This document shows, in pieces, positions 1-64,000 of a stretch of 64,000 nucleotides of DNA. The translations under genes were made by a program, and so were the position numbers. Within the stretch, counting starts at the first letter, position 1, and the number at the start of each line of letters is the position of its first letter. Source of the stretch: a virus (taxonomy: Duplodnaviria > Caudoviricetes); the IMG/VR virus record IMGVR_UViG_3300003702_000001, positions 2,160-66,159 of that record; one strand, written 5' to 3'. The notes under the pieces were generated by a model. It did no database searches. It was not told where the DNA came from and worked only from the letters and a program-made list of their open reading frames with translations.

Positions 1-781
1 TCCAAAGAGTGATTATAGGAGATAAACCATAAAGTCTACTAGGTGTGTACTTACTAAAATGAAGCACCTCTCCTTCTAAATATAATTGTTCCTCTCCATT
101 AACCCTATTTACATAATGAACAGGATATAAGTCAGCACCCCCGCATATATCACAAGTACCTACCGCATCTTCTTGAATAAAATCTCTGTGTCGCAAACAA
201 GTAAAGCCCTTAACTCCACGCTCACCTAGTTCATCAGCATAAATATGCATAGTTACAGGGTCACCTCTATACACTTCTTTAATCCTATGCATCATTATTT
301 CTGAATCATTATCCAAGAAATATTCTTTAACCAAAACTAAGTATGCATCATCCATAATATTGAGGTCATCTTCTAATTCTTTTAAAATATCTATAAAAAG
401 TTGTTCTGATTTATTAACATAACTTTCCATAAATTTATGAGCATACTTCAATTGCTGTGGGTCCGGCTTTTTTAAGTTTATTGAATCACACTCTGCACAT
501 TCTTCTGTTGGAGCCTTATGTTCCTTACCACATTCTTCACACTTAACAACGAATTTTTCTTCCCAAAGATAACCCCTACGGAAAATTTCATTCTTTAATT
601 GAGTCACACAGGTTCTTAATATAACAGACTGATTTGCTATATGATAAATAATAGGGCCAGTCAGCATATAAGAATGGTCTTTTTCCTGAATCCCCGGATT
701 AAAAACAGTTCTATCTGCTGGTCTAGGAGTAGTCCTTCTAAATAAATTTCGTATGCTAAATCTACGCTTCTCTTCAGCCAT
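1..781 (-). CDS. Portal protein, N-terminal part (runs off the window start)
   Basis: Not in the ORF track; translated by hand from the ATG at 781: MAEEKRRFSIRNLF...SSVILRTCVTQLKNEIFRRG...LKELEDDLNIMDDAYLVL...EVLHF..TPSRLYGLSPI. This is a typical portal signature, two genes downstream of terL. Confidence 0.85.
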   Translation of the reverse strand, partial: MAEEKRRFSIRNLFRRTTPRPADRTVFNPGIQEKDHSYMLTGPIIYHIANQSVILRTCVTQLKNEIFRRGYLWEEKFVVKCEECGKEHKAPTEECAECDSINLKKPDPQQLKYAHKFMESYVNKSEQLFIDILKELEDDLNIMDDAYLVLVKEYFLDNDSEIMMHRIKEVYRGDPVTMHIYADELGERGVKGFTCLRHRDFIQEDAVGTCDICGGADLYPVHYVNRVNGEEQLYLEGEVLHFSKYTPSRLYGLSPIITLW

Positions 782-841
782 GTATATTACCTTCTACCCT
801 ATACTAATCGCTAGACGCACTTGCCTATGAACATTCCCATC

Positions 842-2173
842 CTATTGTATTCGTGATTCTATCTTATCCATTCTAGACATTTTATTGTTACCTTCTAATT
901 TCTTTATGGAATCTAAATCAAATCCATCTTGTGTAAAGTCATAATTAGTATCATCTTTATGGTTATGATATTTCATTAACTTAAACAATTCGTTAACTCT
1001 AATTTCTGCCCAAGGTTCCTTTTTATGTCCCTTCTTAATTCTTATTAATTCTAGAAGTATATCTGCATTTGGCCCCTTCATTCTAAAGTGCGGCCTACAT
1101 TTAGTTAACAAATCACGAACATCATCTTGAGAATAGAAATTTAATCTATTTACTAGTCTTGTATCTTGTGGAGATTTCTGGTCAAGATGCAACCTTCCGC
1201 TACCAAGTGATTTACGCATTTCTATCATGAATGCCCTGCCTCTATCACCTGTAGCAACCATACCAACTCTAGGATTGTTATTCCTATCCATAGTAATATA
1301 ACCATCTGAATCAATAAATGCTGCAGTATATGCATAAATATCTTTCTTAATATCTTCATTCAATTTAAAAAATGCACCATTAACATTGGTTATATTTTGT
1401 GATTTAGCCAAATGAGCAATAATTCTTGGAGAACTTTTACTTCTCAAATTTTTCGGCATTAATTCATATAGTTCTCTAGAAGATATTCCCGGATTATTAC
1501 ATACGGATTTCATTATAGATTTCTTTATTTTTTCTTTAGTGCCAACTATGGTATATTGTTTTCTTAACAAAGATTTAAATTGTCTCTTAGAATTAGACAT
1601 TTGTTTACTCAAAGAAACATATTCCGCATTTATAGGCACATCTTTCCTACTTAATTTGAATTCCCAATATTTACATAGATTATCTGTAAGTTCTCTTCTA
1701 GTATCTACATCATTTACATTTCCTAATTTAACTAAATCAGATTCAGAACACACCATATCCCTTATTAGTGGTTTATATTTATTAATCCAATAAATCTTAT
1801 CAATACTCTTATCTAAATGGTCAGAATATGCTTTAATCAAATTATCTATAGAATCTGTTAACCTTATCTTTTCCTCGCCCTTAAGAGTTCTTCTATACAT
1901 TCTCATATCCTTTATTAACTTAGGTATATCCTTGCCCTCTATTTGATATTGCTTAAGTTGAATATCCAAGTCTTTCTTTGCAGTTGTTAAGGATAAATTG
2001 AACTCTTCTGCATACAACTTAACTAAATTGTCGTGATTATCTAAAGATTGTTCCTCTAACCACTTTTTAGTCTTAAGGTCTTCTTCTATCTCTTCTTGTT
2101 CTCCTTCTACTCTCTCAACTTCATCTACCTTATCTGCTAACTCTCTGAGTTTCTGTCCTTTTTCTCCAACCAT
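842..2173 (-). CDS. Multidomain protein: helical N-terminus, HTH-like segment, C-terminal LAGLIDADG domain
   Basis: YTAAFIDSDGYI LAGLIDADG helix followed by a typical beta-sheet region (RLHL..KS...RLNFYSQDDVRDLL); NNPGISSRELY HTH-like segment. Confidence 0.75.
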   Translation of the reverse strand: MVGEKGQKLRELADKVDEVERVEGEQEEIEEDLKTKKWLEEQSLDNHDNLVKLYAEEFNLSLTTAKKDLDIQLKQYQIEGKDIPKLIKDMRMYRRTLKGEEKIRLTDSIDNLIKAYSDHLDKSIDKIYWINKYKPLIRDMVCSESDLVKLGNVNDVDTRRELTDNLCKYWEFKLSRKDVPINAEYVSLSKQMSNSKRQFKSLLRKQYTIVGTKEKIKKSIMKSVCNNPGISSRELYELMPKNLRSKSSPRIIAHLAKSQNITNVNGAFFKLNEDIKKDIYAYTAAFIDSDGYITMDRNNNPRVGMVATGDRGRAFMIEMRKSLGSGRLHLDQKSPQDTRLVNRLNFYSQDDVRDLLTKCRPHFRMKGPNADILLELIRIKKGHKKEPWAEIRVNELFKLMKYHNHKDDTNYDFTQDGFDLDSIKKLEGNNKMSRMDKIESRIQ

Positions 2174-2191
2174 GATAAATCACCTACAGTA

Positions 2192-3637
2192 TTAAAAATT
2201 TAACCCCATAAGGCCCGTATTTGACCCACTGAGGGCTATCTGAGGCTCTTCAAAGATTCCGAGGTCATCAAGTAGTATAAATGTCTCGGAGGCCGTCTGT
2301 GTGGCCGCATTTGCTAATGCAAGGCCCATTACTAAGTCATCATGTGCCCCAACCCCTTCAAATCTTCCTGATTCAGTAATAGTGAACATAGATAATTCCT
2401 CTATTAACGCCGTAGTCATCGCTTTACTGTTATTATCTCCATAAGGGAAATTTAATTTACCATTTTCTATGTTCATCTGTAAGTTAAGGATAATTTCTTG
2501 CTTATTCTTTCTAGTAGTATTGAAATCTTTAATATTTAAGTCAGTCATGCTCCTTAACTCTTGTGTAAATGCCTTTGCGAAGGTGTTTGTCTCATATAAG
2601 ACTATTTCGGGTTGGAATAACTTACCTATGAGTCTAATCTTTTCAATATTCTCTCTAAACTCCACATTTTTTGCCCTATCTACATGAACAATAGTTTTAT
2701 TCTTCTCTTCATCTACTTCCAAGACCATAATTACATTATAATCTCCATCTGTAGAGATAGCAGGGTCAACACCAACATAATATTTATAACCTTTATCTAT
2801 TCGATTACCTAATTTAAGTACATAGTCCTTATTTTTACATTTATCTACATATTCATGGTCAAAGAGAGCAGTTCCAGTTGAAACAGGTATGCATAGATAC
2901 TCTCTTGTGAATTTCAGTGACCCTATCTCAGATTTTCTTTGCATAAGTGCATCATAACCCCATCTATCAGCCCACAGTGGTTCATTTAAAGAATTAAGAC
3001 AAGGATATTTCCTTACAGTATATGCCTCATTTTCTTCTAGTAAAGAAAAAATATCTGTATAAGTAAAAGGAGTTCCTATCATTCTTAGATTAGCAGTATG
3101 ATGCAGAGTAGGAATCATATCTCCAAAGAACCAATCTGTAACTTTCTGTATTGCTGATAAACTAAACTCTTTCAAAGGGTCATCAATAATAATCTCTTGA
3201 GGGTGAAGTCCACGAATCTGAGAACCAATTGAACGCTCTAGAACAGCATTACCATTAGTAAGTTGCATATTACCTATTGCCCATCCTCTCTTCGGTTTAT
3301 ATTTCTTCAATGCAGGAAGACCAAAGACTCTATCTATTTCCCTCATATGTACTAAAGTCTGCTTTTGGTTAGATGAAATATATAGCATTTGAAATGGAGG
3401 TTCTTGAAACACTAAGTTCCAAACTACCCATGAATGCATGAAAACTGATTTGCCGTGGTCTCTTGCACAAACAATAACTGTTCTATCTGTATTTTGCATA
3501 GTTTCGTGCCACTCTTGCATATACTCTGGATATAATAGTCCCAATACATTCTTAAAGAAATAGGGGAAAGAATTTCTAGATAATTCCATGTCCATATTAG
3601 ACACAAAATCAAGTTGTTCTACTTCCACTCTAAACAC
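2192..3637 (-). CDS. terL: Terminase large subunit
   Basis: Walker A CARDHGKS, Walker B IIIDDP, IGTP coupling motif, nuclease VGVDPA and HDDLVM motifs. Confidence 0.95.
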   Translation of the reverse strand: MFRVEVEQLDFVSNMDMELSRNSFPYFFKNVLGLLYPEYMQEWHETMQNTDRTVIVCARDHGKSVFMHSWVVWNLVFQEPPFQMLYISSNQKQTLVHMREIDRVFGLPALKKYKPKRGWAIGNMQLTNGNAVLERSIGSQIRGLHPQEIIIDDPLKEFSLSAIQKVTDWFFGDMIPTLHHTANLRMIGTPFTYTDIFSLLEENEAYTVRKYPCLNSLNEPLWADRWGYDALMQRKSEIGSLKFTREYLCIPVSTGTALFDHEYVDKCKNKDYVLKLGNRIDKGYKYYVGVDPAISTDGDYNVIMVLEVDEEKNKTIVHVDRAKNVEFRENIEKIRLIGKLFQPEIVLYETNTFAKAFTQELRSMTDLNIKDFNTTRKNKQEIILNLQMNIENGKLNFPYGDNNSKAMTTALIEELSMFTITESGRFEGVGAHDDLVMGLALANAATQTASETFILLDDLGIFEEPQIALSGSNTGLMGLNF

Positions 3638-4190
3638 CCTTTATAGTTATCCACCATTTAGAACCAATATATTTCTGTAAAGTCCCTACATTACCACTGG
3701 CTTCTGCAATTGATAATTCATCTAATATATCTTCAGGAATATCTTCTTGTTTAATTGGATGAAAACCTTTTGCTGTATAATGTCTCATTGCACTCCTACT
3801 AGTAAAAGAAGCCAATAATGTTCTATCACCTTTCTCTTTAATAAGTTTATCTATTAATAATCCTACTGCACCTTTTTTTCTATCGCTTTGTCTATATCCT
3901 TCTCTCACATGTATGCCTGAACCTAATAAAAATCCCTTATGTTCTGCAAATCCTAACACACCAATAGGTTTATTTCCTTGCTTCAAATACATAACCCAAT
4001 GATTAGAAGGTTTTGTAGCAAACAACCCAGTCTTAGGTAATCTCTTGTATCTTTGCTGTCTAGTTTGCCATTTAGTATATCCATCCTCTCTAAATACTCT
4101 TATAGATTCTTCTTCCGACATAGCCTTGAAATAAACATCATTCCATGTATAATCATTTTCTGGTGGGAAAGGATAGTCTTCTTTAACCAT
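3630..4190 (-). CDS. GNAT-family acetyltransferase
   Basis: PIGVLGF...GIHVREGYRQ..KGAVGLL (motif A-like) and AMRHYTAKGF (motif B-like). Confidence 0.65.
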   Translation of the reverse strand: MVKEDYPFPPENDYTWNDVYFKAMSEEESIRVFREDGYTKWQTRQQRYKRLPKTGLFATKPSNHWVMYLKQGNKPIGVLGFAEHKGFLLGSGIHVREGYRQSDRKKGAVGLLIDKLIKEKGDRTLLASFTSRSAMRHYTAKGFHPIKQEDIPEDILDELSIAEASGNVGTLQKYIGSKWWITIKGV

Positions 4191-4194
4191 ACAT

Positions 4195-6894
4195 TCACCT
4201 AAAGTTTGCTTTCAAGAAATACACTGTTTCTTGAGTAATACCATGCTTACTTGCTATTTCCCCCATAGAATTAAATTCATTAATTATAGTCTCCACTTCT
4301 GTAGCATTTAAGTCTACATTATAATCTTTCTTTGCTACTTCTATTGCATAATTAACATGGTCATAATTGTCTATTTTAGAAGTATTGTAATGGACCGGTT
4401 TGTTTAACATCTTACGAATATTATCATGGGCTATTAACACTTCTGCTGCCAAGTCTGCTTTCACTATATCAAATGAATCTAATGCTACAAAGAATTTTCT
4501 AATAAGGTTATCTCTCTTAAATCTAGTATCAGATTCATAAGTAGATTTATGTCTTCTAAGATGACTTTCTAGTGCGTCTAATGGATAAGTTTTCTTAGCA
4601 TTGAATTTTTTAGCCCACTCCTCAGAGGTTTTTCCTCTAAAGTCAATAGTTTCTTGTATATTATTCTTCTCTTTAATTTCTTGTAAAATTGTTCCGAAGT
4701 GAATATAAATATCTTCATCATGGTCATAACTAAATATTTCTTCTAGACTTGTTGCTGCTCTATCCATTTTATCTACTAAGTTAGACAGTCTTCTTTGTAA
4801 AGCAGGTTTAGATATTTCTTCCATTAACTCTGTCAATTGTTTTAATGAGTGAACAGAAATCGCTGCAGTTACTAACTCAAAGTATCTAATCATCAATGTA
4901 GCAAATGCATCGGGATTCTTCATCTCATCTCTAAATAATCTCATAGTATATTCTGCAATAAATTCTTGTTCATCATCAAATGGTATGTATCGACTGGTTA
5001 AAGGTATTACAAACGCTTCAACTAATGCTTCCATATATTCCTCATATTCATTAGAAAACATATCCCCAAATAAATCAAGTACATTCTTTCCTTGTTTCTC
5101 TCTACCAGTAGTTCCTTCATATACTTTTATAGGCTCTTTATTCCGCCCTTGAAGAGATGATTGCCTAGTAACTCCACTAGTGGGCCAAGCCTTGTCTTTC
5201 ATACCACCTAGACTCATCATATCTTTTAGTGAATCGAAATGTTCTTTTAATTTTTTAACCTTTTCACCCACATCATCTCTTTCAGATAGGTCTGCTACCT
5301 TGGGGGTTAATGGTAAATAAAATCTATCAGTATCTTTAAAGTCTGTAGCGGTATCATATAATTCATCGAAATAATTATCTAACTTATCTAATTCACTTGG
5401 CTCTAAGAAAATATCTATTCTTGCTGCTTTCTTCTGAACTAATCTTTTTATTGAGGCTACATCATTTTTAAACATTGGCACTCTACCAAATGCTCCTTGT
5501 TCCCAAGCATAATAAAATAGTGGGTCAACCCTTTGAATAGACTTAATTGATTTAATATCTCCTAGAATAGAAGTCACAGCATCTTTGGGTATTCTATGTT
5601 GAGTTCCCGGTTCCATTGTTGCTTGTTCTGCTAATGTTCTTTCATCTTTATCAGGTTTAAAAACATCTCTTTCTATTTTTACATCAGGGTCATGTAATTC
5701 TCTACCTGCTACATCTTGACCCGTTAACCTATAATCAGCAGTTACTTCACCAGTTCCTACGCGTTCTCCTTCTTCTTCACCGAACCTTCTACTAGCCTTG
5801 GGTTGTGCTTGAACCATATACAATTTAAGGAACTCACTAAGTAATACGATAGCCTTTACATTCTTATCATCCATATCAATATTTTTACTAGGAACTTCTA
5901 TAATATAATTGTCTGTCTTATCTAATTTCTTAGAGAAGAAAGCATCTAATTTTGCTTCTATTGCAGACATGATTTTCTCCTTATCTTCATTATCTTCTGC
6001 CTGTTCTTCAACAATCTTAAGTTTCTCTTTTAAGACTCTATGTAGTTCATCTTGAGCATCTATATACTTATTAAAATCATCATGGGCTTCTTTCCAATAT
6101 TTGTAGATTGCTTTTCTTGATTCTAAATTCTTAAGACTCATCCTACCAATTAATAAATCGGGGTGTATAGTTTTAATCTCATCTTTACCTGAAGTTTGCA
6201 ATGATTTTAACTTTCTAATAAATGGCCCCAATCTAGATTCTAGAGAAGCATGTTTAGAAGATTGTGTTCCAAATGCTTCTATATCATGATTAATTAATCC
6301 TCTATCAGTAAAGTAATTAGAATCTTGAGAAATTCCTATTTCTGATATACCCAAAGGTCTAATTTTTCTTAATTTTTTAGTAGTCATTACTCTATTTTTA
6401 TAAGTGAAGTTATCTAGAATATCATCTAAATCAATTTCTTGAACCTGTTCTACTGAGGTTTCTATTGCACCCTTAATACTAGCGTACCTTCTCAAAATCT
6501 CTTTTGTATCTTCCCTTATTTTATTCCATCTTGTTTGTCTAGGCGGCACTAACTCATCAACAAGTTTGCTTATCTTAGAAATTATTAACGATGTCCATTT
6601 CTTTGTGTCTTCTTCTACTACAAAATTAAAATTATATTTAAATTTCCAATCTCCCGTTTCAGTAGCAAAATCTGGATTCAATTTCTTGAATACATCTGCT
6701 AATTCATTGGAAGTGGCTCTACTTGCTAAAGCATCTGCGTAATCTGTTTTAACATCCATTGTAAGTTGGTCTTCATCTGATAGTCCTTCTTCTTCCTTAA
6801 CTTCAGCAAAGAATGAACCACCCTCTTTCCTTGTGAAATAACCAAGAATTTTTTCTCTTCTATTTTGTCCTGCTGCCCAATCTTCTTTAGTCAT
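4195..6894 (-). CDS. Large hypothetical protein (899 aa, charged, helical)
   Basis: Long ORF with genome-typical codon use, coupled to its neighbours; no recognisable motif. Confidence 0.85.
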   Translation of the reverse strand: MTKEDWAAGQNRREKILGYFTRKEGGSFFAEVKEEEGLSDEDQLTMDVKTDYADALASRATSNELADVFKKLNPDFATETGDWKFKYNFNFVVEEDTKKWTSLIISKISKLVDELVPPRQTRWNKIREDTKEILRRYASIKGAIETSVEQVQEIDLDDILDNFTYKNRVMTTKKLRKIRPLGISEIGISQDSNYFTDRGLINHDIEAFGTQSSKHASLESRLGPFIRKLKSLQTSGKDEIKTIHPDLLIGRMSLKNLESRKAIYKYWKEAHDDFNKYIDAQDELHRVLKEKLKIVEEQAEDNEDKEKIMSAIEAKLDAFFSKKLDKTDNYIIEVPSKNIDMDDKNVKAIVLLSEFLKLYMVQAQPKASRRFGEEEGERVGTGEVTADYRLTGQDVAGRELHDPDVKIERDVFKPDKDERTLAEQATMEPGTQHRIPKDAVTSILGDIKSIKSIQRVDPLFYYAWEQGAFGRVPMFKNDVASIKRLVQKKAARIDIFLEPSELDKLDNYFDELYDTATDFKDTDRFYLPLTPKVADLSERDDVGEKVKKLKEHFDSLKDMMSLGGMKDKAWPTSGVTRQSSLQGRNKEPIKVYEGTTGREKQGKNVLDLFGDMFSNEYEEYMEALVEAFVIPLTSRYIPFDDEQEFIAEYTMRLFRDEMKNPDAFATLMIRYFELVTAAISVHSLKQLTELMEEISKPALQRRLSNLVDKMDRAATSLEEIFSYDHDEDIYIHFGTILQEIKEKNNIQETIDFRGKTSEEWAKKFNAKKTYPLDALESHLRRHKSTYESDTRFKRDNLIRKFFVALDSFDIVKADLAAEVLIAHDNIRKMLNKPVHYNTSKIDNYDHVNYAIEVAKKDYNVDLNATEVETIINEFNSMGEIASKHGITQETVYFLKANFR

Positions 6895-8528
6895 ATTTTA
6901 GTCGCCCCCAATAATCCTAATTCTCTCAGTATATCTAAAGGTTCTATTTGTCCTGTGCTGTCTTCATGTTCATCTTCTGCAAGCCTTATTGATTTACTAG
7001 CAATATCTTCCATTTTTTCTATTGTTGCATCAAGAAAGCCTTGTCGTATTTTTTTATAGTCACCCTTTTCTAGTTTATCTAGTATATCATCAACAATCTC
7101 TTTAATTTCAGATTCATCTTTTGATACTAGAATATCATCTACCAAAACATTAAAACCAATCTTACTAAATTTAGTATCTAATTTGGTCAACATCTCCACC
7201 ACATCTTCTGACACCACAACACTCTTATTAAATATATTATCATTAAGTTCCAATCGTCTCTCAGTTGTTGCGGCCCCTACTATAGTTTGAGCAATATTTA
7301 AATCTCTAGAAGTAAACATATTACTAAGGAGTCCAATATCTCTTCTAAATCTTTTAGTTTTTACTCTCATAACATCTTCATGTTCTTCCATCTCTTTCCA
7401 TGCTTGTTTTCTTTCTGGTTCAGAAATCCAATCTTCCCAGTCATCATAATCATCAAACCCATAGGCTTCTGCTACTATATCACTTTCATGTAAATTCAAA
7501 GCATCATAATCTTTTCTAGGTATTTCTCTAGTCTTCGGTTTACCGAGTTGAATCTGCAAATATTCATTATAAGCATTGAACGCCTCCCTTAGTTGTTTAT
7601 CTTCTTTAACTGCTTTCATAAACTTTGATGTATTATTCTCTACTTCATTCATTTTCTCTAGTAACTTAAATAAATTAAACCCGGTTAATTTAGGTAACTC
7701 TTCCTGTTCTTTTATATTTCGTATTGCCATTGCAGTAGCCAAAGAAAGTTTAGTTTTTGGTATTCTAAATACTTTTTCAAGTTCTTCATCTAAAGTAAAA
7801 GTTGGAGTAGCGAGAATGTATTCTAGTGCTGGATATAAAGTATTCTTTTTGGGACCGAATATAAGTGATTTACCCACATTAGGAAGCATTTTTCTTCTAT
7901 TTTTAGGTGTTAATTTACTAGGTCCAAATATTAACATATAATATTCATATATCTTTTGATGAGAAGGAGTGCCTGTTAATTTATATTGCTTAGTCCCTTC
8001 TTTGAATTCCCAGTCTATTGCCTCTAGTCTTTTTATTGTAGATATTCTAAGTTCCTCATCCTTTATCTTCTTTGCGATGGATAAAAGTTCATCCTTAAAT
8101 TTGATTAGAATTTTCTTTCTCTTAGTTTTAGTGTGTTTAGATTTAGTTTCAATATAATTAAATAAAGGCTCAAATTTACCTGCTTTGAATTCAGCAACTA
8201 ATTCCTCTATTTTGGGGGTAATTCCACCTTCTTTTCCCTTCTCAGATTTAACATCCTTAATCTCTTCTAGAACTCTATGCGCCCTTTCTTTTACTTGTTC
8301 TGGTGTTACCTCTTCAATTTCCTTTCCTCTAAAGATAGAACTACCCACACTATCAACAAGTTTATACTTATTGCCTTCTAAATAAGTAGTTAATACATTC
8401 CTAATCTGTAGTACCTTCTGCTCACCAGATTTAACATCTCCTATTAATTTCTCAGTAGATGCGTTATTATAGAGTAAAGCAATTATCCCCATATGTATGT
8501 CTTTTGCGGTGCGCGCTTTCATTAACAT
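6891..8528 (-). CDS. Hypothetical protein (545 aa, Lys/Glu-rich)
   Basis: Long ORF; its stop overlaps the next start (ATGA). Confidence 0.85.
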   Translation of the reverse strand: MLMKARTAKDIHMGIIALLYNNASTEKLIGDVKSGEQKVLQIRNVLTTYLEGNKYKLVDSVGSSIFRGKEIEEVTPEQVKERAHRVLEEIKDVKSEKGKEGGITPKIEELVAEFKAGKFEPLFNYIETKSKHTKTKRKKILIKFKDELLSIAKKIKDEELRISTIKRLEAIDWEFKEGTKQYKLTGTPSHQKIYEYYMLIFGPSKLTPKNRRKMLPNVGKSLIFGPKKNTLYPALEYILATPTFTLDEELEKVFRIPKTKLSLATAMAIRNIKEQEELPKLTGFNLFKLLEKMNEVENNTSKFMKAVKEDKQLREAFNAYNEYLQIQLGKPKTREIPRKDYDALNLHESDIVAEAYGFDDYDDWEDWISEPERKQAWKEMEEHEDVMRVKTKRFRRDIGLLSNMFTSRDLNIAQTIVGAATTERRLELNDNIFNKSVVVSEDVVEMLTKLDTKFSKIGFNVLVDDILVSKDESEIKEIVDDILDKLEKGDYKKIRQGFLDATIEKMEDIASKSIRLAEDEHEDSTGQIEPLDILRELGLLGATKI

Positions 8529-8872
8529 TAACCCTCTCCCCCAACATAACTTTCTTTATTCTTCCAATGAATATCTATCATATCATCGTTCCAATCATAA
8601 AGTGTAACATCAAATTTCGGATACCAACCCACCAACAGGGGTAACGCCTTATCTCTAGACATACCTAAAGTTTCTTCAACATTAAATCTAATATGCCTGT
8701 AGCCTTGTCTTCTAGCATCAATTAATAATGGGTCTATTTTCTCCTTAAATAACTTTTCAGCATTGTAATCATTAATCCTTCTATTAGGATGGTCTAATGG
8801 AACTATCTCATGAAACTCATCCACATCAAATGGAGGGGCTTTTAGTATATTAAACCAACTCATCTTAATCAA
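8528..8872 (-). CDS. Hypothetical protein with MSWFNILK leader
   Basis: ORF track; shared N-terminal motif. Confidence 0.75.
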   Translation of the reverse strand: MIKMSWFNILKAPPFDVDEFHEIVPLDHPNRRINDYNAEKLFKEKIDPLLIDARRQGYRHIRFNVEETLGMSRDKALPLLVGWYPKFDVTLYDWNDDMIDIHWKNKESYVGGEG

Positions 8873-9132
8873 AACCCTCTGGCTAACAACATCTCTCTAA
8901 TATCATTTAAAATATCTTCCAATTGTGAATCTAATTTTTCTAGTTGCTTACCAGCCTCAAGCATTTTTTCCAATTCCTCATCCTCTCCTTCCGGTAATCT
9001 CCTTTCTGCATACTTTTGTAAAGTATTGGCTAAAATATAAATATCGTTGAAACTTATCCCAGTTTCCCAATCATTATCAGTAAGTTGTCTAAACGATTGC
9101 ATGCTCTTCTTTATCCCATCTTTCCAACTCAT
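8869..9132 (-). CDS. Hypothetical protein with MSWKDGIK leader
   Basis: ORF track; ATGA overlaps on both sides. Confidence 0.7.
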   Translation of the reverse strand: MSWKDGIKKSMQSFRQLTDNDWETGISFNDIYILANTLQKYAERRLPEGEDEELEKMLEAGKQLEKLDSQLEDILNDIREMLLARGF

Positions 9133-9797
9133 TGCATTTTCTCCTCTAATTTACTCTTAACATCTAACCATACTTGAGGATGGTTCTGTGCAAGCACTTC
9201 TTGAACGATTTGCATTTGGGCAATGATAATAGTATCTTGCCTCTTATGTATCAACTTACCTTTGAATTCCATCAAATATCTAAGGCTCTCTCGTATCTCT
9301 TTAGCCAACTTAGTTAGACTATCAACATACTTTGGAGTCAAATCTTCTTGTTCAAACAACTCATCTATCTTATCTTCTAACCTAGATATGTTATTTGAGA
9401 GGGTATCTACTTCATCCACTTCTCTGATAGCAATTAAACTAGCCGCAGACTTTTGCACCAAAGGTTGTAAATGATTATTAACATGCCTTACTATTTGGTC
9501 TTCGCTAGAACCAACTATTTCTGCCGCTAAGGTGGGGGTTAAATTGCCATCATGTAACTGTGATTCTAGTTCTACTCGTATAGGGCTAGTGCATAACGCA
9601 CACCTTGGGTTGGAAGAATTAACATAATTGCCCATATGATTTCGTTGATGCCTAGAAGTCGTACCACTAGGCCAATCATTCTCTTTATCTATAGTATCTG
9701 CTGGAACTTCCATTACTTCAAGCCTTCTTTCTATCTCATCTCTATCAGTGTGATTACACAGAAAGCATCTTTTTCTAGTTACCATTTGACCACTCAC
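9129..9797 (-). CDS. Putative terminase small subunit (two CxxC...HxxxH units plus helical C-terminus)
   Basis: CFLC...RHQRNH and CALC...RHVNNH repeats with HTH-like spacing, followed by a coiled-coil; lies upstream of terL. Confidence 0.5.
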   Translation of the reverse strand: MSGQMVTRKRCFLCNHTDRDEIERRLEVMEVPADTIDKENDWPSGTTSRHQRNHMGNYVNSSNPRCALCTSPIRVELESQLHDGNLTPTLAAEIVGSSEDQIVRHVNNHLQPLVQKSAASLIAIREVDEVDTLSNNISRLEDKIDELFEQEDLTPKYVDSLTKLAKEIRESLRYLMEFKGKLIHKRQDTIIIAQMQIVQEVLAQNHPQVWLDVKSKLEEKMQ

Positions 9798-10179
9798 CCT
9801 TAAATTCAGTCTCTAATTTATCATACAACTCTGAGTCATTTTCTTTGATTTGCTCTACAGAACCCTTATTCTTGCTATAAATAACTTCATCTCCTTTTGA
9901 CACATGATTGATATAATCATTATGTACACTAGTTAAGGTTATAGATACCTCATAACCTAGATTAACAAGAAACTCATGCACTTTATTTGTTTCATTTCCT
10001 GAATCTAAAGTATCACCAAACCCAAACTTATTGAAAGCATCTGACCAATGATACTTTTCTCCTAAAATGGCTTTACTTTCTGTTAGTTCTTTAGGAAGTT
10101 TTGTTTGTTTATGTTTTCTACCACAGTCTTTTATTATATTAAACCAATTCATACCATCACCTTCATAATTGTTCTCCAA
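9775..10179 (-). CDS. Hypothetical protein; probable true start MNWFNIIK
   Basis: ORF track; leader motif preceded by a GGTGATGG SD-like sequence. Confidence 0.7.
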   Translation of the reverse strand: MENNYEGDGMNWFNIIKDCGRKHKQTKLPKELTESKAILGEKYHWSDAFNKFGFGDTLDSGNETNKVHEFLVNLGYEVSITLTSVHNDYINHVSKGDEVIYSKNKGSVEQIKENDSELYDKLETEFKGEWSNGN

Positions 10180-11255
10180 TCTCTTATTTCTCTATTGTAA
10201 CTAGTTAATTTTTCATCAGACTCTTCTTTAGGTTCTTCTTTTTCTGGTGGTTTCCACCCTGCTAATTTAGCCATATGATTTACCTGCCTTCTTGAAATGT
10301 AAATGTAGAAATCGTCTATTCTTCCGGGTTGTCCTATGGCTCCTAATAATGCCTTAACTGTTTTACTTTCTGCATTAGTATGTGTAGAAATTGCAACACT
10401 CATTAATCTAGTCCTAGCCTTAGTCGTTGCGAAATTACCTTTACTAGTAGTAAACTCATCATCCTTAGCCATAGCATTCATCATTGCTCTTATTTCACCA
10501 ATGCCATTATATGCTTTTTCGGCTGCACCCTGCTGCTCAATCTTAACTGGCCCTTCTTTGGTAATATGATGTTCTGCTCCATGAAGCATTTTATATCCTT
10601 TGCCCAATACATCATATAAACCATTAACTCCATCAAAGGGCGCAGAACTTCCATCACCATAAATTGCTTGCCACATAGGAGGCATTGCTTCTCCCTTATT
10701 AGGACTAAACCAAGTAGTATCTACAGCATCTATTTCATCCTTCCCTCTAATTAGTCTACGAAATTTAACATACATAGGGGTTCTATAATGACCATACACC
10801 GTTTTTTTAGTTGCTGACCTTTCAGCACGATTAATTTTATCTATTCCATCAAACCTAATATTTCTAGGATTTAAGTCTCCTTCCTTCTTCCCATACTGGC
10901 GTACTATATTTATTACTTTTTCCAATGATTGCAATTCGTTTGTGCTAAAATCTGGCTTCTTGAATAATGTATCTAATTCCTTTAATTCCTTACCTAATCC
11001 GGGAGTTTCTTTTGGGCCAGAGTTTCCCATAATTCTACCTGTAATTCCATGTTGTGCTATCATTTCATAAAGGCTACCATTAAACAACTGAACTCCCATT
11101 GCTTCGCCAGATATTCCCTTTGCTTTTTCTACCCATTCATCCCAAGAAGTAAGTGCATCGTCGCCTTTGTAACTAACTTCGGAGATACCATCTCCAAGTT
11201 TGTATTTGACTTTATCTTTCTTCACGCTCTTTTTTCTTTTTACGACGCTTCCCAC
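10149..11255 (-). CDS. Hypothetical protein (~360 aa), C-terminal DWRTIMK motif
   Basis: Long ORF; start codon uncertain. Confidence 0.8.
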   Translation of the reverse strand: MGSVVKRKKSVKKDKVKYKLGDGISEVSYKGDDALTSWDEWVEKAKGISGEAMGVQLFNGSLYEMIAQHGITGRIMGNSGPKETPGLGKELKELDTLFKKPDFSTNELQSLEKVINIVRQYGKKEGDLNPRNIRFDGIDKINRAERSATKKTVYGHYRTPMYVKFRRLIRGKDEIDAVDTTWFSPNKGEAMPPMWQAIYGDGSSAPFDGVNGLYDVLGKGYKMLHGAEHHITKEGPVKIEQQGAAEKAYNGIGEIRAMMNAMAKDDEFTTSKGNFATTKARTRLMSVAISTHTNAESKTVKALLGAIGQPGRIDDFYIYISRRQVNHMAKLAGWKPPEKEEPKEESDEKLTSYNREIRDWRTIMKVMV

Positions 11256-11343
11256 CCCCTGTTTTATTATTAAATAATGCTGCTGTTCCTGATGAAGTAG
11301 AGGTTACAGCCCCAGTCATTTTTAGTGTATCGAACCAACTCAT
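11212..11343 (-). CDS. Small basic protein, 43 aa (MSWFDTLKMTGAVTSTSSGTAALFNNKTGGGKRRKKKEREER)
   Basis: Translated by hand (below the track cutoff); fills the gap, overlaps the upstream stop by ATGA and carries the shared leader. Confidence 0.7.
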   Translation of the reverse strand: MSWFDTLKMTGAVTSTSSGTAALFNNKTGGGKRRKKKKEREER

Positions 11344-11660
11344 TTGTCTTCACCTAAAAATTCATAAATCCTATTTACATTAATTTCTTTAGTACTTGTT
11401 AATCTTGGGGCTAATGGATTGCCATAAAAGAGAGTTTTAATAGAATGAAGCCATCGTTTCTCTGAGCGTGGGTCAGTGGCTTCCATGTATCTCTTCGTCA
11501 TTAGTAATATTGTAGGCTTTAGTCTTTTAATAGTTTCTTTGTCTTTTATTTCTTTCAACCGTTTAGCCTCATCTTTACCTTCCTGTATATCTTCAGGCGC
11601 AAATTCTTCTGCAACAGCACTTTCATAAGGCTCAATTTTCAATATATCTTCCCAACTCAT
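11340..11660 (-). CDS. Hypothetical protein with MSWEDILK leader
   Basis: ORF track; leader motif. Confidence 0.75.
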   Translation of the reverse strand: MSWEDILKIEPYESAVAEEFAPEDIQEGKDEAKRLKEIKDKETIKRLKPTILLMTKRYMEATDPRSEKRWLHSIKTLFYGNPLAPRLTSTKEINVNRIYEFLGEDK

Positions 11661-11661
11661 A

Positions 11662-12393
11662 CTACTTCCTCATCATATCCATCCAACTCATTGATTTATA
11701 TTCTCTCATACTATCTTTCCATTTTTCTGGGTCTTCTTGTTCAAAGTCTGCCGTAACATCTTTAATGGGTTTAGGGTCTTCTGCTCCTAAATCCTCAAAT
11801 CCACCCATATCTTCTAATTGTTCTTTAGCCAAAGCACTAAGGGTAGCCATAATACAATGTCCTACATAATTCTCAAATTCAGGCGTACTGCCTAATTTCT
11901 CTACTAATTTATTAATTTCATTTCTTAGAGCGAACTGTTCTGTATTGCTCATTCCTTCTTCTATCCAATTAGTCAACAGATGTTCCTTTAGGTCTTGTGA
12001 CATTTTCAACTTTATTGAATCATATATTCCTAGTTGCTTTAAGAAGGTATTAAGTTCATCAGATAAAGTTTCATTATGTCTATCATAATCGGGCATTTCT
12101 ACAACTACATCTTCTACATCTTCCATTGCTGCTATATTAGACATAACCATAGTAATAGGAGTTCCAACCATAGGTTCTATTGCATTATCTTGTTCTAATT
12201 GACTTAATTCCTTAGTATCTAATTCTCGCAAGTCTTCATGTGCTTTTGCAACAAAAGACTGTGCTGCAGCAATTAATCCATTACCTGAATCCATCCTATC
12301 AAATATGGTAGCATAGCGACTACCTTCTATAATCTCTCTATAATCAACCATTAAACCACACCTCCGCTTCATATTCTCCTGTACCACTATCAT
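11662..12393 (-). CDS. Acidic hypothetical protein, C-terminal MSWMDMMRK motif
   Basis: ORF track; true start probably MVDYRE. Confidence 0.75.
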   Translation of the reverse strand: MIVVQENMKRRCGLMVDYREIIEGSRYATIFDRMDSGNGLIAAAQSFVAKAHEDLRELDTKELSQLEQDNAIEPMVGTPITMVMSNIAAMEDVEDVVVEMPDYDRHNETLSDELNTFLKQLGIYDSIKLKMSQDLKEHLLTNWIEEGMSNTEQFALRNEINKLVEKLGSTPEFENYVGHCIMATLSALAKEQLEDMGGFEDLGAEDPKPIKDVTADFEQEDPEKWKDSMREYKSMSWMDMMRK

Positions 12394-12655
12394 ACTGATA
12401 TAAAACCAATTTGGAGCGATTATTCCAAATCCGTAAGAAGGTCGTCAATGCTGGTGTGAAGCCGGTCACATATAAGTGTAACTCTTCAACTTCTTTTTCC
12501 TCTATCCATTTTTCTACATGTTTTTCCAATAGGGGGTATTTTTCCCTTAAACTTCCTTTGGGTAGTTCATCCCAAATAAAATCATCTACTGGCATATCAT
12601 GCCTACTTCTAATCAATCCAACGCTTGTTATATCTTTAATCACATCAAACCACAT
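12344..12655 (-). CDS. Small alpha/beta protein, possibly CARF/Rossmann-like
   Basis: RHDMPVD and LHLYVTGFTPAL motifs; leader MWFDVIK. Confidence 0.45.
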   Translation of the reverse strand: MWFDVIKDITSVGLIRSRHDMPVDDFIWDELPKGSLREKYPLLEKHVEKWIEEKEVEELHLYVTGFTPALTTFLRIWNNRSKLVLYQYDSGTGEYEAEVWFNG

Positions 12656-12659
12656 TCTA

Positions 12660-13292
12660 CTACCTCCAATCTACATCATCTAGTTCTTCTTCCCATTCGT
12701 TAGGAACAACTCTCTCATGTCTAAACCACAGTATAGGTGTAGATTGGTCATCAATTTCTAACATCATTCTAGACACTATTGTAGGCTTATTCCTGTATTT
12801 TCTTTTTTCTGTGGAGGGTAACTCGTAAGAGTGCCTTTTATATTTTGACCACATAACAGTAATTGTATAGTTATCAATTGATTTATTTATATCCGCCTCT
12901 CCTACCTGAGTGAGTGAATTCAACATATCTAACGCTTTACATGCCACCTCTTCAGGTAATAAATCTAAGGTTAAATAAAAATCAATAAATTCAGATGCTA
13001 TACGGCTCCCTCTTAGAAAATAGTTTCTAGATATATAACTTTCTCGTGGTCGAGTATCTTTAAAATTGAAATTCTCATTTCCAATTCGTTTCTCTTCGGG
13101 TATTAATTTATTTAGTAGTTCTACTTTTTTACCATCACCCAAAGTTAATCTAGTTTCTAGTTTATCTTTATATTCCTGTATTTTCTTTTTACAGTCATCA
13201 TCCTCAGTCTCGGATATTTCGGGTTTTTTAATTCTTAACTGCGTCTTAGGTAAAGTGAGAATCTTTCCTTGTTTTAATACTCTCCACCACAT
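12660..13292 (-). CDS. QGKIL-leader paralog 1
   Basis: MWWRVLKQGKILTLPKTQLRIKKP; CKKKIQEYKDKL; PEEVACKALDML; ends VDWR. Confidence 0.8.
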   Translation of the reverse strand: MWWRVLKQGKILTLPKTQLRIKKPEISETEDDDCKKKIQEYKDKLETRLTLGDGKKVELLNKLIPEEKRIGNENFNFKDTRPRESYISRNYFLRGSRIASEFIDFYLTLDLLPEEVACKALDMLNSLTQVGEADINKSIDNYTITVMWSKYKRHSYELPSTEKRKYRNKPTIVSRMMLEIDDQSTPILWFRHERVVPNEWEEELDDVDWR

Positions 13293-13293
13293 A

Positions 13294-13935
13294 TTAATTC
13301 CAAACCACTTCTACTGCTGTGTGTCCTTTGTCTATTAGTTTATAATCTACTTCTATTATATGTCTAAGGAATACTGTTTTATCGTAAGTATCATATCCTC
13401 CAAAGGTATCGGATAAAAAATATTTATCTATTGGTTCAAGGTGTTTACCTACTGGAATAGCATAGGCTGAGAATTCTGTTGACCATCTGTGTATATCTGT
13501 TTTTATATCAGTAACATTGATTACACCAATATTATAATCATTTAAAGTCTCTATATTGTTATCCATTATATGACTAGATTCTTCTATCATATCCAATAAT
13601 CTACATGCTACTGCTTCTGGAATCTCATCATAAAGGTAATCAGTTTGTTCTATACTAACAAATGCGTCATAGTTTTTAAATTCAGTTAACTCTTTAGGTA
13701 ATCCCCAACCAGTCATTTTATATTGAGTGTCTATCTTTCCTTTTAATTTTATATACTCTTTATCTTGCAACCAAGGATTAAGTTTATCATGAGCCATATT
13801 CTTTAGTTTATTTGCATACTCCTGTAATTTCTTATTACAGGTATTTTCCTCTTCTACCTTTTCAGGCTTTCTAATTCGCATGGAGGTTTTAGGTATAGTA
13901 AGTATTTTACCTTGTTTAATTATTTTAAACCACAT
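13294..13935 (-). CDS. QGKIL-leader paralog 2
   Basis: MWFKIIKQGKILTIPKTSMRIRKP; CNKKLQEYANKL; PEAVACRLLDMI. Confidence 0.8.
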   Translation of the reverse strand: MWFKIIKQGKILTIPKTSMRIRKPEKVEEENTCNKKLQEYANKLKNMAHDKLNPWLQDKEYIKLKGKIDTQYKMTGWGLPKELTEFKNYDAFVSIEQTDYLYDEIPEAVACRLLDMIEESSHIMDNNIETLNDYNIGVINVTDIKTDIHRWSTEFSAYAIPVGKHLEPIDKYFLSDTFGGYDTYDKTVFLRHIIEVDYKLIDKGHTAVEVVWN

Positions 13936-13936
13936 A

Positions 13937-14629
13937 TTACAACTTCCTCCAATCTACACTAGGAATTTTTTCAGGAAGAAGTAATAAGGGTGCAATATAA
14001 GCCCAAGAAAAACGCAATACGGCTCGATGTTGACGATATCGTTCCCCCTCCTGACGGTTAGCATCAGCACCGGGGATAATCTCCAGTGTAAGTTCTGTAA
14101 ATATTTTCTCCTCATCACTCCCTTCTATCTGATAATGCATATCTTGCCATTCTCTCTTAGAATACCATGCCTTAATTTTCCATGTTTGTTTATTTTCTTC
14201 AACTGTTGTAGACGGCGTAAATTCAGGCAATGTATTTTCTGGATTAAGTTGTTCCAACTTATCTAAAGCAACACAACATACTTTTTCTGGTATTTGTTCT
14301 ATTTTTTCCTTACTAGAGAAAATAACTTCTTCTCTAAGACTATCCGTACTGCTAAATCGTGATTGCGGGTTCTTCATAGAATGTTTTGGCGCGGTAATAT
14401 ACAATAGAGTATTGGTAGGATTTGATGCTTCTTTTATATCCAAATCTTTATCAACCAAATTTTGCAACACCATTAAAGAACTTCCATTAAGAGACGCTAA
14501 TTTATTTCTATAATGTATTAATTTATCTTTACAAGTTCTTTCCTCTGACTCAGTGGGTTTCTTAATTCTCATAGTAGTCTTAGGAATAGTAAGAATTTTA
14601 CCTTGTTTAACTATTTTCCACCAAGTCAT
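13937..14629 (-). CDS. QGKIL-leader paralog 3
   Basis: Start reset to the ATG at 14629: MTWWKIVKQGKILTIPKTTMRIKKP; CKDKLIHYRNKL; PEKVCCVALDKL; ends VDWRKL. Confidence 0.8.
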   Translation of the reverse strand: MTWWKIVKQGKILTIPKTTMRIKKPTESEERTCKDKLIHYRNKLASLNGSSLMVLQNLVDKDLDIKEASNPTNTLLYITAPKHSMKNPQSRFSSTDSLREEVIFSSKEKIEQIPEKVCCVALDKLEQLNPENTLPEFTPSTTVEENKQTWKIKAWYSKREWQDMHYQIEGSDEEKIFTELTLEIIPGADANRQEGERYRQHRAVLRFSWAYIAPLLLLPEKIPSVDWRKL

Positions 14630-14784
14630 TTCTCTCCACTCCACCACCAATCATATACAGCATCTATAAGTTCCTTTGTCTCATTCCTATGTTCGCGCCA
14701 AATTTTCTTCTTCTTCTTGAGTAATTCATAACCCTCAATTTGTGCATCCCAATATTCCCAATTAATTTCCCATTCTTTCCCCAT
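14626..14784 (-). CDS. Small Trp-rich protein, 52 aa (MGKEWEINWEYWDAQ...YDWWWSGEK)
   Basis: Translated by hand; its stop overlaps the next ATG (ATGA). Confidence 0.55.
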   Translation of the reverse strand: MGKEWEINWEYWDAQIEGYELLKKKKKIWREHRNETKELIDAVYDWWWSGEK

Positions 14785-14785
14785 T

Positions 14786-14906
14786 TCATCTCCAATCTAC
14801 ACTATATTCTTTTATCCAATCTGAGGGCGCAGTAATAGTCCGTCCTTAACTGTGTTTTAGGCAATATGAGGATTTTACCCTGTTTAACTATTCTCCACCA
14901 AGTCAT
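14786..14906 (-). pseudogene. Internally deleted relic of a QGKIL-leader paralog
   Basis: Leader MTWWRIVKQGKILILPKTQLR is joined out of frame to a tail reading RTITAPSDWIKEYSVDWR*; the span is 121 nt (3n+1). Confidence 0.7.
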
Positions 14907-15742
14907 AATAAATTCTTCCCCCCATGAGAATCAATATATTCCTTAAATTTAGAACTTGTTTCATACAATTCCCAAGACCGATTAGAATCCCAATCACTAT
15001 CCAAGTTTTTGTTTATTACTTCTCTCATCAAAACAAAGATTCCACCCGAAGAACCTAAATTATGATTAAGAACCCTATCAATTGTGTTCGAGGGCGATAG
15101 ATTATATTCTTCTTCAAATAATCGTTCATACTCAAGTCTAGCCATTTCTTTAGTCATCAGGCTATCGGTTTGGTTTGCATGAAACTGCGACACTTCTCCC
15201 TTCCAAATACCTAATCCTGATTTATTATTCATAGCAGAATCATAATGCCAATAATCTCTAGGTATTGGAGCAGCAGTTATCATGTTACGATACCCATTTC
15301 CTTGCCATGTTGCTATATCATACCAATTTTTAGGTAAATCTTCCCTCCAAGATGAAACGGGTGCAATATAAATGAAACCTATCCTTTCATCATGTGCCTT
15401 TAACATGAAATCATCTACATCTTTACTTGCCAACATTTTTTCCTCTATTTGTTTTGGTAATTTCTTACCTAGTTTTTTCTCCATAGCCGCTATATGTTCT
15501 TGTATTGATGGTGCATCATTACGACCACTAACACCTCTAACCTTTATTGGAATCAAAGTTTTAACATGGAATGCAGGACTACCTAGAAAATTTGGAAATG
15601 GATAATGCTTCTCCATCACTTGTTCAGCACTATTCTGTCTAGGGTCATAAAGTAAAATAGTGCCATTACCAATATTCTCTTTTTTCAAAATATTGGGCCA
15701 AGCAAGTATTTTACCTTGCTTAACAATCGCCCACCAACTCAT
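14903..15742 (-). CDS. Hypothetical protein with QGKIL leader on an unrelated body
   Basis: MSWWAIVKQGKIL from the ATG at 15742; the Cys motifs of paralogs 1-3 are absent. Confidence 0.8.
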   Translation of the reverse strand: MSWWAIVKQGKILAWPNILKKENIGNGTILLYDPRQNSAEQVMEKHYPFPNFLGSPAFHVKTLIPIKVRGVSGRNDAPSIQEHIAAMEKKLGKKLPKQIEEKMLASKDVDDFMLKAHDERIGFIYIAPVSSWREDLPKNWYDIATWQGNGYRNMITAAPIPRDYWHYDSAMNNKSGLGIWKGEVSQFHANQTDSLMTKEMARLEYERLFEEEYNLSPSNTIDRVLNHNLGSSGGIFVLMREVINKNLDSDWDSNRSWELYETSSKFKEYIDSHGGKNLL

Positions 15743-16101
15743 ATTCCAAACCACTCCAATATTTTAGGCCAATATTTACTTAGAGTTTGATTTGTCTCTA
15801 CATTCCATGCAATTTGTATCTTATCCAACAATGCTTTTATCTCATCTTGTTCATGTTGTTCATCAAGTGCTTCTATATTGCCTTCTTTCTTCATTTCATT
15901 AAATGCTATAGAGGCTAGAGCCTTAAAATTCCTAGGAGTATATTTCATCGTAGATAATTTGAGTAATGTCTTTAATAATTTCTGATAAGTGTCTGATTGA
16001 ACAAAATTCTTTCCCTGTTCGTAATCCCACCTACGAAGTTTATCTAAGAATGTAGGTTTAAGTACATCTTTGTACTTAATTATCGTCCACCAATCACTCA
16101 T
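15739..16101 (-). CDS. Hypothetical protein with MSDWWTIIK leader
   Basis: ORF track; first gene of the leftward block. Confidence 0.75.
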   Translation of the reverse strand: MSDWWTIIKYKDVLKPTFLDKLRRWDYEQGKNFVQSDTYQKLLKTLLKLSTMKYTPRNFKALASIAFNEMKKEGNIEALDEQHEQDEIKALLDKIQIAWNVETNQTLSKYWPKILEWFGI

Positions 16102-16878
16102 GGTCTAAACTTCCCCCAAGCCCATATACCCCAAATCACTTCTATTACTGTTTTTATCGGATTATTAAAATGATACCACTGTGTCTGCATAATTCCACAG
16201 GTTTAACTTATTACTCCCTTAAAAAACTGAATTTTGAACTGGCATTTTTTTGTTACTTGCGTTTATTTTTTTTATTGTTTAGTTCTATTCCCAGAATAAG
16301 AATGCGCTAGTTATAATTAACTATCCTAGATACAAACACATGCCATTGCTTGTATATATGGCGCGATTTTATTTATTGTTTATTTATATTTATGTAGGCT
16401 GACTTTGGCTTCGCTATATACAATAGACGCACACGCTTAGTAGAGATAAAGGCTACTGACCGTTGGATTAATTATTTATGCCATAAAATTAATTACGCGA
16501 TACAAAAAAAAATTAAGCCCTGCTACGCACCCATTCCCCAATACCTCCCATATGGTTGTGCTTTGACTACTACCCTATCTTCTTTAAAGAATTAGATGGA
16601 TTTTCGGCAACAGGGACTAAATCTTCGTTAATATGTCTACTAAACTAGTATTTCACTCACTATCTACTACATTAGTATGTTGCTTACTTATCCTGTTATG
16701 GGTGGCTAGCCATGCATCGCATAAGGAATTGTATTTGGGTCGCTGTTTTAGGGCATTGCCGTGCCAGTACTATTGACCAATGGTCAAATCGCTTTATATG
16801 GTGTTACTGGCGTATTTCTCACCAAACCCTATTCAAAAGGTGTTGCAGCACCATATGAAATTGCCTCACCAAATGAAT

Positions 16879-17064
16879 CTAACTTAAGTCCATTTCTCTA
16901 AATGCACTCAAGGCTGCTTGTAATGCTGATAATGCTGTAGTTAAATCATCATCTGCAACTCTTAATCTCTTAATTATCAGCACATGATTAGAACCAGACT
17001 TAGAATGTCCTACTTCTAACATGTATTTGTATCTCTCACCTACTATTACTTCTGTTTCCTTCAT
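16879..17064 (-). CDS. Small hypothetical protein
   Basis: ORF track; coupled to the upstream ORF. Confidence 0.6.
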   Translation of the reverse strand: MKETEVIVGERYKYMLEVGHSKSGSNHVLIIKRLRVADDDLTTALSALQAALSAFREMDLS

Positions 17065-17255
17065 TCACTTCCCTTTCCTATTACCTGTCTATCAAGTTTA
17101 GTCTCATGTCGTCGTCTAAACAGTTCTTCATTGAAATTATCATTAGTTGGATGTAATATAACTATTAAGTTGTTCGTTTGTGACTCTGAAAACCTCAATG
17201 TAATCATCATATTAACAAACCATTCAAAATGTCTCTTCGTAAATAGATTAGTCAT
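17061..17255 (-). CDS. Small hypothetical protein
   Basis: ORF track; ATGA overlaps. Confidence 0.6.
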   Translation of the reverse strand: MTNLFTKRHFEWFVNMMITLRFSESQTNNLIVILHPTNDNFNEELFRRRHETKLDRQVIGKGSE

Positions 17256-17371
17256 GCGTTTTCCTCCAATATCCTTATTTCATTTCGTAGTTGCTCATTT
17301 TCCTTAATCAATTTAGCCTTCTCTCGCTTGAGTCTTCGATAACCATACTTAAATTTAAGTTCTAAGTTCAT
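17252..17371 (-). CDS. Small coiled-coil protein, 39 aa (MNLELKFKYGYRRLKREKAKLIKENEQLRNEIRILEENA)
   Basis: Translated by hand; ATGA overlaps on both sides. Confidence 0.6.
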   Translation of the reverse strand: MNLELKFKYGYRRLKREKAKLIKENEQLRNEIRILEENA

Positions 17372-18114
17372 TCATCTTCACCCTTATTTCTAGCGGCTAA
17401 TCTTGCTTCTCTTGTCTTAGCAATAATGTCAGGTGTGCATTCTGACCTTGATTCTGTCTTAGCATCAAAGAAACATTCAATAATTGGTTCTCCGATAGAT
17501 GTATAATTACGCATTACATTTTCTACAATGTATTGAATACTTCCTATATCTGGAAGGGGTGTATTAACACACATCTCTTCTATAACTCTCTTAGTTTGAA
17601 CTCCATCAGTCTCCCATCTAATAATGAACTTCAATTCAACCTCGATATTACTCTTATTAGTCAAAGTAGTAACCATAGTTACATCTTCATTAATTGGATA
17701 GTGTAATTCAGGAGTTACACCTATTTTCTGTATTCCTACTAGGTCTTCATAATTAAGAAGGAAATATTCTCCTGATGGAGTAACCCACTTCGTTTCTGTA
17801 GTAACAGTGGTGTCTTGTATTCTTTCTATCTCAAAATTAGTGTTTTCCTTTAGTTGGTTAATCATCTTAGTGGCGTCTGTTGAGTATTGAGTAGTTAAAG
17901 CGCGCTGTCCATCTATAACAATAGTATATATTGTAGATTCACTATCTATAGTTCTATTACCATACATACCAGCATTAATATCAGTACTCCATTTATATCT
18001 ACTAACAAAATTCATTCCTTGGTCATGAAGGTCACTAGAAACCATTGCCCATTCTTTAGGAGACAAAGCGATATCATAATTCATTGCCATTGTTCTTTCA
18101 TATATTACACTCAT
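17368..18114 (-). CDS. Hypothetical protein (248 aa), probable early gene
   Basis: ORF track; directly downstream of a 55-nt promoter element. Confidence 0.8.
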   Translation of the reverse strand: MSVIYERTMAMNYDIALSPKEWAMVSSDLHDQGMNFVSRYKWSTDINAGMYGNRTIDSESTIYTIVIDGQRALTTQYSTDATKMINQLKENTNFEIERIQDTTVTTETKWVTPSGEYFLLNYEDLVGIQKIGVTPELHYPINEDVTMVTTLTNKSNIEVELKFIIRWETDGVQTKRVIEEMCVNTPLPDIGSIQYIVENVMRNYTSIGEPIIECFFDAKTESRSECTPDIIAKTREARLAARNKGEDE

Positions 18115-18119
18115 ACAAT

Positions 18120-18174
18120 ACTAACGGGGTGGGGGGGTTATATCAAAGGTAGTAGTCAAAGCACTACCATATGG
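18120..18174 (-). promoter_or_regulatory. 55-nt promoter-like element, copy A
   Basis: Minus strand: CCATATGG-TAGT-GCTTTG-ACTACTA-CCTTTGATATAACCCCCCCACCCC-GTTAGT. Confidence 0.7.
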
Positions 18175-18258
18175 TTGTAAGTGGCTTTGCAGATATAACC
18201 TCATAAAACGACCAATTAAGGCCGAATTATGTTGTAGTGGGGGCTAAATCCACTACGC

Positions 18259-18834
18259 TTACTCTGAATCCTCCACGACTATGTTGCATACAAGTGCAAC
18301 CGGACTCTCGCCGTCCCATGAATACGGTGCATCATCGTTATCTTCTGTTGAAGCCTTGTATGCGGCATTCAACATCAAACGGCGTGACTTTGTGGCATCA
18401 TCAGCGAAATCCTCTGCTGTATCATAATTACCACCGCCAGATTTACCGTGTCTGTTCTCTAGTGTCTGAACTGCTTCGCTCTCATCAAAGAGAGAAACCA
18501 TCGCGGCATGATATGCCAAGAGAATACCATCTCTCGCAACTATCACCGTTTCAGGCATTGAAGACCCACGACCAGCCCTAAACGGCTTATCGCTTATATC
18601 TCCGAAGCAAGTCCTAATTGCCGCATAAAGCGACTTTCTTGAATCAGGCTTAGCGTCACCAGCCGCAACTAACTGCGGTACTGCTAACAGAGCAATATGC
18701 TCATCAGCCCAATCGGGATGTGTATCAAACCATCCATCAATTAGCGTCTTCTTTCCATTCCATGTCTCATCATCCATACTATTGTCTACCATTTCTTTCA
18801 CTTCCTTTATTCTCCTGTAGTGTATTAACCCCAC
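18259..18834 (-). CDS. GDAKPD-family protein A (GC-richer)
   Basis: Paralog of 19196..19711; true start may be MVDNSMD. Confidence 0.8.
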   Translation of the reverse strand: MGLIHYRRIKEVKEMVDNSMDDETWNGKKTLIDGWFDTHPDWADEHIALLAVPQLVAAGDAKPDSRKSLYAAIRTCFGDISDKPFRAGRGSSMPETVIVARDGILLAYHAAMVSLFDESEAVQTLENRHGKSGGGNYDTAEDFADDATKSRRLMLNAAYKASTEDNDDAPYSWDGESPVALVCNIVVEDSE

Positions 18835-18842
18835 ACTACATG

Positions 18843-18897
18843 ACTAACATATTATAGGGGTGATATAAAGGTGTATTGCAAAGCACACACCATATGG
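18843..18897 (-). promoter_or_regulatory. 55-nt promoter-like element, copy B
   Basis: Minus strand: CCATATGG-TGTGT-GCTTTG-CAATACA-CCTTTATATCACCCCTATAATAT-GTTAGT. Confidence 0.7.
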
Positions 18898-19093
18898 TTG
18901 TGTTCATTCTTTTATTCTTTTTATTGAGTTTGTAACTCAGAGGCGGGGCCGTGACTACAGGGAGTTACAATATAAGCATAGGTAATCAAGTAGGAGAAAT
19001 TCGCCCTTTTCTCTTCCGTCTATTACATTCGCTCAGAAAAAAACCGCCTTGGCTCAATCACACAACTTTACAACTTTCCAACATTCCAACATA

Positions 19094-19148
19094 CCATATG
19101 GTTTTGCTTTGCATAGAACCCTTCATATACCCCCACGCCACCGTTAGT
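19094..19148 (+). promoter_or_regulatory. 55-nt promoter-like element, copy C
   Basis: CCATATGG-TTTT-GCTTTG-CATAGAA-CCCTTCATATACCCCCACGCCACC-GTTAGT. Confidence 0.7.
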
Positions 19149-19195
19149 AATGCCCCCCAAGGCGGTTAGTCTAACTAATCAACTAAGGTGATATA

Positions 19196-19711
19196 ATGGT
19201 AGAAACATGGAATGACACGAAATTGAAAGTAAATACAATGATAGATGCAGATGAAGCGGGAACTATTGATGAGTCCCTGCGAGTCGTCTGTGGTCATTTG
19301 ATTGCTACTGGTGATGCAAAGCCAGATATGCAACTTCAGATGACTAAGAGCCTAAAGGAAGTCCTAAGAGGACAAAACGGTTATCCGTGGAGAAGGGGCG
19401 GAGGCGGGATTCTTTCCGCTACTGCGCTAAGTGTCGTTGATTCGATATGCTCTGAGGCCGCTAGTTCTTTTGCTACTGCATTCGATGAATGTGGTTCAGG
19501 TATTCGCGCTCTATTAACCCCACATGGTAAGAGTAAGAAGAACTCCTATGCTGATGGTGCTGATTTCGGTCAGTATATCGCTAAGAGTGTTCGGAAGACT
19601 GCTACCTCTCTCTTCAAGGAAGAAATCTGGGACGGAACAATGGATGGCCTAAATGATGCTATCATTCCAGATGAACCCGACGAAGATGATTCATCGGAGG
19701 ATTCTGAGTAG
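19196..19711 (+). CDS. GDAKPD-family protein B (GC-richer)
   Basis: AAGGTGA SD-like sequence; paralog of 18259..18834. Confidence 0.85.
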   Translation: MVETWNDTKLKVNTMIDADEAGTIDESLRVVCGHLIATGDAKPDMQLQMTKSLKEVLRGQNGYPWRRGGGGILSATALSVVDSICSEAASSFATAFDECGSGIRALLTPHGKSKKNSYADGADFGQYIAKSVRKTATSLFKEEIWDGTMDGLNDAIIPDEPDEDDSSEDSE

Positions 19712-20125
19712 TTGTGATTAGCCGTCTTGAGGGGCCACTGGGGGTATGGAGAATAAACACTCCATGCCCCCTTTTTTAATTGATTTTGGATGGTATATCT
19801 CACAAAGTAAAGAACAACCATATGGAGTGGTATTAACGCTTTTTAGATTCAGGTATTGGCTCGGTACGCTACCTCTTATATAACCCCCTCCGGCAGTTAG
19901 TAATAGAAGTCTCCCAATCACCTTTCAACTGTAAGAAGAACCTAATCTCCTTATCAATACACACCATTCAAAGGATGAATCTTTTCCCTCCTTACACAGC
20001 ACTCAAACTAACACTCACACTCAAAGAAACAAATAGATAATATATCTTATATTCTATAACAATATCAGTATGGTATATCCTATATAGTATATGATAACTA
20101 CAATCAGAAGTGATTCAAAATGGCT

Positions 20126-20400
20126 AACATTCTCACTTTCCACCATACGAGAAAGAAGAGGTCAGACAGAATGGGTCAGATAAGGGAGGATATGTATATC
20201 AATATATATAACATTCTTTATTCTTATACTTCTACTACTTACTTACTACTACCCCCCCCTCTCTCTCTTCTCTCTCTCTCTTAGGGGGCTGGAAACGAGA
20301 GAAATGAGAAAAGATGAACATGTTGCATATAATGGTACAGATATACTATGATATGTAGGGCAAAATAACATTCTCAAAGATTGGAAACGATTGGAAAAGA
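20126..20400. other. Origin-like low-complexity region with short repeats
   Basis: ~60-nt pyrimidine-rich tract at 20221-20282; AACATTCT x3; TGGAAA(C/A)GA x3; lies near the strand switch. Confidence 0.35.
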
Positions 20401-20424
20401 TAATAATTTACAATAGGTGATAAA

Positions 20425-21015
20425 ATGAGCAATAGAAAATGGAAGAAATGGACAGATGCAGAAATAAAAAGACTGATTAAGTATTGGGAATCGGGAATAA
20501 AAGTAAAGGAAATTCAAAGAGTATTTTCTAAGACTAGAACTGCTAGTGCAGTTTCAATAAGAATCCATGAACTGCAAAGAGCAGGGAAGATTAAAAATAG
20601 GAATGTTCTTAAAGATAAGGCTTTGAAAAAATCAAAGAAATATAAACAAAGTAATTGGAATACACCTTATACTCCTGAGTGGGTTAAAGCAGGTAAGCAG
20701 GCAATGATGGGACAACCCCCATCAAAGACACAAAGTGTTGTAGCGAGTAATACACCTCACAAGAACATTAGACTTAAATGTGATGAGATTAAAAAAATGC
20801 TTCAAACAAAGAACACTCAGTATGGTGATTCTGCATTAAACCCAATAAGGGTCTTTTCTAAAGCAGATGCAACAGAGCAACTCAAAGTCAGAATAGATGA
20901 TAAATTAAGTCGTCTAGTTCGTGGCAATGATTCAATAGAATCAGATGAAGATGTAGTCAGGGACTTGATAGGTTACTTGGTTCTTCTTCTCATACAATAT
21001 GATACTCAATCCTAA
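20425..21015 (+). CDS. Myb/HTH-like domain fused to a DUF1599-like (MazG-superfamily) domain
   Basis: N-terminal KWTDAEIKRL...RTASAVSIR; C-terminal KNTQYGDS...VRIDDKLSRL...DLIGYLVL. Confidence 0.7.
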   Translation: MSNRKWKKWTDAEIKRLIKYWESGIKVKEIQRVFSKTRTASAVSIRIHELQRAGKIKNRNVLKDKALKKSKKYKQSNWNTPYTPEWVKAGKQAMMGQPPSKTQSVVASNTPHKNIRLKCDEIKKMLQTKNTQYGDSALNPIRVFSKADATEQLKVRIDDKLSRLVRGNDSIESDEDVVRDLIGYLVLLLIQYDTQS

Positions 21016-21730
21016 GTAGGGGAAAATGTTTAGGTTTGTTAAATAAGGTTTGGTGAAATAAAAAGGGATAGAGATATAGGAGTTATGAAGTAACCTGATA
21101 ATCATAGGACTCTCCGGTATAAATAATAGAGTAGTTATGTTGCTTCTGTAAAACAAGTATTCTTAGTATGCGAATCCCCTCGTTTATTAATACTATATTA
21201 ATATGATAATACTTCTTCGTCACGCATGGGCACAGCACCAATTCCTTCCTTAAATATAAACTCAAACTATTGGGAGTTTCAAAGCAGCCGATAGTCGAGA
21301 TAGGTTTACAAATAATAACTAGAAAAGTTTGTTATATGCATCATTGCAATAATAAGTATAATACTGTCGTTGGTATGAACTAGTTCCCTATCGAATTCAA
21401 CTCATGAAGGAGAGAGGCGGGAGAATATGGTAAAAAGTCTTAACTTCCCCGTTCCATTGCAGCCATATGCGTAATTGGTGTTCCTCTCTTCTTCCACATT
21501 AAACTCATCTTTATGATGATGTAAGGTTTGTATAAATAAAAAGGATATAGTCTCTTCTTAATAGTCATTCATAGTGACTAATACATCGGGGTTTTAGTAG
21601 TGTCCTCGCATCCTTCCTTATTCATCAAGAACAACTTTGTAACTTAGGCCCTGTCGGATGGCAGAGCCTAAAACCTGTCAATTTTGACATGTCCCAATCC
21701 TCACTAGTTCGATATTTTTAGATTAATTAT

Positions 21731-21817
21731 TGCGAGGTTCCCAAGTATGGTCAAAGGGGCCGGACTTAAGATTCGGTGCGTAGTGCTTCATGGGTTCAAA
21801 TCCCATCCTCGCAACCA
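21731..21817 (+). tRNA. tRNA-Leu (anticodon TAA), CCA encoded
   Basis: Acceptor stem TGCGAGG/CCTCGCA; D-loop with GG; anticodon arm CCGGA-CTTAAGA-TTCGG; long variable arm; T-arm ATGGG-TTCAAAT-CCCAT; discriminator A plus CCA. Confidence 0.95.
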
Positions 21818-21837
21818 ATTCACATACGGTGATAAAT

Positions 21838-22386
21838 ATGAGTAGAGCAGGTAAGAAATGGATATTAAAATATCCAAGAATAAAGTTTGCCGCTAAATTA
21901 TCATTTGAAATAGCATTTAGTACTCTTAATAAACGAAGACCCTTTACTTGGATTGATGTATATGATTGGGATTTGTTTTGGAATTTTTACTATGCCGCAC
22001 ATCTCTTAGATGATAAATTTAGTATAGAAGAATTATCTTACCCAGATAGTTATGGTAAGAGTCAAAATACATTGAAACAGCATTTTCATTATGTTAAATC
22101 AAACTCAACTGCTATCAAGAAAGTTTATGATATACTTCTAAAAGAAAAGGTAGAAGAAGGACTACTCTTTAAAGGCCAATTTCAAGACCATTCTAGGACA
22201 CGAAGATATAGAACCCCAAAGGGAGCATTAATAGAAGATGGCATGAAATTCTATAATTTCAAAGAATTCCCCGGCTTTCCGAAAAAGTCCCGTATTTATC
22301 GTGACTTAACTTTAATATGCATATTATGTGGGGAACAAATGGCCGGACATGTTAAAGCCAAAAAGTATTGTGACAAATGTAAGTAG
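21838..22386 (+). CDS. Hypothetical protein with C-terminal CxxC...CxxC
   Basis: Start reset to MSRAGK (GGTGA SD); the track start overlaps the tRNA. Confidence 0.7.
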   Translation: MSRAGKKWILKYPRIKFAAKLSFEIAFSTLNKRRPFTWIDVYDWDLFWNFYYAAHLLDDKFSIEELSYPDSYGKSQNTLKQHFHYVKSNSTAIKKVYDILLKEKVEEGLLFKGQFQDHSRTRRYRTPKGALIEDGMKFYNFKEFPGFPKKSRIYRDLTLICILCGEQMAGHVKAKKYCDKCK

Positions 22387-22395
22387 TGAATTAAT

Positions 22396-22692
22396 ATGAA
22401 TGAAGATGAAAGAATTATGAGAAATCTAATGGATATGCAACACCACTTTAATGAGATGGTTTCAGCATATGAAAGACTTCCTTCTCTAAAGAATCCAATA
22501 AGAAAGACTATTCTTGAAGATGCTTTATCTGTAATTGCAGTATCTATGGAAGGCATCACTCATGAGATTGCTGATTTATATAACTTAGTGCCTTTTCAAC
22601 ACTGGTCTAGTGATGAACCACTTGATTTATCAGTAGAAAATAGAACAATAATAGAAATTAAAAGTAGAAACCCAAGGAGAGAAGAAGAATGA
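22396..22692 (+). CDS. Hypothetical protein
   Basis: ORF track. Confidence 0.65.
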   Translation: MNEDERIMRNLMDMQHHFNEMVSAYERLPSLKNPIRKTILEDALSVIAVSMEGITHEIADLYNLVPFQHWSSDEPLDLSVENRTIIEIKSRNPRREEE

Positions 22693-22914
22693 AATGTATG
22701 CAGACAGGAATAGACGAAAGATGTGATTGTGAAGGTAGAATCTATCCACTAACAGCAACAAATTATATTTTATGCATTGAATGTGGGAGACAATATCCTA
22801 TGGAGGAAGAGGAATGAAGAAAGAAGAATATGATAGAAAATCCATAATGGTATATGAAATGGTTCAACAGAATATCAATAGTCCTGAGTTTATTGAAATG
22901 ATGTATGAGTATTT

Positions 22915-23172
22915 TTGGCCGGAGGGAGAAGAATGAAGAAGAAAATATCAGCATGGTTAGACATGAATGATGATGGTAAACTAACCATAGAAGATGTAAC
23001 AGAAACTAGGATGTTTAGTCATGAATGGATGTTACTAGCAGGATTAGCAATTGCTATTGGTAGTGCAGGTAATGTTCTCGGTTATTGGACAATCAATTCT
23101 GATTTCTTTTGGTTCTGTGCGGCTGTTGCGGCTATATCAGAATACCTTGATGATATACGGAAGAGAGTTTAA
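22915..23172 (+). CDS. Small membrane protein (2 TM) with EF-hand-like loop; holin candidate
   Basis: DMNDDGKLTIED followed by two hydrophobic segments and a basic C-terminus. Confidence 0.55.
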   Translation: MAGGRRMKKKISAWLDMNDDGKLTIEDVTETRMFSHEWMLLAGLAIAIGSAGNVLGYWTINSDFFWFCAAVAAISEYLDDIRKRV

Positions 23173-23430
23173 ATGAACCCAAAATATTTCACAGATGAAT
23201 ATGGAAATAAGTGGATGGAATTTGATAGTAAGTTATTTCCAGAAAAAAGATGTAAGATAATCCTACCAAAGGAGGCCACTAAAAATGGCCTATAGAAAAG
23301 AGAACATGCCCAAATCAGAAAAGATAATTCTAGTTAGACCATGCATGATATGTAAGAAGAATAGGATTGTATGGTCTAACACGCACGGCGCTCAATGTAG
23401 AGAATGCTTTGAAGCAAGGAGAGAAGAAGA

Positions 23431-23628
23431 ATGATAAATACTAGAATATTTGAAAAACCCCAATATGAGTGGTTAATAACTATGACTGTTCATTGCGAAT
23501 TAACAGTGGAACAACAGACAAGATTAGTTTATCTATTAAGTTTTACTAATCCACTATTTAGTGCTGAATGGTTTGACGATGAAGTAGAAGAATATAGACA
23601 AGCACAAAATAAAACACAAAGAGAGTGA
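23431..23628 (+). CDS. Hypothetical protein
   Basis: ORF track. Confidence 0.55.
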   Translation: MINTRIFEKPQYEWLITMTVHCELTVEQQTRLVYLLSFTNPLFSAEWFDDEVEEYRQAQNKTQRE

Positions 23629-23632
23629 TAAA

Positions 23633-23875
23633 ATGATAGAAGAAATAAATGTGGAATTTAGGTTAGTTAATGACCCCGATATGCCACCAATAGTAATAAC
23701 AATGAATGATGATGATAAGCCAAAGGTAGTGATAAATGCTACACATAAAATTTGGCTATCCTATTATCGTAAAACGATAGGCGGGTGTGCAGAATCCCTG
23801 TATGGAAAGATAGACGAACTACTAGCGGGTTATCTCCGAGAACAACGAGCCTTTGAGATGATGGATAATGAGTAA
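23633..23875 (+). CDS. Hypothetical protein
   Basis: ORF track; coupled to the next ORF. Confidence 0.65.
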   Translation: MIEEINVEFRLVNDPDMPPIVITMNDDDKPKVVINATHKIWLSYYRKTIGGCAESLYGKIDELLAGYLREQRAFEMMDNE

Positions 23876-25466
23876 ATATTCTATACCAACCAATAGATTT
23901 ATTGCTAATTTAGGTAGGTCAACTACATATAGATGGGAAGAACCTATGACTAATAAAGACTATAGATTAATAATGATAGATTTTATGACAGAATGTGAAC
24001 TAGAATTTAGTGACCTTCAATTTATGAATTTATCTCCTGTTATTTTAACCAAATGGTTAGAAGAAAATAATAAACCATATTATTGGGCAAACATCATTCA
24101 AAGCATGATTAAATGTAAGAGGAAAAATGGAATAAGTAAACTACATCATTTGTGCACAGTATTATTTCCTGAATATCCTTGGAGAGTCTATTTATTTCCC
24201 TATCAATCTTGGAAAGTAAAGCAAAATAGAACAGATATGATGAATGATTTATGTAATTTTACAGGTATTACTTCTCATGAAGAATTTTATGATGTTCCTA
24301 CCTATACTTTCTTTAATGACTTTGCTTATGAGGTCATGAGAAAAAAATCCGAAAGTTATACTAGAGGGAAAAACAAAATTTCTATGGCAAATATAGTAAT
24401 ACGCGCTGATTGGGGGCCTTGGTATGAACTAGTAATGGAGTATTGGGATGATAAAGTTGCTACAGGATATAATAATGGAGAACCAATAGTTTGGGAAAAA
24501 TATAGATTACTTGCTCTTAATATGAGTAAAGAAGAAAATTTAGAACTAGCCAAACTTTGGTGGAAACTAACTAAAGAAAGAGCAGGGATAAATACGGCAG
24601 AAGATTTGTATGAGTTACAAACTACTGATTTACTTAAATATCCGGGTGGAATGAAATTTGTTCATAAGTTTTTCAGGGAAAAGAATGACAATAATTGTAA
24701 CGGGCTTGTTTCTTTCTTAGAATTAATGGATGAACAAATACCTTATGATTGGTTTAAGTTACACTATATTAGGAAAGTCAAATATTGGCAAAGTGATAAG
24801 TATTGTAGGGAATATTTTTTCAAATTACTAAATCATTATGAGTTAGGAGAGCCAAAAAATCTAACATTAGTTACATGGGAAATGATAATTGACTATCATG
24901 GTTTTACTTTTTGTAAAATGAATGGTGAACAAGGAGTAGCGAGAAGAATTATTGAATTATTCCCTGAATGGAATCTTGAACATAGAGACTTTATTTACAA
25001 TAGTAAATCAGAGAGATTTGGTGTTAAGGTATTTCAAAATTGGTTTGGATATGAAAATATAACTGACCAATTCAAATTGCCTATTAAATGGTCAAATGGA
25101 AACCAAATGAGAGTAGATTGCTTAATAAAACACCTAAATATATTAACCGAATTTAATGGATTATCTCACTATAGAGTATCTTTCTTTAACAAAAGATATA
25201 AACATAGACCAAATCATTTAGAATTAGCCGCAAAAAGATTTGCGAGACAAGAGGAATGTGATATAGAGAAAAGATTAAGTGCGGAAGGTTTAGGTTATAG
25301 GTATTTGATTTTACCTTGGACTAAGCATGACCCAACCCTACCAAAATGGAATAAAACATTTGATAAGAAAACGAAGAAATCGTGTGGTGTAAGTTTTATT
25401 AAACTATGCGAACTGCAAGGAATAACAAGAGAAGAAATAGAAGGTGCTAGATATGGAAGAAGATAG
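23868..25466 (+). CDS. Repeat-containing protein with C-terminal PD-(D/E)xK/Vsr-like endonuclease domain
   Basis: SKSE...MRVDC...LTEFNGLSHY...DIEKR; aromatic-rich N-terminal repeat units. Confidence 0.6.
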   Translation: MSKYSIPTNRFIANLGRSTTYRWEEPMTNKDYRLIMIDFMTECELEFSDLQFMNLSPVILTKWLEENNKPYYWANIIQSMIKCKRKNGISKLHHLCTVLFPEYPWRVYLFPYQSWKVKQNRTDMMNDLCNFTGITSHEEFYDVPTYTFFNDFAYEVMRKKSESYTRGKNKISMANIVIRADWGPWYELVMEYWDDKVATGYNNGEPIVWEKYRLLALNMSKEENLELAKLWWKLTKERAGINTAEDLYELQTTDLLKYPGGMKFVHKFFREKNDNNCNGLVSFLELMDEQIPYDWFKLHYIRKVKYWQSDKYCREYFFKLLNHYELGEPKNLTLVTWEMIIDYHGFTFCKMNGEQGVARRIIELFPEWNLEHRDFIYNSKSERFGVKVFQNWFGYENITDQFKLPIKWSNGNQMRVDCLIKHLNILTEFNGLSHYRVSFFNKRYKHRPNHLELAAKRFARQEECDIEKRLSAEGLGYRYLILPWTKHDPTLPKWNKTFDKKTKKSCGVSFIKLCELQGITREEIEGARYGRR

Positions 25467-26655
25467 AATTACAGCAAAGAGAGAATTAGGCCAAGGCCGT
25501 TGGGATAAAATCCTAAAGAGAAAGATGACTGAGTTATCTGTATCTGATGATTATAATGAAGCGAAATATGAATGGATGGCTACAGGTAATGTATGGTGGT
25601 CCGGTATGGGTGGAGAACCTAGACCGCATTGGGCTATGGAACACCCCGACCAATGTTTGTGTACCCATAGAATTATTTTTCACTTTGAAATTTTAAACAC
25701 TGAAAATCAGATTAGAGAATGTGTAGGTTCAGACCACATAAACACCTATCTGATTATTCGTGCGCTTGCTGAAGAACATAATCTTTCTAGTGATGAAATT
25801 ACCGAAGATATGATTCAAGAATGGATTGATGTTCGGGTAGAATCTATGAAGAAGACTGCTTGGTGGGCCGCTAATGGTGAGAATTTCACTGATATGTTTA
25901 ATGAAGTGAAGGAGTTTGATTTGAGAATAAATGTTCGTCAGACAGGAAAATTTGTGTATGATGCAAAGTATGCTAGACAAATGGAAGCCACAAAGATTCG
26001 TAAGGTTGGCAAAGGAACTTTTGGAAGTCCATCTTATCGAATGGCTAGTATTGTATGGAGATGGAATCACCCAGATAATAAAAGAAATCAACAGTCTAAA
26101 AGAGGTTATCCTAATGAAAAGTTGATGAATGACTTGACGCTATTCTATGCTATGGTAGAACTACATAAGGAAACTGTATCTGTAGAGGATGCAGAATTAG
26201 CGGCGCGTTTAACAGAAGTTGACCTGATTAGAAAAGAACAAGCAGAAAAAGCGATGGAGGCCGTAGAAATGGGTGCTAAGAGATTAGCACACCATGATGC
26301 TAAAATGGCAGTAGTCCGTTCTGTAAGGGAAGCAGAGAAACAGGCTCAGTTTGCAGAGAGATGTGCTTACTTTGATTTACCCATTTTTTCTGAAGATGAT
26401 GCCGATAATGATTGGGAGAGAAAGTTCATAAGGAGTGTTCGTACTTGGATTACTACCGGCAAAGAGCCAACAGAAAAACAAGTCTTGACCCTTCGTAAAA
26501 TACTAGACAAAACTATTAAGGAAGCAGAACCCGCCTCAATAGCCCAATGTAACTATCTTAGAAACCTAGGATTTGAGGGTGATTTTGCGATACTTAATAA
26601 GAAGACGGCTTCTCAAGAGATAGATAGAATACTAAAGGAAAGGAAAGAAGAATGA
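25444..26655 (+). CDS. Hypothetical protein with CxCxH...CVGSDH metal-binding motif
   Basis: CLCTHRI...ECVGSDHI; coiled-coil; C-terminal PASIAQCNYLRNL...ASQEID helical module. Confidence 0.8.
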   Translation: MLDMEEDRITAKRELGQGRWDKILKRKMTELSVSDDYNEAKYEWMATGNVWWSGMGGEPRPHWAMEHPDQCLCTHRIIFHFEILNTENQIRECVGSDHINTYLIIRALAEEHNLSSDEITEDMIQEWIDVRVESMKKTAWWAANGENFTDMFNEVKEFDLRINVRQTGKFVYDAKYARQMEATKIRKVGKGTFGSPSYRMASIVWRWNHPDNKRNQQSKRGYPNEKLMNDLTLFYAMVELHKETVSVEDAELAARLTEVDLIRKEQAEKAMEAVEMGAKRLAHHDAKMAVVRSVREAEKQAQFAERCAYFDLPIFSEDDADNDWERKFIRSVRTWITTGKEPTEKQVLTLRKILDKTIKEAEPASIAQCNYLRNLGFEGDFAILNKKTASQEIDRILKERKEE

Positions 26656-26741
26656 GTAAATTAGGAAATTTGGCTAGATTTGCTGTTGGAGTAGCCTTCA
26701 TCAGTATCATGTGGCCTATAGGATTATTTGAGGAATGAACA

Positions 26742-26960
26742 ATGACCGATAAAAAAAGTGAAATAAAGAAAACCGTGAAGAAAGAAGAAGTGCCGGAATT
26801 GCCTACTGCCGAAGAACAGTTACAACAAGCGCAATTGATTATTAATCAATTAGCAGGGCAACTTCAAAACTATCAGAATTTGTGTGTTCATTATGAACAA
26901 ACAGTTAATATTCTGACAGGAAGATTGATGGAGGGCCGGGCTGTAACGGAACAGTTATAG
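26742..26960 (+). CDS. Small coiled-coil protein
   Basis: Heptad Gln/Leu pattern. Confidence 0.65.
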   Translation: MTDKKSEIKKTVKKEEVPELPTAEEQLQQAQLIINQLAGQLQNYQNLCVHYEQTVNILTGRLMEGRAVTEQL

Positions 26961-26999
26961 ACCGACAAGGAATATGAGAAAAACAAGGAGTGAAATAAA

Positions 27000-27203
27000 A
27001 TGAAATTAAGAATTATGAATGAAACAGGTCACACTGACCTAATATTGAACCAAGAAGAAATGATTGAACAGATTAATGACCACCCTACGCATTGGGTGTT
27101 TATTGATGGGGAATGTGTTTTGAGAGAAAACATAACCTCAGTGGAATGGGACACTGTAGATAATGTGAATCTCGTCCCGGCAATTGTCGGAGGAACTGAG
27201 TAA
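27000..27203 (+). CDS. Ubiquitin-like (beta-grasp; SAMP/MoaD/ThiS-like) protein with GG plus a 2-residue extension
   Basis: 67 aa; MKLRI first strand; WVFIDG; terminal hydrophobic strand VNLVPAIVGG-TE. Confidence 0.75.
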   Translation: MKLRIMNETGHTDLILNQEEMIEQINDHPTHWVFIDGECVLRENITSVEWDTVDNVNLVPAIVGGTE

Positions 27204-27229
27204 GCACCTTAATTGGTGTTTTCTCATAT

Positions 27230-27260
27230 GTGGTGGTAATTTGCCCCCCAATTACCCCAC
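27230..27260 (+). terminator. Stem-loop after the Ubl gene (terminator or processing site)
   Basis: GTGGTGGTAATT / AATTACCCCAC arms, followed by a pyrimidine run. Confidence 0.35.
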
Positions 27261-27287
27261 TACCCTTTCTTCAGGAGAGAGAATATC

Positions 27288-27671
27288 GTGGATTTATGCG
27301 ATTATTCTAATATTATTCCGAAAGGAATGCTACCAATCGTGCTAGAAGCACATGGTTGGATATACAAAGATAGTATAAGTTATTTAGACTATACTTTGAT
27401 GAAACCCGACTTCTACCCTTCGGGGTTTGTTCTTGCTGTAAGTAAGAAAGCAATAATAGTTTGCGGTGGAGAATCCCTAATCAAATTTAAGGGTAATGAA
27501 TATTCAGATGTTAAGGAATTAATAGATGAATTTGGAAGGGCTATCATAGATACCTTTCCGCAATGGACATTTGAAATAGAAAAGGAATGGACCGTTATGA
27601 AAAACGGAGAGTATGTCCATTCTTTTTCTTCATTTGCGCAAATAGCAGAGAGAAAGAAACTAAGGTGTTAA
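27288..27671 (+). CDS. Hypothetical protein
   Basis: ORF track; GGAGAG SD-like sequence, GTG start. Confidence 0.7.
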   Translation: MDLCDYSNIIPKGMLPIVLEAHGWIYKDSISYLDYTLMKPDFYPSGFVLAVSKKAIIVCGGESLIKFKGNEYSDVKELIDEFGRAIIDTFPQWTFEIEKEWTVMKNGEYVHSFSSFAQIAERKKLRC

Positions 27672-27672
27672 G

Positions 27673-29559
27673 ATGAAGATGGATAACCCCACAAAAGTAT
27701 TATCAGATTATAATGTATTTACAAAGTACGCTAAATATATATCCTCAGAAAATAGAAGAGAAACTTGGATAGAATCATGCGAAAGAAATATGAATATGCA
27801 TCTCAAAAAATATGCAGATAATGAAAAATTGTGTAATGAGATTAAAAAGGTATATGCTAATTTTGTAATGACTAAGAAAGTATTGCCTTCTATGCGGTCA
27901 ATGCAATTTGCAGGAAGACCTATTGAATTATCCCCCAATAGAGTATATAACTGTGCTTATATGCCAGTAGATTCTGTAGAGTGTTTTTCAGAAGCAATGT
28001 TTCTTCTTTTAGGAGGAACGGGAGTAGGTTACTCAGTTCAACGCCATCATATTGATGAACTACCTGAAATAAAGAAACCTAATCCAATAAAATTCAGAAG
28101 AATATTAATCAGCGATTCTATTGAAGGTTGGGCTGATGCAGTTAAGGTATTATTTGAGTCCTACTTTGGACACAGAACTTCCTCTCCTAATTTTGATTAT
28201 GGGGATATTAGATTAAAGGGTTCCAGATTAAAGACTAGTGGCGGAAAAGCCCCCGGCCCTGCACCATTAAGAATTGCTTTAGTTAAAATAGAAACAATGC
28301 TTCTTGAAAAGAGAGAAGGAGACCAACTAACGCCAATAGAATGTCATGATATTATGTGCCATGTTGCTGACGCTGTATTATCTGGTGGCATTCGTAGGGC
28401 CGCTTTAATCTCATTATTTAGTGTTGATGACTTAGAAATGATTAATGCTAAATCTGGCGATTGGGATAAGTTACATCCTCATAGAGCAAGAGCGAATAAT
28501 TCTGCAGTCATTATAAGACACAGAATCAAAAGAGGATTCTTTGATGAATTATGGAAGAGGATTAAAGCAAACAGTATGGTAAGTGGTTCCGGTGAGCCGG
28601 GCATTTACTTTTCAAATGACAAAGATTGGGGAACTAATCCTTGTTGCGAAATAGCATTAAGGCCATACCAATTCTGCAATTTAACTGAATGCAATGTATC
28701 CAATGTTGAGAATCAACACGATTTAGAAGACAGAGTGAAAGCGGCCACATTTCTAGGAACTCTACAGGCTTCCTATACAGATTTCCACTATTTGCGAGAG
28801 GTATGGCGTAAGACTACAGAGAAAGATGCCCTTTTAGGTGTGTCCATGACGGGAATCGCTAGTAATAAGGTCACTTTGTTAGACATTGAACAGGCAGTCA
28901 TAGTAGCAAAGAATGAAAATGAACGGGTTGCAGAAATATTGGGCATTAATAATGCCGCAAGATTGACCTGTGTTAAACCATCGGGAACAGCAAGTTGTGT
29001 TTTAGGAACCTCATCAGGAATACACGCTTGGTTTGCACCCTATTATATTCGTAGAGTTAGAATGAATAAGATGGAAGATGTATATAATTACTTACTAGAA
29101 AATGTTCCTGAATTAATAGAAGACGATTATTTCGTGGCTTCTGATGCTGTCTTCTCTATACCACAGAAAGCACCAAATGGCGACATTATTACAAGAAAAG
29201 AATCGGCTATTCATTTACTAGAGAGAGTTAAGAGATTCGCTATACGATGGGTGGATAAAGGACACAAAGATGGAATGAATTCACATAATGTTTCGGCAAC
29301 TATAAATATAAAAGAGGGTGAATGGGACACAGTAGGTCAATGGATGTGGATGAATAGACACTATTATAATGGCCTCGCTGTTATGGCTCATGATGGAGGC
29401 AATTATCCCCAACTTCCCTTTGAAGAGATAACTAAATCTGAATACAATAAAATGTGCGGAAAGTTAAGTCTACTTGATTTTAGTCAAGTAGTGGAAACAG
29501 ATGACAATACTGATTTCAAAGATGACCCCGCCTGTGTTGGTGGCTACTGTGATATCTAA
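27673..29559 (+). CDS. nrdJ: Class II (B12-dependent) ribonucleotide reductase, no ATP cone
   Basis: YNCAY, TNPCCEI, CNLTE, TCVKPSGT, C-terminal CVGGYCDI; no NrdB in the window. Confidence 0.92.
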   Translation: MKMDNPTKVLSDYNVFTKYAKYISSENRRETWIESCERNMNMHLKKYADNEKLCNEIKKVYANFVMTKKVLPSMRSMQFAGRPIELSPNRVYNCAYMPVDSVECFSEAMFLLLGGTGVGYSVQRHHIDELPEIKKPNPIKFRRILISDSIEGWADAVKVLFESYFGHRTSSPNFDYGDIRLKGSRLKTSGGKAPGPAPLRIALVKIETMLLEKREGDQLTPIECHDIMCHVADAVLSGGIRRAALISLFSVDDLEMINAKSGDWDKLHPHRARANNSAVIIRHRIKRGFFDELWKRIKANSMVSGSGEPGIYFSNDKDWGTNPCCEIALRPYQFCNLTECNVSNVENQHDLEDRVKAATFLGTLQASYTDFHYLREVWRKTTEKDALLGVSMTGIASNKVTLLDIEQAVIVAKNENERVAEILGINNAARLTCVKPSGTASCVLGTSSGIHAWFAPYYIRRVRMNKMEDVYNYLLENVPELIEDDYFVASDAVFSIPQKAPNGDIITRKESAIHLLERVKRFAIRWVDKGHKDGMNSHNVSATINIKEGEWDTVGQWMWMNRHYYNGLAVMAHDGGNYPQLPFEEITKSEYNKMCGKLSLLDFSQVVETDDNTDFKDDPACVGGYCDI

Positions 29560-29839
29560 ATTAAATAACAAGGAATTATTCTACATTAGAAAAGAAGTAT
29601 TAGACTTATTCACTGGTGCTAGGGCAGAAGCGGGCTACAAAGATAATATCAATCGTAGGTATGAAAGATTGATAGATGGAGAAATAGCCACAAAGCAAAT
29701 CATAGCCTTTTTAAGAAGGTCACTAGCAGATGCTCATATTTGTTCTAGAAAGGAAGCAATTACCTTCCTAAAAGATATATACCATCAAAAGAAATATTAC
29801 GAGAGAAATTCAGAAGAAGAGAAAATATGGAAGAGGTAA
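29501..29839 (+). CDS. Hypothetical protein
   Basis: ORF track; true start probably near 29549. Confidence 0.6.
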   Translation: MTILISKMTPPVLVATVISKLNNKELFYIRKEVLDLFTGARAEAGYKDNINRRYERLIDGEIATKQIIAFLRRSLADAHICSRKEAITFLKDIYHQKKYYERNSEEEKIWKR

Positions 29840-31143
29840 TTAAAATGAAAGTAAAAATATTAATCCCCACGCCTGATGATTCTAGGCACAAATATTCAAC
29901 GAGTTTTTTGTTCAGAACTACAAACACAATGTATAGTTATAAAACCAGATTAAATAAGTTTGGAGAATATGTTATCGGTATAGAATCTGTAGATAGATAC
30001 AAAGATTCTTTAGACCCAACTTATTCTGTTATTGAAGATGCTTTAAAAGTTCATTTGTTTCCAACACATTTAAGATGGAATAATTCATCAGATAACATGA
30101 CAGGAATCCTAACTTTTAGATATAAAGATGGCGACTCAACTGTAGTATTTCAAAAGAGTAAACCCCACTTCTTTTTAAATGGGGCTAGACAGAATAAATC
30201 TATTGTATTAGGAAATATAGCAAGGATTATATTTCGTTCTTGCTTTGAGAGAAGCAGTAGAACTATGGACAAATATATAAGTAGACTATTACTGTTTCCT
30301 CCTAATGTTACTCATGCTATAGAAAATAGAACCTCCTATAATTTTTGGTTAGAAGGTAAAAAATATGAAGTTAGATTAACTACGAAACCTATTTCAGATG
30401 TTGAGTGTGCATTAGAAATATCTGATGGTATATGGGCTCCTATAAAAGTAAATGATTTAAATGGGTTTATTAATTTCCATAGATTTGATAAAAGAAGGTC
30501 ACAAAGATGGGGAATATCTCCTAAATATTTATGGGCTAATTTAATTGGTAGCCCACCAACAATGGCACAAGAGAAATTAATGATAGAATTTCTTAAACAA
30601 AATAGAACTCAAGACATTGTAGAAGATAGAGCAAACCAACTTCTTTCAGAATTAGAAGAAGAATATCCTAATAGAATTATAATGTTCGATTTCCCTGCGG
30701 TCAAAGCAAGGGACAAAGATAAGAATTCTACAGATGAATCTTTACAGGCCATGTTTGTTCGTGGTAAAATATGTGATTGGATTATTATTGATAACCAATA
30801 TAAAAGTAATATCCAAAGAGTTTCTACTTATTTGTATCTCACCATAGATAATGGTAATGGTAGAGCAGGTAGAGAAAGAATACCTTTTGATGATGGACAT
30901 TTAGTTGGCCCGATTTGCATAGATAATATTCATCGTAATTCTAGTAAAGGTGACCAATTTGCCGCAAGAGCAATGGCACTACTAAATGATAGTATGACTG
31001 TGGCAATGGTTCATACAATTAAATCGTATATTCCTCAAGATATTTTAGACAGAAAAATAGAGTGCAGAATAAATTCATTGTACCCGAAAGGAATGAAAAT
31101 AAAAAATGGTGATAATAATGATAGAAGTATGTTGGGAATGTAA
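29827..31143 (+). CDS. Hypothetical protein with candidate C-terminal E2/UBC-like domain
   Basis: GPICIDNI...ALLND resembles the UBC catalytic segment GxICLDIL...SLLxD; HPN motif absent. Confidence 0.5.
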   Translation: MEEVIKMKVKILIPTPDDSRHKYSTSFLFRTTNTMYSYKTRLNKFGEYVIGIESVDRYKDSLDPTYSVIEDALKVHLFPTHLRWNNSSDNMTGILTFRYKDGDSTVVFQKSKPHFFLNGARQNKSIVLGNIARIIFRSCFERSSRTMDKYISRLLLFPPNVTHAIENRTSYNFWLEGKKYEVRLTTKPISDVECALEISDGIWAPIKVNDLNGFINFHRFDKRRSQRWGISPKYLWANLIGSPPTMAQEKLMIEFLKQNRTQDIVEDRANQLLSELEEEYPNRIIMFDFPAVKARDKDKNSTDESLQAMFVRGKICDWIIIDNQYKSNIQRVSTYLYLTIDNGNGRAGRERIPFDDGHLVGPICIDNIHRNSSKGDQFAARAMALLNDSMTVAMVHTIKSYIPQDILDRKIECRINSLYPKGMKIKNGDNNDRSMLGM

Positions 31144-32017
31144 ATCAACAAGTATAACTTACGAAGAAAGATTAGGCGAAACAATCTGTGATACATGTGG
31201 TTTAGTTTTAGTTCAGAATGCCTTGGAAGAAACAATATCCCTTCCATTGGCTGAAAAGAAGACTGCTAACTATTTAGGAAGAACAAACTCTTCCTTTAAT
31301 TTAGGGTCAATGATATTTATATCAGACTTAAACTCTAAGAAATCAAGAACTTTGTACAATACTCAAAGATGGAATCAGATAGAATCTCCTAGTGATAAGA
31401 AAATGATAAAACTATGTAATATGGCTCTATCTAATTATAATGTTCAATATGAAATTAAAGCGCGAGTTCCTCGTTACTATAAGATACTTCAAGGAAAATA
31501 TGCTTTGAGGGGAGTATCACTTGATATTAGGGCGGCGGCTCTAACTTATTATATTGTTAAAGAAATAGGTATTGCTACTACCATAAAAAGACATGCTCAC
31601 TACACTAGGGTCACTGAAAAGGAAATTTCAAAGAACGCTAAAGTAATAGCAACAATTCTAGGCAAGCCTTGGATATTTGCTCAAGTTAATGTTGAGGGTT
31701 TAGTAGATAATGTAGGTCATAATTTATCTTGTACGGATTCAGAATACCTTGGTAATGTTAAAATACTAGCCCACCAAGTAAATGAGATATTAGATATACA
31801 TTGTGAAAGACTTACTGCCGCATATTTAGCGGCATGTTTTTATTTAGTTTCTATCTTTCAAAGAAAACGATATTCTCAGGTGCGACTTGCTCGCGCTAGT
31901 GGAACAACAGAAGTATCATTAAGAAGTAACATGAAGAAATTACTAATTAAATATGGCACTAAAAAGGAAAGATTATACTATCTAACCCTAGAAGAATTTA
32001 TGGATGGAGTAAGATGA
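31106..32017 (+). CDS. tfb: Transcription initiation factor IIB (TFB) homolog
   Basis: Zn ribbon CWEC...GETICDTCGLV; two cyclin-like repeats (AAALTY, AACFYL, TTEVSLR). Confidence 0.85.
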   Translation: MVIIMIEVCWECKSTSITYEERLGETICDTCGLVLVQNALEETISLPLAEKKTANYLGRTNSSFNLGSMIFISDLNSKKSRTLYNTQRWNQIESPSDKKMIKLCNMALSNYNVQYEIKARVPRYYKILQGKYALRGVSLDIRAAALTYYIVKEIGIATTIKRHAHYTRVTEKEISKNAKVIATILGKPWIFAQVNVEGLVDNVGHNLSCTDSEYLGNVKILAHQVNEILDIHCERLTAAYLAACFYLVSIFQRKRYSQVRLARASGTTEVSLRSNMKKLLIKYGTKKERLYYLTLEEFMDGVR

Positions 32018-32589
32018 GAAGAAAGATATTGATTATAGGAGCCGGAGGAATAGGTAGTCATTTAGTACAGTTTCTATCTAAGGTACAGGAATACCGTATC
32101 GTTATTGCTGACTCTGATTCATACGAGAAAGACCAAGAACGCTATCAAAACTGCTATCCTAGAGATTGGGGTATAAACAAAGCAAAAGTAATGGCTAGTC
32201 ATTATACTGAGGTTACCCCCATTGAATATGATATATTGACAGATAAGCAACTTAAGGGGTATGATTTAGTTATTTGTTGTGCCGATAATTTAGATGTAAG
32301 ACGCTTAGTTTATAGGCAGGGGCATGGTAGCCATAGTAAGGTGAAGTGGTTAGACCTTAGAGCGCAAGGACGAAACGGTATATTAATCTCACATTTAATT
32401 AACCCCTCATTAACAGATGCTTTCTTAGAAGGCCCCGAAGGTTCATTCTCTTGCCAAGCAGAAAGTTGGGATGGCAAATCTAAAAATATAGATATGTTAC
32501 ACATAGTTATGGCTAGTATTGGCGCACAATGGATTCAGAAGTGGTTTAATAAAGAAGAAGTGAATGAGTATGTGGTGATGAATGTATGA
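32014..32589 (+). CDS. E1-like ThiF/MoeB-family activating enzyme
   Basis: IIGAGGIGS, ADSD, NKAKV, DLVICCADNLDVR; candidate catalytic Cys in SFSCQ; no Zn-binding CxxC pairs. Confidence 0.9.
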   Translation: MRRKILIIGAGGIGSHLVQFLSKVQEYRIVIADSDSYEKDQERYQNCYPRDWGINKAKVMASHYTEVTPIEYDILTDKQLKGYDLVICCADNLDVRRLVYRQGHGSHSKVKWLDLRAQGRNGILISHLINPSLTDAFLEGPEGSFSCQAESWDGKSKNIDMLHIVMASIGAQWIQKWFNKEEVNEYVVMNV

Positions 32590-32828
32590 GTGAAGAGGAA
32601 GATGAAGATATAGAATTCACAGATGATGATGTTGGTGAGATATTTAATACTATTACTAAGGATGGAGTTTATACCCGCGCAGAAATAGTTAAGTTAACTT
32701 GTCCTGCTTGCGGAGAATCATTTATAGGAACTAAAAGACACGCGGGTGGTTTTATTGCAGGACATAAAGCATATCATGAATTTGTTAATGAAGAAGATGT
32801 TTTGGTTCAATCAATGGGGGGAGCCTAA
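32586..32828 (+). CDS. Small acidic C2H2-type zinc-finger protein ending GGA
   Basis: CPACG...HKAYH; C-terminus QSMGGA. Confidence 0.7.
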   Translation: MSEEEDEDIEFTDDDVGEIFNTITKDGVYTRAEIVKLTCPACGESFIGTKRHAGGFIAGHKAYHEFVNEEDVLVQSMGGA

Positions 32829-32829
32829 G

Positions 32830-33174
32830 ATGGTAGATTGGACAATTCCTGATAAATTAAAAATAAAAGATGAAGATGTTGAATTATCCCCACCTAGTGA
32901 AGCAATAGGAAAACTGGGGGGTGACCCAATAGAAAATATTCCAGTATCTATTCCTAGTGAAATAACTAATTGGACAAATGAATACCCTACTGAATTTGGT
33001 ATAACTTCTTTTAGACGAGATAAGATATTAGGAGTAACCGATACTAGCAAGAGTATATTAGTTCATATGATTAATGGACATACATATACTATAACAATAA
33101 GGGAGAGCATAATTCCATTCTTTAACAGGGATGGATTAACTACATCAGATGTGTTAACCGATTTGAAAAGGTGA
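32830..33174 (+). CDS. Hypothetical protein
   Basis: Start reset to MVDWTIP, just after the ZnF stop. Confidence 0.6.
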   Translation: MVDWTIPDKLKIKDEDVELSPPSEAIGKLGGDPIENIPVSIPSEITNWTNEYPTEFGITSFRRDKILGVTDTSKSILVHMINGHTYTITIRESIIPFFNRDGLTTSDVLTDLKR

Positions 33175-33261
33175 TAAAATGAAATTAGCAAAATTAATAA
33201 GTGGTAGTAAACTAATAAATTGGTTGATGAAATATAATGATATGCTATTAGTAGTAGCAGT

Positions 33262-33480
33262 ATGTATAATTATTGCAAGTGTATGGGTGGTTTCGTCATG
33301 ATTCCTGAAACAGTAATTTTGAGAGAAGAAACAGAAGCAGAAAAACAACATAAAAGAATTCTTGCTACTATGAAAAGAACAAATAATCTAAGAGAATGGC
33401 ATAAACAAAACAATAAATATATTTTAATAGTAACATTTTCTTTAATATTCACTATAGTATTATTATGGGTGAGTGCATGA
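33262..33480 (+). CDS. Small protein with C-terminal TM helix
   Basis: YILIVTFSLIFTIVLLWV. Confidence 0.55.
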   Translation: MYNYCKCMGGFVMIPETVILREETEAEKQHKRILATMKRTNNLREWHKQNNKYILIVTFSLIFTIVLLWVSA

Positions 33481-33986
33481 GTGAAGACACAGTAACACAA
33501 GTGGTTAAAATGGATAAAGAAGAATTTGATATGACGAATGAAGATTGGAAAGAATCTATTTCTCAGTTATGGGAAATATGTAAAGAAGATATGCTTTGGG
33601 TTTATCCCAATGCTGAGACTGAGGCTTTTCTCAGTCAAATATGGAAACAATCGCTTGAAGCATTTGATAAACCTAGAGAAGTTCAGATTGTTATAGATGC
33701 AAAGAATGATATTTATATGAGTGTGGGGTCGGCAAGTTTTGTGTCGTTCCTAAATCAAGATAAAAACTTAGGAGGAATGAAACTTCCTATTAAAAGTTGG
33801 ATTCATACTCATCCATTTGGTATGGCTTACTTCAGTGGAACAGATTGGTCAACCATTAATACATGGAAAGGAGAATTAGAGTCAGCAATTGTATTGGGTG
33901 ATGCTCAATACCTTGCTTATGATTGTGAGAGTCAAATCGCCAAGCGAATTGAATATGGAATATATAATAGAGGTGAAGAAGAATGA
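33465..33986 (+). CDS. JAB/MPN+ metallo-isopeptidase
   Basis: REVQ...WIHTHPFGMAYFSGTD (E...HxH-x7-SxxD). Confidence 0.9.
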   Translation: MGECMSEDTVTQVVKMDKEEFDMTNEDWKESISQLWEICKEDMLWVYPNAETEAFLSQIWKQSLEAFDKPREVQIVIDAKNDIYMSVGSASFVSFLNQDKNLGGMKLPIKSWIHTHPFGMAYFSGTDWSTINTWKGELESAIVLGDAQYLAYDCESQIAKRIEYGIYNRGEEE

Positions 33987-34092
33987 TAAACGGAAGATTA
34001 ATGTGGGTAGGCCCATTTAGAAATAATAAAGAACGCGATAATGCAATAGAAGAATTGCAAGAATTGGTTAAGAAACTAATGAAGGTGGTTGA

Positions 34093-34614
34093 ATGATGAA
34101 GAAAGTTATGGTGCTGTTAATCACAGCAAGTTTGATGGCAGGTTGTGCTGATGTAATACCCGACCCCGAAGGATGGTTGGGTGATGATGAAGTTGATGAA
34201 CCAGATTGGATAACAGAAGTAGGTGAAATTACAGTTATGTATAATGCAACATCAATAGTTAATGTAACAGTTGAGGTTGTTGGTGAGAATAATACAACAA
34301 CTAATCAAACTACTACAATGGAAGTAGTGGTTCCCGACCCGGTTGTATGGATTGATACTAATGCAACATATGGTTGGCTAGAGGTGAACGCAATTAATTA
34401 TACTGCAACGCATCTTAGTTTTGAAATTGTTAATAATACAGTAATTTTTAATAACTATAGTTTTGATGTTGCCGCTTACTTAGTGCAAGATAGTTATAAA
34501 TGGAGTAGTGGATTTGCCCCCGAATTAGGTAATGCTACTTTGTATGTGCCGTCTTTCCCCTTTGATATTACAATTAACTACACAGTGACTTACAGGGTTT
34601 GGAATGGTAGATGA
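34093..34614 (+). CDS. Lipoprotein with dense N-glycosylation sequons
   Basis: Signal peptide with lipobox LMAG-C; 11 N-x-S/T sites. Confidence 0.8.
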   Translation: MMKKVMVLLITASLMAGCADVIPDPEGWLGDDEVDEPDWITEVGEITVMYNATSIVNVTVEVVGENNTTTNQTTTMEVVVPDPVVWIDTNATYGWLEVNAINYTATHLSFEIVNNTVIFNNYSFDVAAYLVQDSYKWSSGFAPELGNATLYVPSFPFDITINYTVTYRVWNGR

Positions 34615-35009
34615 AACCTACTATTACCATAAGGTTTCCTGCCCCACTACCGGCAGAAATACCTTGTCCTATTTGTGATGGTAATAAATGTAAAGTCTGT
34701 GATAAAACAGGCAGAATGCGATTAACAGTAGATGCTAAGGTTCCCATTCAACGGGCTTTAATTATAAAGTATGTTGCTGAAAACTTAGAAACGATAGCAC
34801 CATTATTGACTAAACAATATGGCTTATCTCCTGATGTAGAAACAGAAGAAGTTGTAGATGTTGGCGAAGGTCAATATGAAATTGTTAGAATTAGTAGTTT
34901 AGGTGGAGCAATTTGGATAGCCAATAGGTTAGATGAATTAGAATCTCCTAGATATTTCAAATCGTTAAAAGAACTCACGCGTTTTAGAGGTGGTTGGATT
35001 GAAGAATGA
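34611..35009 (+). CDS. Zn-finger protein (DnaJ-like CxxC...CxxCxxxG)
   Basis: CPICDGNKCKVCDKTG. Confidence 0.7.
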   Translation: MKPTITIRFPAPLPAEIPCPICDGNKCKVCDKTGRMRLTVDAKVPIQRALIIKYVAENLETIAPLLTKQYGLSPDVETEEVVDVGEGQYEIVRISSLGGAIWIANRLDELESPRYFKSLKELTRFRGGWIEE

Positions 35010-35253
35010 AAGAATAATAGTTAGAATACCTAGAAGTGCATCTACGGAATTACTTGTTATTACAGGTAATTATTGGAATGTAGATGTATTAGACATACGA
35101 TGGCACACTGATGGTAGACCAACTAGAAAAGGAGTGAGAATGAATATGCAAGAAGCAGTCACAGTTAGACAAGCAATAACAAGAGCAATTCAAGGTGAAG
35201 AAAATGATAATATCAATACGAATGATGAAGAAAGAATTGAAGAAGATGATTAA
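34990..35253 (+). CDS. PC4/YdbC-like ssDNA-binding protein
   Basis: VLDIRWH..GRPTRKGVRM. Confidence 0.8.
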   Translation: MVGLKNERIIVRIPRSASTELLVITGNYWNVDVLDIRWHTDGRPTRKGVRMNMQEAVTVRQAITRAIQGEENDNINTNDEERIEEDD

Positions 35254-35425
35254 AGAAGGCACTTATATTAGTGCAGACACTTATCCTAGAATGGAAAAAT
35301 ATATGAATTTTCAATTGACTAAGTTGGTTAAGGGAATTCAAGAAGAATTTAAATTAAGTGGTGATAGAAAGATTACTCAAGTCCATGTAGATAGAGCAGT
35401 CTTTAAATTAGTAACGGAGGAATAA
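35195..35425 (+). CDS. Histone-fold protein 1
   Basis: MIKE..YISAD...SGDRKITQVHVDRAV aligns by eye with HMf IIKD..RVSDD...AGRKTIKAEDIELAV. Confidence 0.6.
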   Translation: MKKMIISIRMMKKELKKMIKEGTYISADTYPRMEKYMNFQLTKLVKGIQEEFKLSGDRKITQVHVDRAVFKLVTEE

Positions 35426-35427
35426 TA

Positions 35428-35751
35428 ATGAAAAGAATATTACAAAAACCATCTCATGAAGAAAGACACCCCAATGATAAAAACAAAAGAAACTATGATA
35501 AGGGTATTAATTTTGTTAAAGGTAAAGCGAAGATAAAAACACATAATCTAAGATTAGTTTTTGCATGGTCAACAATATATAATGTGCTGGAAGTTGGTGA
35601 TGTTTGTCCCAAGTGTGAAAGAAAAGGAAAGAAAGGTATTATAATATGGAAGGGAGAAACCAAATACAGACCTCTTCATCCTAGATGTAATAATGGATGT
35701 TTACTAATTTATACTGGGGAAGAATCACTAGTAATAGAGGAAGAAGAATGA
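35428..35751 (+). CDS. Hypothetical basic Zn-ribbon protein
   Basis: CPKC...RCNNGC. Confidence 0.6.
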   Translation: MKRILQKPSHEERHPNDKNKRNYDKGINFVKGKAKIKTHNLRLVFAWSTIYNVLEVGDVCPKCERKGKKGIIIWKGETKYRPLHPRCNNGCLLIYTGEESLVIEEEE

Positions 35752-37280
35752 CTCTAGCAAAATTCGCTACGATGTGCGAACTACTTGAATTTGAAACACC
35801 TACTAGAAAGGCTCAGATAATCTCTGAGAATTTAAGTTCTTTTGAAGACAAAGCACAAATTATAGAAATCTTATCCTTAGAATTATTACCAAATAATATT
35901 GGAGGATTAAGAGCAATAAAATGGGCGGCTAGTGCATTAGGTTTATTTGAAGATGAAGTAGAAACATCTGTATCTATGTGGGGTGATTTAGGTGAAGGCA
36001 TGTTTCAATATTATGATGGAGATAATGTTCACTCAGATATGAATATGAATTTGTTTAGGGCTATGTTACAAAAGGACTGTTCTTCAATACATGCCCCACA
36101 ATATAGAGTTTTTGCAGAAAGACTATGTAAAATGTCTGCTGTAGAAAAGAAATGGTTTTTACGCTATTGGCTACGCAAGCCTAGAAATGGAGTAAATAAT
36201 AAGATACCTCTTAAGGCAATGGCTGTGCATTTCAAAGTAGAATACAAAGATATAGTGAAGTGGCATCAGTATAATACAGCATCAGATATTTGTAGTGAAT
36301 TAGAAGAGGGAAACATACCTGAATCTAAATTAGTTCATGGACAGTTTGTTAATCCAATGCTGGCTAAGGCTCGCAAAGGAAAGGAAAGGCCAACGAATTA
36401 CATTGTTGATATTAAGTATGATGGTAATAGGTATCAGATTCACAAAGAAGGAGAGTCAGTAATCATATTCAATAGAAAGGGTAAGATTGTATCAGACCAA
36501 TATCCTGATGTTGTAGATATAGTAAGTGATTTTAAAGTGTCTAGTGTTATTCTTGATACAGAAATCTATCCTGTAAATCCTGATGGTTCTCCTGCACCCC
36601 ACAAATTATTGGGGAAAAGAGTTCATAAGAAAGATAAGGGAGAAGCAGTTAGAGAATGCCCGGTTAAAATGGTAGCCTTTGATTGTCTATCAATGAAGGG
36701 TGTTCCATTGATAGAAAACCCTTTATCATATAGAATAGCATATTTGACTGCAATTCCTGAAGAATATCAGGCTGAAACTTTTGATGACCATACAATTCAA
36801 TCAGCATACAATATTGCTATTAGTAGAGGATTTGAAGGAATAATGATTAAGGATGCTAATGCTCTCTATCATGCTGGAAAAAGGTCTAAGGCTTGGTTAA
36901 AGTATAAGCCCCCAAGAATTTCTTTAGATGTTGTTATCACTTCTGCCAAATATGGTGAAGGAAAGAGACATGATGTTTTTGGTACTTATGGTATTTCCGT
37001 AATAGATGGAAGTGATTATGTATCAGTTGGTTCTGTTGGGACCGGATTTTCTGATTCTGATTTAACTCTATTGACTACTGACTTAAGAAAGATTGTAGAA
37101 TCTTATGAGAAAGACACATTTCATTTCTTACCTAGAGTAGTTCTAGAAGTTACTGCTGATTTAGTATCTACAGATGACGACGGTAATATAGGACTTAGAT
37201 TTCCTAGGGCTGTAAGAGTAAGAGAAGATAAGTATGCTAAAGAAGCCGATACCCTACAAACTGTTAGAGAGATGATGTAA
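35748..37280 (+). CDS. lig: ATP-dependent DNA ligase
   Basis: KYDG (motif I), DTEI, AFDCL, EGIMIK, WLKYK, LRFPR; start reset to MTLAKF. Confidence 0.95.
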   Translation: MTLAKFATMCELLEFETPTRKAQIISENLSSFEDKAQIIEILSLELLPNNIGGLRAIKWAASALGLFEDEVETSVSMWGDLGEGMFQYYDGDNVHSDMNMNLFRAMLQKDCSSIHAPQYRVFAERLCKMSAVEKKWFLRYWLRKPRNGVNNKIPLKAMAVHFKVEYKDIVKWHQYNTASDICSELEEGNIPESKLVHGQFVNPMLAKARKGKERPTNYIVDIKYDGNRYQIHKEGESVIIFNRKGKIVSDQYPDVVDIVSDFKVSSVILDTEIYPVNPDGSPAPHKLLGKRVHKKDKGEAVRECPVKMVAFDCLSMKGVPLIENPLSYRIAYLTAIPEEYQAETFDDHTIQSAYNIAISRGFEGIMIKDANALYHAGKRSKAWLKYKPPRISLDVVITSAKYGEGKRHDVFGTYGISVIDGSDYVSVGSVGTGFSDSDLTLLTTDLRKIVESYEKDTFHFLPRVVLEVTADLVSTDDDGNIGLRFPRAVRVREDKYAKEADTLQTVREMM

Positions 37281-37753
37281 TGATAGAAGTAGGCAGTATG
37301 ACCATCATAGATGATTGGCCCTATAGATGTGTTAAAATCGAGGATGGTACTGCTCACTTAAAGCGACTCGGAGATGAAACTAGGGGGCGCATGAGGAAAT
37401 TTACTGTTGATATGTGCCCCTACATTGACGAAAATAAAGACTTAATCACACCAAGAAAGCCTAGGCCCAAGAGAAAGACAGCAAAATCTGTAAACATCAT
37501 GAAAATCATTAGAGATGAAGTTGATATGAGTGTATCGAATGATATGGTGTATTTTGTAAGAGAATGGCTGAATACTATTATCCGTAATTTAGCATCTAAT
37601 GCTCAGGAGAATGCTATAAGAGAGAGTCACAAAAGAATCTCCGCTAAACACTGGTATTGGCTGGACATTCCTGTTGGTGTGGGTAATGGTTGTTGGGAAC
37701 AACAAGATAAATTTGCTAAGGAATGGAAACTAGAAGACTATGAGGAAAATTAA
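37280..37753 (+). CDS. Histone-fold protein 2 with N-terminal beta domain and basic linker
   Basis: IMKIIRDEVDMSVSND...IIRNLASNAQENAIRESHKRISAKH; linker PRKPRPKRKTAK. Confidence 0.7.
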   Translation: MIEVGSMTIIDDWPYRCVKIEDGTAHLKRLGDETRGRMRKFTVDMCPYIDENKDLITPRKPRPKRKTAKSVNIMKIIRDEVDMSVSNDMVYFVREWLNTIIRNLASNAQENAIRESHKRISAKHWYWLDIPVGVGNGCWEQQDKFAKEWKLEDYEEN

Positions 37754-38153
37754 TATGTTTTCTAGACAACAACTAGAAGGTATTTTATTATCCCATCCTA
37801 AAACAGAGATTAATGTCTCTAGAGATAGCACTACACATATAGGATATAGAGTAAGATTGAAAGTTAGTTTTAGGGGAGATGAACAATTTCTTAGAGCAAT
37901 CAAAAGAACATTATTACAATCAAATATTGAAGCAAGATATAAGGATAAAGAACATTCTAGTAGACCTAGACCTATACTAACTGTATCTGGGAAAAAGAAT
38001 CTTTATTTGATTTGTAAGTTAGTTCCTGATGAATTACCAGATTCAAAAAATTCATGGGGAGCATTCAAATCAGCAGTAATAATAGTAGATGATAATGACC
38101 AACATACTGCCGCAGGGTTAGACAAAATATTAATGCTAAAAGGTTTACTTTGA
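37740..38153 (+). CDS. Degenerate LAGLIDADG-fold protein
   Basis: GYRVRLKVSF...FLRAIKRTL...ILTVSGKKNL; the catalytic DG helix is not recognisable. Confidence 0.55.
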   Translation: MRKINMFSRQQLEGILLSHPKTEINVSRDSTTHIGYRVRLKVSFRGDEQFLRAIKRTLLQSNIEARYKDKEHSSRPRPILTVSGKKNLYLICKLVPDELPDSKNSWGAFKSAVIIVDDNDQHTAAGLDKILMLKGLL

Positions 38154-38497
38154 TAGGTGATTCTATGAAATGCATCCGTTGTAATATAATGGAAGCAAAT
38201 GATGACCATGAAGACGGTAAGTTATGTATTAGTTGTAGTGTTGCTGTAAATATATTAAATAAATCTGATTCACCAAGCGATAGAGAATTGCTTACTTCTT
38301 TTGCTCTAGTTAAATTAGTAGAAGGCTGCAAAGAATGTGGCTATAATAATTTTGGTTATAATGGTGGAATCTTAATAGAAGGAGAATTAAAATGGTATAT
38401 ATTACAGGTAGAATGTGGAAAATGCAACGCAGAATACGACGAAGTATTAGAAGTGAGGGCTATACATGACTCTGCTAAAAGCCAGCCAAGTCCCTAG
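38150..38497 (+). CDS. Cys-rich Zn-binding protein
   Basis: Four CxxC pairs. Confidence 0.7.
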   Translation: MIGDSMKCIRCNIMEANDDHEDGKLCISCSVAVNILNKSDSPSDRELLTSFALVKLVEGCKECGYNNFGYNGGILIEGELKWYILQVECGKCNAEYDEVLEVRAIHDSAKSQPSP

Positions 38498-39314
38498 ACC
38501 GATATTAGTTGTAGGGAAAACGGGCACAGGAAAAACAGAAAAAGCAATGAAATTACTATCGAATAATCCGATAGTGCAGTTTGCCAATGAATATGATATA
38601 GAAGACAATTATAGTATTCCTCGTTCTCGTGGAATCTTAATTGAAGAAATTCATTATAAAGCAAACACAGAACTAATCATTTTAACTATTCTCCAGTATA
38701 GAGGACAAATAGCATTAACTTCATTAAATCAGAAAGATGTTCCTAAGAAACTCTTTAATCTGTGTAAATTAACTAGGGCTGGAAAGGCTAAAGAATCTCC
38801 CTTAAAAATAATAGCACCAAGAGCAGATGAACCAAAGCAATTTGAATTAGATGTATTTTCTATTATGATGGAATATATGAAAAATCCAGATAGAGAAGAA
38901 GTATTAGAAATACTCAAGTTAAATAAACCACCTGATGTTCAATTACTAATATGGTTAGCAGGAAATATTCATCCTAATAAATTAATGTTTATTGACTCCG
39001 AAGTTAAACGGCAATGGCCCATAGATTATTTCTATGAGTTACTTGCCTATTCACATGAAGGAAGAGTTCATAGAAGAATCATCATACCAAAGAGAAGAGT
39101 ATATAATGAAGTGCCTAAGATATGTAGAAGACTAGGATTAAAACCTAAAGAATATTACAGCCTTCCTTTCTTATTGCAAGATAAAGAATTCAAAGAGTTC
39201 GCTAAAAAGATGCTAAACCATAAACAATGTAGATTTCTTAAATTAGGAGAGAAGAAGAGAAGAAAGAGAACAGACCCTATAATTCCAGAAGTTGGATTAG
39301 ATAGGTGGTTCTAA
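38466..39314 (+). CDS. rfcL: Replication factor C large-subunit-like protein (divergent)
   Basis: Walker A GKTGTGKT; degenerate Walker B ILIEE; adjacent to rfcS. Confidence 0.65.
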   Translation: MTLLKASQVPRPILVVGKTGTGKTEKAMKLLSNNPIVQFANEYDIEDNYSIPRSRGILIEEIHYKANTELIILTILQYRGQIALTSLNQKDVPKKLFNLCKLTRAGKAKESPLKIIAPRADEPKQFELDVFSIMMEYMKNPDREEVLEILKLNKPPDVQLLIWLAGNIHPNKLMFIDSEVKRQWPIDYFYELLAYSHEGRVHRRIIIPKRRVYNEVPKICRRLGLKPKEYYSLPFLLQDKEFKEFAKKMLNHKQCRFLKLGEKKRRKRTDPIIPEVGLDRWF

Positions 39315-39514
39315 TGGATGAGAATAATTTTCATATGCACATAACCAAAGTATGTATTGGGTGTGGTATTATATATCCAAGACGAAGAAAATATAGTCAC
39401 TCTCAATGGCAAAGTTCACAATACTGTGACATAAAATGTAGAAATAAAAATGTAACCGGCGGAGGCTGGTGGTATCAAAAGAGGAATAAAAATGTTATGG
39501 ACAGAAAAATATAG
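39305..39514 (+). CDS. Small Zn-ribbon protein
   Basis: CIGCG...YCDIKC. Confidence 0.55.
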   Translation: MVLMDENNFHMHITKVCIGCGIIYPRRRKYSHSQWQSSQYCDIKCRNKNVTGGGWWYQKRNKNVMDRKI

Positions 39515-40403
39515 ACCCTATAGAATAAATGAGATAATAGGACAACCAAATTTTATACTAGATGCTGAGTCTTGGCTTGTTACTAAAGAAATGCCCAACT
39601 TATTATTGTATGGTGATGCTGGAACCGGTAAGACTGCCGCCGCAGGTGCATTAGCAAATGGTATTCTAGGAGAAGAAAAGGAAACTAATTTCTTTGAAAT
39701 CAATGCTTCTGATGATAGAAAGTTAGAGACAGTTAGAACTAGGATTAAAGACATAGCCTCAACAGGTAAAATAGGTAGAGTACCATTCAAAATTATATTA
39801 CTAGATGAAATGGATGGGATGACTAAAGATGCTCAGAATGCTCTCAAAAGGATTATGGAAAGATATTCTAATAACTGCCGTTTCATTATTACATGTAATG
39901 AGCGCCATCGTATTATTTACCCTTTACAGTCTAGATGTGCTAACTATCTGTTTAAAAGACTTAGCCATGCTCATATGAGCCTTATTCTAGAGGGCATCTT
40001 AACGAAAGAAAAGATAGATACTATCAGTAAGGATGAACTAGATGGCTTTATAGGGGGGCTACATGGAGATATACGCAGGGGGATAACGGAATTACAGGCT
40101 TCTATCTCAAGTAATAGCCCTTTATCAAAAGTAATCCTCCAAAGTCTAGAACCTTACACCCTAATTATAGAAATGGTAAATGACAATAGATATGATGATT
40201 CTTTAGCGGCGGTTCATGACTTAATTTATAATTCCGTTGATATGTCAACTGTATGTGTTAATTTACATGATGTAGTGATAAAGACAGACATGATACACAC
40301 TAAGAAATTCCAACTATTACGAGTAATTGGGGAGGCAGAATGGAGAAGTAAATCTATGACTCCTAAATTGTTAGCAAGTTGGATGATAGGTCAAATGATA
40401 TAA
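39492..40403 (+). CDS. rfcS: Replication factor C small subunit
   Basis: WTEKYRP, GDAGTGKT, LLDEMD, QNAL, SRC. Confidence 0.95.
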   Translation: MLWTEKYRPYRINEIIGQPNFILDAESWLVTKEMPNLLLYGDAGTGKTAAAGALANGILGEEKETNFFEINASDDRKLETVRTRIKDIASTGKIGRVPFKIILLDEMDGMTKDAQNALKRIMERYSNNCRFIITCNERHRIIYPLQSRCANYLFKRLSHAHMSLILEGILTKEKIDTISKDELDGFIGGLHGDIRRGITELQASISSNSPLSKVILQSLEPYTLIIEMVNDNRYDDSLAAVHDLIYNSVDMSTVCVNLHDVVIKTDMIHTKKFQLLRVIGEAEWRSKSMTPKLLASWMIGQMI

Positions 40404-40404
40404 G

Positions 40405-41664
40405 GTGAAAAAAATGAATGAAAATGAAGAAAAATTAATGAATGAAATGAATAAGGGAGCAGAACTGTTAGGAATAACAGCAGAAGATGCCTCCGCGAAG
40501 GTGGATGAAATTTGCCTCCAAAATGGATTAAACAGAGAAGAAGATGCACTTCTTGTATTGAGTCTATGGAGACAATATTTCTCTAGTGTTAGAATGGCAC
40601 AGAAAAATGCAGACCCCGAAGACCCTAATACAACAACTGCAACAGGTAGTTGGATGAAGAGTGCTTTTGGTATGTTTATCGCTGTAGAAGAAGCGCGTGA
40701 TATGATGAAAATTCAGAGAACACAAGTCAAGAATGAATACCTACGAGATGCAGAAAATTGTCTTAATATGGGGAAGGTAGCACTTATTGTTGAACAGGCA
40801 AATGACCCATCTATGTACACAGTAACTAGAGTGCATGATGGTGAAAAGCAAGTGAAAGAGATAGAGAATGTTCCATTGAATAATGTAGAAGTAGATGGAG
40901 GATGGATTGTTCCTTTAGATGCTATGAAGAGTTATGGTGAAGATGCTAACCCTAATTACGGAAAGCCCCTACCAGAGAGTGAATTTCGTAGAAATGCGAT
41001 ATTTATTGGAGAAGTAGAGGGTGTATTTGGTAAGTATTACTTTAATTACAAAGGAGAAAGTTGCAAGGAGTTTAGCCCAACTTCTTTTGAATATGTACAC
41101 TTTGTATGCATTAAGAATAGAACTAACCCTAATAAAATACATGGTATTACAGATAAGACCCTTGCATCACTAATGTATAATGATGATATACCTGATGATT
41201 CCCCTGCAAAGAAGGACACATCTAGTATTGTTAAATCTGATGTATTGATGCAAACCTGTGAAGATAATTACAGTCCTCTACTTGATTTAGATAGATACCA
41301 TAGTTTGATAATGTCTAAGGATTGGGATGATAGATTCGTACTTACAGATGGTTCTGTTTCTAGTATGAACATGACTCCTACTTCTAATGGTAATAGGATT
41401 GTATCTATAACCGATTTGAATGCTGATTTTGATTATGATGGAGATGGTTGGAGTGGTACTACTTGTTGGATTCCACCTCACTTAAACCTTGACTTTGGAA
41501 TTGGTTCTAGTATAATTGTAGTAGGAAGAACTTCTCAGCGAACAGATGATGATGGCGCTTTAGAATCAAGCACTATTAATGTAACTGGAATATTAGTTAC
41601 TGTTCGTAGAGGTAAATCAGTAGAAACTGAAATACCAGTAGAAGAAGATACCGATTGGTTCTGA
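40405..41664 (+). CDS. ssDNA-binding protein (RPA-like OB folds)
   Basis: OB-like C-terminal strands (VSITDL...IIVVGRTSQ...INVTGI), acidic tail EEDTDWF, replisome context. Confidence 0.65.
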   Translation: MKKMNENEEKLMNEMNKGAELLGITAEDASAKVDEICLQNGLNREEDALLVLSLWRQYFSSVRMAQKNADPEDPNTTTATGSWMKSAFGMFIAVEEARDMMKIQRTQVKNEYLRDAENCLNMGKVALIVEQANDPSMYTVTRVHDGEKQVKEIENVPLNNVEVDGGWIVPLDAMKSYGEDANPNYGKPLPESEFRRNAIFIGEVEGVFGKYYFNYKGESCKEFSPTSFEYVHFVCIKNRTNPNKIHGITDKTLASLMYNDDIPDDSPAKKDTSSIVKSDVLMQTCEDNYSPLLDLDRYHSLIMSKDWDDRFVLTDGSVSSMNMTPTSNGNRIVSITDLNADFDYDGDGWSGTTCWIPPHLNLDFGIGSSIIVVGRTSQRTDDDGALESSTINVTGILVTVRRGKSVETEIPVEEDTDWF

Positions 41665-41673
41665 GGTCATTAT

Positions 41674-41946
41674 ATGACCACAGGAAGGAATAATTTCCAT
41701 ATTTCGGATAGAGTTATTCATGGAGATACTTTTGCAATTCTATTAAAAGAAATAGAATTTTTAACATGGAAAATGAATTCAGAAACGGGTGAGTATTGGC
41801 TTAAATTCCATTGCCCCTCTAATAAAGAAATAAGAATAAAAGTAAGCCCTGACCATTTAAATCTAATACTAGGAGAATGGTCAATTCAAAAAGGAAATAG
41901 TATTTACATTAATATAAATGGTGATGATAATGACATGGACAACTAA
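41674..41946 (+). CDS. Hypothetical protein
   Basis: ORF track. Confidence 0.65.
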   Translation: MTTGRNNFHISDRVIHGDTFAILLKEIEFLTWKMNSETGEYWLKFHCPSNKEIRIKVSPDHLNLILGEWSIQKGNSIYININGDDNDMDN

Positions 41947-42805
41947 TACAGAAGAAAATGAAAATGAAAAAAGAATGAGTTTTAAGGAAAGAAAAGCGAA
42001 AATACTAGAGCAAATTGCAGAAAGAGAAAAGAGAGATTATTCTTTTATGTGTTGCTCTATTACGGGTGACCCTAAAGTAGGAAAAACTGGAACTGCATTA
42101 GACTGTAGAACCGAAGAAGAAATTGAAAAAGGAATGAAAGTATTTCTATTAGACTTTGATGATGGAGCAGAACCTACTTGGGATTCTTGTTGGGATAGAG
42201 ATGAAAATATAATCATCTTTAATCCTCTAGAAGTTCTCCAAGATGGAAGCACTGATTGGCAAGAAACATTTACCAATGCTCATGCTTTCTGTGATTATGT
42301 TAAAGAAGAAATTAAAACCGAATTAGTAAAGGCTGTTATATTTGATGGCTTAGATAAAGCAGTAGAGGGTGCAAGCGATGTGCTTCGTGAACACTTAGTT
42401 ACACATCAAAAGCGTGACCAATCTATTATTCTAGACACAGATTCAGTTAGAGTTTCCCCTCTAGATTGGAAAATAAGAAATAGAGTTCATGAAAGATTAT
42501 TGAATGCGTTCTTAACTATTAATGCCCATAGGTTTTTGATTACACACATGAAACCTATTTATGGTGATATAGTTAATCCTACCCCTATTGGTTTTATACC
42601 TGATTGGTTGAAATCAACCCCCGCTAGATTTATACAGATGATTCATATTACTAAAACTAAAGTTGGGTCAACTACTAATTATGTGGCAGAATTACAAGCA
42701 AGTAAAACCAATTCAAAGTTAGTAGGTAAAGAATGGACTATATTCACCACCAATGGTGATAATGCTTGGAAAGGTATTCCAGAATTACGCGAGGGCACTT
42801 TATGA
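41918..42805 (+). CDS. RecA/RadA-superfamily P-loop ATPase (Sak4/AAA_24-like)
   Basis: GDPKVGKT, LLDFD, VIFDG, ITH.K. Confidence 0.75.
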   Translation: MVMIMTWTTNTEENENEKRMSFKERKAKILEQIAEREKRDYSFMCCSITGDPKVGKTGTALDCRTEEEIEKGMKVFLLDFDDGAEPTWDSCWDRDENIIIFNPLEVLQDGSTDWQETFTNAHAFCDYVKEEIKTELVKAVIFDGLDKAVEGASDVLREHLVTHQKRDQSIILDTDSVRVSPLDWKIRNRVHERLLNAFLTINAHRFLITHMKPIYGDIVNPTPIGFIPDWLKSTPARFIQMIHITKTKVGSTTNYVAELQASKTNSKLVGKEWTIFTTNGDNAWKGIPELREGTL

Positions 42806-43569
42806 GATTTAATATGGAAAGTAAACATTTCGTTAATGCTCTAAATTCTGTCACCCTTAAAGGAAAATATCCTAGTGGAGCATCATACCAGTTTAAATCT
42901 TTATCTGATTATGTTTATATTGTTAGTACCGATACTAGTTTATCATTCTTTAATGCGGATAATACAACTAGTTGTTCTTACAGAGTGTCTACAGCAGGAG
43001 ATGTAATAGATGTATTTCAAGCAGGGGAATGTATATTAGATATTCCTAAAACAATAAAGTATCTTAAAACATTTAGTGGTAATGTGTCGGTTAAAATAAA
43101 AGACTATGTTACTCTCACTACAGAAAATAAAACCGTAACAATGCCATATGTAGTTAGTCATCCCTGCTATGCGATGATTGAACATATAAGGTATCTTAAA
43201 ATACCCACAGATGGTACTATGCCTATTTTTGGTAAAGAAGATACTTCATTTGAAGCAAGGGTAACAATCAATTCAGAGAATCTTTTAGACGCGGCAAAGA
43301 GTTGTGATGTAATAGGAATGGGTCATTATAAATTTGACTACAATGGAACATCATTTTTAATGTCTAGTCCTCAAGATGGAATAGAGAGAATTGAAATCAA
43401 TGTAGAGTTACTTACACATGATGGGGATGAAGCAACAGTAGAATTAGCAGGGCCATTTGCACAATTTTTAATAGGACCGACAATGATTTTTCTTAAGGAT
43501 GAATTTCCAATATTGTTCATTTCACCCGACAGAAAGTTGCTTAAAGCACCAAGAATAACAGGTAGATAA
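42766..43569 (+). CDS. pcn: DNA sliding clamp (PCNA-like)
   Basis: ~255 aa two-domain beta pattern (FNADN, FLKDEFPI); lies next to RFC and PolB. Confidence 0.7.
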   Translation: MERYSRITRGHFMRFNMESKHFVNALNSVTLKGKYPSGASYQFKSLSDYVYIVSTDTSLSFFNADNTTSCSYRVSTAGDVIDVFQAGECILDIPKTIKYLKTFSGNVSVKIKDYVTLTTENKTVTMPYVVSHPCYAMIEHIRYLKIPTDGTMPIFGKEDTSFEARVTINSENLLDAAKSCDVIGMGHYKFDYNGTSFLMSSPQDGIERIEINVELLTHDGDEATVELAGPFAQFLIGPTMIFLKDEFPILFISPDRKLLKAPRITGR

Positions 43570-43570
43570 T

Positions 43571-45322
43571 ATGATAATCTCACAGGCTAGTAATGGAATC
43601 TCTTTATCATGGAGAGATTATGACCCCGATACAGGGGAACAAAATGCTAGATGGTCTAAATTTATTAAATATGAAGATTTCCCACCTTTCTTTTTTGTTG
43701 GAGAATCTGAACATATGCCTGAGAATTTTATAACAACTAACCGTTGGGGTAAATCTACTATAATAGAAGTTAAATATGAGGAAGGAGATTATGTTAATCT
43801 ACAAAGAGAGAAATTAATAAAAGTTCTTTGTAAATATCCATCTCAAATACCCCTAGTAAGAAAGGAATTTATACAAACATATGAAGCAGATGTTCTCTAT
43901 ACTCATAGATATGCTATTGAAGAAATAGATGAAATGCCAGAGTATAATTTAAAGAAATGGTATTGGGATATTGAATGGCAACAGGGTGGAAAACATGATG
44001 GTGCTATAACTTGTATCGTTGTGTTTGATAATTATCTTGGTGAATTTTATAGATGGTCATGGCTACCAGAAGACTTAACTAATGTAGATACTGATTCATA
44101 TGAATATGATAAGTATGGAAAGTTACATGCCAAAACTAAGACAAGTGACCATAAAACTTCTACAGGAGATATATTTAAAATAAGAGATTTTACTTATCCC
44201 AAAGAAATACAGATGTTATCTGCATTTATATCTGAATGTTTAATCCAAGACCCCGACATGTTAATTTCTTGGTTTGGTAATAAATTCGACTTACCAAAAG
44301 TATTGGAAAGATGTGTTGTAAATAAATTAGATGCAAGATTACTTTCTCCTATTTTTGAAGTGGATGGATTCATTCAAAAGAATAATGAATATATATTTAG
44401 AAAATCTTCATTTAATTCTATTGAACAACCTATCAAGGGAAGAATATGTCTTAGTTTAGATTTAGCCTTTGAAAGACAATGGAATGATGCTCAGAAAGGA
44501 ACCTTACCTTCTTTGGCTTTAGATTATGTATCTGATTTGGTTCTTGGTGAAAAGAAATTAGTTAGTAAAAAATTTCCTGATAAACAAGATTTCTTTAGAA
44601 GAGCATGGGAAGAGGATAATGAAACATATTTAGAGTATGCTTTAACAGATGTAGATTTGATTCGTAGATTAGATGAAGAAAATTATTTATCTGAAGCGAT
44701 TATATCATTACAACGATTACTTAAAGCACCATTTGAAGCATGTTTTTATGCTAGTCATATGGGTAGTATCTATTTTATGAGACATGCTTGGTGGAAAGCC
44801 CCCACTAGAGATGAGGGACCAAAGACTAGTTATCAAGGAGCAATGATATTTGACCCATTGATAGAAAAAACTAATGGATTACATATAGGTGTGGCGGCTT
44901 TTGATTTTGCAGGTCTTTATCCATCAGTTTGTGTAGCAAGGAATATTAGTTGGGAAACTAAAAGCGATGAACCAACTAAGTTTGCAGTTAATATAGCAAT
45001 ACCAAGAGATTTCTCAGAAATTACTAAGAAAGAAATGCTATATTATAAAACTGATAAACTAGGAGTCTTACCTAAAGCAGTAATTGAACTTAATAGTTTG
45101 AGAACAGATTATAAAAATAAGATGAAAAAAGCAAAGAGCCAAAGAGAATATAATAAATGGTTCAACAATCAAATGGCTGTTAAAAGATTGAGGGCATCTT
45201 TTTATGGTATTATTGGTTATCAAGGATTTGGTTGGGCAGATAGAGATTTAGCCGCATCAATAACAGCAAGTGCTAGAGAAGCAATCAGAGAAGCCACCCT
45301 CACAGCGAGGAAGATAGTATGA
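43571..45322 (+). CDS. polB: Family B DNA polymerase, N-terminal part (exonuclease, motifs A and B)
   Basis: WDIE, NKFDL, YALTD; DFAGLYPS; KRLRASFYG; stops before motif C. Confidence 0.92.
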   Translation: MIISQASNGISLSWRDYDPDTGEQNARWSKFIKYEDFPPFFFVGESEHMPENFITTNRWGKSTIIEVKYEEGDYVNLQREKLIKVLCKYPSQIPLVRKEFIQTYEADVLYTHRYAIEEIDEMPEYNLKKWYWDIEWQQGGKHDGAITCIVVFDNYLGEFYRWSWLPEDLTNVDTDSYEYDKYGKLHAKTKTSDHKTSTGDIFKIRDFTYPKEIQMLSAFISECLIQDPDMLISWFGNKFDLPKVLERCVVNKLDARLLSPIFEVDGFIQKNNEYIFRKSSFNSIEQPIKGRICLSLDLAFERQWNDAQKGTLPSLALDYVSDLVLGEKKLVSKKFPDKQDFFRRAWEEDNETYLEYALTDVDLIRRLDEENYLSEAIISLQRLLKAPFEACFYASHMGSIYFMRHAWWKAPTRDEGPKTSYQGAMIFDPLIEKTNGLHIGVAAFDFAGLYPSVCVARNISWETKSDEPTKFAVNIAIPRDFSEITKKEMLYYKTDKLGVLPKAVIELNSLRTDYKNKMKKAKSQREYNKWFNNQMAVKRLRASFYGIIGYQGFGWADRDLAASITASAREAIREATLTARKIV

Positions 45323-45633
45323 GAATTTTTAGATTGCATTGGAGAACAAGAAATAAATTGAATAGATTTCACAGTAAACTCAATAAACTATATATAGAAC
45401 GAGATAAATATATTAGATATTTACATGATAAATATGGGTCTAATGCTATTTTAATAGCAAGACATGAAGATGGATGGGAAAAAGTTATCTTGAGAAACGA
45501 TTTAAATAAGATGAAAGAAGGCAAATCTATTTTCAGACCTGCTAGATTTAGTACATTTGAAATTGAAAGAAGAATCTTAATTAACAGACCCAAAGAAGCA
45601 GATGAAGTATATATTCCTGAAAAATATAAGTGA
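45319..45633 (+). CDS. Hypothetical basic protein between the polB halves
   Basis: ORF track; ATGA coupling. Confidence 0.65.
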   Translation: MRIFRLHWRTRNKLNRFHSKLNKLYIERDKYIRYLHDKYGSNAILIARHEDGWEKVILRNDLNKMKEGKSIFRPARFSTFEIERRILINRPKEADEVYIPEKYK

Positions 45634-45638
45634 TTTCA

Positions 45639-45776
45639 ATGGTAAGAGATTGGGGAACCTGTGCATGTGGTAACCTAGTAAGACCCGACCATCTTAAAAA
45701 AGATAGAAAACAACTTTGTGGAAAATGTTATTTAAAGTATAAACAAAAAGAGAGAAAAAAGAAGGGACTAAAATGA
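45639..45776 (+). CDS. 45-aa Cys/Lys-rich protein
   Basis: Translated by hand: MVRDWGTCACG...LCGKCY...GLK. Confidence 0.5.
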   Translation: MVRDWGTCACGNLVRPDHLKKDRKQLCGKCYLKYKQKERKKKGLK

Positions 45777-45928
45777 AAGATGAAGCATGGGATAAAGTTA
45801 ATGGACCAGATATAGACAAATGGTCAGAAAAACATGTAGGTAGTTTAGCATTAACTAGAACCGTCTTAGGTTTCCTTAATTTATTATTGGGTGTTATTAT
45901 TGTATTCAAAATATTTGGGGTGATATGA
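45773..45928 (+). CDS. 51-aa membrane protein
   Basis: Translated by hand: ...VLGFLNLLLGVIIVFKIFGVI; ATGA overlaps. Confidence 0.55.
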   Translation: MKDEAWDKVNGPDIDKWSEKHVGSLALTRTVLGFLNLLLGVIIVFKIFGVI

Positions 45929-46026
45929 TGATAAATTATTGTAGTTGCCAATTTAATAGAGGTACTAGAAGTATAACTAAAAAAGGATGTTGTGCTTATT
46001 GTGGATTAGAGGTGGATGAAAGATGA
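45925..46026 (+). CDS. 33-aa Cys-rich peptide
   Basis: Translated by hand: MMINYCSCQ...GCCAYCG...; its stop overlaps the polB C-half ATG. Confidence 0.45.
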   Translation: MMINYCSCQFNRGTRSITKKGCCAYCGLEVDER

Positions 46027-46907
46027 AAGTAGTTTATGGTCATACTGATTCTATTTATGTTAAAATAGATTCTATAAAGAAGGCAAAGTCTATAGTAAAA
46101 ATAATTAATAATCATGTTAGAAGTAAATTCCCTAATGTTATGGGTTTAGAAGAGCATCCTATTAATCTAGAGTTTGAGAAATACTTTGAGAGTTTGGGGG
46201 TAGGAGCAACTAAGAATAGAAATGCAGGTTTAATTACTTGGAAGGATGGTAATTTTCTTATAGATAATGAATTTTTTATGACAGGTTTTACTGCTAAAAG
46301 AATATCAGAAACTTCTCTTGCGAAAGAAGTACAAATTAAAGTATTGAATATGTGGGTTGAACAAAAAACTAATGAAGATATACTGGAATATCTCACAGAT
46401 ATTTATCAAACTACTCTTAATGGTAATATACCATTAAAAAAGATTCTAAAAAGAAGTAGATATAAAGAAGAAAGATTTCATGTATATTGCCAATCATGTA
46501 AGAAAGCATATTATTTAACTGATACCAAATGTAATCATACCTTAACTACTTCGGAAAAGAGAGGTAGGGGTTGGGTATCAGCCGGGAAAAGACCATCAAT
46601 AGGTTCAGGAATAGTAGGTGTTTTAATGTATAATAAACTAAATAAGGAACCAATTAATGATACTTATTTATTTATGAAAATAAAAAATAGTATTCATACT
46701 ATAACCCATCCTATAAATAATATGTTGTTCAATCCTACTTACATGGCTGGTCTAGTAGAAGAAGATTTCAAAGATTTTACTCCTGATTGGGAACACTATG
46801 CACAATCAATAGTTAAAAAAGCAACTCCCATATTCAATGCTATGGAATGGGACATATATGATATTACAAAAGATGCAAGTCAAACATCTTTAGATGAGTG
46901 GTGGTAA
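46023..46907 (+). CDS. polB: Family B DNA polymerase, C-terminal part (motif C, thumb)
   Basis: MKVVYGHTDSIYV, LEFEK, KNRNAG, TGF..KR. Confidence 0.9.
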   Translation: MKVVYGHTDSIYVKIDSIKKAKSIVKIINNHVRSKFPNVMGLEEHPINLEFEKYFESLGVGATKNRNAGLITWKDGNFLIDNEFFMTGFTAKRISETSLAKEVQIKVLNMWVEQKTNEDILEYLTDIYQTTLNGNIPLKKILKRSRYKEERFHVYCQSCKKAYYLTDTKCNHTLTTSEKRGRGWVSAGKRPSIGSGIVGVLMYNKLNKEPINDTYLFMKIKNSIHTITHPINNMLFNPTYMAGLVEEDFKDFTPDWEHYAQSIVKKATPIFNAMEWDIYDITKDASQTSLDEWW

Positions 46908-47082
46908 AATAATGGGCCGCGTGAAAACCCCAAGTTGCCAGAAATGCGACACCAAAATGACGAGAATCTATGTTCGGCCAACAGGTATCAAGATGTATTG
47001 CCCGGTTGGTTTCGTTTGTATATGTGGGGGAACGATTTACGAATGGCCCACCAATATCAGAAAATGGATGGAAGGACGGTAA
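46894..47082 (+). CDS. Small Zn-ribbon protein
   Basis: CQKC...CPVGFVCICG. Confidence 0.5.
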   Translation: MSGGKIMGRVKTPSCQKCDTKMTRIYVRPTGIKMYCPVGFVCICGGTIYEWPTNIRKWMEGR

Positions 47083-47086
47083 TAGA

Positions 47087-47953
47087 ATGAGAGAATACAC
47101 ATACGAATGGAATGCTTCATCCTATGAAGACGAAGATAAACCGATATTGAAAATAACTAAGTCATCCTTTGGTTCATATCAATGGTGTCCTAAGAGATAT
47201 GAATTTCAATATCCTCAACATATGCCAATAGATACAACAGAACTTATGATTAAGGGAACTGTAGTTCATAATAGTAGGCAGAGTTTCTTTGAACTTTTTG
47301 ATGTTAAAAAAGCAGAAGATTTATCTCATAGTGAATTACAAGATTATTGTATGAGTTTATATCCTATTGATGATTATTCAGATATGTATCATATTATGGG
47401 CGTAAATGATGCTAATAGATTTATGACTGCTAAGACACATAATGCTACAGAAGATTATTTGCCTGTAATCAATGAAGTGTTATTAGACGCAGAAATAGTT
47501 ATTGATAGAAATACTCACAAAGATTTTCCACTTAGACAAAATTATAGAGTTCATTTACAAGGAATTATTGATAGGATGTTTTTAGAAGAAGGAGGTTATA
47601 TTCCTATGGAATTAAAAACTGGCCCTTGGAAGGATTGGAAAACAACTATGATGAGAAAGGAGATGGCTTTCTATCAATTACTTGTAGAAAATTGTCCTGA
47701 TGAAATGCTCATAGAAAATGGAATAGACCCTGAAATTAAGATAACACATTGGGGTTGGTATTATCCTGCTTCTAATTTAACCTATATAGAAGAAATTAAG
47801 AAAACTAGCATGAATGCTGTATTAAAAGGAATGGCCAAGATATTATTCTCATATGAAGAAGAATTATTCCCTGCTAAATTTTATGCAAAAACATGTGTGC
47901 ATTGTAGTTTCTATAGTATATGTGATGTAGCACAATCGGATGGGTGGGTATAA
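47087..47953 (+). CDS. Cas4/RecB-like PD-(D/E)xK exonuclease with four Cys
   Basis: WCPKRY, GIIDRM, ELKTG, CVHCSFYSIC; start reset to MREYTY. Confidence 0.85.
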   Translation: MREYTYEWNASSYEDEDKPILKITKSSFGSYQWCPKRYEFQYPQHMPIDTTELMIKGTVVHNSRQSFFELFDVKKAEDLSHSELQDYCMSLYPIDDYSDMYHIMGVNDANRFMTAKTHNATEDYLPVINEVLLDAEIVIDRNTHKDFPLRQNYRVHLQGIIDRMFLEEGGYIPMELKTGPWKDWKTTMMRKEMAFYQLLVENCPDEMLIENGIDPEIKITHWGWYYPASNLTYIEEIKKTSMNAVLKGMAKILFSYEEELFPAKFYAKTCVHCSFYSICDVAQSDGWV

Positions 47954-48297
47954 TGATAATGGATTCATACCAAAGAGTAGCAAGAAAGACTGTAATATAT
48001 CCTAGAAAGCAAATGATAATTTATCCGGCACTTGGATTAGCAGGTGAAGCCGGAGAAGTATGCGAAAAGGTCAAGAAGTATCTTCGTGGAGATTATGATG
48101 TTCCATATAGACCCTCTCAATCTAAAGATGTGCTAGCAGATAAGGTTGAAGAAGAACTAGGTGATGTGCTATGGTATATCGCAAATCTAGCAACAGACTT
48201 AGGGCTATCATTAGATAATATAGCCGCTAAAAATCTAGCGAAACTCCACGACAGAAAAGAAAGAAATGTATTACAAGGTGACGGTGATGATAGATGA
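47944..48297 (+). CDS. mazG: MazG-like nucleotide pyrophosphohydrolase
   Basis: LGLAGEAGEV.EKVKK...EELGDVLWY. Confidence 0.9.
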   Translation: MGIMIMDSYQRVARKTVIYPRKQMIIYPALGLAGEAGEVCEKVKKYLRGDYDVPYRPSQSKDVLADKVEEELGDVLWYIANLATDLGLSLDNIAAKNLAKLHDRKERNVLQGDGDDR

Positions 48298-48674
48298 GTA
48301 ACATAGAAAAATTAGTAAAGCAAGAATTAATGAAGAAATCATGGACATTTGGTGAAATAGCAAATGTATCTAATACAGTTGAAGAGATAACTGAAAGTAT
48401 TAGACAACATATACCTACTAAAGACAAGATAAAAATGGTATGGAATGTAGAAGTATTTGCTGAAGAGTTAACTCCATTTGGACAAATTTATAGTAATGTA
48501 GTTAATTCTACTTTAAAAGAACAAGTAGCAGGATTTGTTAAAGAAGCATTATTAAATGCAGAAGTATTATTCAATGAGGTAGAAGGAAATGAAATATCCG
48601 AAGGAAGTTTGGGCGGGAAGTCATCTAAGGAACGCAAGACAGATGAAGAGAAACCTAGTGATGACCAAGAGTGA
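48294..48674 (+). CDS. Hypothetical protein
   Basis: ORF track. Confidence 0.6.
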   Translation: MSNIEKLVKQELMKKSWTFGEIANVSNTVEEITESIRQHIPTKDKIKMVWNVEVFAEELTPFGQIYSNVVNSTLKEQVAGFVKEALLNAEVLFNEVEGNEISEGSLGGKSSKERKTDEEKPSDDQE

Positions 48675-49608
48675 AATGATAGATTGGATTAAATTGTATA
48701 ATGGTAAGATGAATTGCTATTACACTATCTATGACTTTGAAGAATTTTCAGATAAAGAAAAGATAGAATCATCAATTATATTAGATAGAGCATTTTTAGA
48801 TTTTGATGCACATAAAGATATTACTATTGATGAAGCATATCAAGATTTCAAAACAGCCGTTTATTTTTTATTAACTGCAACAATTAAAATTCAAATGTAT
48901 TTTAGTGGAAAGGGTTTTCATATAATAGTTCATGGAGAAAGAGCCAAGGATATTAGACAAATTCAATCTTGGTATAGATTATTAAAGGAGAAAATAGGCC
49001 CACTCAAATCACTTGATGATAGCGGAATCCAAACCAATAGATTAAGAAGAATACCTAATACTGTTAATATGAGTAGTTCTGATGAAAACGGAGAACCATA
49101 TTTCTGTATTCCAATTCTTAAAGAAGACTTAACCAAACCATCATATGAAATACTAACATTGGCTAAAGAACCTAGATTCGTTAAAAGTGAATATGGAAGT
49201 TGGAGAACTAATTGGCCTAGTGTAAAACCAATAGAGATATCAGAAGAAGAGATAGAACCAATAAAACCAATAGGAAAATTGCCAATTGTCCCTTGTTTAT
49301 ACAATGCTATTATGGTTCAAAATCCCGGTCATTATGCTAGAGTTTATTTGGTTCAATGGTATAGAGATATTTTAACAATGGGACAAAGAGAAATGCCTCT
49401 TGAAAAGAAGAAAGAAGTAGCAAATCAAATCATGGAGGAACTTAAGGAAATTGCTTCCTATGAAGATGTATGGTTGGATTGGGATGAATATAAAACTAAG
49501 AATTATGTATGGGGCATAGTGAATAAAGGATATAATGCACCGAGTTGTTCTAATATATTAATTCCTCAAGGTTATTGTGTCGGTAAGTGTTGGAGGTATG
49601 GTGAATGA
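48589..49608 (+). CDS. priS: Archaeo-eukaryotic primase, PriS fused to a PriL-C-like Fe-S domain
   Basis: LDFD, SGKGFH, RRIPNT; C-terminal PCL...HYAR...PSC...YCVGKC. Confidence 0.85.
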   Translation: MKYPKEVWAGSHLRNARQMKRNLVMTKSEMIDWIKLYNGKMNCYYTIYDFEEFSDKEKIESSIILDRAFLDFDAHKDITIDEAYQDFKTAVYFLLTATIKIQMYFSGKGFHIIVHGERAKDIRQIQSWYRLLKEKIGPLKSLDDSGIQTNRLRRIPNTVNMSSSDENGEPYFCIPILKEDLTKPSYEILTLAKEPRFVKSEYGSWRTNWPSVKPIEISEEEIEPIKPIGKLPIVPCLYNAIMVQNPGHYARVYLVQWYRDILTMGQREMPLEKKKEVANQIMEELKEIASYEDVWLDWDEYKTKNYVWGIVNKGYNAPSCSNILIPQGYCVGKCWRYGE

Positions 49609-50324
49609 AATTAAGTATAGATAGCAGAGAACACTCTAAACTTTCTGAAGCAGTAGAAAAAGAAGCATTAGGTATGAATATTCCAATAGAAAAATTATGG
49701 TTAGAGATAGGAGATTATGTTTTTGACGATGTTTGTTTTGAGGCCAAGTCCTCTTTTGATTTTCTTCAATCGGTTATGAATAAGAGATTATGGAATCAAC
49801 TAGACAACATGGATAGGGCTTATAACAATAATAATGTAATAATATATGGAACTTTAAATTCTGCTATCACTCAGTATATGAAAAATATTAAAGTAACCCC
49901 GAAATGGAAACCACAAAACACAGACTCATTGCAAAGAAAATTATATTTCCATAATAAATTCATGGGTGCTATAGGAAGAATCATTTTAGATACCGATTGT
50001 AATTTGATATTAACCTCTAATGAAAAGATAGCCGCAAAGGTAATCTGTTCTGTATTCAAAATGAAACCAATAGATAGAGAAGTCTATCAACCTAGGCTAA
50101 TTAAACAGAAGAAAATTAGCACATCAGATTTAAGAGTAGATGTTCTTATGACTATTAAGGGCATTAGTGAACAGAAGGCAACATTACTAATACAAGAGTT
50201 TGGTTCCATTATGGAACTAGGAGAATCCTCAGTTAGCGAATTATGCAAACTGAAAGGAGTGGGGGAAACTTTAGCCAATAGACTTTTGAACACTCTAAAT
50301 TCTGAGGATAAACAGGTGATATAA
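49605..50324 (+). CDS. ERCC4/XPF (Hef-like) nuclease with HhH motifs
   Basis: IDSRE, IGDY, FEAK; IKGISE and LKGVGE HhH motifs. Confidence 0.88.
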   Translation: MKLSIDSREHSKLSEAVEKEALGMNIPIEKLWLEIGDYVFDDVCFEAKSSFDFLQSVMNKRLWNQLDNMDRAYNNNNVIIYGTLNSAITQYMKNIKVTPKWKPQNTDSLQRKLYFHNKFMGAIGRIILDTDCNLILTSNEKIAAKVICSVFKMKPIDREVYQPRLIKQKKISTSDLRVDVLMTIKGISEQKATLLIQEFGSIMELGESSVSELCKLKGVGETLANRLLNTLNSEDKQVI

Positions 50325-51767
50325 ATGATAGATGAAAATGAGTTAGATGAATTATATTATGGATTCATAGAAGATGAACAAGAAAGCAATAAATTAAGTT
50401 TACCCATATTTATAGAAGAGTATGTTAAAAGTGCAACAGAAGTATCTAAATATAATCATGTGCCAGCCGCAATCAGTGCGTTTGTTTTATTAGGACAAAT
50501 TTGTAAAGATAAGGTTTCTCTAGTAAGTGGAAGAAGAACAGAAGATACTAGAATTCCTTTTCTTTGGATGCAAACTTCTGGAACAGGAAAATCAGAAATG
50601 TATAATTTCTACGGGCCAGTTTCAAGAAAAACATTCCAAATTTTAAATTTAAAGCATAAGACTAATTTCACAATCTTTGATATTAAAGAAATAACTGATG
50701 CGGCTTTAATAGGTTCTTTAAAACAAGAAGAACATATTGTAGAAGATGACGATGGCAATAGACGAAAAGAATATATTAGTGTCCCAATTAAAGGTGCATT
50801 AGAAGGAAGCGGTCTTATTGTATATGATGAGTTTGAGCATTCAGGTGTATTCAGACAGACTCAACATAGAGAGAATGTGGTGTTATATCTTAACACCTTA
50901 ATGAATTCATTACATGGTCAAAATTGGCAAATCACTAAGAAACTAAAAGATAGTGATGAACCTATAATTTGTTTATGTCGTAGGTCACCTTACGCTACAA
51001 CTTATATTCCCGAAGGATTAACTAAAGTTATATCTGAAAAAGGAGTTCTTCAAAGAATGCTTATATTTATTTGGGAAGTTCCACAACATATTCAAGATGA
51101 AATTCGTGAGAGTGTTATACTTGAAGTTGGTACTAAAATAGATAATGTAGCACCTATCAATAAATTTGCAAATGGATTTGTAAAAATTTATGAAGCACTA
51201 GATGAAAGGTTCAAAGAAGTGGATGAAAATCCTGAGAAAGTAATAGTGTATTCTGATAATTTTACAGATGCTTTAATGAGAGAATTTTGGAGCATGAAGA
51301 ATTACATTGCTAACAGCCGACCCGAAGTATTAACTATAGCAGGGAATTTTATTACTAGAATGAATAACCACTTGGTTAGAATGGCTGTATTATGTTGTAT
51401 CGCAGAAGCCCCTAGTATCAAGGATAAAAGTAAAAGGTATATTGTAAACACCAATCATGTTGTTCAAGCATCTTCTCTCATCCGACAATGCTATAAGAGT
51501 CTCGTCTCTTGGCTAGATGTAGCCCTCAAGGTTCATAAGAAGACCTTAGAAGACCGAGCCAATGTAAATGCATTTAGAGAGTCTTACCAAGAACTTAAAG
51601 ATAAAGATGGATGGGTAAGTAAAACTAGATTATTCGGTAAAGTAAGAGAGAAAACAGGGAAACACGATTCCACATTATACAAATGGTGGCAAACTATTGA
51701 AGAACATTTTGAAACAAAAAGGATTGCCAAGAGAGTATATGTGAAAATAATGGAGGAAAGTAAATGA
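50325..51767 (+). CDS. Putative replicative helicase (MCM-like/DUF3987-like P-loop ATPase)
   Basis: SGTGKS, IVYDEF, LQRML arginine finger; C-terminal wHTH-like segment. Confidence 0.65.
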   Translation: MIDENELDELYYGFIEDEQESNKLSLPIFIEEYVKSATEVSKYNHVPAAISAFVLLGQICKDKVSLVSGRRTEDTRIPFLWMQTSGTGKSEMYNFYGPVSRKTFQILNLKHKTNFTIFDIKEITDAALIGSLKQEEHIVEDDDGNRRKEYISVPIKGALEGSGLIVYDEFEHSGVFRQTQHRENVVLYLNTLMNSLHGQNWQITKKLKDSDEPIICLCRRSPYATTYIPEGLTKVISEKGVLQRMLIFIWEVPQHIQDEIRESVILEVGTKIDNVAPINKFANGFVKIYEALDERFKEVDENPEKVIVYSDNFTDALMREFWSMKNYIANSRPEVLTIAGNFITRMNNHLVRMAVLCCIAEAPSIKDKSKRYIVNTNHVVQASSLIRQCYKSLVSWLDVALKVHKKTLEDRANVNAFRESYQELKDKDGWVSKTRLFGKVREKTGKHDSTLYKWWQTIEEHFETKRIAKRVYVKIMEESK

Positions 51768-52039
51768 AAACGAAAGAGAAAGTAACAGAACTGACTTTTG
51801 CAGAACTAGAATTATACTATTTCTTGCAGAAAAGTTTTAATGAGTTGGCAAAATTCATTGATACTGTTAGAGGCCGCAATAAGAAGAAAACCAATGAGTT
51901 GCATGGGAAATACTATAACCTACCCTACGCTGAGAGGAAAGTAGTGGATGGTGTAGTTAACCGTGCTAAGAAAGCAAAGCATCATTTAGATGTGTATGCA
52001 GGTATTCGTGTGGTTGAAGATACTTTAACAGCAGAGTGA
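51764..52039 (+). CDS. Hypothetical protein
   Basis: ORF track. Confidence 0.55.
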   Translation: MKTKEKVTELTFAELELYYFLQKSFNELAKFIDTVRGRNKKKTNELHGKYYNLPYAERKVVDGVVNRAKKAKHHLDVYAGIRVVEDTLTAE

Positions 52040-52043
52040 TAAA

Positions 52044-52286
52044 ATGAAGAAAAATGAAACAATGTACATTATATTTAATGTCTCAGATGGCCCTAAAGTA
52101 ATAACAGAAACTTTAAATACTAAAGGACAAGATGGTTGGTGGTTAGCCACCGCTATTAATGTAGGCGGAGATAAGTTATGCATGTGGATGAATAGAAATG
52201 TTGATTCAAAAAGCCCAGACCCCGAAGCGGCAGAAAAGAGTAAGTTGTCTGAATTATGGTCTGATATAACGGGTGATGATGATTGA
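52044..52286 (+). CDS. Small DUF4177-like protein
   Basis: ETLNTKGQDGWWL. Confidence 0.5.
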   Translation: MKKNETMYIIFNVSDGPKVITETLNTKGQDGWWLATAINVGGDKLCMWMNRNVDSKSPDPEAAEKSKLSELWSDITGDDD

Positions 52287-52876
52287 GTGTTTTAGCCATA
52301 GACTTAGAAACTAAGAATTATGCTCATGAAATAGGTGGGTGGAACAATACCCACATGTTCAGAGTTTCTACAGTTTGTACATGGGATGGCGACAAAGGCA
52401 CAATTTACATTGATAAACCAGTAGATGACTTAAACAAAGGAAATGTAGAAGTGAAACCGATTTCACAATTAAAATATGATTTAGATGACCACTTTGAAAA
52501 GGGTGGTCTTTTACTTGGACATAATATAACTTCATTTGATTTGCCCATATTAAAAAATGCATTGGATATTTATTGCATCAAAAAGTATATGGACAAAAAA
52601 GCATTCATAGATACTAGTCAGTATCTAAATAAAGAATATGGGGAAAGATATAGTTTATCTAATCTTGTTCAAAATACATTGGACTCAGATAAATTAATGA
52701 ATAGTGAAGATGCTCCTGTAATTTGGAAAGCAGGGGGTTATGAAGAAGTAGCAAAATATTGTTTAAAAGATTGTGAATTGGTGTATGATTTGTGGAAACA
52801 CGGACAAGAAAATGATGTGGTTAAAGGTTTATCCTCTAACCAAGAAAAAGTAATAGAACTAGAGGTAAGGTGGTAA
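52283..52876 (+). CDS. RNase H-like DEDD exonuclease (YprB-like)
   Basis: AIDLET, GHNITSFD, YCLKD. Confidence 0.85.
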   Translation: MSVLAIDLETKNYAHEIGGWNNTHMFRVSTVCTWDGDKGTIYIDKPVDDLNKGNVEVKPISQLKYDLDDHFEKGGLLLGHNITSFDLPILKNALDIYCIKKYMDKKAFIDTSQYLNKEYGERYSLSNLVQNTLDSDKLMNSEDAPVIWKAGGYEEVAKYCLKDCELVYDLWKHGQENDVVKGLSSNQEKVIELEVRW

Positions 52877-52878
52877 GA

Positions 52879-53037
52879 ATGGAAACTATTGAAATAATGA
52901 TATGGTTAGTATTCATCATTATTATATCTTTATTATTCTTCGCAGCATTTGGTAATTCTAAATATAATGAATCTACCATAGAGGAATATATGCAGAGATT
53001 AATTGATGATGAGGCAATAAATAATGGCCCTCCGTGA
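52879..53037 (+). CDS. 52-aa membrane protein
   Basis: Translated by hand: METIEIMIWLVFIIIISLLFFAAFG... Confidence 0.6.
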   Translation: METIEIMIWLVFIIIISLLFFAAFGNSKYNESTIEEYMQRLIDDEAINNGPP

Positions 53038-53182
53038 ACAATGCTTTAATTGCGGAATACATACCATTCCTAAAAGGATTCATGGTATATACATAGGCTC
53101 TACAGAATCTGTAAAAATTTGGGAATGTAGAGAATGTAACTCCTTGTGGTCGGAAAAAACTAATCTAAAAATGATTAGTTAG
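53024..53182 (+). CDS. 52-aa Zn-ribbon protein
   Basis: Translated by hand: CFNCG...WECRECN. Confidence 0.6.
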   Translation: MALREQCFNCGIHTIPKRIHGIYIGSTESVKIWECRECNSLWSEKTNLKMIS

Positions 53183-53200
53183 TCCGACTACAGGGTTAAA

Positions 53201-53219
53201 TTTTTTTTTTATTTTTTTT
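53201..53219 (+). terminator. Oligo-T terminator ending the rightward block
   Basis: T10-A-T8 immediately after the last plus-strand ORF; archaeal terminators are oligo-T tracts. Confidence 0.6.
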
Positions 53220-53514
53220 AGCATCAAATAATAATTGACTAATATTTTTATTCCTTTTTGATGAAAGTTTTATCAATTAATTATTTTTAGAAAATCACAG
53301 AATTTCAGTTTGTTGGGGGTGCTTGAACAGGCTCCTATTGCCCTTTCTGAGCCTCTGAGGGGTGCTGTAAGCGAGTCCTGAAGCCCGACCCTCTACGACC
53401 CCTAACGGCTCATAATCGCTCTCTAAGGCATGTAAGGAGGGAGTAATAAGTTACTCCTTTTGCACAGTTCATATACTCTCAGACCCCCCATAATTACACT
53501 AAATTATTTTTCAA

Positions 53515-53814
53515 TCAACTATCTATGGAATCGGTAAAACCATCCATTGTTTTCAAATGGAGGTAACATTGTTTCAGTAAATTATACTGTGTTTTAGCAT
53601 TACCAATGTTTAATATGGTGCTGAAACTTTTCCCCCCAAAGGGGTGTTCTCCCTCTTCTTTCGCATCTTCGTTCTTGTAGAATTTAACTGAGTATTCTAC
53701 ACTAACGCCTTCATCATTTTGCATATTGCTAAAAGATGCTCTCGCAATCTTTGCATATATATTGGGTATAGTTACCCCTAATTCCTCGTGTTCATAATCT
53801 AGTTCTAAAGCCAT
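53515..53814 (-). CDS. Tail-fibre-associated small protein
   Basis: MALEL...GVTIPNIYAKI...CYLHLKT, a type often found after fibre genes. Confidence 0.55.
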   Translation of the reverse strand: MALELDYEHEELGVTIPNIYAKIARASFSNMQNDEGVSVEYSVKFYKNEDAKEEGEHPFGGKSFSTILNIGNAKTQYNLLKQCYLHLKTMDGFTDSIDS

Positions 53815-53841
53815 TATATCATCCTATTATTTTCCTTTCTC

Positions 53842-54099
53842 CTAAAACCAATTCTCCGGTTGAGGCCAATTATCAACAGCATCATTTGCTGAATCATAAT
53901 TTTCTGGTGCATTTCTTAACCATTGTCTAAATGTAGTAATTGCCTCTTGTTGTTCTTCTGTTAAAGCATTATATTTATCTGTTAACATATGAACATCAGT
54001 TGCCAAAAGTGCAAGGTCTCTTGATTCCCTGAAAGTTTCCCATGTAACATCATAAGGAATTCCATCCTCAGTTCTATACAGTGTTGTTAATCTAATCAT
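53842..54099 (-). CDS. Tail fibre assembly chaperone-like protein
   Basis: RESRDLALLATD...FRQWLRNAP...WP.P motif. Confidence 0.7.
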   Translation of the reverse strand: MIRLTTLYRTEDGIPYDVTWETFRESRDLALLATDVHMLTDKYNALTEEQQEAITTFRQWLRNAPENYDSANDAVDNWPQPENWF

Positions 54100-54118
54100 T
54101 TATTTTCCTCCATTAGTT

Positions 54119-57100
54119 TCATGTGAATGTGCTCCATATTGCTGACTTAGTTCCGCTTCCTGAGTTTGATAAAGCAACCGTTGTTGCAGGTGAAGTTAAG
54201 CCGTTTATCCACACTTTGAAACCATTAGACACACCGACATTACCCCCTGAACCTGAAATGTTAGGTAGTGAGTCTGAAGACCATGCTAAAATATTATAGG
54301 GCGTAGAAGTTTCTTGATTATTAGCCCAATTTGAAGTCATAATAGCATAATATTTTGAACTATCTATTGTTAATGATTGTCCCTGTGCTACTATCCAATC
54401 TACTGAGCCGTAACCTGTTGAACCGCTAAGGTCAACAAACTTTGAAGCAGCCCAACTAGCCGTAGCGATTAATGTGCCATTAGGAGAACTATCTATTAAA
54501 TTTGAATCTGTTAATTCATATAGTGCGGTAGTTACTCCTGTATCAGCAAGACCTGACGATAAAGAATTAATGTAAATCCATGCTTTAGATAGAGTTTTTG
54601 ATTCTAAGAAAGAAACCAAATTACCATAAGCCCAATAAGCATTCATCCCTCCGTTTGTAATGCTACCAGCATTACCATTCATCATCGGAACTCTAGTACT
54701 AGCCGTAAACTTGAAAGCAGCACTATCTGTATTACCACCTACTGCTGTTCCTCCAACAGTTAAAGAACCCGGAATATCAACAACACCGCTTGAATTACCT
54801 GTAATCCAAACAGGAGTTCCATCTCCTGATGATATGGATAATTGGTCATCACCTGTTGCACTTGCTACATCAGCATTTCCAATAACTACATTGTTATCCC
54901 CAGAAGTGATGTTATTCCCGGCTTGATACCCAATGGATATGTTGTTAGCACCACCATTCATGTGCGATTGAGCCTGATACCCTACGGCAGTATTGTAATT
55001 TCCATCGGCCCAATTCTGACTGTGACTTTGATAACCTAATACCACATTTCCTGTGCCACTACGAATCTTGTAGCCAGCATCTTTGCCCATTAGGATATTC
55101 TGCCCTCCTGTTGTCCAATTGTAGAATGCACCCTTTCCGACAACTACATTGTCGTGACCACCTGCTTCTCCTGATTGGCCCCTACCTGCATTTGCACCAA
55201 TAAGTGTGTTACCTGATGTTCCTGTAATGTAAAGATGAGAATTATATCCTATGGCCGTATTGTATTCACCTGCCAAATTAGCACTACTCGCCTCATGTCC
55301 GACAGCAACATTGTAATCCCCAGTTGTCGTAACATCGAGTGCATAGTTTCCAATAGCGATGTTCTTCTCACCACCATTAACAGCACCACCGAGAGCGTCG
55401 TAACCGATTGCGATGTTATCTGATTCTGTGTCTGCGGCAACTAAAGCACCCTTTCCAATAGCGGTGTTTCTTGTGCCTGTCGTGATTGCATATCCTGCAC
55501 TCTCACCAATTCCTATGTTGTAGTCACCTGTCGAGAGAGTTCTCAGAGAATATTTCCCTATTCCTATATTGCTTGAAGCATCGTCGCTAAGACCATACAT
55601 GCTTTGATGCCCAATAGAGATATTATCATCCCCATCGTTAGCGGTAGCATTAGCCGTAGAGCCAAGCGCGATATTGTAATTACCACCATCCAAGTATCGT
55701 CCAGCACTATGTCCGATTATAACATTGGATGCTCCATTGGTATTAGTCAATCCTAATGTATCTCTCCCAATAGCGATATTATTGCCACCAGTCGTCAGAG
55801 TCTTGAGAGAGTTTTTGCCTATACCAACATTGTTATCACCGGAAGTCAATGCCGCGAATACATCTTTACCGATACCAACATTTCCTGATGCCGCATCAAG
55901 AGTCCCATGTGGGGGAGCAGCACCATCAGGAGATATGAGAATACTGTCTGTGAAGTTCGTGATGTTGCTGATTACATCAGTTAAGCCATCAAGTGAAGAA
56001 GCACCACCAACAGCAGAACCTCCAACAGTAAAGGAACCTACAACATTGACTGTTCCATCAGCCGCAATAGTCATTCTTGAAGTTCCGGCTGTTGAGAAAC
56101 CAAGTTGGTCTGCATCAATTCGATACATTCCTGTATTAGTATCGCCATTGAAAGTGTAGTAAGGGGAGGCTGCGGTTCCACTCAGAGCCATAAATTTACC
56201 TGATGAGCCACCGATATAAAAATTGGTAGTAGTAAATCCAACATCACCATGCACTTGCATTTTGTTGCCATATGATGCGTTTGAACCTATGGTAGTATTA
56301 CCTGATTGGTCTATTGAAAAGAAAGTTGAATCAGATGCTTGGTCATGAACTTCAAAGGCATTACCTGTTCCTAATTGAACAATCTTCATTAGTGCAGTAT
56401 CGCTAGTATCTGATATTAAGAACTGTTCTGAACCACTTGTTGAAGTCCAAGTATAACCCGTAGTGCTACCACTAACAGCCGCCCATGCTGTTGAACCATC
56501 TGTTTGAGCAGTTAATACATAATCATTGGTTCCTGTTTTTGCTACTGGTAAATCATATGAGTCATTAATTCTAATTGCTGATGTTCCACTTCCACCACCT
56601 GAAATGTTTAGTTTATCACTTCCATCCCCATATAATTTACCACTATTGATTTTAATTCCTGCTGTTGTAAATGAAGTTTTTACACTCCCACCATGAACAA
56701 ACGAGAAACTATTACCACCATTATGGGTAATACCTGTGTCTGTATCTCCTGTGAAACTCAAAGCAGGAGTAGTTGAATAAGCATCTGCTAATCGAAGTGT
56801 TGGGTCTGTTAAGGTTTTATTTGTTAGTGTCTGTGTTCCTGTTAATGTAGCAACAGTTGAATCAATGGCTATATCATTTGCATTCGCAGTTATACCTGTT
56901 CCACCAATTACATTCAATGTTGGATTAACTGTGCTAGTTCCTGATTGAGTCATTCCTGTTCCAGCAGTAACAGAAGTTACAGTTCCACTAGAACCACTTG
57001 AAACAGTTTGCCAAGAACCATCTCCACGCAAGAACTTAGTTCTATCTCCTGTTACTGCCTTTGGTATTAATCCCGGATTTGCTGCATTACTTGAGTCTGC

Positions 57101-60100
57101 TCCCTCAAAGGTATTCAACTGAATGTCTTTAGTTCCACCAAGAGTTATCTTAGAAGAAGTTCTTCCCTTTATAGTTGCATTATCAGCAATAGTAGCCGCA
57201 GTAGTTCCACCATGTCCTCTAACACAACCTGTAAAGGTAGTGCTAGTAACACCTACATATCTAACCAACTCACCAGAAGCCAATTCTAATGTTCCAACAG
57301 TATCGAATCCAGTAGTTGAATCAACAGTAACAGTAGTAATTGATGAGTTATGTGACCCATTTGCTGATGTTGCTCCCTTTTGTGTTCCCTGTGATACAGC
57401 AAAGGCACTCACCTTATCTCCTGTAATTGCACTATCTGGTATCTTTGCGGTAGTTACTGAATCATCACAAATTGTTCTAGTGATAACTGCATCATCAGCA
57501 ATCTTTGGTTCACTAATTGCTTCCGATGCGATTTCATTTGAATCTACAGCGTTGTTAGCAATTTGTAAGTTTTCTATTGCGTTATCTGCTAATTGTGCAG
57601 TATCTATTGCTTTGGATACTAATTTACTTCCAGCAATATTACCTGTCAATTGTGCATTTGTGACTGTACCTGTTAAACTAGTAGTAGGTAGTCCCGTTGC
57701 ATTAGTTAGAACACCACTAACAGGTGTTCCTAATGCTGGTGCTACCAAAACCATACCTGAAGCCATTGTTCCTTGAGCCACTTGAGCCGCAGGTAATGCT
57801 GTTGCATTTGTTAAAACTAATGCTGATGGCGTTCCTAATGCTGGCGTTACTAATGTTGCATTGGTTAATGTTCCAACAGATGTAATTGCTGTTTGTGCTG
57901 CACCTGTAACTGTTGCGGCTGTTCCTGTTGTATTCTGATTCAATGTTGCTATTCTTTCCTTTGCGATTGTTCCACTTGAGAAGAAACTTGTTGCTGAATC
58001 GCCCGCTTGAGCCGTAGTAGCCGTAGTTGCAGTATCAGCATTACCTGTTAAAGCACCAACAAAAGCACTAGCAGATATTGGTTTGTTTGAAGCAAGTCTA
58101 GCATTAGTATTATCCCAAGTAAATGTAGGCGCACTAGCATGAGAACCAAATTGTAATCCAGCCGCATTAGTTAATGCTAGGGTTGAAGCACCACTAGCCA
58201 CAGTAATTGTTTTATCTACTATATCTAAATCAGTAGCACTTACAGTATTCAAATCACCTGTAATATTGAAATCTCCACCAACAGTTAAATCTCCTAGAAT
58301 GGTTATAGTATCATCTGCAACTCCAATAGTTACATCATCGAAATCTGCCGCAAGACCACTTTTTAGGTTAGCAGTTGAAACATTAACATCTGTATTGTGA
58401 TTTATGTCGCTTACCTTATCATCGTTTACATTTACTCTAAACTCTAACTTACCAAATGCTTCCCTAATCTTATCTGCGGCAACAACATTACTTTCTGAAC
58501 CAGCAGTTGAATATCCTGTTAATGCTAGGTTTGCTATCTCAGTAGCAGTTTGGTCATCAGTAGCATCTGATGGTGCATGAGATACTTGTGAATGGTCATA
58601 ACCAATTTTACCTCTATCGCCTCTATATGCTGTGCTACTTGTTTCACCTAATGCTAGTGTAGTAAAGGCTGTAGAATTAAAAGCATTTGAACCAAATATC
58701 TCAGATGAGAGTTTTCTCTTTTGAGAGCCATTATCAAGAACAACAAACTCATCTGATGCAGTTACCCAAGCCTGAGTCATATCTGCTAAGTCTGATAAAT
58801 CCACATCAAGAGCATTACTATTCAAATCAAGTAAAGTTCCAGCACTTCTTTGAGTGTTAGTATCTGTTGATGTAATTGTAACTGCACCTGCAGATTCAGT
58901 AATAGTTACATTAGAACCTGCTGTGAATGCTAATACCTCAGAAGCACTTAATGTATTACCACCAGCAGTTATACCCCTCCAAGTATTTGTATCTGTTTCA
59001 GCCGCCCATGTGATTGCTCCACTACCGTTGGTCTTCAAGATGTAATTCGCTGAACCATCGCTTGTAGGGAAGGTGTAAGCATTGTTGAACATTACCGCAT
59101 TATTTGAATTTCTTCCCACTAATACCTTTGAACCGGCTGTGGCTCCACCATACAGATAGAGATTTGCGGCACTCCCATCTCCATCTTGAATCTGAATAAA
59201 GGCTGCATCATCTTCATCTCCGGTTTCGAGAATCAAATCTGCTGAGCCGCCGGATGTAAGTTTTGCATTAGCAGTCCCATTCGATATGGCTAAAGTCGTG
59301 GCTGAAACATCATAAGTGAACTTTGCATTACTTTCAATCTCGTTACTCGTTAAATCTCCATAGGCGACCTGATTATCTGAAATTGAACCACCGATGGTAC
59401 CACTTGATATTGTTTGCCAAGTATTATCACCTCTAAGGAATTTAGCATTTCCTATACCTGATGCTGATAACATCGCTAAATCCACAGCACCGGAAGCAAT
59501 TGTTAACGCAGTTGCACCTGTTACATCACCTGTATGTGTGGCATTTGTTACCTTAGCAGTATTAGCAGTAACAGCAGAAGCGTCGGTATAACTAGTCTTA
59601 GCAGTATTAGCAGTAACAGCATCAAATACTGTTGGAGTCATTACTCCACTTACAGATGTAGTGGCTGCTGGAATTACTGCATTAGTCCCATCAGAAGATA
59701 CTATCGTTCTCGCTGCTGTTGAACCTGTAATAGTTAGATTAGTACTTACATTGTGGTTTATATCTGATACCTTTGCATTGTTAGCAATAACATTATCATA
59801 CAATGCTTTACTCATTACTCCTGAAACACTAGCCGTTGCTACAGGTATTGTTACATTATTTCCTGTAGATGAAGTTATTACTCTAGCAGCAGTAGTCCCT
59901 GTAATACCTAGATTAGTTGCTACATTCGCTTCTGCACCCGAAGGAGCATGAGCCGCTTGGGAATGAGTGTAAGCAGTATCATAGTTAGTTTTCAATGCAT
60001 TAGTAAAGTTATTTTGTGTAAGACCACCATCTCCAACTGCAATTGCAGAAGAGTATGCTACATCTGCTGTTCTTGCTAATGTTCCACCAGCAGTAGGTAA

Positions 60101-63100
60101 TAAAACATTGTAGTCGCTTCCAACTACACCTGCTTTCAAGGTTAATTCATTACCATCTGATACTGTGCCTTCAAACACTACTCCATTTGTAGTTGAAACT
60201 GTTTCGACATTACTTGTTGTGGTTGTTCCGGTAACAACCAATGAACCGGGAATTGTTACTACAACATCTGTATCATCACCAATAGATACTGCACTAGATA
60301 TATCCCCTAATCTAGTTATCAGATTAGCAGTATTCACATTTATATCTGTATTATGATTTATATCTGATACCTTTGCATTATTGGCTATGATGTTATCATA
60401 TAATTCATCAGTTAATGCTCCCCATGCATTAGTTGTTGCCGCAGGAATAGAAGCATTTGTTCCGTCACTTGATGTAATAGTTAAAGCAGAACCTGATGCG
60501 CTTACTCCTAGATTAGTGCTTACATTGGTAACCTTAGCAGTATTAGCACTAACTGCCGAAGCATCTGTATAACTAACTTTGGCTGTATTTGCAGTTAAGT
60601 CATCAAACATCTCATCAGACATTACACCCCAATTATCAGTATCAGCCAACGGTAATGATGCATTTGTTCCATCAGATGATACTACATCTAATTTAGTTCC
60701 ACTTCTGCTTACAGTAAGATTAGTGCTAACATTGGTAGCCTTTGCTGTATTGGCTGTAATGGCTGATGCTTGACCACCACTTATGGTAGTAGTATCACCC
60801 GCTAATGCTGTTGATGAAGAAGTACCTAATGCTAAATGAGCCGCTTGAGAATGAGTATATGCTGTGTCCCAATTTGAATTAGAAACATTGAAAGTTAAAT
60901 CGTATGGGTCACCATCTGCTCCACTATCTGTGTCTGTCCAATTAATATCTATGTTAGTGCCATCAATGAACTTAATTTCCTTATTCTCTGTAATGGTTAC
61001 TTCTGTTCCATCACCATCTTCAAGGACGAAACCTGCACCCATATCAACAGTATTAGTATATGAAGTAATATACCCAGAACCATTGGTTAATTGATTGTTA
61101 TTAGTTATATAGTTAGCATTGGTTGCACCAGTATAACCCAATTGTGATAAAGTCATTGTTCTCTTAGTCATGGCTGTAATATGCCCAGTAGCATTAGTTA
61201 CTAAGGTATCAATAACCTCTGCATTGGCAGTATCAATATTGGTAACAGCCGAATTAGGATGAGTATAAATTGTATCATCATTTGGTAAAGTAATAGCCAT
61301 AATATATGGGTTACTTGTTGTTCCCACACCACTTAGATTAGTTCCTGCTGTTCCTGTTGCGGCGGTCATCTTAAAGAATTGATTCTCAATAATAGTTTTA
61401 TCATCATTATCATCATCTCTAATTTTGAAACCTGCACCCATTGTGTTAGTATCAGTATCAGGAGTTCCCCAACTAAATGAACCATCTCCATCAGACCTTA
61501 GATAATTAGTTGTTGCACCATCACCTGAAACATTTAATTGAGTGGCTCCTATTGAATTATCTGTAATTGATATATCATCTGCATTTGCAGTTATACCAGT
61601 TCCACCAATTACATTTAGTGTAGCAGTTCCACTTGACGCACCACCAGTTAAACCAGTTCCAGCAACAACTCCTTCTATATCACCGGAACCAGACCCGAAG
61701 TTTCGTGAATCAATATATTCTTTAATAGCACCTGAAGACATTAAATGGTCGTCAGTATCAACGAATTCAGTACCAATATCAATATCGTCAAATGCATGAC
61801 CACTAAGAGATATTGACCCTGTTGTTGTAAAGCCACCCGCAGTAATTGTTCCGGTAGTAGTATCACTAGCATTATTCTTTAGGAATGCATCATCTACATT
61901 AAATGTAGTTCCACTTAGAGTTAAGTTAGTTCCACCTGTATATTGAGTATTTTCATGAGGTTTAGCATCAACATATGCTTTAATAGACTCAGCAGAAGCA
62001 ACATTTGTTGATGAAGCACCCGTCATTGAATCGCTATCTATTAAAGTTAATTGTGTGTTAGTATCAGTTTCATGAGTATCAATCATACTCTTAACATCAG
62101 CCGGAGTAAATCTCTTTATTGCCGTTGAAGTTCCTGCTGTTCTTTCAGATGTAGATACTTGAGATATTTGATTATGATAAGCAGTTTCAACTTGAGAATC
62201 AGATAATTGAGTGTTTGTGTTTGTATCTGTAAATACTGCTCCTGTTGGAACTGCTGTCTTTACATTATCAAAAGCCCAATCAGAACTTATTGAAGTAGTA
62301 GAAGCACCATTAGTAGGAGTGCTACTTATTGCTCTATGGGTATCTGTAGTATAAGCAGGAATTCCAAATGTTCCATCATGCTTTAAGAAATGTCCACTTG
62401 TTCCAGCAGAAGGAACTAGTCCTGAATTGCCTTCAGATATAGCAGAAGAATATGCAACTCCTGATGTTAAAGCAACTGTCCCTGTAGCATTAGGTAATGT
62501 AACTGTTCTATCTGCTGAAACAGTTCCAGCCTTTAATAACACTTCATATTCATTAGCCGAACTTCCCTCAAATTGAACTCCATTACTTACAGTAGTGGTT
62601 TCAACATGCTCAGTTGTAGTTGTTCCTGTAACAATTAAAGAACCCGGAATAGTAACTACATCATTTGAATCTCCAATACTAACAGCATTACTACCGAAAC
62701 TACTTCCAAGTCTAGTCTTCAAATTAGCAACAGAAACATCTACATCGGTATTAGTTACCTTAGCAGTATTAAGTGCAACTGCATCAAATATACCTGTGGA
62801 CATTACACCACTCACTAAAGTAGTGGCTACGGGTATTTCTGCATCTGTGCCATCAGAAGAAGCAATTGTTCTTGCTCCTGTTGTTCCGGTTATAGTTAAG
62901 TTAGTAGTTACATTGTGGTTTACATCAGTTGCCTTAGCATCGTTTAATGCAGTTCTCTTTTCTAGTTTACCTACACCTACTAATATAGTATCTGTTGCTG
63001 CTACAGCACCACCTGTTGCTGTGCTTAATCCAGTTAATACTTTTGCTATTACCTGTGCATTAGTTAATTGTGTATCTGTGTTTGTTGTGTAACTAGGAGT

Positions 63101-64000
63101 AGCCCATACAGCAGTACCGCTTGAATCATATTTTAAGAATTTACCTGAACTTCCTCCTGTTGGAATATGTTTATTACCAGCAGTATCAGGATGAGTATAA
63201 ACTGTGTCTGTAGAACTTAAAGTTAATGTATTAGCATTATCATCATAAGTTGCTGTTACATTAGTTCCACCAACAATAAGACCATTAACATAATCTTCTA
63301 TCGCTTCCTCAGTAACATAATCCGGGTCAGCCCAAACTGCTGTTCCACTAGATGAATATTTTAAGAATTGATTTGAGGCTCCACCTGTGGGAATATGTTT
63401 ATTTCCTGCCGCAGTAGAATGAGTTATTGCGGGTGTAGTTCCACCACTAGAAGATACAGCACCACTTGCTGTTACTGCTGTTACTGTTCCTGTATTTGTT
63501 GTCCAACCTGCATCATTAGAGAAATAAGATAGAGCAATCTCTGATGCCGCCTTTCTACTTTCTGTTGTTCCATCTTGTAGAATGAATTCTGTTGTTCCAG
63601 CAATAGTGCTTGTTTTATCAGTTAATTCTGCGAAATCTAAATTAAGAGTAACATCTCCTGAAAGACCACCACCACTTAATCCAACACCTGCATCTACTCT
63701 AGTAATATCACCTGAACCTGTAGCAAATCCTTGAGCATCAATATAGTCTTTAACTGCTTTTGAGGTAGGAACTTGAGTTTCTGATGTTCCAGCAAAAGAT
63801 TCAGACCCAAGATTTATTGCACTCGCAGCCATTTCAGATAGAGTTAATCCACTTACATTGAATGTTAATGTTTCTGCTGAATTTTGGTCAGTAGAGAAAT
63901 TGCCTCCACCAGTTAAACCTGTTCCAGCAGTTAAAGTAATTACCGCATCATTAGCAGTAGAAGTTGCTGTAGCACCTGCCGCTACTCCATCTAATTTAGA
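54119..64000 (-). CDS. Giant tail fibre / adhesin (>3290 aa, 5' end outside the window)
   Basis: The frame stays open upstream of the track start (SKLDGVAAGAT...LSE-MAAS), so 63832 is not the start; Gly/Thr/Ser/Ala-rich repeats and YadA-like N-x-x-I-G repeats. Confidence 0.92.
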   Translation of the reverse strand, partial: SKLDGVAAGATATSTANDAVITLTAGTGLTGGGNFSTDQNSAETLTFNVSGLTLSEMAASAINLGSESFAGTSETQVPTSKAVKDYIDAQGFATGSGDITRVDAGVGLSGGGLSGDVTLNLDFAELTDKTSTIAGTTEFILQDGTTESRKAASEIALSYFSNDAGWTTNTGTVTAVTASGAVSSSGGTTPAITHSTAAGNKHIPTGGASNQFLKYSSSGTAVWADPDYVTEEAIEDYVNGLIVGGTNVTATYDDNANTLTLSSTDTVYTHPDTAGNKHIPTGGSSGKFLKYDSSGTAVWATPSYTTNTDTQLTNAQVIAKVLTGLSTATGGAVAATDTILVGVGKLEKRTALNDAKATDVNHNVTTNLTITGTTGARTIASSDGTDAEIPVATTLVSGVMSTGIFDAVALNTAKVTNTDVDVSVANLKTRLGSSFGSNAVSIGDSNDVVTIPGSLIVTGTTTTEHVETTTVSNGVQFEGSSANEYEVLLKAGTVSADRTVTLPNATGTVALTSGVAYSSAISEGNSGLVPSAGTSGHFLKHDGTFGIPAYTTDTHRAISSTPTNGASTTSISSDWAFDNVKTAVPTGAVFTDTNTNTQLSDSQVETAYHNQISQVSTSERTAGTSTAIKRFTPADVKSMIDTHETDTNTQLTLIDSDSMTGASSTNVASAESIKAYVDAKPHENTQYTGGTNLTLSGTTFNVDDAFLKNNASDTTTGTITAGGFTTTGSISLSGHAFDDIDIGTEFVDTDDHLMSSGAIKEYIDSRNFGSGSGDIEGVVAGTGLTGGASSGTATLNVIGGTGITANADDISITDNSIGATQLNVSGDGATTNYLRSDGDGSFSWGTPDTDTNTMGAGFKIRDDDNDDKTIIENQFFKMTAATGTAGTNLSGVGTTSNPYIMAITLPNDDTIYTHPNSAVTNIDTANAEVIDTLVTNATGHITAMTKRTMTLSQLGYTGATNANYITNNNQLTNGSGYITSYTNTVDMGAGFVLEDGDGTEVTITENKEIKFIDGTNIDINWTDTDSGADGDPYDLTFNVSNSNWDTAYTHSQAAHLALGTSSSTALAGDTTTISGGQASAITANTAKATNVSTNLTVSRSGTKLDVVSSDGTNASLPLADTDNWGVMSDEMFDDLTANTAKVSYTDASAVSANTAKVTNVSTNLGVSASGSALTITSSDGTNASIPAATTNAWGALTDELYDNIIANNAKVSDINHNTDINVNTANLITRLGDISSAVSIGDDTDVVVTIPGSLVVTGTTTTSNVETVSTTNGVVFEGTVSDGNELTLKAGVVGSDYNVLLPTAGGTLARTADVAYSSAIAVGDGGLTQNNFTNALKTNYDTAYTHSQAAHAPSGAEANVATNLGITGTTAARVITSSTGNNVTIPVATASVSGVMSKALYDNVIANNAKVSDINHNVSTNLTITGSTAARTIVSSDGTNAVIPAATTSVSGVMTPTVFDAVTANTAKTSYTDASAVTANTAKVTNATHTGDVTGATALTIASGAVDLAMLSASGIGNAKFLRGDNTWQTISSGTIGGSISDNQVAYGDLTSNEIESNAKFTYDVSATTLAISNGTANAKLTSGGSADLILETGDEDDAAFIQIQDGDGSAANLYLYGGATAGSKVLVGRNSNNAVMFNNAYTFPTSDGSANYILKTNGSGAITWAAETDTNTWRGITAGGNTLSASEVLAFTAGSNVTITESAGAVTITSTDTNTQRSAGTLLDLNSNALDVDLSDLADMTQAWVTASDEFVVLDNGSQKRKLSSEIFGSNAFNSTAFTTLALGETSSTAYRGDRGKIGYDHSQVSHAPSDATDDQTATEIANLALTGYSTAGSESNVVAADKIREAFGKLEFRVNVNDDKVSDINHNTDVNVSTANLKSGLAADFDDVTIGVADDTITILGDLTVGGDFNITGDLNTVSATDLDIVDKTITVASGASTLALTNAAGLQFGSHASAPTFTWDNTNARLASNKPISASAFVGALTGNADTATTATTAQAGDSATSFFSSGTIAKERIATLNQNTTGTAATVTGAAQTAITSVGTLTNATLVTPALGTPSALVLTNATALPAAQVAQGTMASGMVLVAPALGTPVSGVLTNATGLPTTSLTGTVTNAQLTGNIAGSKLVSKAIDTAQLADNAIENLQIANNAVDSNEIASEAISEPKIADDAVITRTICDDSVTTAKIPDSAITGDKVSAFAVSQGTQKGATSANGSHNSSITTVTVDSTTGFDTVGTLELASGELVRYVGVTSTTFTGCVRGHGGTTAATIADNATIKGRTSSKITLGGTKDIQLNTFEGADSSNAANPGLIPKAVTGDRTKFLRGDGSWQTVSSGSSGTVTSVTAGTGMTQSGTSTVNPTLNVIGGTGITANANDIAIDSTVATLTGTQTLTNKTLTDPTLRLADAYSTTPALSFTGDTDTGITHNGGNSFSFVHGGSVKTSFTTAGIKINSGKLYGDGSDKLNISGGGSGTSAIRINDSYDLPVAKTGTNDYVLTAQTDGSTAWAAVSGSTTGYTWTSTSGSEQFLISDTSDTALMKIVQLGTGNAFEVHDQASDSTFFSIDQSGNTTIGSNASYGNKMQVHGDVGFTTTNFYIGGSSGKFMALSGTAASPYYTFNGDTNTGMYRIDADQLGFSTAGTSRMTIAADGTVNVVGSFTVGGSAVGGASSLDGLTDVISNITNFTDSILISPDGAAPPHGTLDAASGNVGIGKDVFAALTSGDNNVGIGKNSLKTLTTGGNNIAIGRDTLGLTNTNGASNVIIGHSAGRYLDGGNYNIALGSTANATANDGDDNISIGHQSMYGLSDDASSNIGIGKYSLRTLSTGDYNIGIGESAGYAITTGTRNTAIGKGALVAADTESDNIAIGYDALGGAVNGGEKNIAIGNYALDVTTTGDYNVAVGHEASSANLAGEYNTAIGYNSHLYITGTSGNTLIGANAGRGQSGEAGGHDNVVVGKGAFYNWTTGGQNILMGKDAGYKIRSGTGNVVLGYQSHSQNWADGNYNTAVGYQAQSHMNGGANNISIGYQAGNNITSGDNNVVIGNADVASATGDDQLSISSGDGTPVWITGNSSGVVDIPGSLTVGGTAVGGNTDSAAFKFTASTRVPMMNGNAGSITNGGMNAYWAYGNLVSFLESKTLSKAWIYINSLSSGLADTGVTTALYELTDSNLIDSSPNGTLIATASWAASKFVDLSGSTGYGSVDWIVAQGQSLTIDSSKYYAIMTSNWANNQETSTPYNILAWSSDSLPNISGSGGNVGVSNGFKVWINGLTSPATTVALSNSGSGTKSAIWSTFT

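Follow-up and report, generated by a model that had tools for sequence, protein, structure and literature searches.

An eight-residue peptide, Met-Ser-Trp-x-Asp-Ile-Leu-Lys, carried at the ends of a third of the otherwise unrelated proteins encoded beside the capsid genes of a magrovirus-like genome, is most likely a capsid address combined with a cleavage signal. Our preferred reading, to which we assign a probability of roughly 0.55, is that the tag acts as a prohead address and propeptide like the capsid-targeting sequence (CTS) of phage T4 and is read by the protease-scaffold-capsid system of the virus; encapsidation and cleavage are both deduced from sequence comparison.

The window belongs to a magrovirus-like genome

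Magroviruses are uncultured viruses whose genes are mostly orphans; in the surface ocean they are among the most abundant archaeal viruses. Their genomes of 65-100 kb carry a halovirus-like terminase large subunit (TerL), portal, prohead protease and HK97-type major capsid protein (MCP) (Philosof et al. 2017; PMC5434244). The stretch of DNA analyzed here (64,000 nucleotides; hereafter the window) is, by this published description, part of such a genome, that of a head-tailed virus infecting marine group II archaea. TerL is encoded in the window, and portal, S78 protease and MCP are encoded in its relatives. The window TerL has 172 relatives in IMG/VR, and the related genomes reach ~100 kb, five being rated complete at 95-99 kb. 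The nearest MCPs of cultured viruses are those of HVTV-1 and HCTV. As further marks of a magrovirus we took an ATP-dependent DNA ligase and an endonuclease in the structural module, together with a large archaeal-type replication block. A ligase gene was found between portal and protease, an HNH-like endonuclease gene after TerL, and the block on the opposite strand is conserved among the complete genomes. Megablast of 20 kb against GenBank phages gave no match. A non-exhaustive survey of the magrovirus literature revealed no mention of the N-terminal motif.

Tagged proteins of the window

An earlier note on this DNA had listed twelve N-terminal and three C-terminal copies of the peptide. All twelve N-terminal strings lie at starts of minus-strand open reading frames (ORFs) within 3630-16101 (the higher coordinate of each N-tagged row in Table 1), with the previous in-frame stop at most 13 codons before each start, and the three C-terminal strings each end an ORF. 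The note had seen no tag in the replication block, and this was borne out as well: no plus-strand ORF start (19-53 kb) has the motif, and the only two plus-strand matches to the tag core in the window are internal. Given that the tag core occurs inside related proteins at a rate of 2.5e-4 per residue, fewer than 0.1 N-terminal matches are predicted in the window versus 12 observed, excluding chance. TerL serves as a landmark indicating that the surrounding block is the head-morphogenesis and packaging module.

Table 1. Tagged genes of the window and the neighboring terminase gene; tag coordinates are in parentheses where given.
Coordinates	Strand	Protein	Tag	Family match
15739..16101	-	120-aa orphan	N-terminal, M-S-D-W-W-T-I-I-K (16075-16101)	
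14903..15742	-	279-aa orphan	M-S-W-W-A-I-V-K (15719-15742), then Q-G-K-I-L extension	
14802..14906	-	34-aa ORF	M-T-W-W-R-I-V-K and Q-G-K-I-L leader	
13937..14629	-	230-aa protein; paralogue of 13294..13935 and 12660..13292	M-T-W-W-K-I-V-K	
13294..13935	-	213-aa protein; paralogue	M-W-F-K-I-I-K	
12660..13292	-	210-aa protein; paralogue	M-W-W-R-V-L-K	
12344..12655	-	103-aa orphan	M-W-F-D-V-I-K	
11662..12393	-	243-aa protein (family 32)	C-terminal, M-S-W-M-D-M-M-R-K (11665-11691)	
11340..11660	-	106-aa orphan	M-S-W-E-D-I-L-K	
11212..11343	-	43-aa ORF	M-S-W-F-D-T-L-K	
10149..11255	-	368-aa conserved protein (family 13)	C-terminal, D-W-R-T-I-M-K (10161-10181), then V-M-V	
9775..10152	-	125-aa orphan; ATG overlaps preceding stop (ATGA)	M-N-W-F-N-I-I-K	
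8869..9132	-	87-aa orphan	weaker, M-S-W-K-D-G-I-K (Gly at first aliphatic position)	
8528..8863	-	111-aa orphan	M-S-W-F-N-I-L-K	
3630..4190	-	186-aa GNAT-like protein (family 11)	C-terminal, K-W-W-I-T-I-K (3639-3659), then G-V	
2192..3637	-	TerL	untagged	Terminase_6C, E 4.5e-6

The tagged proteins had been described as mostly unrelated. This holds for eight N-tagged and three C-tagged proteins, among which no mutual similarity was found at E < 0.05, but not for the three proteins starting at 13292, 13935 and 14629, which are paralogues (~32% identity over ~120 aa), nor for one fragment. The fragment is the 34-aa ORF, probably, as the Q-G-K-I-L leader in common suggests, a truncated remnant of the same paralogue family. 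Pure paralogy was rejected as the source of the tag, since the tagged proteins are mostly without mutual similarity. The 34-aa and 43-aa ORFs are very short and may not be functional genes; the latter is doubtful because of a 44-nt overlap with the beginning of the gene that follows.

In several of these genes the tag is retained among homologues. The 279-aa protein has five homologues among 5.8 billion proteins (47-70% identity); all five are tagged with differing tag sequences, and the linker between tag and conserved body varies in length. In family 32, the C-terminal tag is kept in 7/7 orthologues, again with differing sequence, and in family 13 it is kept in 19 of 23, the tag Trp being among the seven invariant columns. 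The AF2 model of the family 13 protein has a confident body (residues 14-339), a low-confidence linker (340-358) and a helix (360-367) that begins at the tag Trp. At least 13 of the 26 orthologues in family 11, whose gene lies immediately upstream of TerL, end in the tag; the G001 orthologue has a weak, sub-threshold match to Acetyltransf_10 (E 3e-4; 21.1 bits against a cut-off of 23.6 bits).

Pfam and PHROGs searches with the ten larger tagged proteins of the window gave no significant match, and the 120-aa protein belongs to no Pfam or PHROG family, showing a sub-threshold lysozyme match only. For the family 13 protein and the 900-aa protein of family 6, profile searches of PDB sequences, the protein atlas and Foldseek against the PDB all came back empty, a wide VIA-align search gave generic helical matches only (best Z 6.2), and matches in BFVD were to unnamed viral proteins only.

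The tag is lineage-wide and confined to the head block

We surveyed 80 TerL-anchored related loci together with the window (1,596 gene calls) and found the tag to be lineage-wide in marine virus loci: M-S-W-x-[DE]-[IV]-[LIV]-K stands at the start of 503 of the 1,596 sense gene calls versus 0 of 2,149 antisense ORFs. The tagged ORFs fall into ~210 of 396 families, which are unrelated and nearly all orphans. Comparison of 120 tagged representatives revealed M1, W3 and K8 alone in common and a mean column identity of 3%; five of the 120 have Pfam matches, each a single one and unrelated to the others, making a functional census of the tagged proteins impossible. The spacing from Met to Trp is fixed in 198 of 219 tags, and the Lys position is occupied by Lys in 95% versus Arg in 4%. 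Each genome encodes 10-24 tagged proteins, which are soluble, mildly acidic (median pI 5.3) and mostly orphan, and their genes form hypervariable cassettes.

Tag matches scored by PSSM in complete genomes were found in 61/167 head genes, 1/296 replication genes and 1/87 tail genes; the TerL strand has 43 tagged genes out of 221 while the opposite strand has one out of 248 (p = 2e-14). A divergent complete genome with 24 tags shows the same layout. A host signal as the source of the tag was rejected: a scan of cellular genomes (596 Gb) with a codon-specific pattern yielded just 36 isolated, scattered matches, none of them from Poseidoniales, with a second tag or with magrovirus similarity. The halovirus HVTV-1 has no tag at any protein terminus, leading us to reject inheritance of the tag with the halovirus-type head module.

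Selection acts on the peptide

Conservation and codon use show that the tag is a portable address on which selection acts at the level of the protein. Its Lys codons, AAA and AAG, occur at background frequency, C-terminal copies number 47 versus 3.6 expected, and the tag behaves as a module, being acquired or dropped by proteins with homologous bodies. An alternative is a signal in the nucleic acid, either a translation-initiation context or a homology block for cassette shuffling, with the peptide as a by-product. The Ser codon of the tag is AGT in 99% versus a background of 28%, GAA, AAA and ATA are over-used and TTA under-used within the tag, and an SD-like GGNGG is found at -12 to -8; in addition, the genes are hypervariable cassettes, and two gene junctions of the window carry a C-terminal and an N-terminal tag in tandem. 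The AGT bias shows some constraint, either on the nucleotides or through descent. However, untagged genes also favor AGT as second codon (24/37), indicating that part of the bias is general start context. Moreover, the two aliphatic positions are filled with Leu, Ile or Val from mixed codon families, varying at first and third codon bases while the residue class is kept, and C-terminal and internal copies far from start codons are conserved across orthologues, the C-terminal ones despite diverged tag sequence. We therefore regard a purely nucleic-acid signal as highly improbable; recombination at the tags could be a secondary effect, as proposed for the internal-protein loci of T-even phages.

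Tag-like motifs in the head machinery

In G001, one of the related loci, the gene order is TerL, portal, tagged genes, ligase, S78 protease and HK97-type MCP. The prohead protease (Peptidase_S78, E 4.9e-9, above cut-off) is fused to a helical, acidic scaffold-like region, and its C-terminus is a tag-like S-W-x-D-I-H. Twenty-seven sequences share the full conserved motif, Phi-[SD]-W-x-[DE]-I-H-x-Phi, in which the Trp is invariant and His stands where the tags have Leu-Lys. A conserved 76-aa protein (70 loci) ends like the protease-scaffold. To our knowledge, the S78 prohead protease-scaffold is the only protein of HK97-type viruses known to need an encapsidation signal.

Sites resembling the end of the tag were also found within head proteins (the slash marks the putative cut). 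F-x-I-L-K/S and K-F-D-I-L-K/E, both conserved, flank the S78 catalytic domain, although the conservation of K-F-D-I-L-K may be structural since this site lies inside the conserved S78 domain. The portal has M-F-x-D-V-L-K/E in 40/40 sequences, and the MCP has G-W-R-V-L-K/S followed by a Gly/Ser-rich linker; the AF2 model of the MCP (pLDDT 41; 16 close sequences) was too poor to place G-W-R-V-L-K on the HK97 fold. Such cores number 17 in 39.6k aa of head proteins versus 2 in 80k aa of other proteins. The register differs: the invariant aromatic residue is at P6 in the tags and at P5 in three of the four internal sites. These sites and the C-terminal motif of the protease-scaffold are new here beyond the earlier note, which had suggested that the tag is removed after its Lys. 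Conserved [IV]-L-K sites in the portal, twice in the protease and in the MCP, as well as the K103/S104 cleavage site of the HK97 S78 protease (PMC10275583), agree with this suggestion, and the cut itself stays a prediction.

The same sites would also fit a purely processing role, in which the viral S78 protease recognizes its substrates by [IV]-L-K, so as to activate them, inactivate them or remove them at a set time, and the tag has no role in capsid entry. The preference for Lys over Arg, as for a P1-specific protease, would fit, as would the K/S site of HK97. Yet a cleavage site needs neither an extreme-terminal place with fixed Met-to-Trp spacing nor an invariant Trp five residues upstream, and cleavage cannot be the purpose of the C-terminal tags, which would shed just 2-4 residues. 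In addition, prohead proteases of S78 type are not known to be active outside assembled proheads, so that processing by them already implies encapsidation. Processing without targeting is thus unlikely.

We also consider it improbable that the tag docks on some other assembly partner absent from the particle, such as the conserved 900-aa or 545-aa proteins, a chaperone or the terminase, with the tagged proteins acting in the infected cell only. The form of the tag, a short linear motif on a flexible linker, the tag on the GNAT-like protein next to TerL and the presence in the same block of several conserved magrovirus-specific proteins of uncharacterized role would all suit such docking; the closest variant of the motif, however, is on the protease-scaffold, a protein enclosed in the prohead in HK97-type assembly.

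A further candidate is a viral ubiquitin-like (Ubl) system or another turnover pathway. W-x-x-[ILV], the tag core, is also the LIR core and could be an Atg8/LIR-like dock for Ubl, or W-x-x-Phi-Phi-K could be an E2-like acceptor consensus. Homologues of E2-like, E1 and JAB proteins are present in 3/3 complete tag-bearing genomes, with Ubl in 2/3, and the tag Lys is nearly invariant; as the system and the tag occur together in every complete genome examined (three), presence and absence do not separate them. The tags, however, are limited to the head block, whereas a degron or acceptor of general use should turn up in genes of any kind. Similar motifs on the protease-scaffold, portal and MCP suggest a role in capsid assembly, the variant on the protease has no Lys, and the Trp is preceded by Met and Ser, not by the acidic residues usual upstream of an LIR. 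A role in turnover is accordingly quite unlikely, and we find it very unlikely that the Lys specifically is the acceptor or recognition site of viral Ubl conjugation, read by the E2-like enzyme or by Ubl through an LIR-like contact. Such modification would affect head-associated proteins, possibly coupled to capsid loading or timed removal, and the tag would then be the first substrate consensus to be defined in any viral or archaeal Ubl system.

Discussion

The proposal of capsid targeting, made in the earlier note, is partly supported: each sequence test applied to it came out in its favor. It gains from selection on the peptide, confinement to the head block, the orphan cargo and the protease tail, and loading into the capsid is what we infer from them. 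We propose that S/T/D/N-W-x-D/E forms a helix capping box, which would make the tag a short amphipathic helix with Trp, Ile and Leu on one face, followed by a flexible linker; calling the tag amphipathic was reasonable on this ground. During prohead assembly, the tag would dock on the same partner as the C-terminal S-W-x-D-I-H of the protease-scaffold, which may be the inner face of the HK97-type capsid, the scaffold or the protease itself, and diverse cargo would thereby be enclosed. The S78 protease would cut after the Lys of [IV]-L-K in the tags, freeing the cargo inside the head, and would likewise cut the portal, the MCP and both sides of its own catalytic domain. Together with the DNA, the cargo would probably pass into the next host cell, there to serve host takeover or counter-defence.

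The T4 CTS is the closest parallel. In T4, N-terminal propeptides of 10-19 residues on diverse internal proteins combine targeting residues with a site for the gp21 protease (PMC9026906), which carries terminal propeptides itself (PMC9026906; PMC3012670). In the magroviruses, too, a short N-terminal peptide is common to otherwise unrelated proteins of one virus, and these are hypervariable, orphan and encoded next to head genes, resembling IPI, IPII, IPIII and Alt of T4; the proposed tag would likewise unite residues for targeting and a protease site at its end, and the magrovirus protease, like gp21, would have terminal propeptides of its own. At position 10 of the T4 CTS, targeting is separable from processing. 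The two systems differ in that no sequence relation is apparent, the host here is archaeal, the protease is of HK97/S78 type and not gp21, and the putative P1 residue is Lys, versus an acidic residue in T4. The magrovirus tag, known from sequence alone, is also used at C-termini and on far more genes per genome. Its cargo is acidic while the internal proteins of T4 are basic, which counts against the capsid-targeting reading, as does the amount of cargo: 10-24 species, up to 800 aa long, are much for a head holding ~95 kb of DNA.

HK97 offers a parallel for the protease end. Its maturation protease gp4 has a C-terminal encapsidation tail, according to Duda, Oh & Hendrix (2013) as cited in PMC12749128. 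Here an S78-family prohead serine protease with a scaffold-like region similarly ends in a short conserved extension, where a capsid-binding element would be expected; scaffolding proteins, too, have coat-binding C-termini. The difference is that a similar peptide is found here also on hundreds of non-structural orphans, and binding is a prediction. Encapsulin cargo peptides, which are short, stand at either terminus and load unrelated cargo into an HK97-fold shell, resemble the tag in having aliphatic residues and then a basic one. Encapsulins, however, are DNA-free cellular compartments without portal or protease, and their peptides bind extended and lack Trp; the shell gene here has TerL, portal and tail genes for neighbors in a virus genome of 95 kb. 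The relation is one of analogy, and we claim no homology. Another parallel is offered by polyvalent or ejection proteins and by the large post-portal proteins of haloviruses such as HVTV-1 (gp113-gp115). Their genes, too, lie after the portal and before the protease-MCP pair, and they probably serve a like end, the delivery of accessory proteins along with the DNA. The halovirus functions are fused into a few giant untagged proteins, whereas magroviruses use many small, separately tagged ones.

Through the tag, a third of the genes in the head module, from >200 families, come together in one functional class, and the tag provides a simple sequence handle to find such genes in metagenomes. It also yields predictions of which sequence the S78 prohead protease would cleave and where portal and MCP would be processed in maturation, and as it stands the peptide may serve to load foreign proteins into an HK97-type shell. 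If it is a capsid address, the tagged genes would be the packaged, probably injected, arsenal of these viruses, and the system would be the first of its kind in an archaeal virus, parallel to the T4 CTS and to encapsulin loading.

Terminal tags in the window

Six-frame translation of the window recovered every terminal peptide string listed in the earlier note (see table), and the stop codon preceding each of the 12 N-tagged ORF starts lies no more than 13 in-frame codons away. Inside related proteins the core of the tag occurs at a frequency of 2.5e-4 per residue, so that fewer than 0.1 N-terminal matches would be expected in the window. The view that the tagged proteins are mostly unrelated stands for eight N-tagged and three C-tagged proteins, which have no detectable similarity to one another and for which no Pfam or PHROG family was found, whereas the proteins starting at 13292, 13935 and 14629 are paralogues (~32% identity) and the 34-aa ORF at 14802-14906 is a fragment with the Q-G-K-I-L leader of this set. 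Between 12660 and 15742 the post-tag leader Q-G-K-I-L-T-x-P-K-T is common to the three paralogues, a 279-aa gene and the 34-aa fragment, and these genes form a sub-family whose shared N-terminus is longer; the extension is missing from homologues of the 279-aa protein elsewhere.

Coordinates of the terminase and of the tagged ORFs in the window
Feature	Position	Strand	n
TerL (large terminase)	2192-3637		
N-terminal tag, M-x(0-2)-W-x-x-[ILVTG]-[ILV]-K	ORF starts 16101, 15742, 14906, 14629, 13935, 13292, 12655, 11660, 11343, 10152, 9132, 8863	minus	12
C-terminal tag, 0-3 residues ahead of stop	ORFs 3630-4190, 10149-11255, 11662-12393		3

At two junctions a C-terminal tag and its stop codon directly adjoin the N-terminal tag that opens the next gene (D-W-R-T-I-M-K-V-M-V, then M-N-W-F-N-I-I-K, at 10149-10181; M-S-W-M-D-M-M-R-K, then M-S-W-E-D-I-L-K, at 11660-11691). 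Such adjoining tags could have been left behind by recombination at tags; the arrangement is not universal, the fam 13 gene of G001, the closest complete genome, preceding an untagged gene.

The tag is confined to the head block

In IMG/VR the window TerL has 172 close relatives; the marine contigs that carry them reach ~100 kb, and five of these contigs are rated complete (95-99 kb). Gene order in G001 is TerL, HNH-like endonuclease, portal, a run of small genes, ATP-dependent ligase, S78 prohead protease, HK97/SU10-type major capsid protein (MCP) and tail genes, with a large gene block on the opposite strand, and the closest cultured MCPs are those of the haloviruses HVTV-1 and HCTV. This organisation agrees with what has been published on magroviruses, in which a ligase and a nuclease likewise lie inside the structural module (PMC5434244).

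Scanning five genomes with a PSSM revealed N-terminal matches in 61 of 167 head-block genes vs 1 of 296 replication and 1 of 87 tail genes. The earlier note placed all its tags in the packaging-module block and noticed none in the replication block; in agreement, there are 0 N-terminal motifs among plus-strand ORFs at 19-53 kb of the window. Counted by strand in three complete relatives and the window, 43/221 genes on the TerL strand are tagged whereas the other strand has 1/248 (p = 2e-14). The long tagged run lies between the divergent control region and TerL (window 8.5-16.1 kb), a second lies between portal and the ligase-protease-MCP group, and one further tagged gene comes after MCP; this mapping of the layout found no tag among tail genes. 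The layout is unchanged in G006, a divergent complete genome (MCP 47% identical) with 24 tags.

Other features of these genomes were recorded as well. A single giant ORF of at least 3,237 aa occupies the minus strand at 54119-64000 and runs past the window end, with a GC content of ~40% vs ~33% elsewhere; the corresponding place in G001 holds proteins of 2,192, 1,540 and 1,376 aa, and from its position the ORF is probably the fibre-like gene that closes the structural module. The plus-strand block includes a tRNA-Leu (anticodon TAA) at 21731-21817. G007, the 184,733-base IMG/VR record behind locus L118, is double the length normal for these genomes and has S78 protease genes at two separate places, close to 72.5 kb and 164 kb; assembly has probably fused two magrovirus genomes into this one contig.

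The tag marks hypervariable genes of one virus lineage

Across 80 TerL-anchored loci the motif starts 452 of 1,874 sense ORFs vs 0 of 2,149 antisense ORFs. Once gene calls were made non-overlapping and clustered after removal of the first 12 residues, 503 of 1,596 were tagged, spread over ~210 of 396 families that include 118 of the 225 singletons. The conserved core genes (TerL, endonuclease, portal, a 900-aa protein and ligase) never carry the tag at the N-terminus, indicating that it marks hypervariable accessory genes. The tag consensus, M-S-W-[EFKQ]-[DEN]-[IV]-[LIV]-K, has Met and Trp separated by exactly one residue in 198 of 219 families and Lys (95%) or Arg (4%) as the final residue; several families open with the variant M-S-F-M-D-I-L-[RK]. 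Comparison of tagged families revealed no conservation after the tag Lys. M1, W3 and K8 were the only residues common to 120 aligned representatives, five of which matched Pfam, each a different family. Tagged proteins are soluble, hydrophilic and mildly acidic (median pI 5.3, median length 105 aa).

A degenerate DNA pattern encoding M-S-W-x-D-I-L-K was run against IMG/VR and 596 Gb of cellular genomes. IMG/VR contained at least 120 matching stretches; among the 120 listed, 107 resemble magrovirus proteins and 107 bear two or more tags. The cellular genomes gave 36 scattered single matches, against a chance expectation that we estimate at ~26, and none of these lay in Poseidoniales. The tag was likewise found at no protein terminus in the head module of HVTV-1. 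Together, the scattered cellular singles and the untagged halovirus indicate that the tag is specific to these viruses. The cellular scan, with its codon-specific pattern, rules out a host signal, and the HVTV-1 termini rule out inheritance along with halovirus-type head genes.

Selection acts on the peptide

At the two aliphatic positions of the tag the residue class is constant while first and third codon bases vary, all Leu codon families as well as Ile and Val being used, and the Lys is encoded by AAA and AAG at background frequency. Some nucleotide-level bias exists and would fit a signal in the nucleic acid. In L001-L080 and the window 131 of 132 tag Ser codons are AGT (99%, vs 28% background) and none is AGC or TCN, an AGT second codon being preferred in untagged genes also (65%); codons ending in A are over-represented; TTA is depleted at the tag Leu (20% vs 42% background), so that ATA-TTA-AAA runs are rare; and a Shine-Dalgarno-like GGNGG is located at -12 to -8 of tagged genes. 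The codon bias might come from constraint on the start context, from a common origin of tag DNA, or from TATA-like sequence being avoided within genes.

The C-terminal copies are decisive against a nucleic-acid signal, which we regard as highly improbable: 47 were observed vs 3.6 expected, and they are retained in orthologues despite divergence of the tag sequence. The conserved magrovirus protein of 350-370 aa (fam 13) carries the C-terminal tag in 19 of 23 members, as D-W-R-T-I-M-K, D-W-R-E-I-I-K, S-W-E-E-I-L-K or N-W-K-D-I-L-K, its Trp being among seven invariant columns; it is also present in all 7 members of fam 32, another C-tagged family, and in no fewer than 13 of 26 GNAT-like proteins. 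The tag is thus selected at the protein level. It is also a terminal, modular unit: in fam 20, M-S-W-F-T-V-L-K precedes a body that starts directly in other members, and all five homologues found in databases for the window's 279-aa protein are tagged, with differing sequence and a linker of 4-22 residues to the conserved body.

Modelled with AF2 (mean pLDDT 80.5, pTM 0.72), the C-tagged fam 13 protein shows a confident body, then a disordered linker (340-358) and lastly a low-confidence terminal helix (360-367) beginning at the invariant Trp. Foldseek and VIA-align comparison of the model with the PDB gave no convincing match, and BFVD matches were to unnamed viral proteins only. The S/T/D/N-W-x-D/E segment fits the helix capping-box rule, and such a box would line up Trp, Ile and Leu along a single face of the helix.

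Tag-like motifs in the head machinery

The tag resembles conserved sites in head proteins. In the protease-scaffold, an S78 domain is followed by an acidic helical scaffold-like region whose C-terminus, Phi-[SD]-W-x-[DE]-I-H-x-Phi (Phi, hydrophobic), is kept in 27 sequences with Trp invariant and variable flanks. As in the protease-scaffold, a 76-aa protein (fam 4; L083:13553-13792 and orthologues) present in 70 of 80 loci ends in M-[SD]-W-x-[DE]-I-[HNR]-K; its gene lies just upstream of the ligase-protease-MCP group, and the protein may be a small scaffold or a component of the head interior. The corresponding position in HVTV-1 is taken by a 63-aa gene that lacks the motif.

Cores of the [IV]-L-K type, with predicted cuts (↓), flank the S78 domain, one just ahead of it (F-x-I-L-K↓S) and one at its end (K-F-D-I-L-K↓E), and others occur near portal residue 134 (M-F-x-D-V-L-K↓E, 40/40) and at MCP 88-95 (G-W-R-V-L-K↓S), where a Gly/Ser/Thr-rich stretch follows immediately. 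Counting orthologous sites, there are 17 such cores in 39.6k aa of head-block proteins vs 2 in 80k aa of replication and tail proteins, and the background remains low even so. Portal, MCP and the protease itself are classical prohead protease substrates. The HK97 S78 protease cleaves its MCP at K103/S104 (PMC10275583). That the tag is a pure processing signal appears unlikely to us.

Two further C-termini look like degenerate relatives of the tag: the 900-aa protein (window 4195-6894, fam 6) always ends in V-Y-[FYH]-[LIV]-K-A-N-F-R, and a 220-aa Cys-rich protein (window 9129-9797, fam 8) in V-W-L-D-V-[RK]-x-K-M-E-E-K-L-Q.

A candidate capsid address

In T4, N-terminal propeptides of 10-19 residues on diverse, poorly conserved internal proteins consist of targeting residues followed by a site for gp21 cleavage. 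These propeptides attach to the scaffolding core and are cleaved off, and gp21 bears terminal propeptides of its own, suspected to target it (PMC9026906; PMC3012670). The reading with most support, to which we give a probability of about 0.55, is that the tag is a functional counterpart of this capsid targeting sequence, in which case its bearers would be encapsidated, cleaved and injected and may serve in counter-defence. The tag would dock cargo onto the partner that the protease-scaffold tail uses, and the S78 protease would cut it after the Lys. Docking on another assembly-time partner is about as unlikely as a pure processing role. A function in the virus's own ubiquitin-like system, or as a degron, seems slightly less probable still, though it retains some weight because E2-like, E1 and JAB homologues occur in every complete genome examined, and the ubiquitin-like protein in two of three.

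No mention of the N-terminal motif was found in a non-exhaustive coverage of the magrovirus literature. The principle of a capsid address is already known from the T4 capsid targeting sequence, the HK97 protease tail and encapsulin targeting peptides; new are the motif itself, its occurrence in an archaeal virus, its placement at either end of proteins, the fact that the protease-scaffold shares it, and the scale, with 10-24 genes per genome and >200 families.

Follow-up and report, generated by a model that had tools for sequence, protein, structure and literature searches.

What is the repeated element that stands between small genes at positions 16,548–19,901 of this viral DNA, and what does it do there? 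In the window, i.e. the whole 64-kb stretch that was analysed, the octamer CCATATGG occurs five times, and all five copies lie at 16548–19825, within 3.3 kb. Only 1.2 copies would be expected, and none of 100 shuffles reached five; for the composite CCATATGG-N3-10-GCTTTG, five were seen against 0.00 expected. A chance origin of the window repeats is excluded. The features of the region, from left to right, are the following.

16504–16547, minus strand: conserved sequence to the left of site D; T9 run (minus strand) at 16504–16512
16548–16590, plus strand: site D; core CCATATGG at 16548–16555; stem-loop GGTTGT-GCTTTG-ACTACTACC to 16574; weak TATA-like TTTAAAG at 16583–16589
16879–18114, minus strand: operon of copy A, with p248 (17368–18114), p39 (17252–17371), p64 (17061–17255) and p61 (16879–17064)
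18120–18174, minus strand: copy A; core 18167–18174; stem GGTAGT/ACTACC around GCTTTG; putative promoter with ACC 18150–18148, TATA-like TTTGATATAA 18147–18138, a C-run and GTTAGT 18125–18120
18167–18208, plus strand: opposite arm of site A, CCATATGG-N9-GCTTTG-N7-AACC-TCATAAAA
18259–18792, minus strand: p177, a paralogue of p171, behind copy B
18843–18897, minus strand: copy B; core 18890–18897; stem GGTGT/ACACC around GCTTTG; putative promoter with ACC 18872–18870, TATA-like TTTATATCA 18869–18861 and GTTAGT 18848–18843
19094–19148, plus strand: copy C; core 19094–19101; stem GGTT/AACC (plus one T.G) around GCTTTG; putative promoter with ACC 19118–19120, TATA-like TTCATATA 19122–19129 and GTTAGT 19143–19148
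19196–19711, plus strand: p171, of an all-alpha orphan family
19803–19901, plus strand: copy E; core 19818–19825; left-arm ACTTTG 19803–19808 (minus); set-back putative promoter with ACC 19871–19873, TATA-like CTTATATAA 19875–19883 and GTTAGT 19896–19901
19902–20424, plus strand: stretch with few ORFs, about 0.5 kb long, that separates promoter E from the HTH-DUF1599 gene (20425–21015)

An earlier, sequence-only reading of this DNA had described copies A, B and C as a composite promoter/operator. Its anatomy is borne out: each of the three is exactly 55 nt long, all read CCATATGG-N4/5-GCTTTG-N7-CC followed by a TATA-like box, a C-rich run and GTTAGT, and each lies upstream of a gene, the ATGs 18114, 18792 and 19196 standing 5 nt past A, 50 nt past B and 47 nt past C. 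The two partial copies that it listed are also real, since 16548–16574 is 96% complementary to copy A over 27 nt and 19818–19901 has the palindrome 53 nt ahead of ACC-TCTTATATAA-CCCCC...GTTAGT. In addition, RCTTTG-N5-9-ACC is present on 6 of the 10 arms flanking the five cores, two of these being the opposite arm at site 18167 and the left arm at 19818, and the spacers on the two sides of RCTTTG are mutually complementary in the window copies. GTTAGT and the C-run are peculiar to the window virus and absent from the relatives compared.

The same putative promoter design precedes clustered small genes at A, B, C and E, and hundreds of copies occur in relatives. Transcription from copy A is predicted to start at 18114–18116, at the ATG of p248 or 2 nt before it (leaderless or with a 2-nt leader). 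Homologues of p248, p64 and p61 were found in 37, 24 and 51 loci, respectively, and the N-terminus MS(V/L)xYERT of p248 is common to the related locus L024; none of the four proteins of the operon (p248, p39, p64, p61) matched a Pfam or PHROG family. The arm on the other side of site A is directed towards the 3′ end of p177, is followed by no gene, and is possibly a weak or antisense promoter, or a relic. For copy B the predicted start is A 18841, with a leader of about 49 nt that contains GGAAGTGA before ATG 18792. The product p177, with homologues in 77 loci, resembles p171 (BLASTP E 3e-14), whose family is the commonest cargo of these putative promoters. Copy C has its predicted start at 19149–19152 and AAGGTGAT 4 nt ahead of ATG 19196. 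The predicted structure of p171 (pLDDT 89.7) had no fold match in the PDB; 3′ of the gene a hairpin (19740–19771) is followed by a T6 run (19772–19777).

The two remaining sites depart from this layout. Site D points rightwards with no conserved ORF ahead, and no homologue was found for p47 (16633–16776); its left flank shows 84–87% identity with L010 and L024 across some 50 nt and is probably the terminator of the leftward p248-p39-p64-p61 operon. In copy E, with a predicted start at 19902–19903, no bridging hairpin was found; this set-back layout is kept in L010, L013 and L014. The stretch beyond it, 19902–20424, is AT-rich and 66–70% identical to L010/L013 at the DNA level, with invariant blocks. 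No homologue of p54 and no Rfam family match for the stretch was found, and it is a candidate for a long leader, a non-coding RNA or an origin-associated region.

The motif search in related viruses that the earlier reading had proposed located the two-sided form of the element in at least 119 stretches of viral contigs (IMG/VR). By comparison, no cellular genome carries this form above the chance level: 596 Gb of cellular genomes yielded 8 singletons and one contig with four matches, for a chance estimate of about 7, and that contig bears homologues of p248 and p171. Four whole related contigs carry 12, 6, 8 and 11 copies, all in one 3–5 kb stretch each, and the reversed control gave 0 copies. 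Among 80 loci fetched via a neighbouring protein, 31 have 4–16 copies, all upstream of that gene, with control palindromes averaging 0–0.6 per locus; a locus has, at the median, 6 sites over 3.6 kb. The element marks out a single magrovirus clade, and we found no mention of a palindrome-hairpin cassette for control and shuffling in the searchable magrovirus literature. The window virus itself, a marine archaeal virus, encodes a TFB-like protein, a family-B polymerase and an archaeal-type ligase, and its cassette block is made of variable small genes at the strand switch between the structural and the replication arm. Across the family, the core is WACCATATGGTW, a palindrome of 10–12 bp in which position −1 is an A and position +8 a T in 90% of 429 arms, with a stem-loop on one or both sides and then the TATA-like box.

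The position of gene starts suggests how these arms may work. In 361 full arms, the first ATG to open an ORF of 40 aa or more lies most often 26–31 nt past ACC (93 arms), and arms without the motif show no such peak. A leaderless class (n = 100) has the TATA box expected of archaeal promoters, with T/A enrichment at −27 to −22 from the ATG (T.51, A.63, T.56, A.57); the window copies carry TTTGATATAA, TTTATATCA, TTCATATA and CTTATATAA. Counting from the A of ATG as +1, 93% of these 100 arms have C or T at −1, as expected of an initiator. A Shine-Dalgarno-like motif precedes the ATG in 6% of them, as compared with 73% of the long-leader class (n = 83). The rarity of this motif, together with the pyrimidine at −1, fits a leaderless start at the ATG in the short-distance class. 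The BRE position, in contrast, is not purine-rich: positions −30 to −28, occupied by the ACC that closes the stem, are C in 54–65% of arms, while the BRE of studied archaea is usually purine- or A-rich (PMC5316973, PMC11065993). The TATA-to-ATG spacing is in many copies 2–3 nt below the textbook spacing.

Position and sequence thus point to promoter activity of the cassettes, and the archaeal promoter type proposed earlier, with a TATA-like box after the conserved ACC and the ATGs of long ORFs 26–31 nt past it, appears sound. Host RNA polymerase would initiate about 27 nt past ACC, either at the A of the ATG in leaderless genes such as p248 or about 45–75 nt ahead of an ATG that has a Shine-Dalgarno-like motif (p177, p171). 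Since this geometry would place the starts of B, C and E about 1–2 nt past GTTAGT, the predicted starts agree with the suggestion that transcription begins near this motif. The viral TFB, which had been put forward as a reader of these promoters, may be linked to them; what hints at such a link is co-occurrence in the clade and the atypically C-rich BRE position. By analogy with the systems compared below, the cassette genes may be expressed early.

The role assigned to the palindrome has to be revised. Of the constant spacing expected by the sequence-only reading, the tight part is ACC to ATG (26–30 nt), whereas palindrome to ACC varies between 25 and 35 nt across relatives, and the fixed length of 55 nt is a constant of this genome only. 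This combination makes a stereospecific activator site at the palindrome unlikely. An activator function is not otherwise supported: no candidate for a palindrome-binding protein emerged, two lineages lack the HTH domain of the neighbouring gene, sites end blocks of homology, and 147 of 683 distinct sites (about a fifth) lack RCTTTG or TATA on either arm. In some lineages, moreover, cores form arrays spaced 100–150 nt apart that leave no space for genes. Sites without promoter arms and gene-free arrays together imply a role of the palindrome beyond promoters. Half of the sites bear at least one complete promoter arm at the fixed ATG distance. The earlier reading had overlooked the covarying stem-loop, the two-sided sites, the clade-wide conservation and the putative role as junctions.

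The stem GGTnnn/nnnACC covaries around a conserved RC-TTT-GY loop. Complementarity is 4.47 between the halves of the same arm versus 3.37 ± 0.06 when halves are re-paired between arms; contiguous Watson–Crick pairs beyond GGT/ACC number 1.53 versus 0.49 ± 0.03, with 27 different stem words. Among 33 arms picked solely for their promoter features, 88.3% of cells are paired versus 78.6 ± 1.6 in shuffles, with a covariation score of 0.205 versus 0.078; none of 500 shuffles reached either the score or the pairing value, and slid controls paired at 48% or less. Such a structure might act in RNA, as a composite terminator or insulator joined to a promoter: read-through from a neighbouring cassette would fold the hairpin(s), and the U/A-rich TATA stretch would then end or stabilise the transcript. 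Besides the covariation itself, the strand reading outward tolerates G.T more than A.C (G.T drops from 0.115 in cis to 0.090 in re-paired arms, A.C from 0.078 to 0.037) and folds as RNA slightly more stably than its complement (−4.9 vs −4.2 kcal/mol), arms without TATA often have CCCCGAAGGG-type hairpins that read C(UUCG)G inward, and the stem-loops of the promoter-early stem-loops (PeSLs) of T4-type phages are proven terminators (PMC2839356). However, the strand asymmetry is weak (estimated p about 0.02), the stem is not followed by five or more U residues in a row, the signal on which archaeal termination usually relies, and at two-sided divergent sites neither transcript passes the centre. 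We regard this reading as rather improbable; it is compatible with the promoter-cassette explanation.

A further function of the cassettes is suggested by comparison of relatives. Between L001 and L003, homology blocks start or end 0–2 nt from cores (126|118–125; 3488|3480–3487; 791|782–789; 4098|4100), and one unit has moved, lying at 445–791 in one and at 3452–3788 in its relative. Of the internal HSP ends in 89 pairs of loci, 12.2% fall no more than 3 nt from a core as compared with 2.3% of random positions (5-fold), and 76% lie more than 40 nt away from any core. Alignment shows that site D of the window is a fusion of two sites that lie 20–80 nt apart in L010, L013, L024, L017 and L019, and the orthologue of the site that precedes p248 in the window virus precedes a p61 homologue in L013. 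Homology ends near cores could in part reflect an island of conservation rather than crossover. The best reading of these alignments is that relatives exchanged gene units at the palindromes and that the cassettes serve as shuffling junctions.

Taken together, the elements are probably clade-specific regulatory promoter cassettes of magrovirus-type viruses that double as gene-shuffling junctions. Each cassette consists of the palindrome, a stem-loop on one or both sides and, directly past ACC, the TATA-like box of a putative archaeal promoter, and almost all gene boundaries in the variable small-gene block have one. What acts at the palindrome and stem-loop may be a dimeric protein or a structure of the DNA or RNA. 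With one sequence repeated from boundary to boundary, the cassettes would also provide junctions at which gene units are gained, lost and moved between relatives.

Alternatively, the palindrome with its twin hairpins could be primarily a substrate of a dedicated site- or structure-specific recombination system for cassette exchange, akin to integron attC sites or shufflons, with the promoters as cassette cargo. The homology breaks 0–2 nt from an 8-bp core, the transposed unit, the enrichment of HSP ends and the fusion at site D would all follow, as would covarying flanking stems, expected of a folded DNA substrate; identity between copies, often just about 10–12 bp, is short for ordinary homologous recombination, and two nucleases, of the ERCC4-HhH and PD-(D/E)XK types, are encoded by the virus. 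Nevertheless, Pfam revealed no tyrosine or serine recombinase and no HUH enzyme among about 60 ORFs scanned in the window, which include many orphans and represent part of the genome. The tight ACC-TATA-ATG link argues for a promoter function of the arm itself, and T4-type PeSLs behave as junctions without a known recombinase (PMC2839356). This alternative seems to us unlikely. Less likely still is that the cores are origin iterons or centromere-like (parS, KorB-like) sites for an initiator or partition protein, with promoters close by secondarily: the cluster does lie at the cumulative GC skew minimum and the strand switch, gene-free arrays of 3–6 cores exist in some relatives and the conserved ORF-free 0.5 kb follows copy E, but the skew switches where gene orientation flips and is thus not independent evidence for an origin, cores are spread between genes over 3–5 kb (3.3 kb in the window) and form no compact origin, half of the sites carry a complete promoter arm, and Pfam detected no Orc1/Cdc6 or ParB-like gene beside the cluster. 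In an archaeal origin, ORB inverted repeats would flank one AT-rich unwinding element, with an Orc1/Cdc6 initiator gene next to it.

How does the promoter cassette that we favour compare with known systems? The hairpin early promoters of phage N4 are read by a virion RNA polymerase and have their hairpin at the start-site region. They share with the cassettes a short stem (5–7 bp) and a 3-nt loop within a repeated early promoter, but in the viral cassettes the TATA box comes after the stem, and none of the approximately 60 window ORFs scanned matched an RNA-polymerase family in Pfam. Integron attC arrays likewise consist of small genes parted by imperfect inverted repeats that are conserved in structure and not in sequence, with reshuffling at these sites. 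Their cassettes, however, are promoter-less, expressed from a common promoter and dependent on an adjacent tyrosine integrase, whereas the viral cassettes have their own TATA box at a fixed ATG distance and no R/L box pattern, and no recombinase was found among the window ORFs scanned with Pfam.

The GvpE-dependent divergent promoters PA/PD of haloarchaeal gas-vesicle genes (PMC2241852) resemble the two-sided sites in that two opposed archaeal promoters surround a shared central element directly upstream of each BRE. They differ in that they occur once, in a cellular locus whose activator is known and whose UAS keeps a fixed distance, whereas the cassettes exist in hundreds of viral copies, at variable distance to the TATA box. 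Closer are crenarchaeal viruses, in which virus-specific consensus early regulatory sequences precede anti-defence and other early genes (Nat Commun 2024, PMC11065993). There, as here, one shared BRE/TATA-region sequence lies ahead of many clustered small orphan genes with virus-specific flanks, and inverted repeats overlap the BRE in some of those viruses. Yet those sequences have a strong purine-rich BRE and measured early expression, whereas the cassettes are C-rich at the BRE position; their inverted repeat is fixed, whereas that of the cassettes covaries and is joined by a separate palindrome. No Aca-like regulator was identified for the cassettes. The host lineage also differs, Poseidoniales viruses being outside that study (PMC11065993).

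In PeSLs (Arbiol et al. 2010, PMC2839356; Comeau et al. 2014, PMC4122927), a conserved composite of promoter and stem-loop similarly borders small orphan genes in a hyperplastic region, every gene unit has its own signals, and the motifs are sites of insertion, deletion and replacement among close relatives, as appears to be the case here. The PeSL promoter is nevertheless of the sigma-70 type, for a bacterial host, whereas that of the cassettes is of the archaeal TATA type and often leaderless. The cassettes add an invariant 10-bp palindrome, many of their sites are two-sided and divergent, and their stem-loop lies between palindrome and TATA box, with the 3′ half of the stem at the BRE position. 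Terminator activity and mini-circles are features of PeSLs. On the best reading, the cassettes have analogues in the PeSLs of T4 as well as in the early regulatory sequences that genes of crenarchaeal viruses share, in a palindrome-hairpin-promoter design that would combine control and shuffling in one cassette.

The sequence-only reading had described a 55-nt composite promoter/operator family in this part of the window. Its three full copies can be read directly in the DNA, and its two partial copies likewise hold:

Copy A, 18120-18174, minus strand: full 55-nt copy
Copy B, 18843-18897, minus strand: full 55-nt copy
Copy C, 19094-19148, plus strand: full 55-nt copy
16548-16574: partial copy, inverted relative to copy A and identical to it at 26 of 27 nt
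Copy E, 19818-19901: partial copy, with the palindrome 53 nt ahead of an ACC-TATA-C-run-GTTAGT core

In copies A, B and C, CCATATGG is followed by 4-5 nt, GCTTTG, 7 nt, CC, a TATA-like box, a C-rich run and GTTAGT. The 64-kb window holds CCATATGG five times, always within 16548-19825, against a chance expectation of 1.2, and CCATATGG with GCTTTG 3-10 nt further on is found five times against none expected. Since both counts exceed chance and the positions are clustered, the repeat family is confirmed. The string RCTTTG-N5-9-ACC is present on six of the ten arms that flank the five palindrome cores, and some sites are therefore two-sided, with the motif on both arms. With 45 occurrences in the window and no conservation among relatives, GTTAGT was rejected as a conserved initiator. 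A second motif, CTAARYGT, belongs to another lineage and reaches only chance level in the window.

The palindrome cluster sits at a strand switch near 18.9 kb, which coincides with the minimum of the cumulative GC skew and lies in a stretch of higher G+C. To its left are minus-strand genes, the terminase among them; to its right are plus-strand genes for ribonucleotide reductase, ATP-dependent ligase, family-B polymerase and a TFB-like protein (31106-32017) that has a TFIIB zinc ribbon. Downstream of copy A lies the operon of the ORFs p248-p39-p64-p61; copies B and C are divergent, B facing p177 and C facing p171, two paralogues (E 3e-14). Copy E is followed by a conserved 0.5-kb stretch lacking ORFs, behind which lies a gene with a MazG/DUF1599-like conserved part. 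This interval, 19902-20424, which runs from promoter E to the HTH-DUF1599 gene, is conserved at the DNA level in three related loci (L010, L013 and L014); within it are invariant blocks together with an AT-rich portion and a CT-rich tract. Neither a conserved ORF nor an Rfam family was found there, and possible readings are a long leader, a non-coding RNA or an origin-associated region. Rfam searches of 15000-22000 and 19850-21760 returned a tRNA and chance-level matches, nothing else. Elsewhere in the window, the family-B DNA polymerase is encoded in two pieces (ORFs 43571-45322 and 46023-46907), separated by ~700 nt that contain a 104-codon ORF, and 54119-64000 on the minus strand is one uninterrupted reading frame, longer than 3237 codons, that continues past the window end, in a region of raised G+C (0.40-0.42) and opposite skew.

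The element recurs in related viruses. The DUF1599-like gene served as the bait for these; p248 and p171, each used singly against viral contigs, found nothing. Five IMG/VR contigs carrying the gene have 6-12 copies of CCATATGG immediately upstream of it, and in four whole contigs of 58-96 kb all copies are confined to a single stretch of 3-5 kb, the reversed control giving zero. Among 80 loci retrieved by protein alone, a selection free of motif bias, 31 bear 4-16 copies, every one on the upstream side, as compared with a mean of 0-0.6 per locus for control palindromes of equal composition. The two-sided pattern CAAAGY-N2-8-ACCATATGGT-N2-8-RCTTTG matches at least 119 stretches of viral contigs. 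In 596 Gb of prokaryotic genomes, one per species, it gave eight single matches, about as many as estimated for chance, and one further contig of 14.7 kb with four matches (L091, NZ_NZTP01000027.1), filed under a flavobacterial MAG of Altibacter sp. This contig has seven cores together with homologues of p248, p171 and p177, and is probably a magrovirus-type contig mis-binned into that MAG. Because viral matches are abundant and cellular ones stay at chance, the element is a feature of the virus clade, not of host genomes.

Variants of the arrangement occur among the relatives. Another lineage (L001 1-4700; L003; L044 1340-3850; L083 1690-3110) has many cores without a promoter arm. Arrays of cores 100-150 nt apart, with CTAAG-loop hairpins between them, are found in one lineage. 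In the lineage of L001, L003, L044 and L083, the ORF-free units of 100-350 nt between cores contain CTAAG/TTAAG-loop hairpins, often followed by CTAARYGT, and may constitute arrayed small RNAs or platforms for binding. A single motif of that other-lineage type occurs in the window, at 16433-16440 on the minus strand. At L005 2220-2423 (equivalent to L017 3220-3423), three cores are spaced by ~100 nt, and the units hold ACCCTCCTGCGG, whose opposite strand is a strong Shine-Dalgarno motif ahead of mini-ORFs of 6-7 codons (MFFDDDE, MFDCDD).

Evidence for promoter function comes from the position of the downstream genes. We assembled 1177 distinct arms from 122 loci, 361 of them full arms, in which the order is core, 3-6 variable nt, RCTTTG, 3-8 variable nt, ACC and TATA-like box. 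In these 361, the first ATG that begins an ORF of 40 codons or more shows a sharp positional peak 26-31 nt past ACC (93 arms); motif-less arms give no such peak. About a fifth of the sites lack any promoter-like arm. Two types of downstream arrangement can be described:

Leaderless type, ATG 25-31 nt after ACC (n=100): T/A-rich at -27..-22, C-rich at -30..-28, pyrimidine at -1 in 93%, Shine-Dalgarno-like motif in 6%
Long-leader type, leader of 45-95 nt (n=83): Shine-Dalgarno-like motif in 73%

The former pattern is, as far as sequence can tell, the signature of leaderless archaeal mRNAs, which would begin at the A of the ATG. The distance from ACC to ATG is tight (26-30 nt) while that from palindrome to ACC varies (25-35 nt), so that the fixed length of 55 nt proposed earlier characterises this genome, not the family. 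Projected onto the window, the family geometry yields the following predictions.

Predicted start sites in the window, from family geometry
Copy A: 18114-18116, minus strand
Copy B: 18841, minus strand
Copy C: 19149-19152, plus strand
Copy E: 19902-19903, plus strand

The predicted starts of B, C and E fall 1-2 nt past GTTAGT, and that of A at or just ahead of the ATG. No RNA dataset is listed as covering 15500-22500. Two small runs from one study, labelled metatranscriptomic cDNA and rated 'probably DNA', gave contigs spanning 18290-18809 and 18371-18812, which correspond to the body of p177; since such contigs cannot reveal a start, nothing on expression of the window genes is to be deduced from them or from the uncovered parts.

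The core itself is WACCATATGGTW; in 90% of 429 arms position -1 is A and position +8 is T. The two variable spacers of a full arm are mutually complementary, and GGTnnn therefore pairs with nnnACC, the TTT loop being closed by an RC/GY pair. Complementarity within arms is 4.47, as compared with 3.37+-0.06 after re-pairing halves between arms; by a strict count of contiguous pairs from the stem base, with bulges disallowed, the extra pairs number 1.53 versus 0.49+-0.03. The stems use 27 different three-letter words. In 33 arms picked on promoter criteria only, RNAalifold and pair counting found 88.3% of cells paired and a covariation score of 0.205, where shuffles gave 78.6+-1.6 and 0.078; none of 500 shuffles matched either value, and slid controls reached at most 48%. 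These short stems fold at -4.9 kcal/mol on average, as against -2.5 when shuffled. On the outward strand G.T is somewhat better tolerated than A.C, which faintly hints that this is the strand that folds, as RNA or as single-stranded DNA. For the set-back copies of the E type, a hairpin bridging palindrome and TATA box was energetically no better than shuffled in six of seven loci.

The cores also mark the ends of shared sequence. When the close relatives L001 and L003 are compared, blocks of homology start or stop within 0-2 nt of cores, and a 350-nt unit between two cores occupies a different array position in each. Across 89 locus pairs, 12.2% of internal homology ends lie within 3 nt of a core versus 2.3% for random positions. 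At site D, the palindrome site at 16548 in the window, the conserved left flank of one site is joined to the right arm of another, and these two sites lie 20-80 nt apart in five relatives; the site orthologous to copy A directly precedes a p61 homologue in L013 and p248 in the window. It is conceivable, if unlikely, that the twin-hairpin ACCATATGGT sites are folded-DNA substrates (cruciforms or hairpins) of an unrecognised viral or host recombination activity. The covarying stems would then serve DNA folding and not transcription, and abundant archaeal viruses of the ocean would own an integron-like exchange system whose gene units carry their own promoters. Pfam scans of roughly 60 ORFs of the window gave no recombinase family. 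The virus does encode an XPF/Hef-like ERCC4-HhH structure-specific nuclease (49605-50324) and a PD-(D/E)XK nuclease (46970-47953), both possible players in palindrome-associated rearrangements.

Regarding the promoter cassette, no candidate palindrome-binding protein could be named. The N-terminal HTH of p196 was rejected as a universal binder because it is missing in L004 and L005. The viral TFB had been put forward as a possible reader; a TFB homologue is present in all four complete motif-positive contigs and in none of five motif-negative carriers of the DUF1599-like gene, but this is co-occurrence only, as the motif-negative contigs may be other virus groups; it is a clade property, not a test. 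Among the proteins of the block, p248, p177, p171, p61 and p64 have no Pfam or PHROGs match. The best-conserved small protein is p61 (16879-17064, minus), found in 51 loci with identity up to 71% across lineages and, in some relatives, directly behind a full promoter arm; its predicted fold is beta-beta-alpha, a beta-hairpin plus helix (pLDDT 76), and the model has no PDB fold match at E <= 0.001. The genes p177 (18259-18792, minus) and p171 (19196-19711, plus), with a G+C of 0.46 versus 0.33 for the genome, belong to a large, fast-diverging family found in 60-77 related loci, with 2-4 paralogues per virus, usually behind these cassettes. The p171 family is confidently modelled as all-alpha (pLDDT 90), without a PDB fold, PDB sequence or Atlas match. 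A 39-codon ORF at 17252-17371 on the minus strand has a basic stretch followed by heptad leucines, resembling a mini bZIP, and no homologue among the fetched loci.

Magroviruses rank with the most abundant viruses in surface seawater, and their hosts are uncultured Poseidoniales. The magrovirus literature, as far as it could be searched, mentions neither promoters nor palindromes and has nothing on gene control. The cassette provides concrete promoter coordinates and predicted start sites, as well as a sequence tag, in any metagenome contig, for the accessory gene block of the clade, which is probably early and possibly anti-defence. The covarying stem at the BRE position and the C-rich BRE are unusual among archaeal promoters. 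The nearest described system is that of the promoter-early stem-loops (PeSLs) of T4-type phages, strong promoters with stem-loops at orphan-gene boundaries, which serve as recombination junctions (PMC2839356, PMC4122927); the cassette would be an archaeal-virus counterpart of this mechanism for shuffling orphan genes. Among cellular systems, the GvpE-dependent divergent promoters have the closest layout (PMC2241852). Unlike these known systems, the magrovirus cassette has an invariant palindrome, two-sided sites, a covarying stem at the BRE position and predicted leaderless starts.
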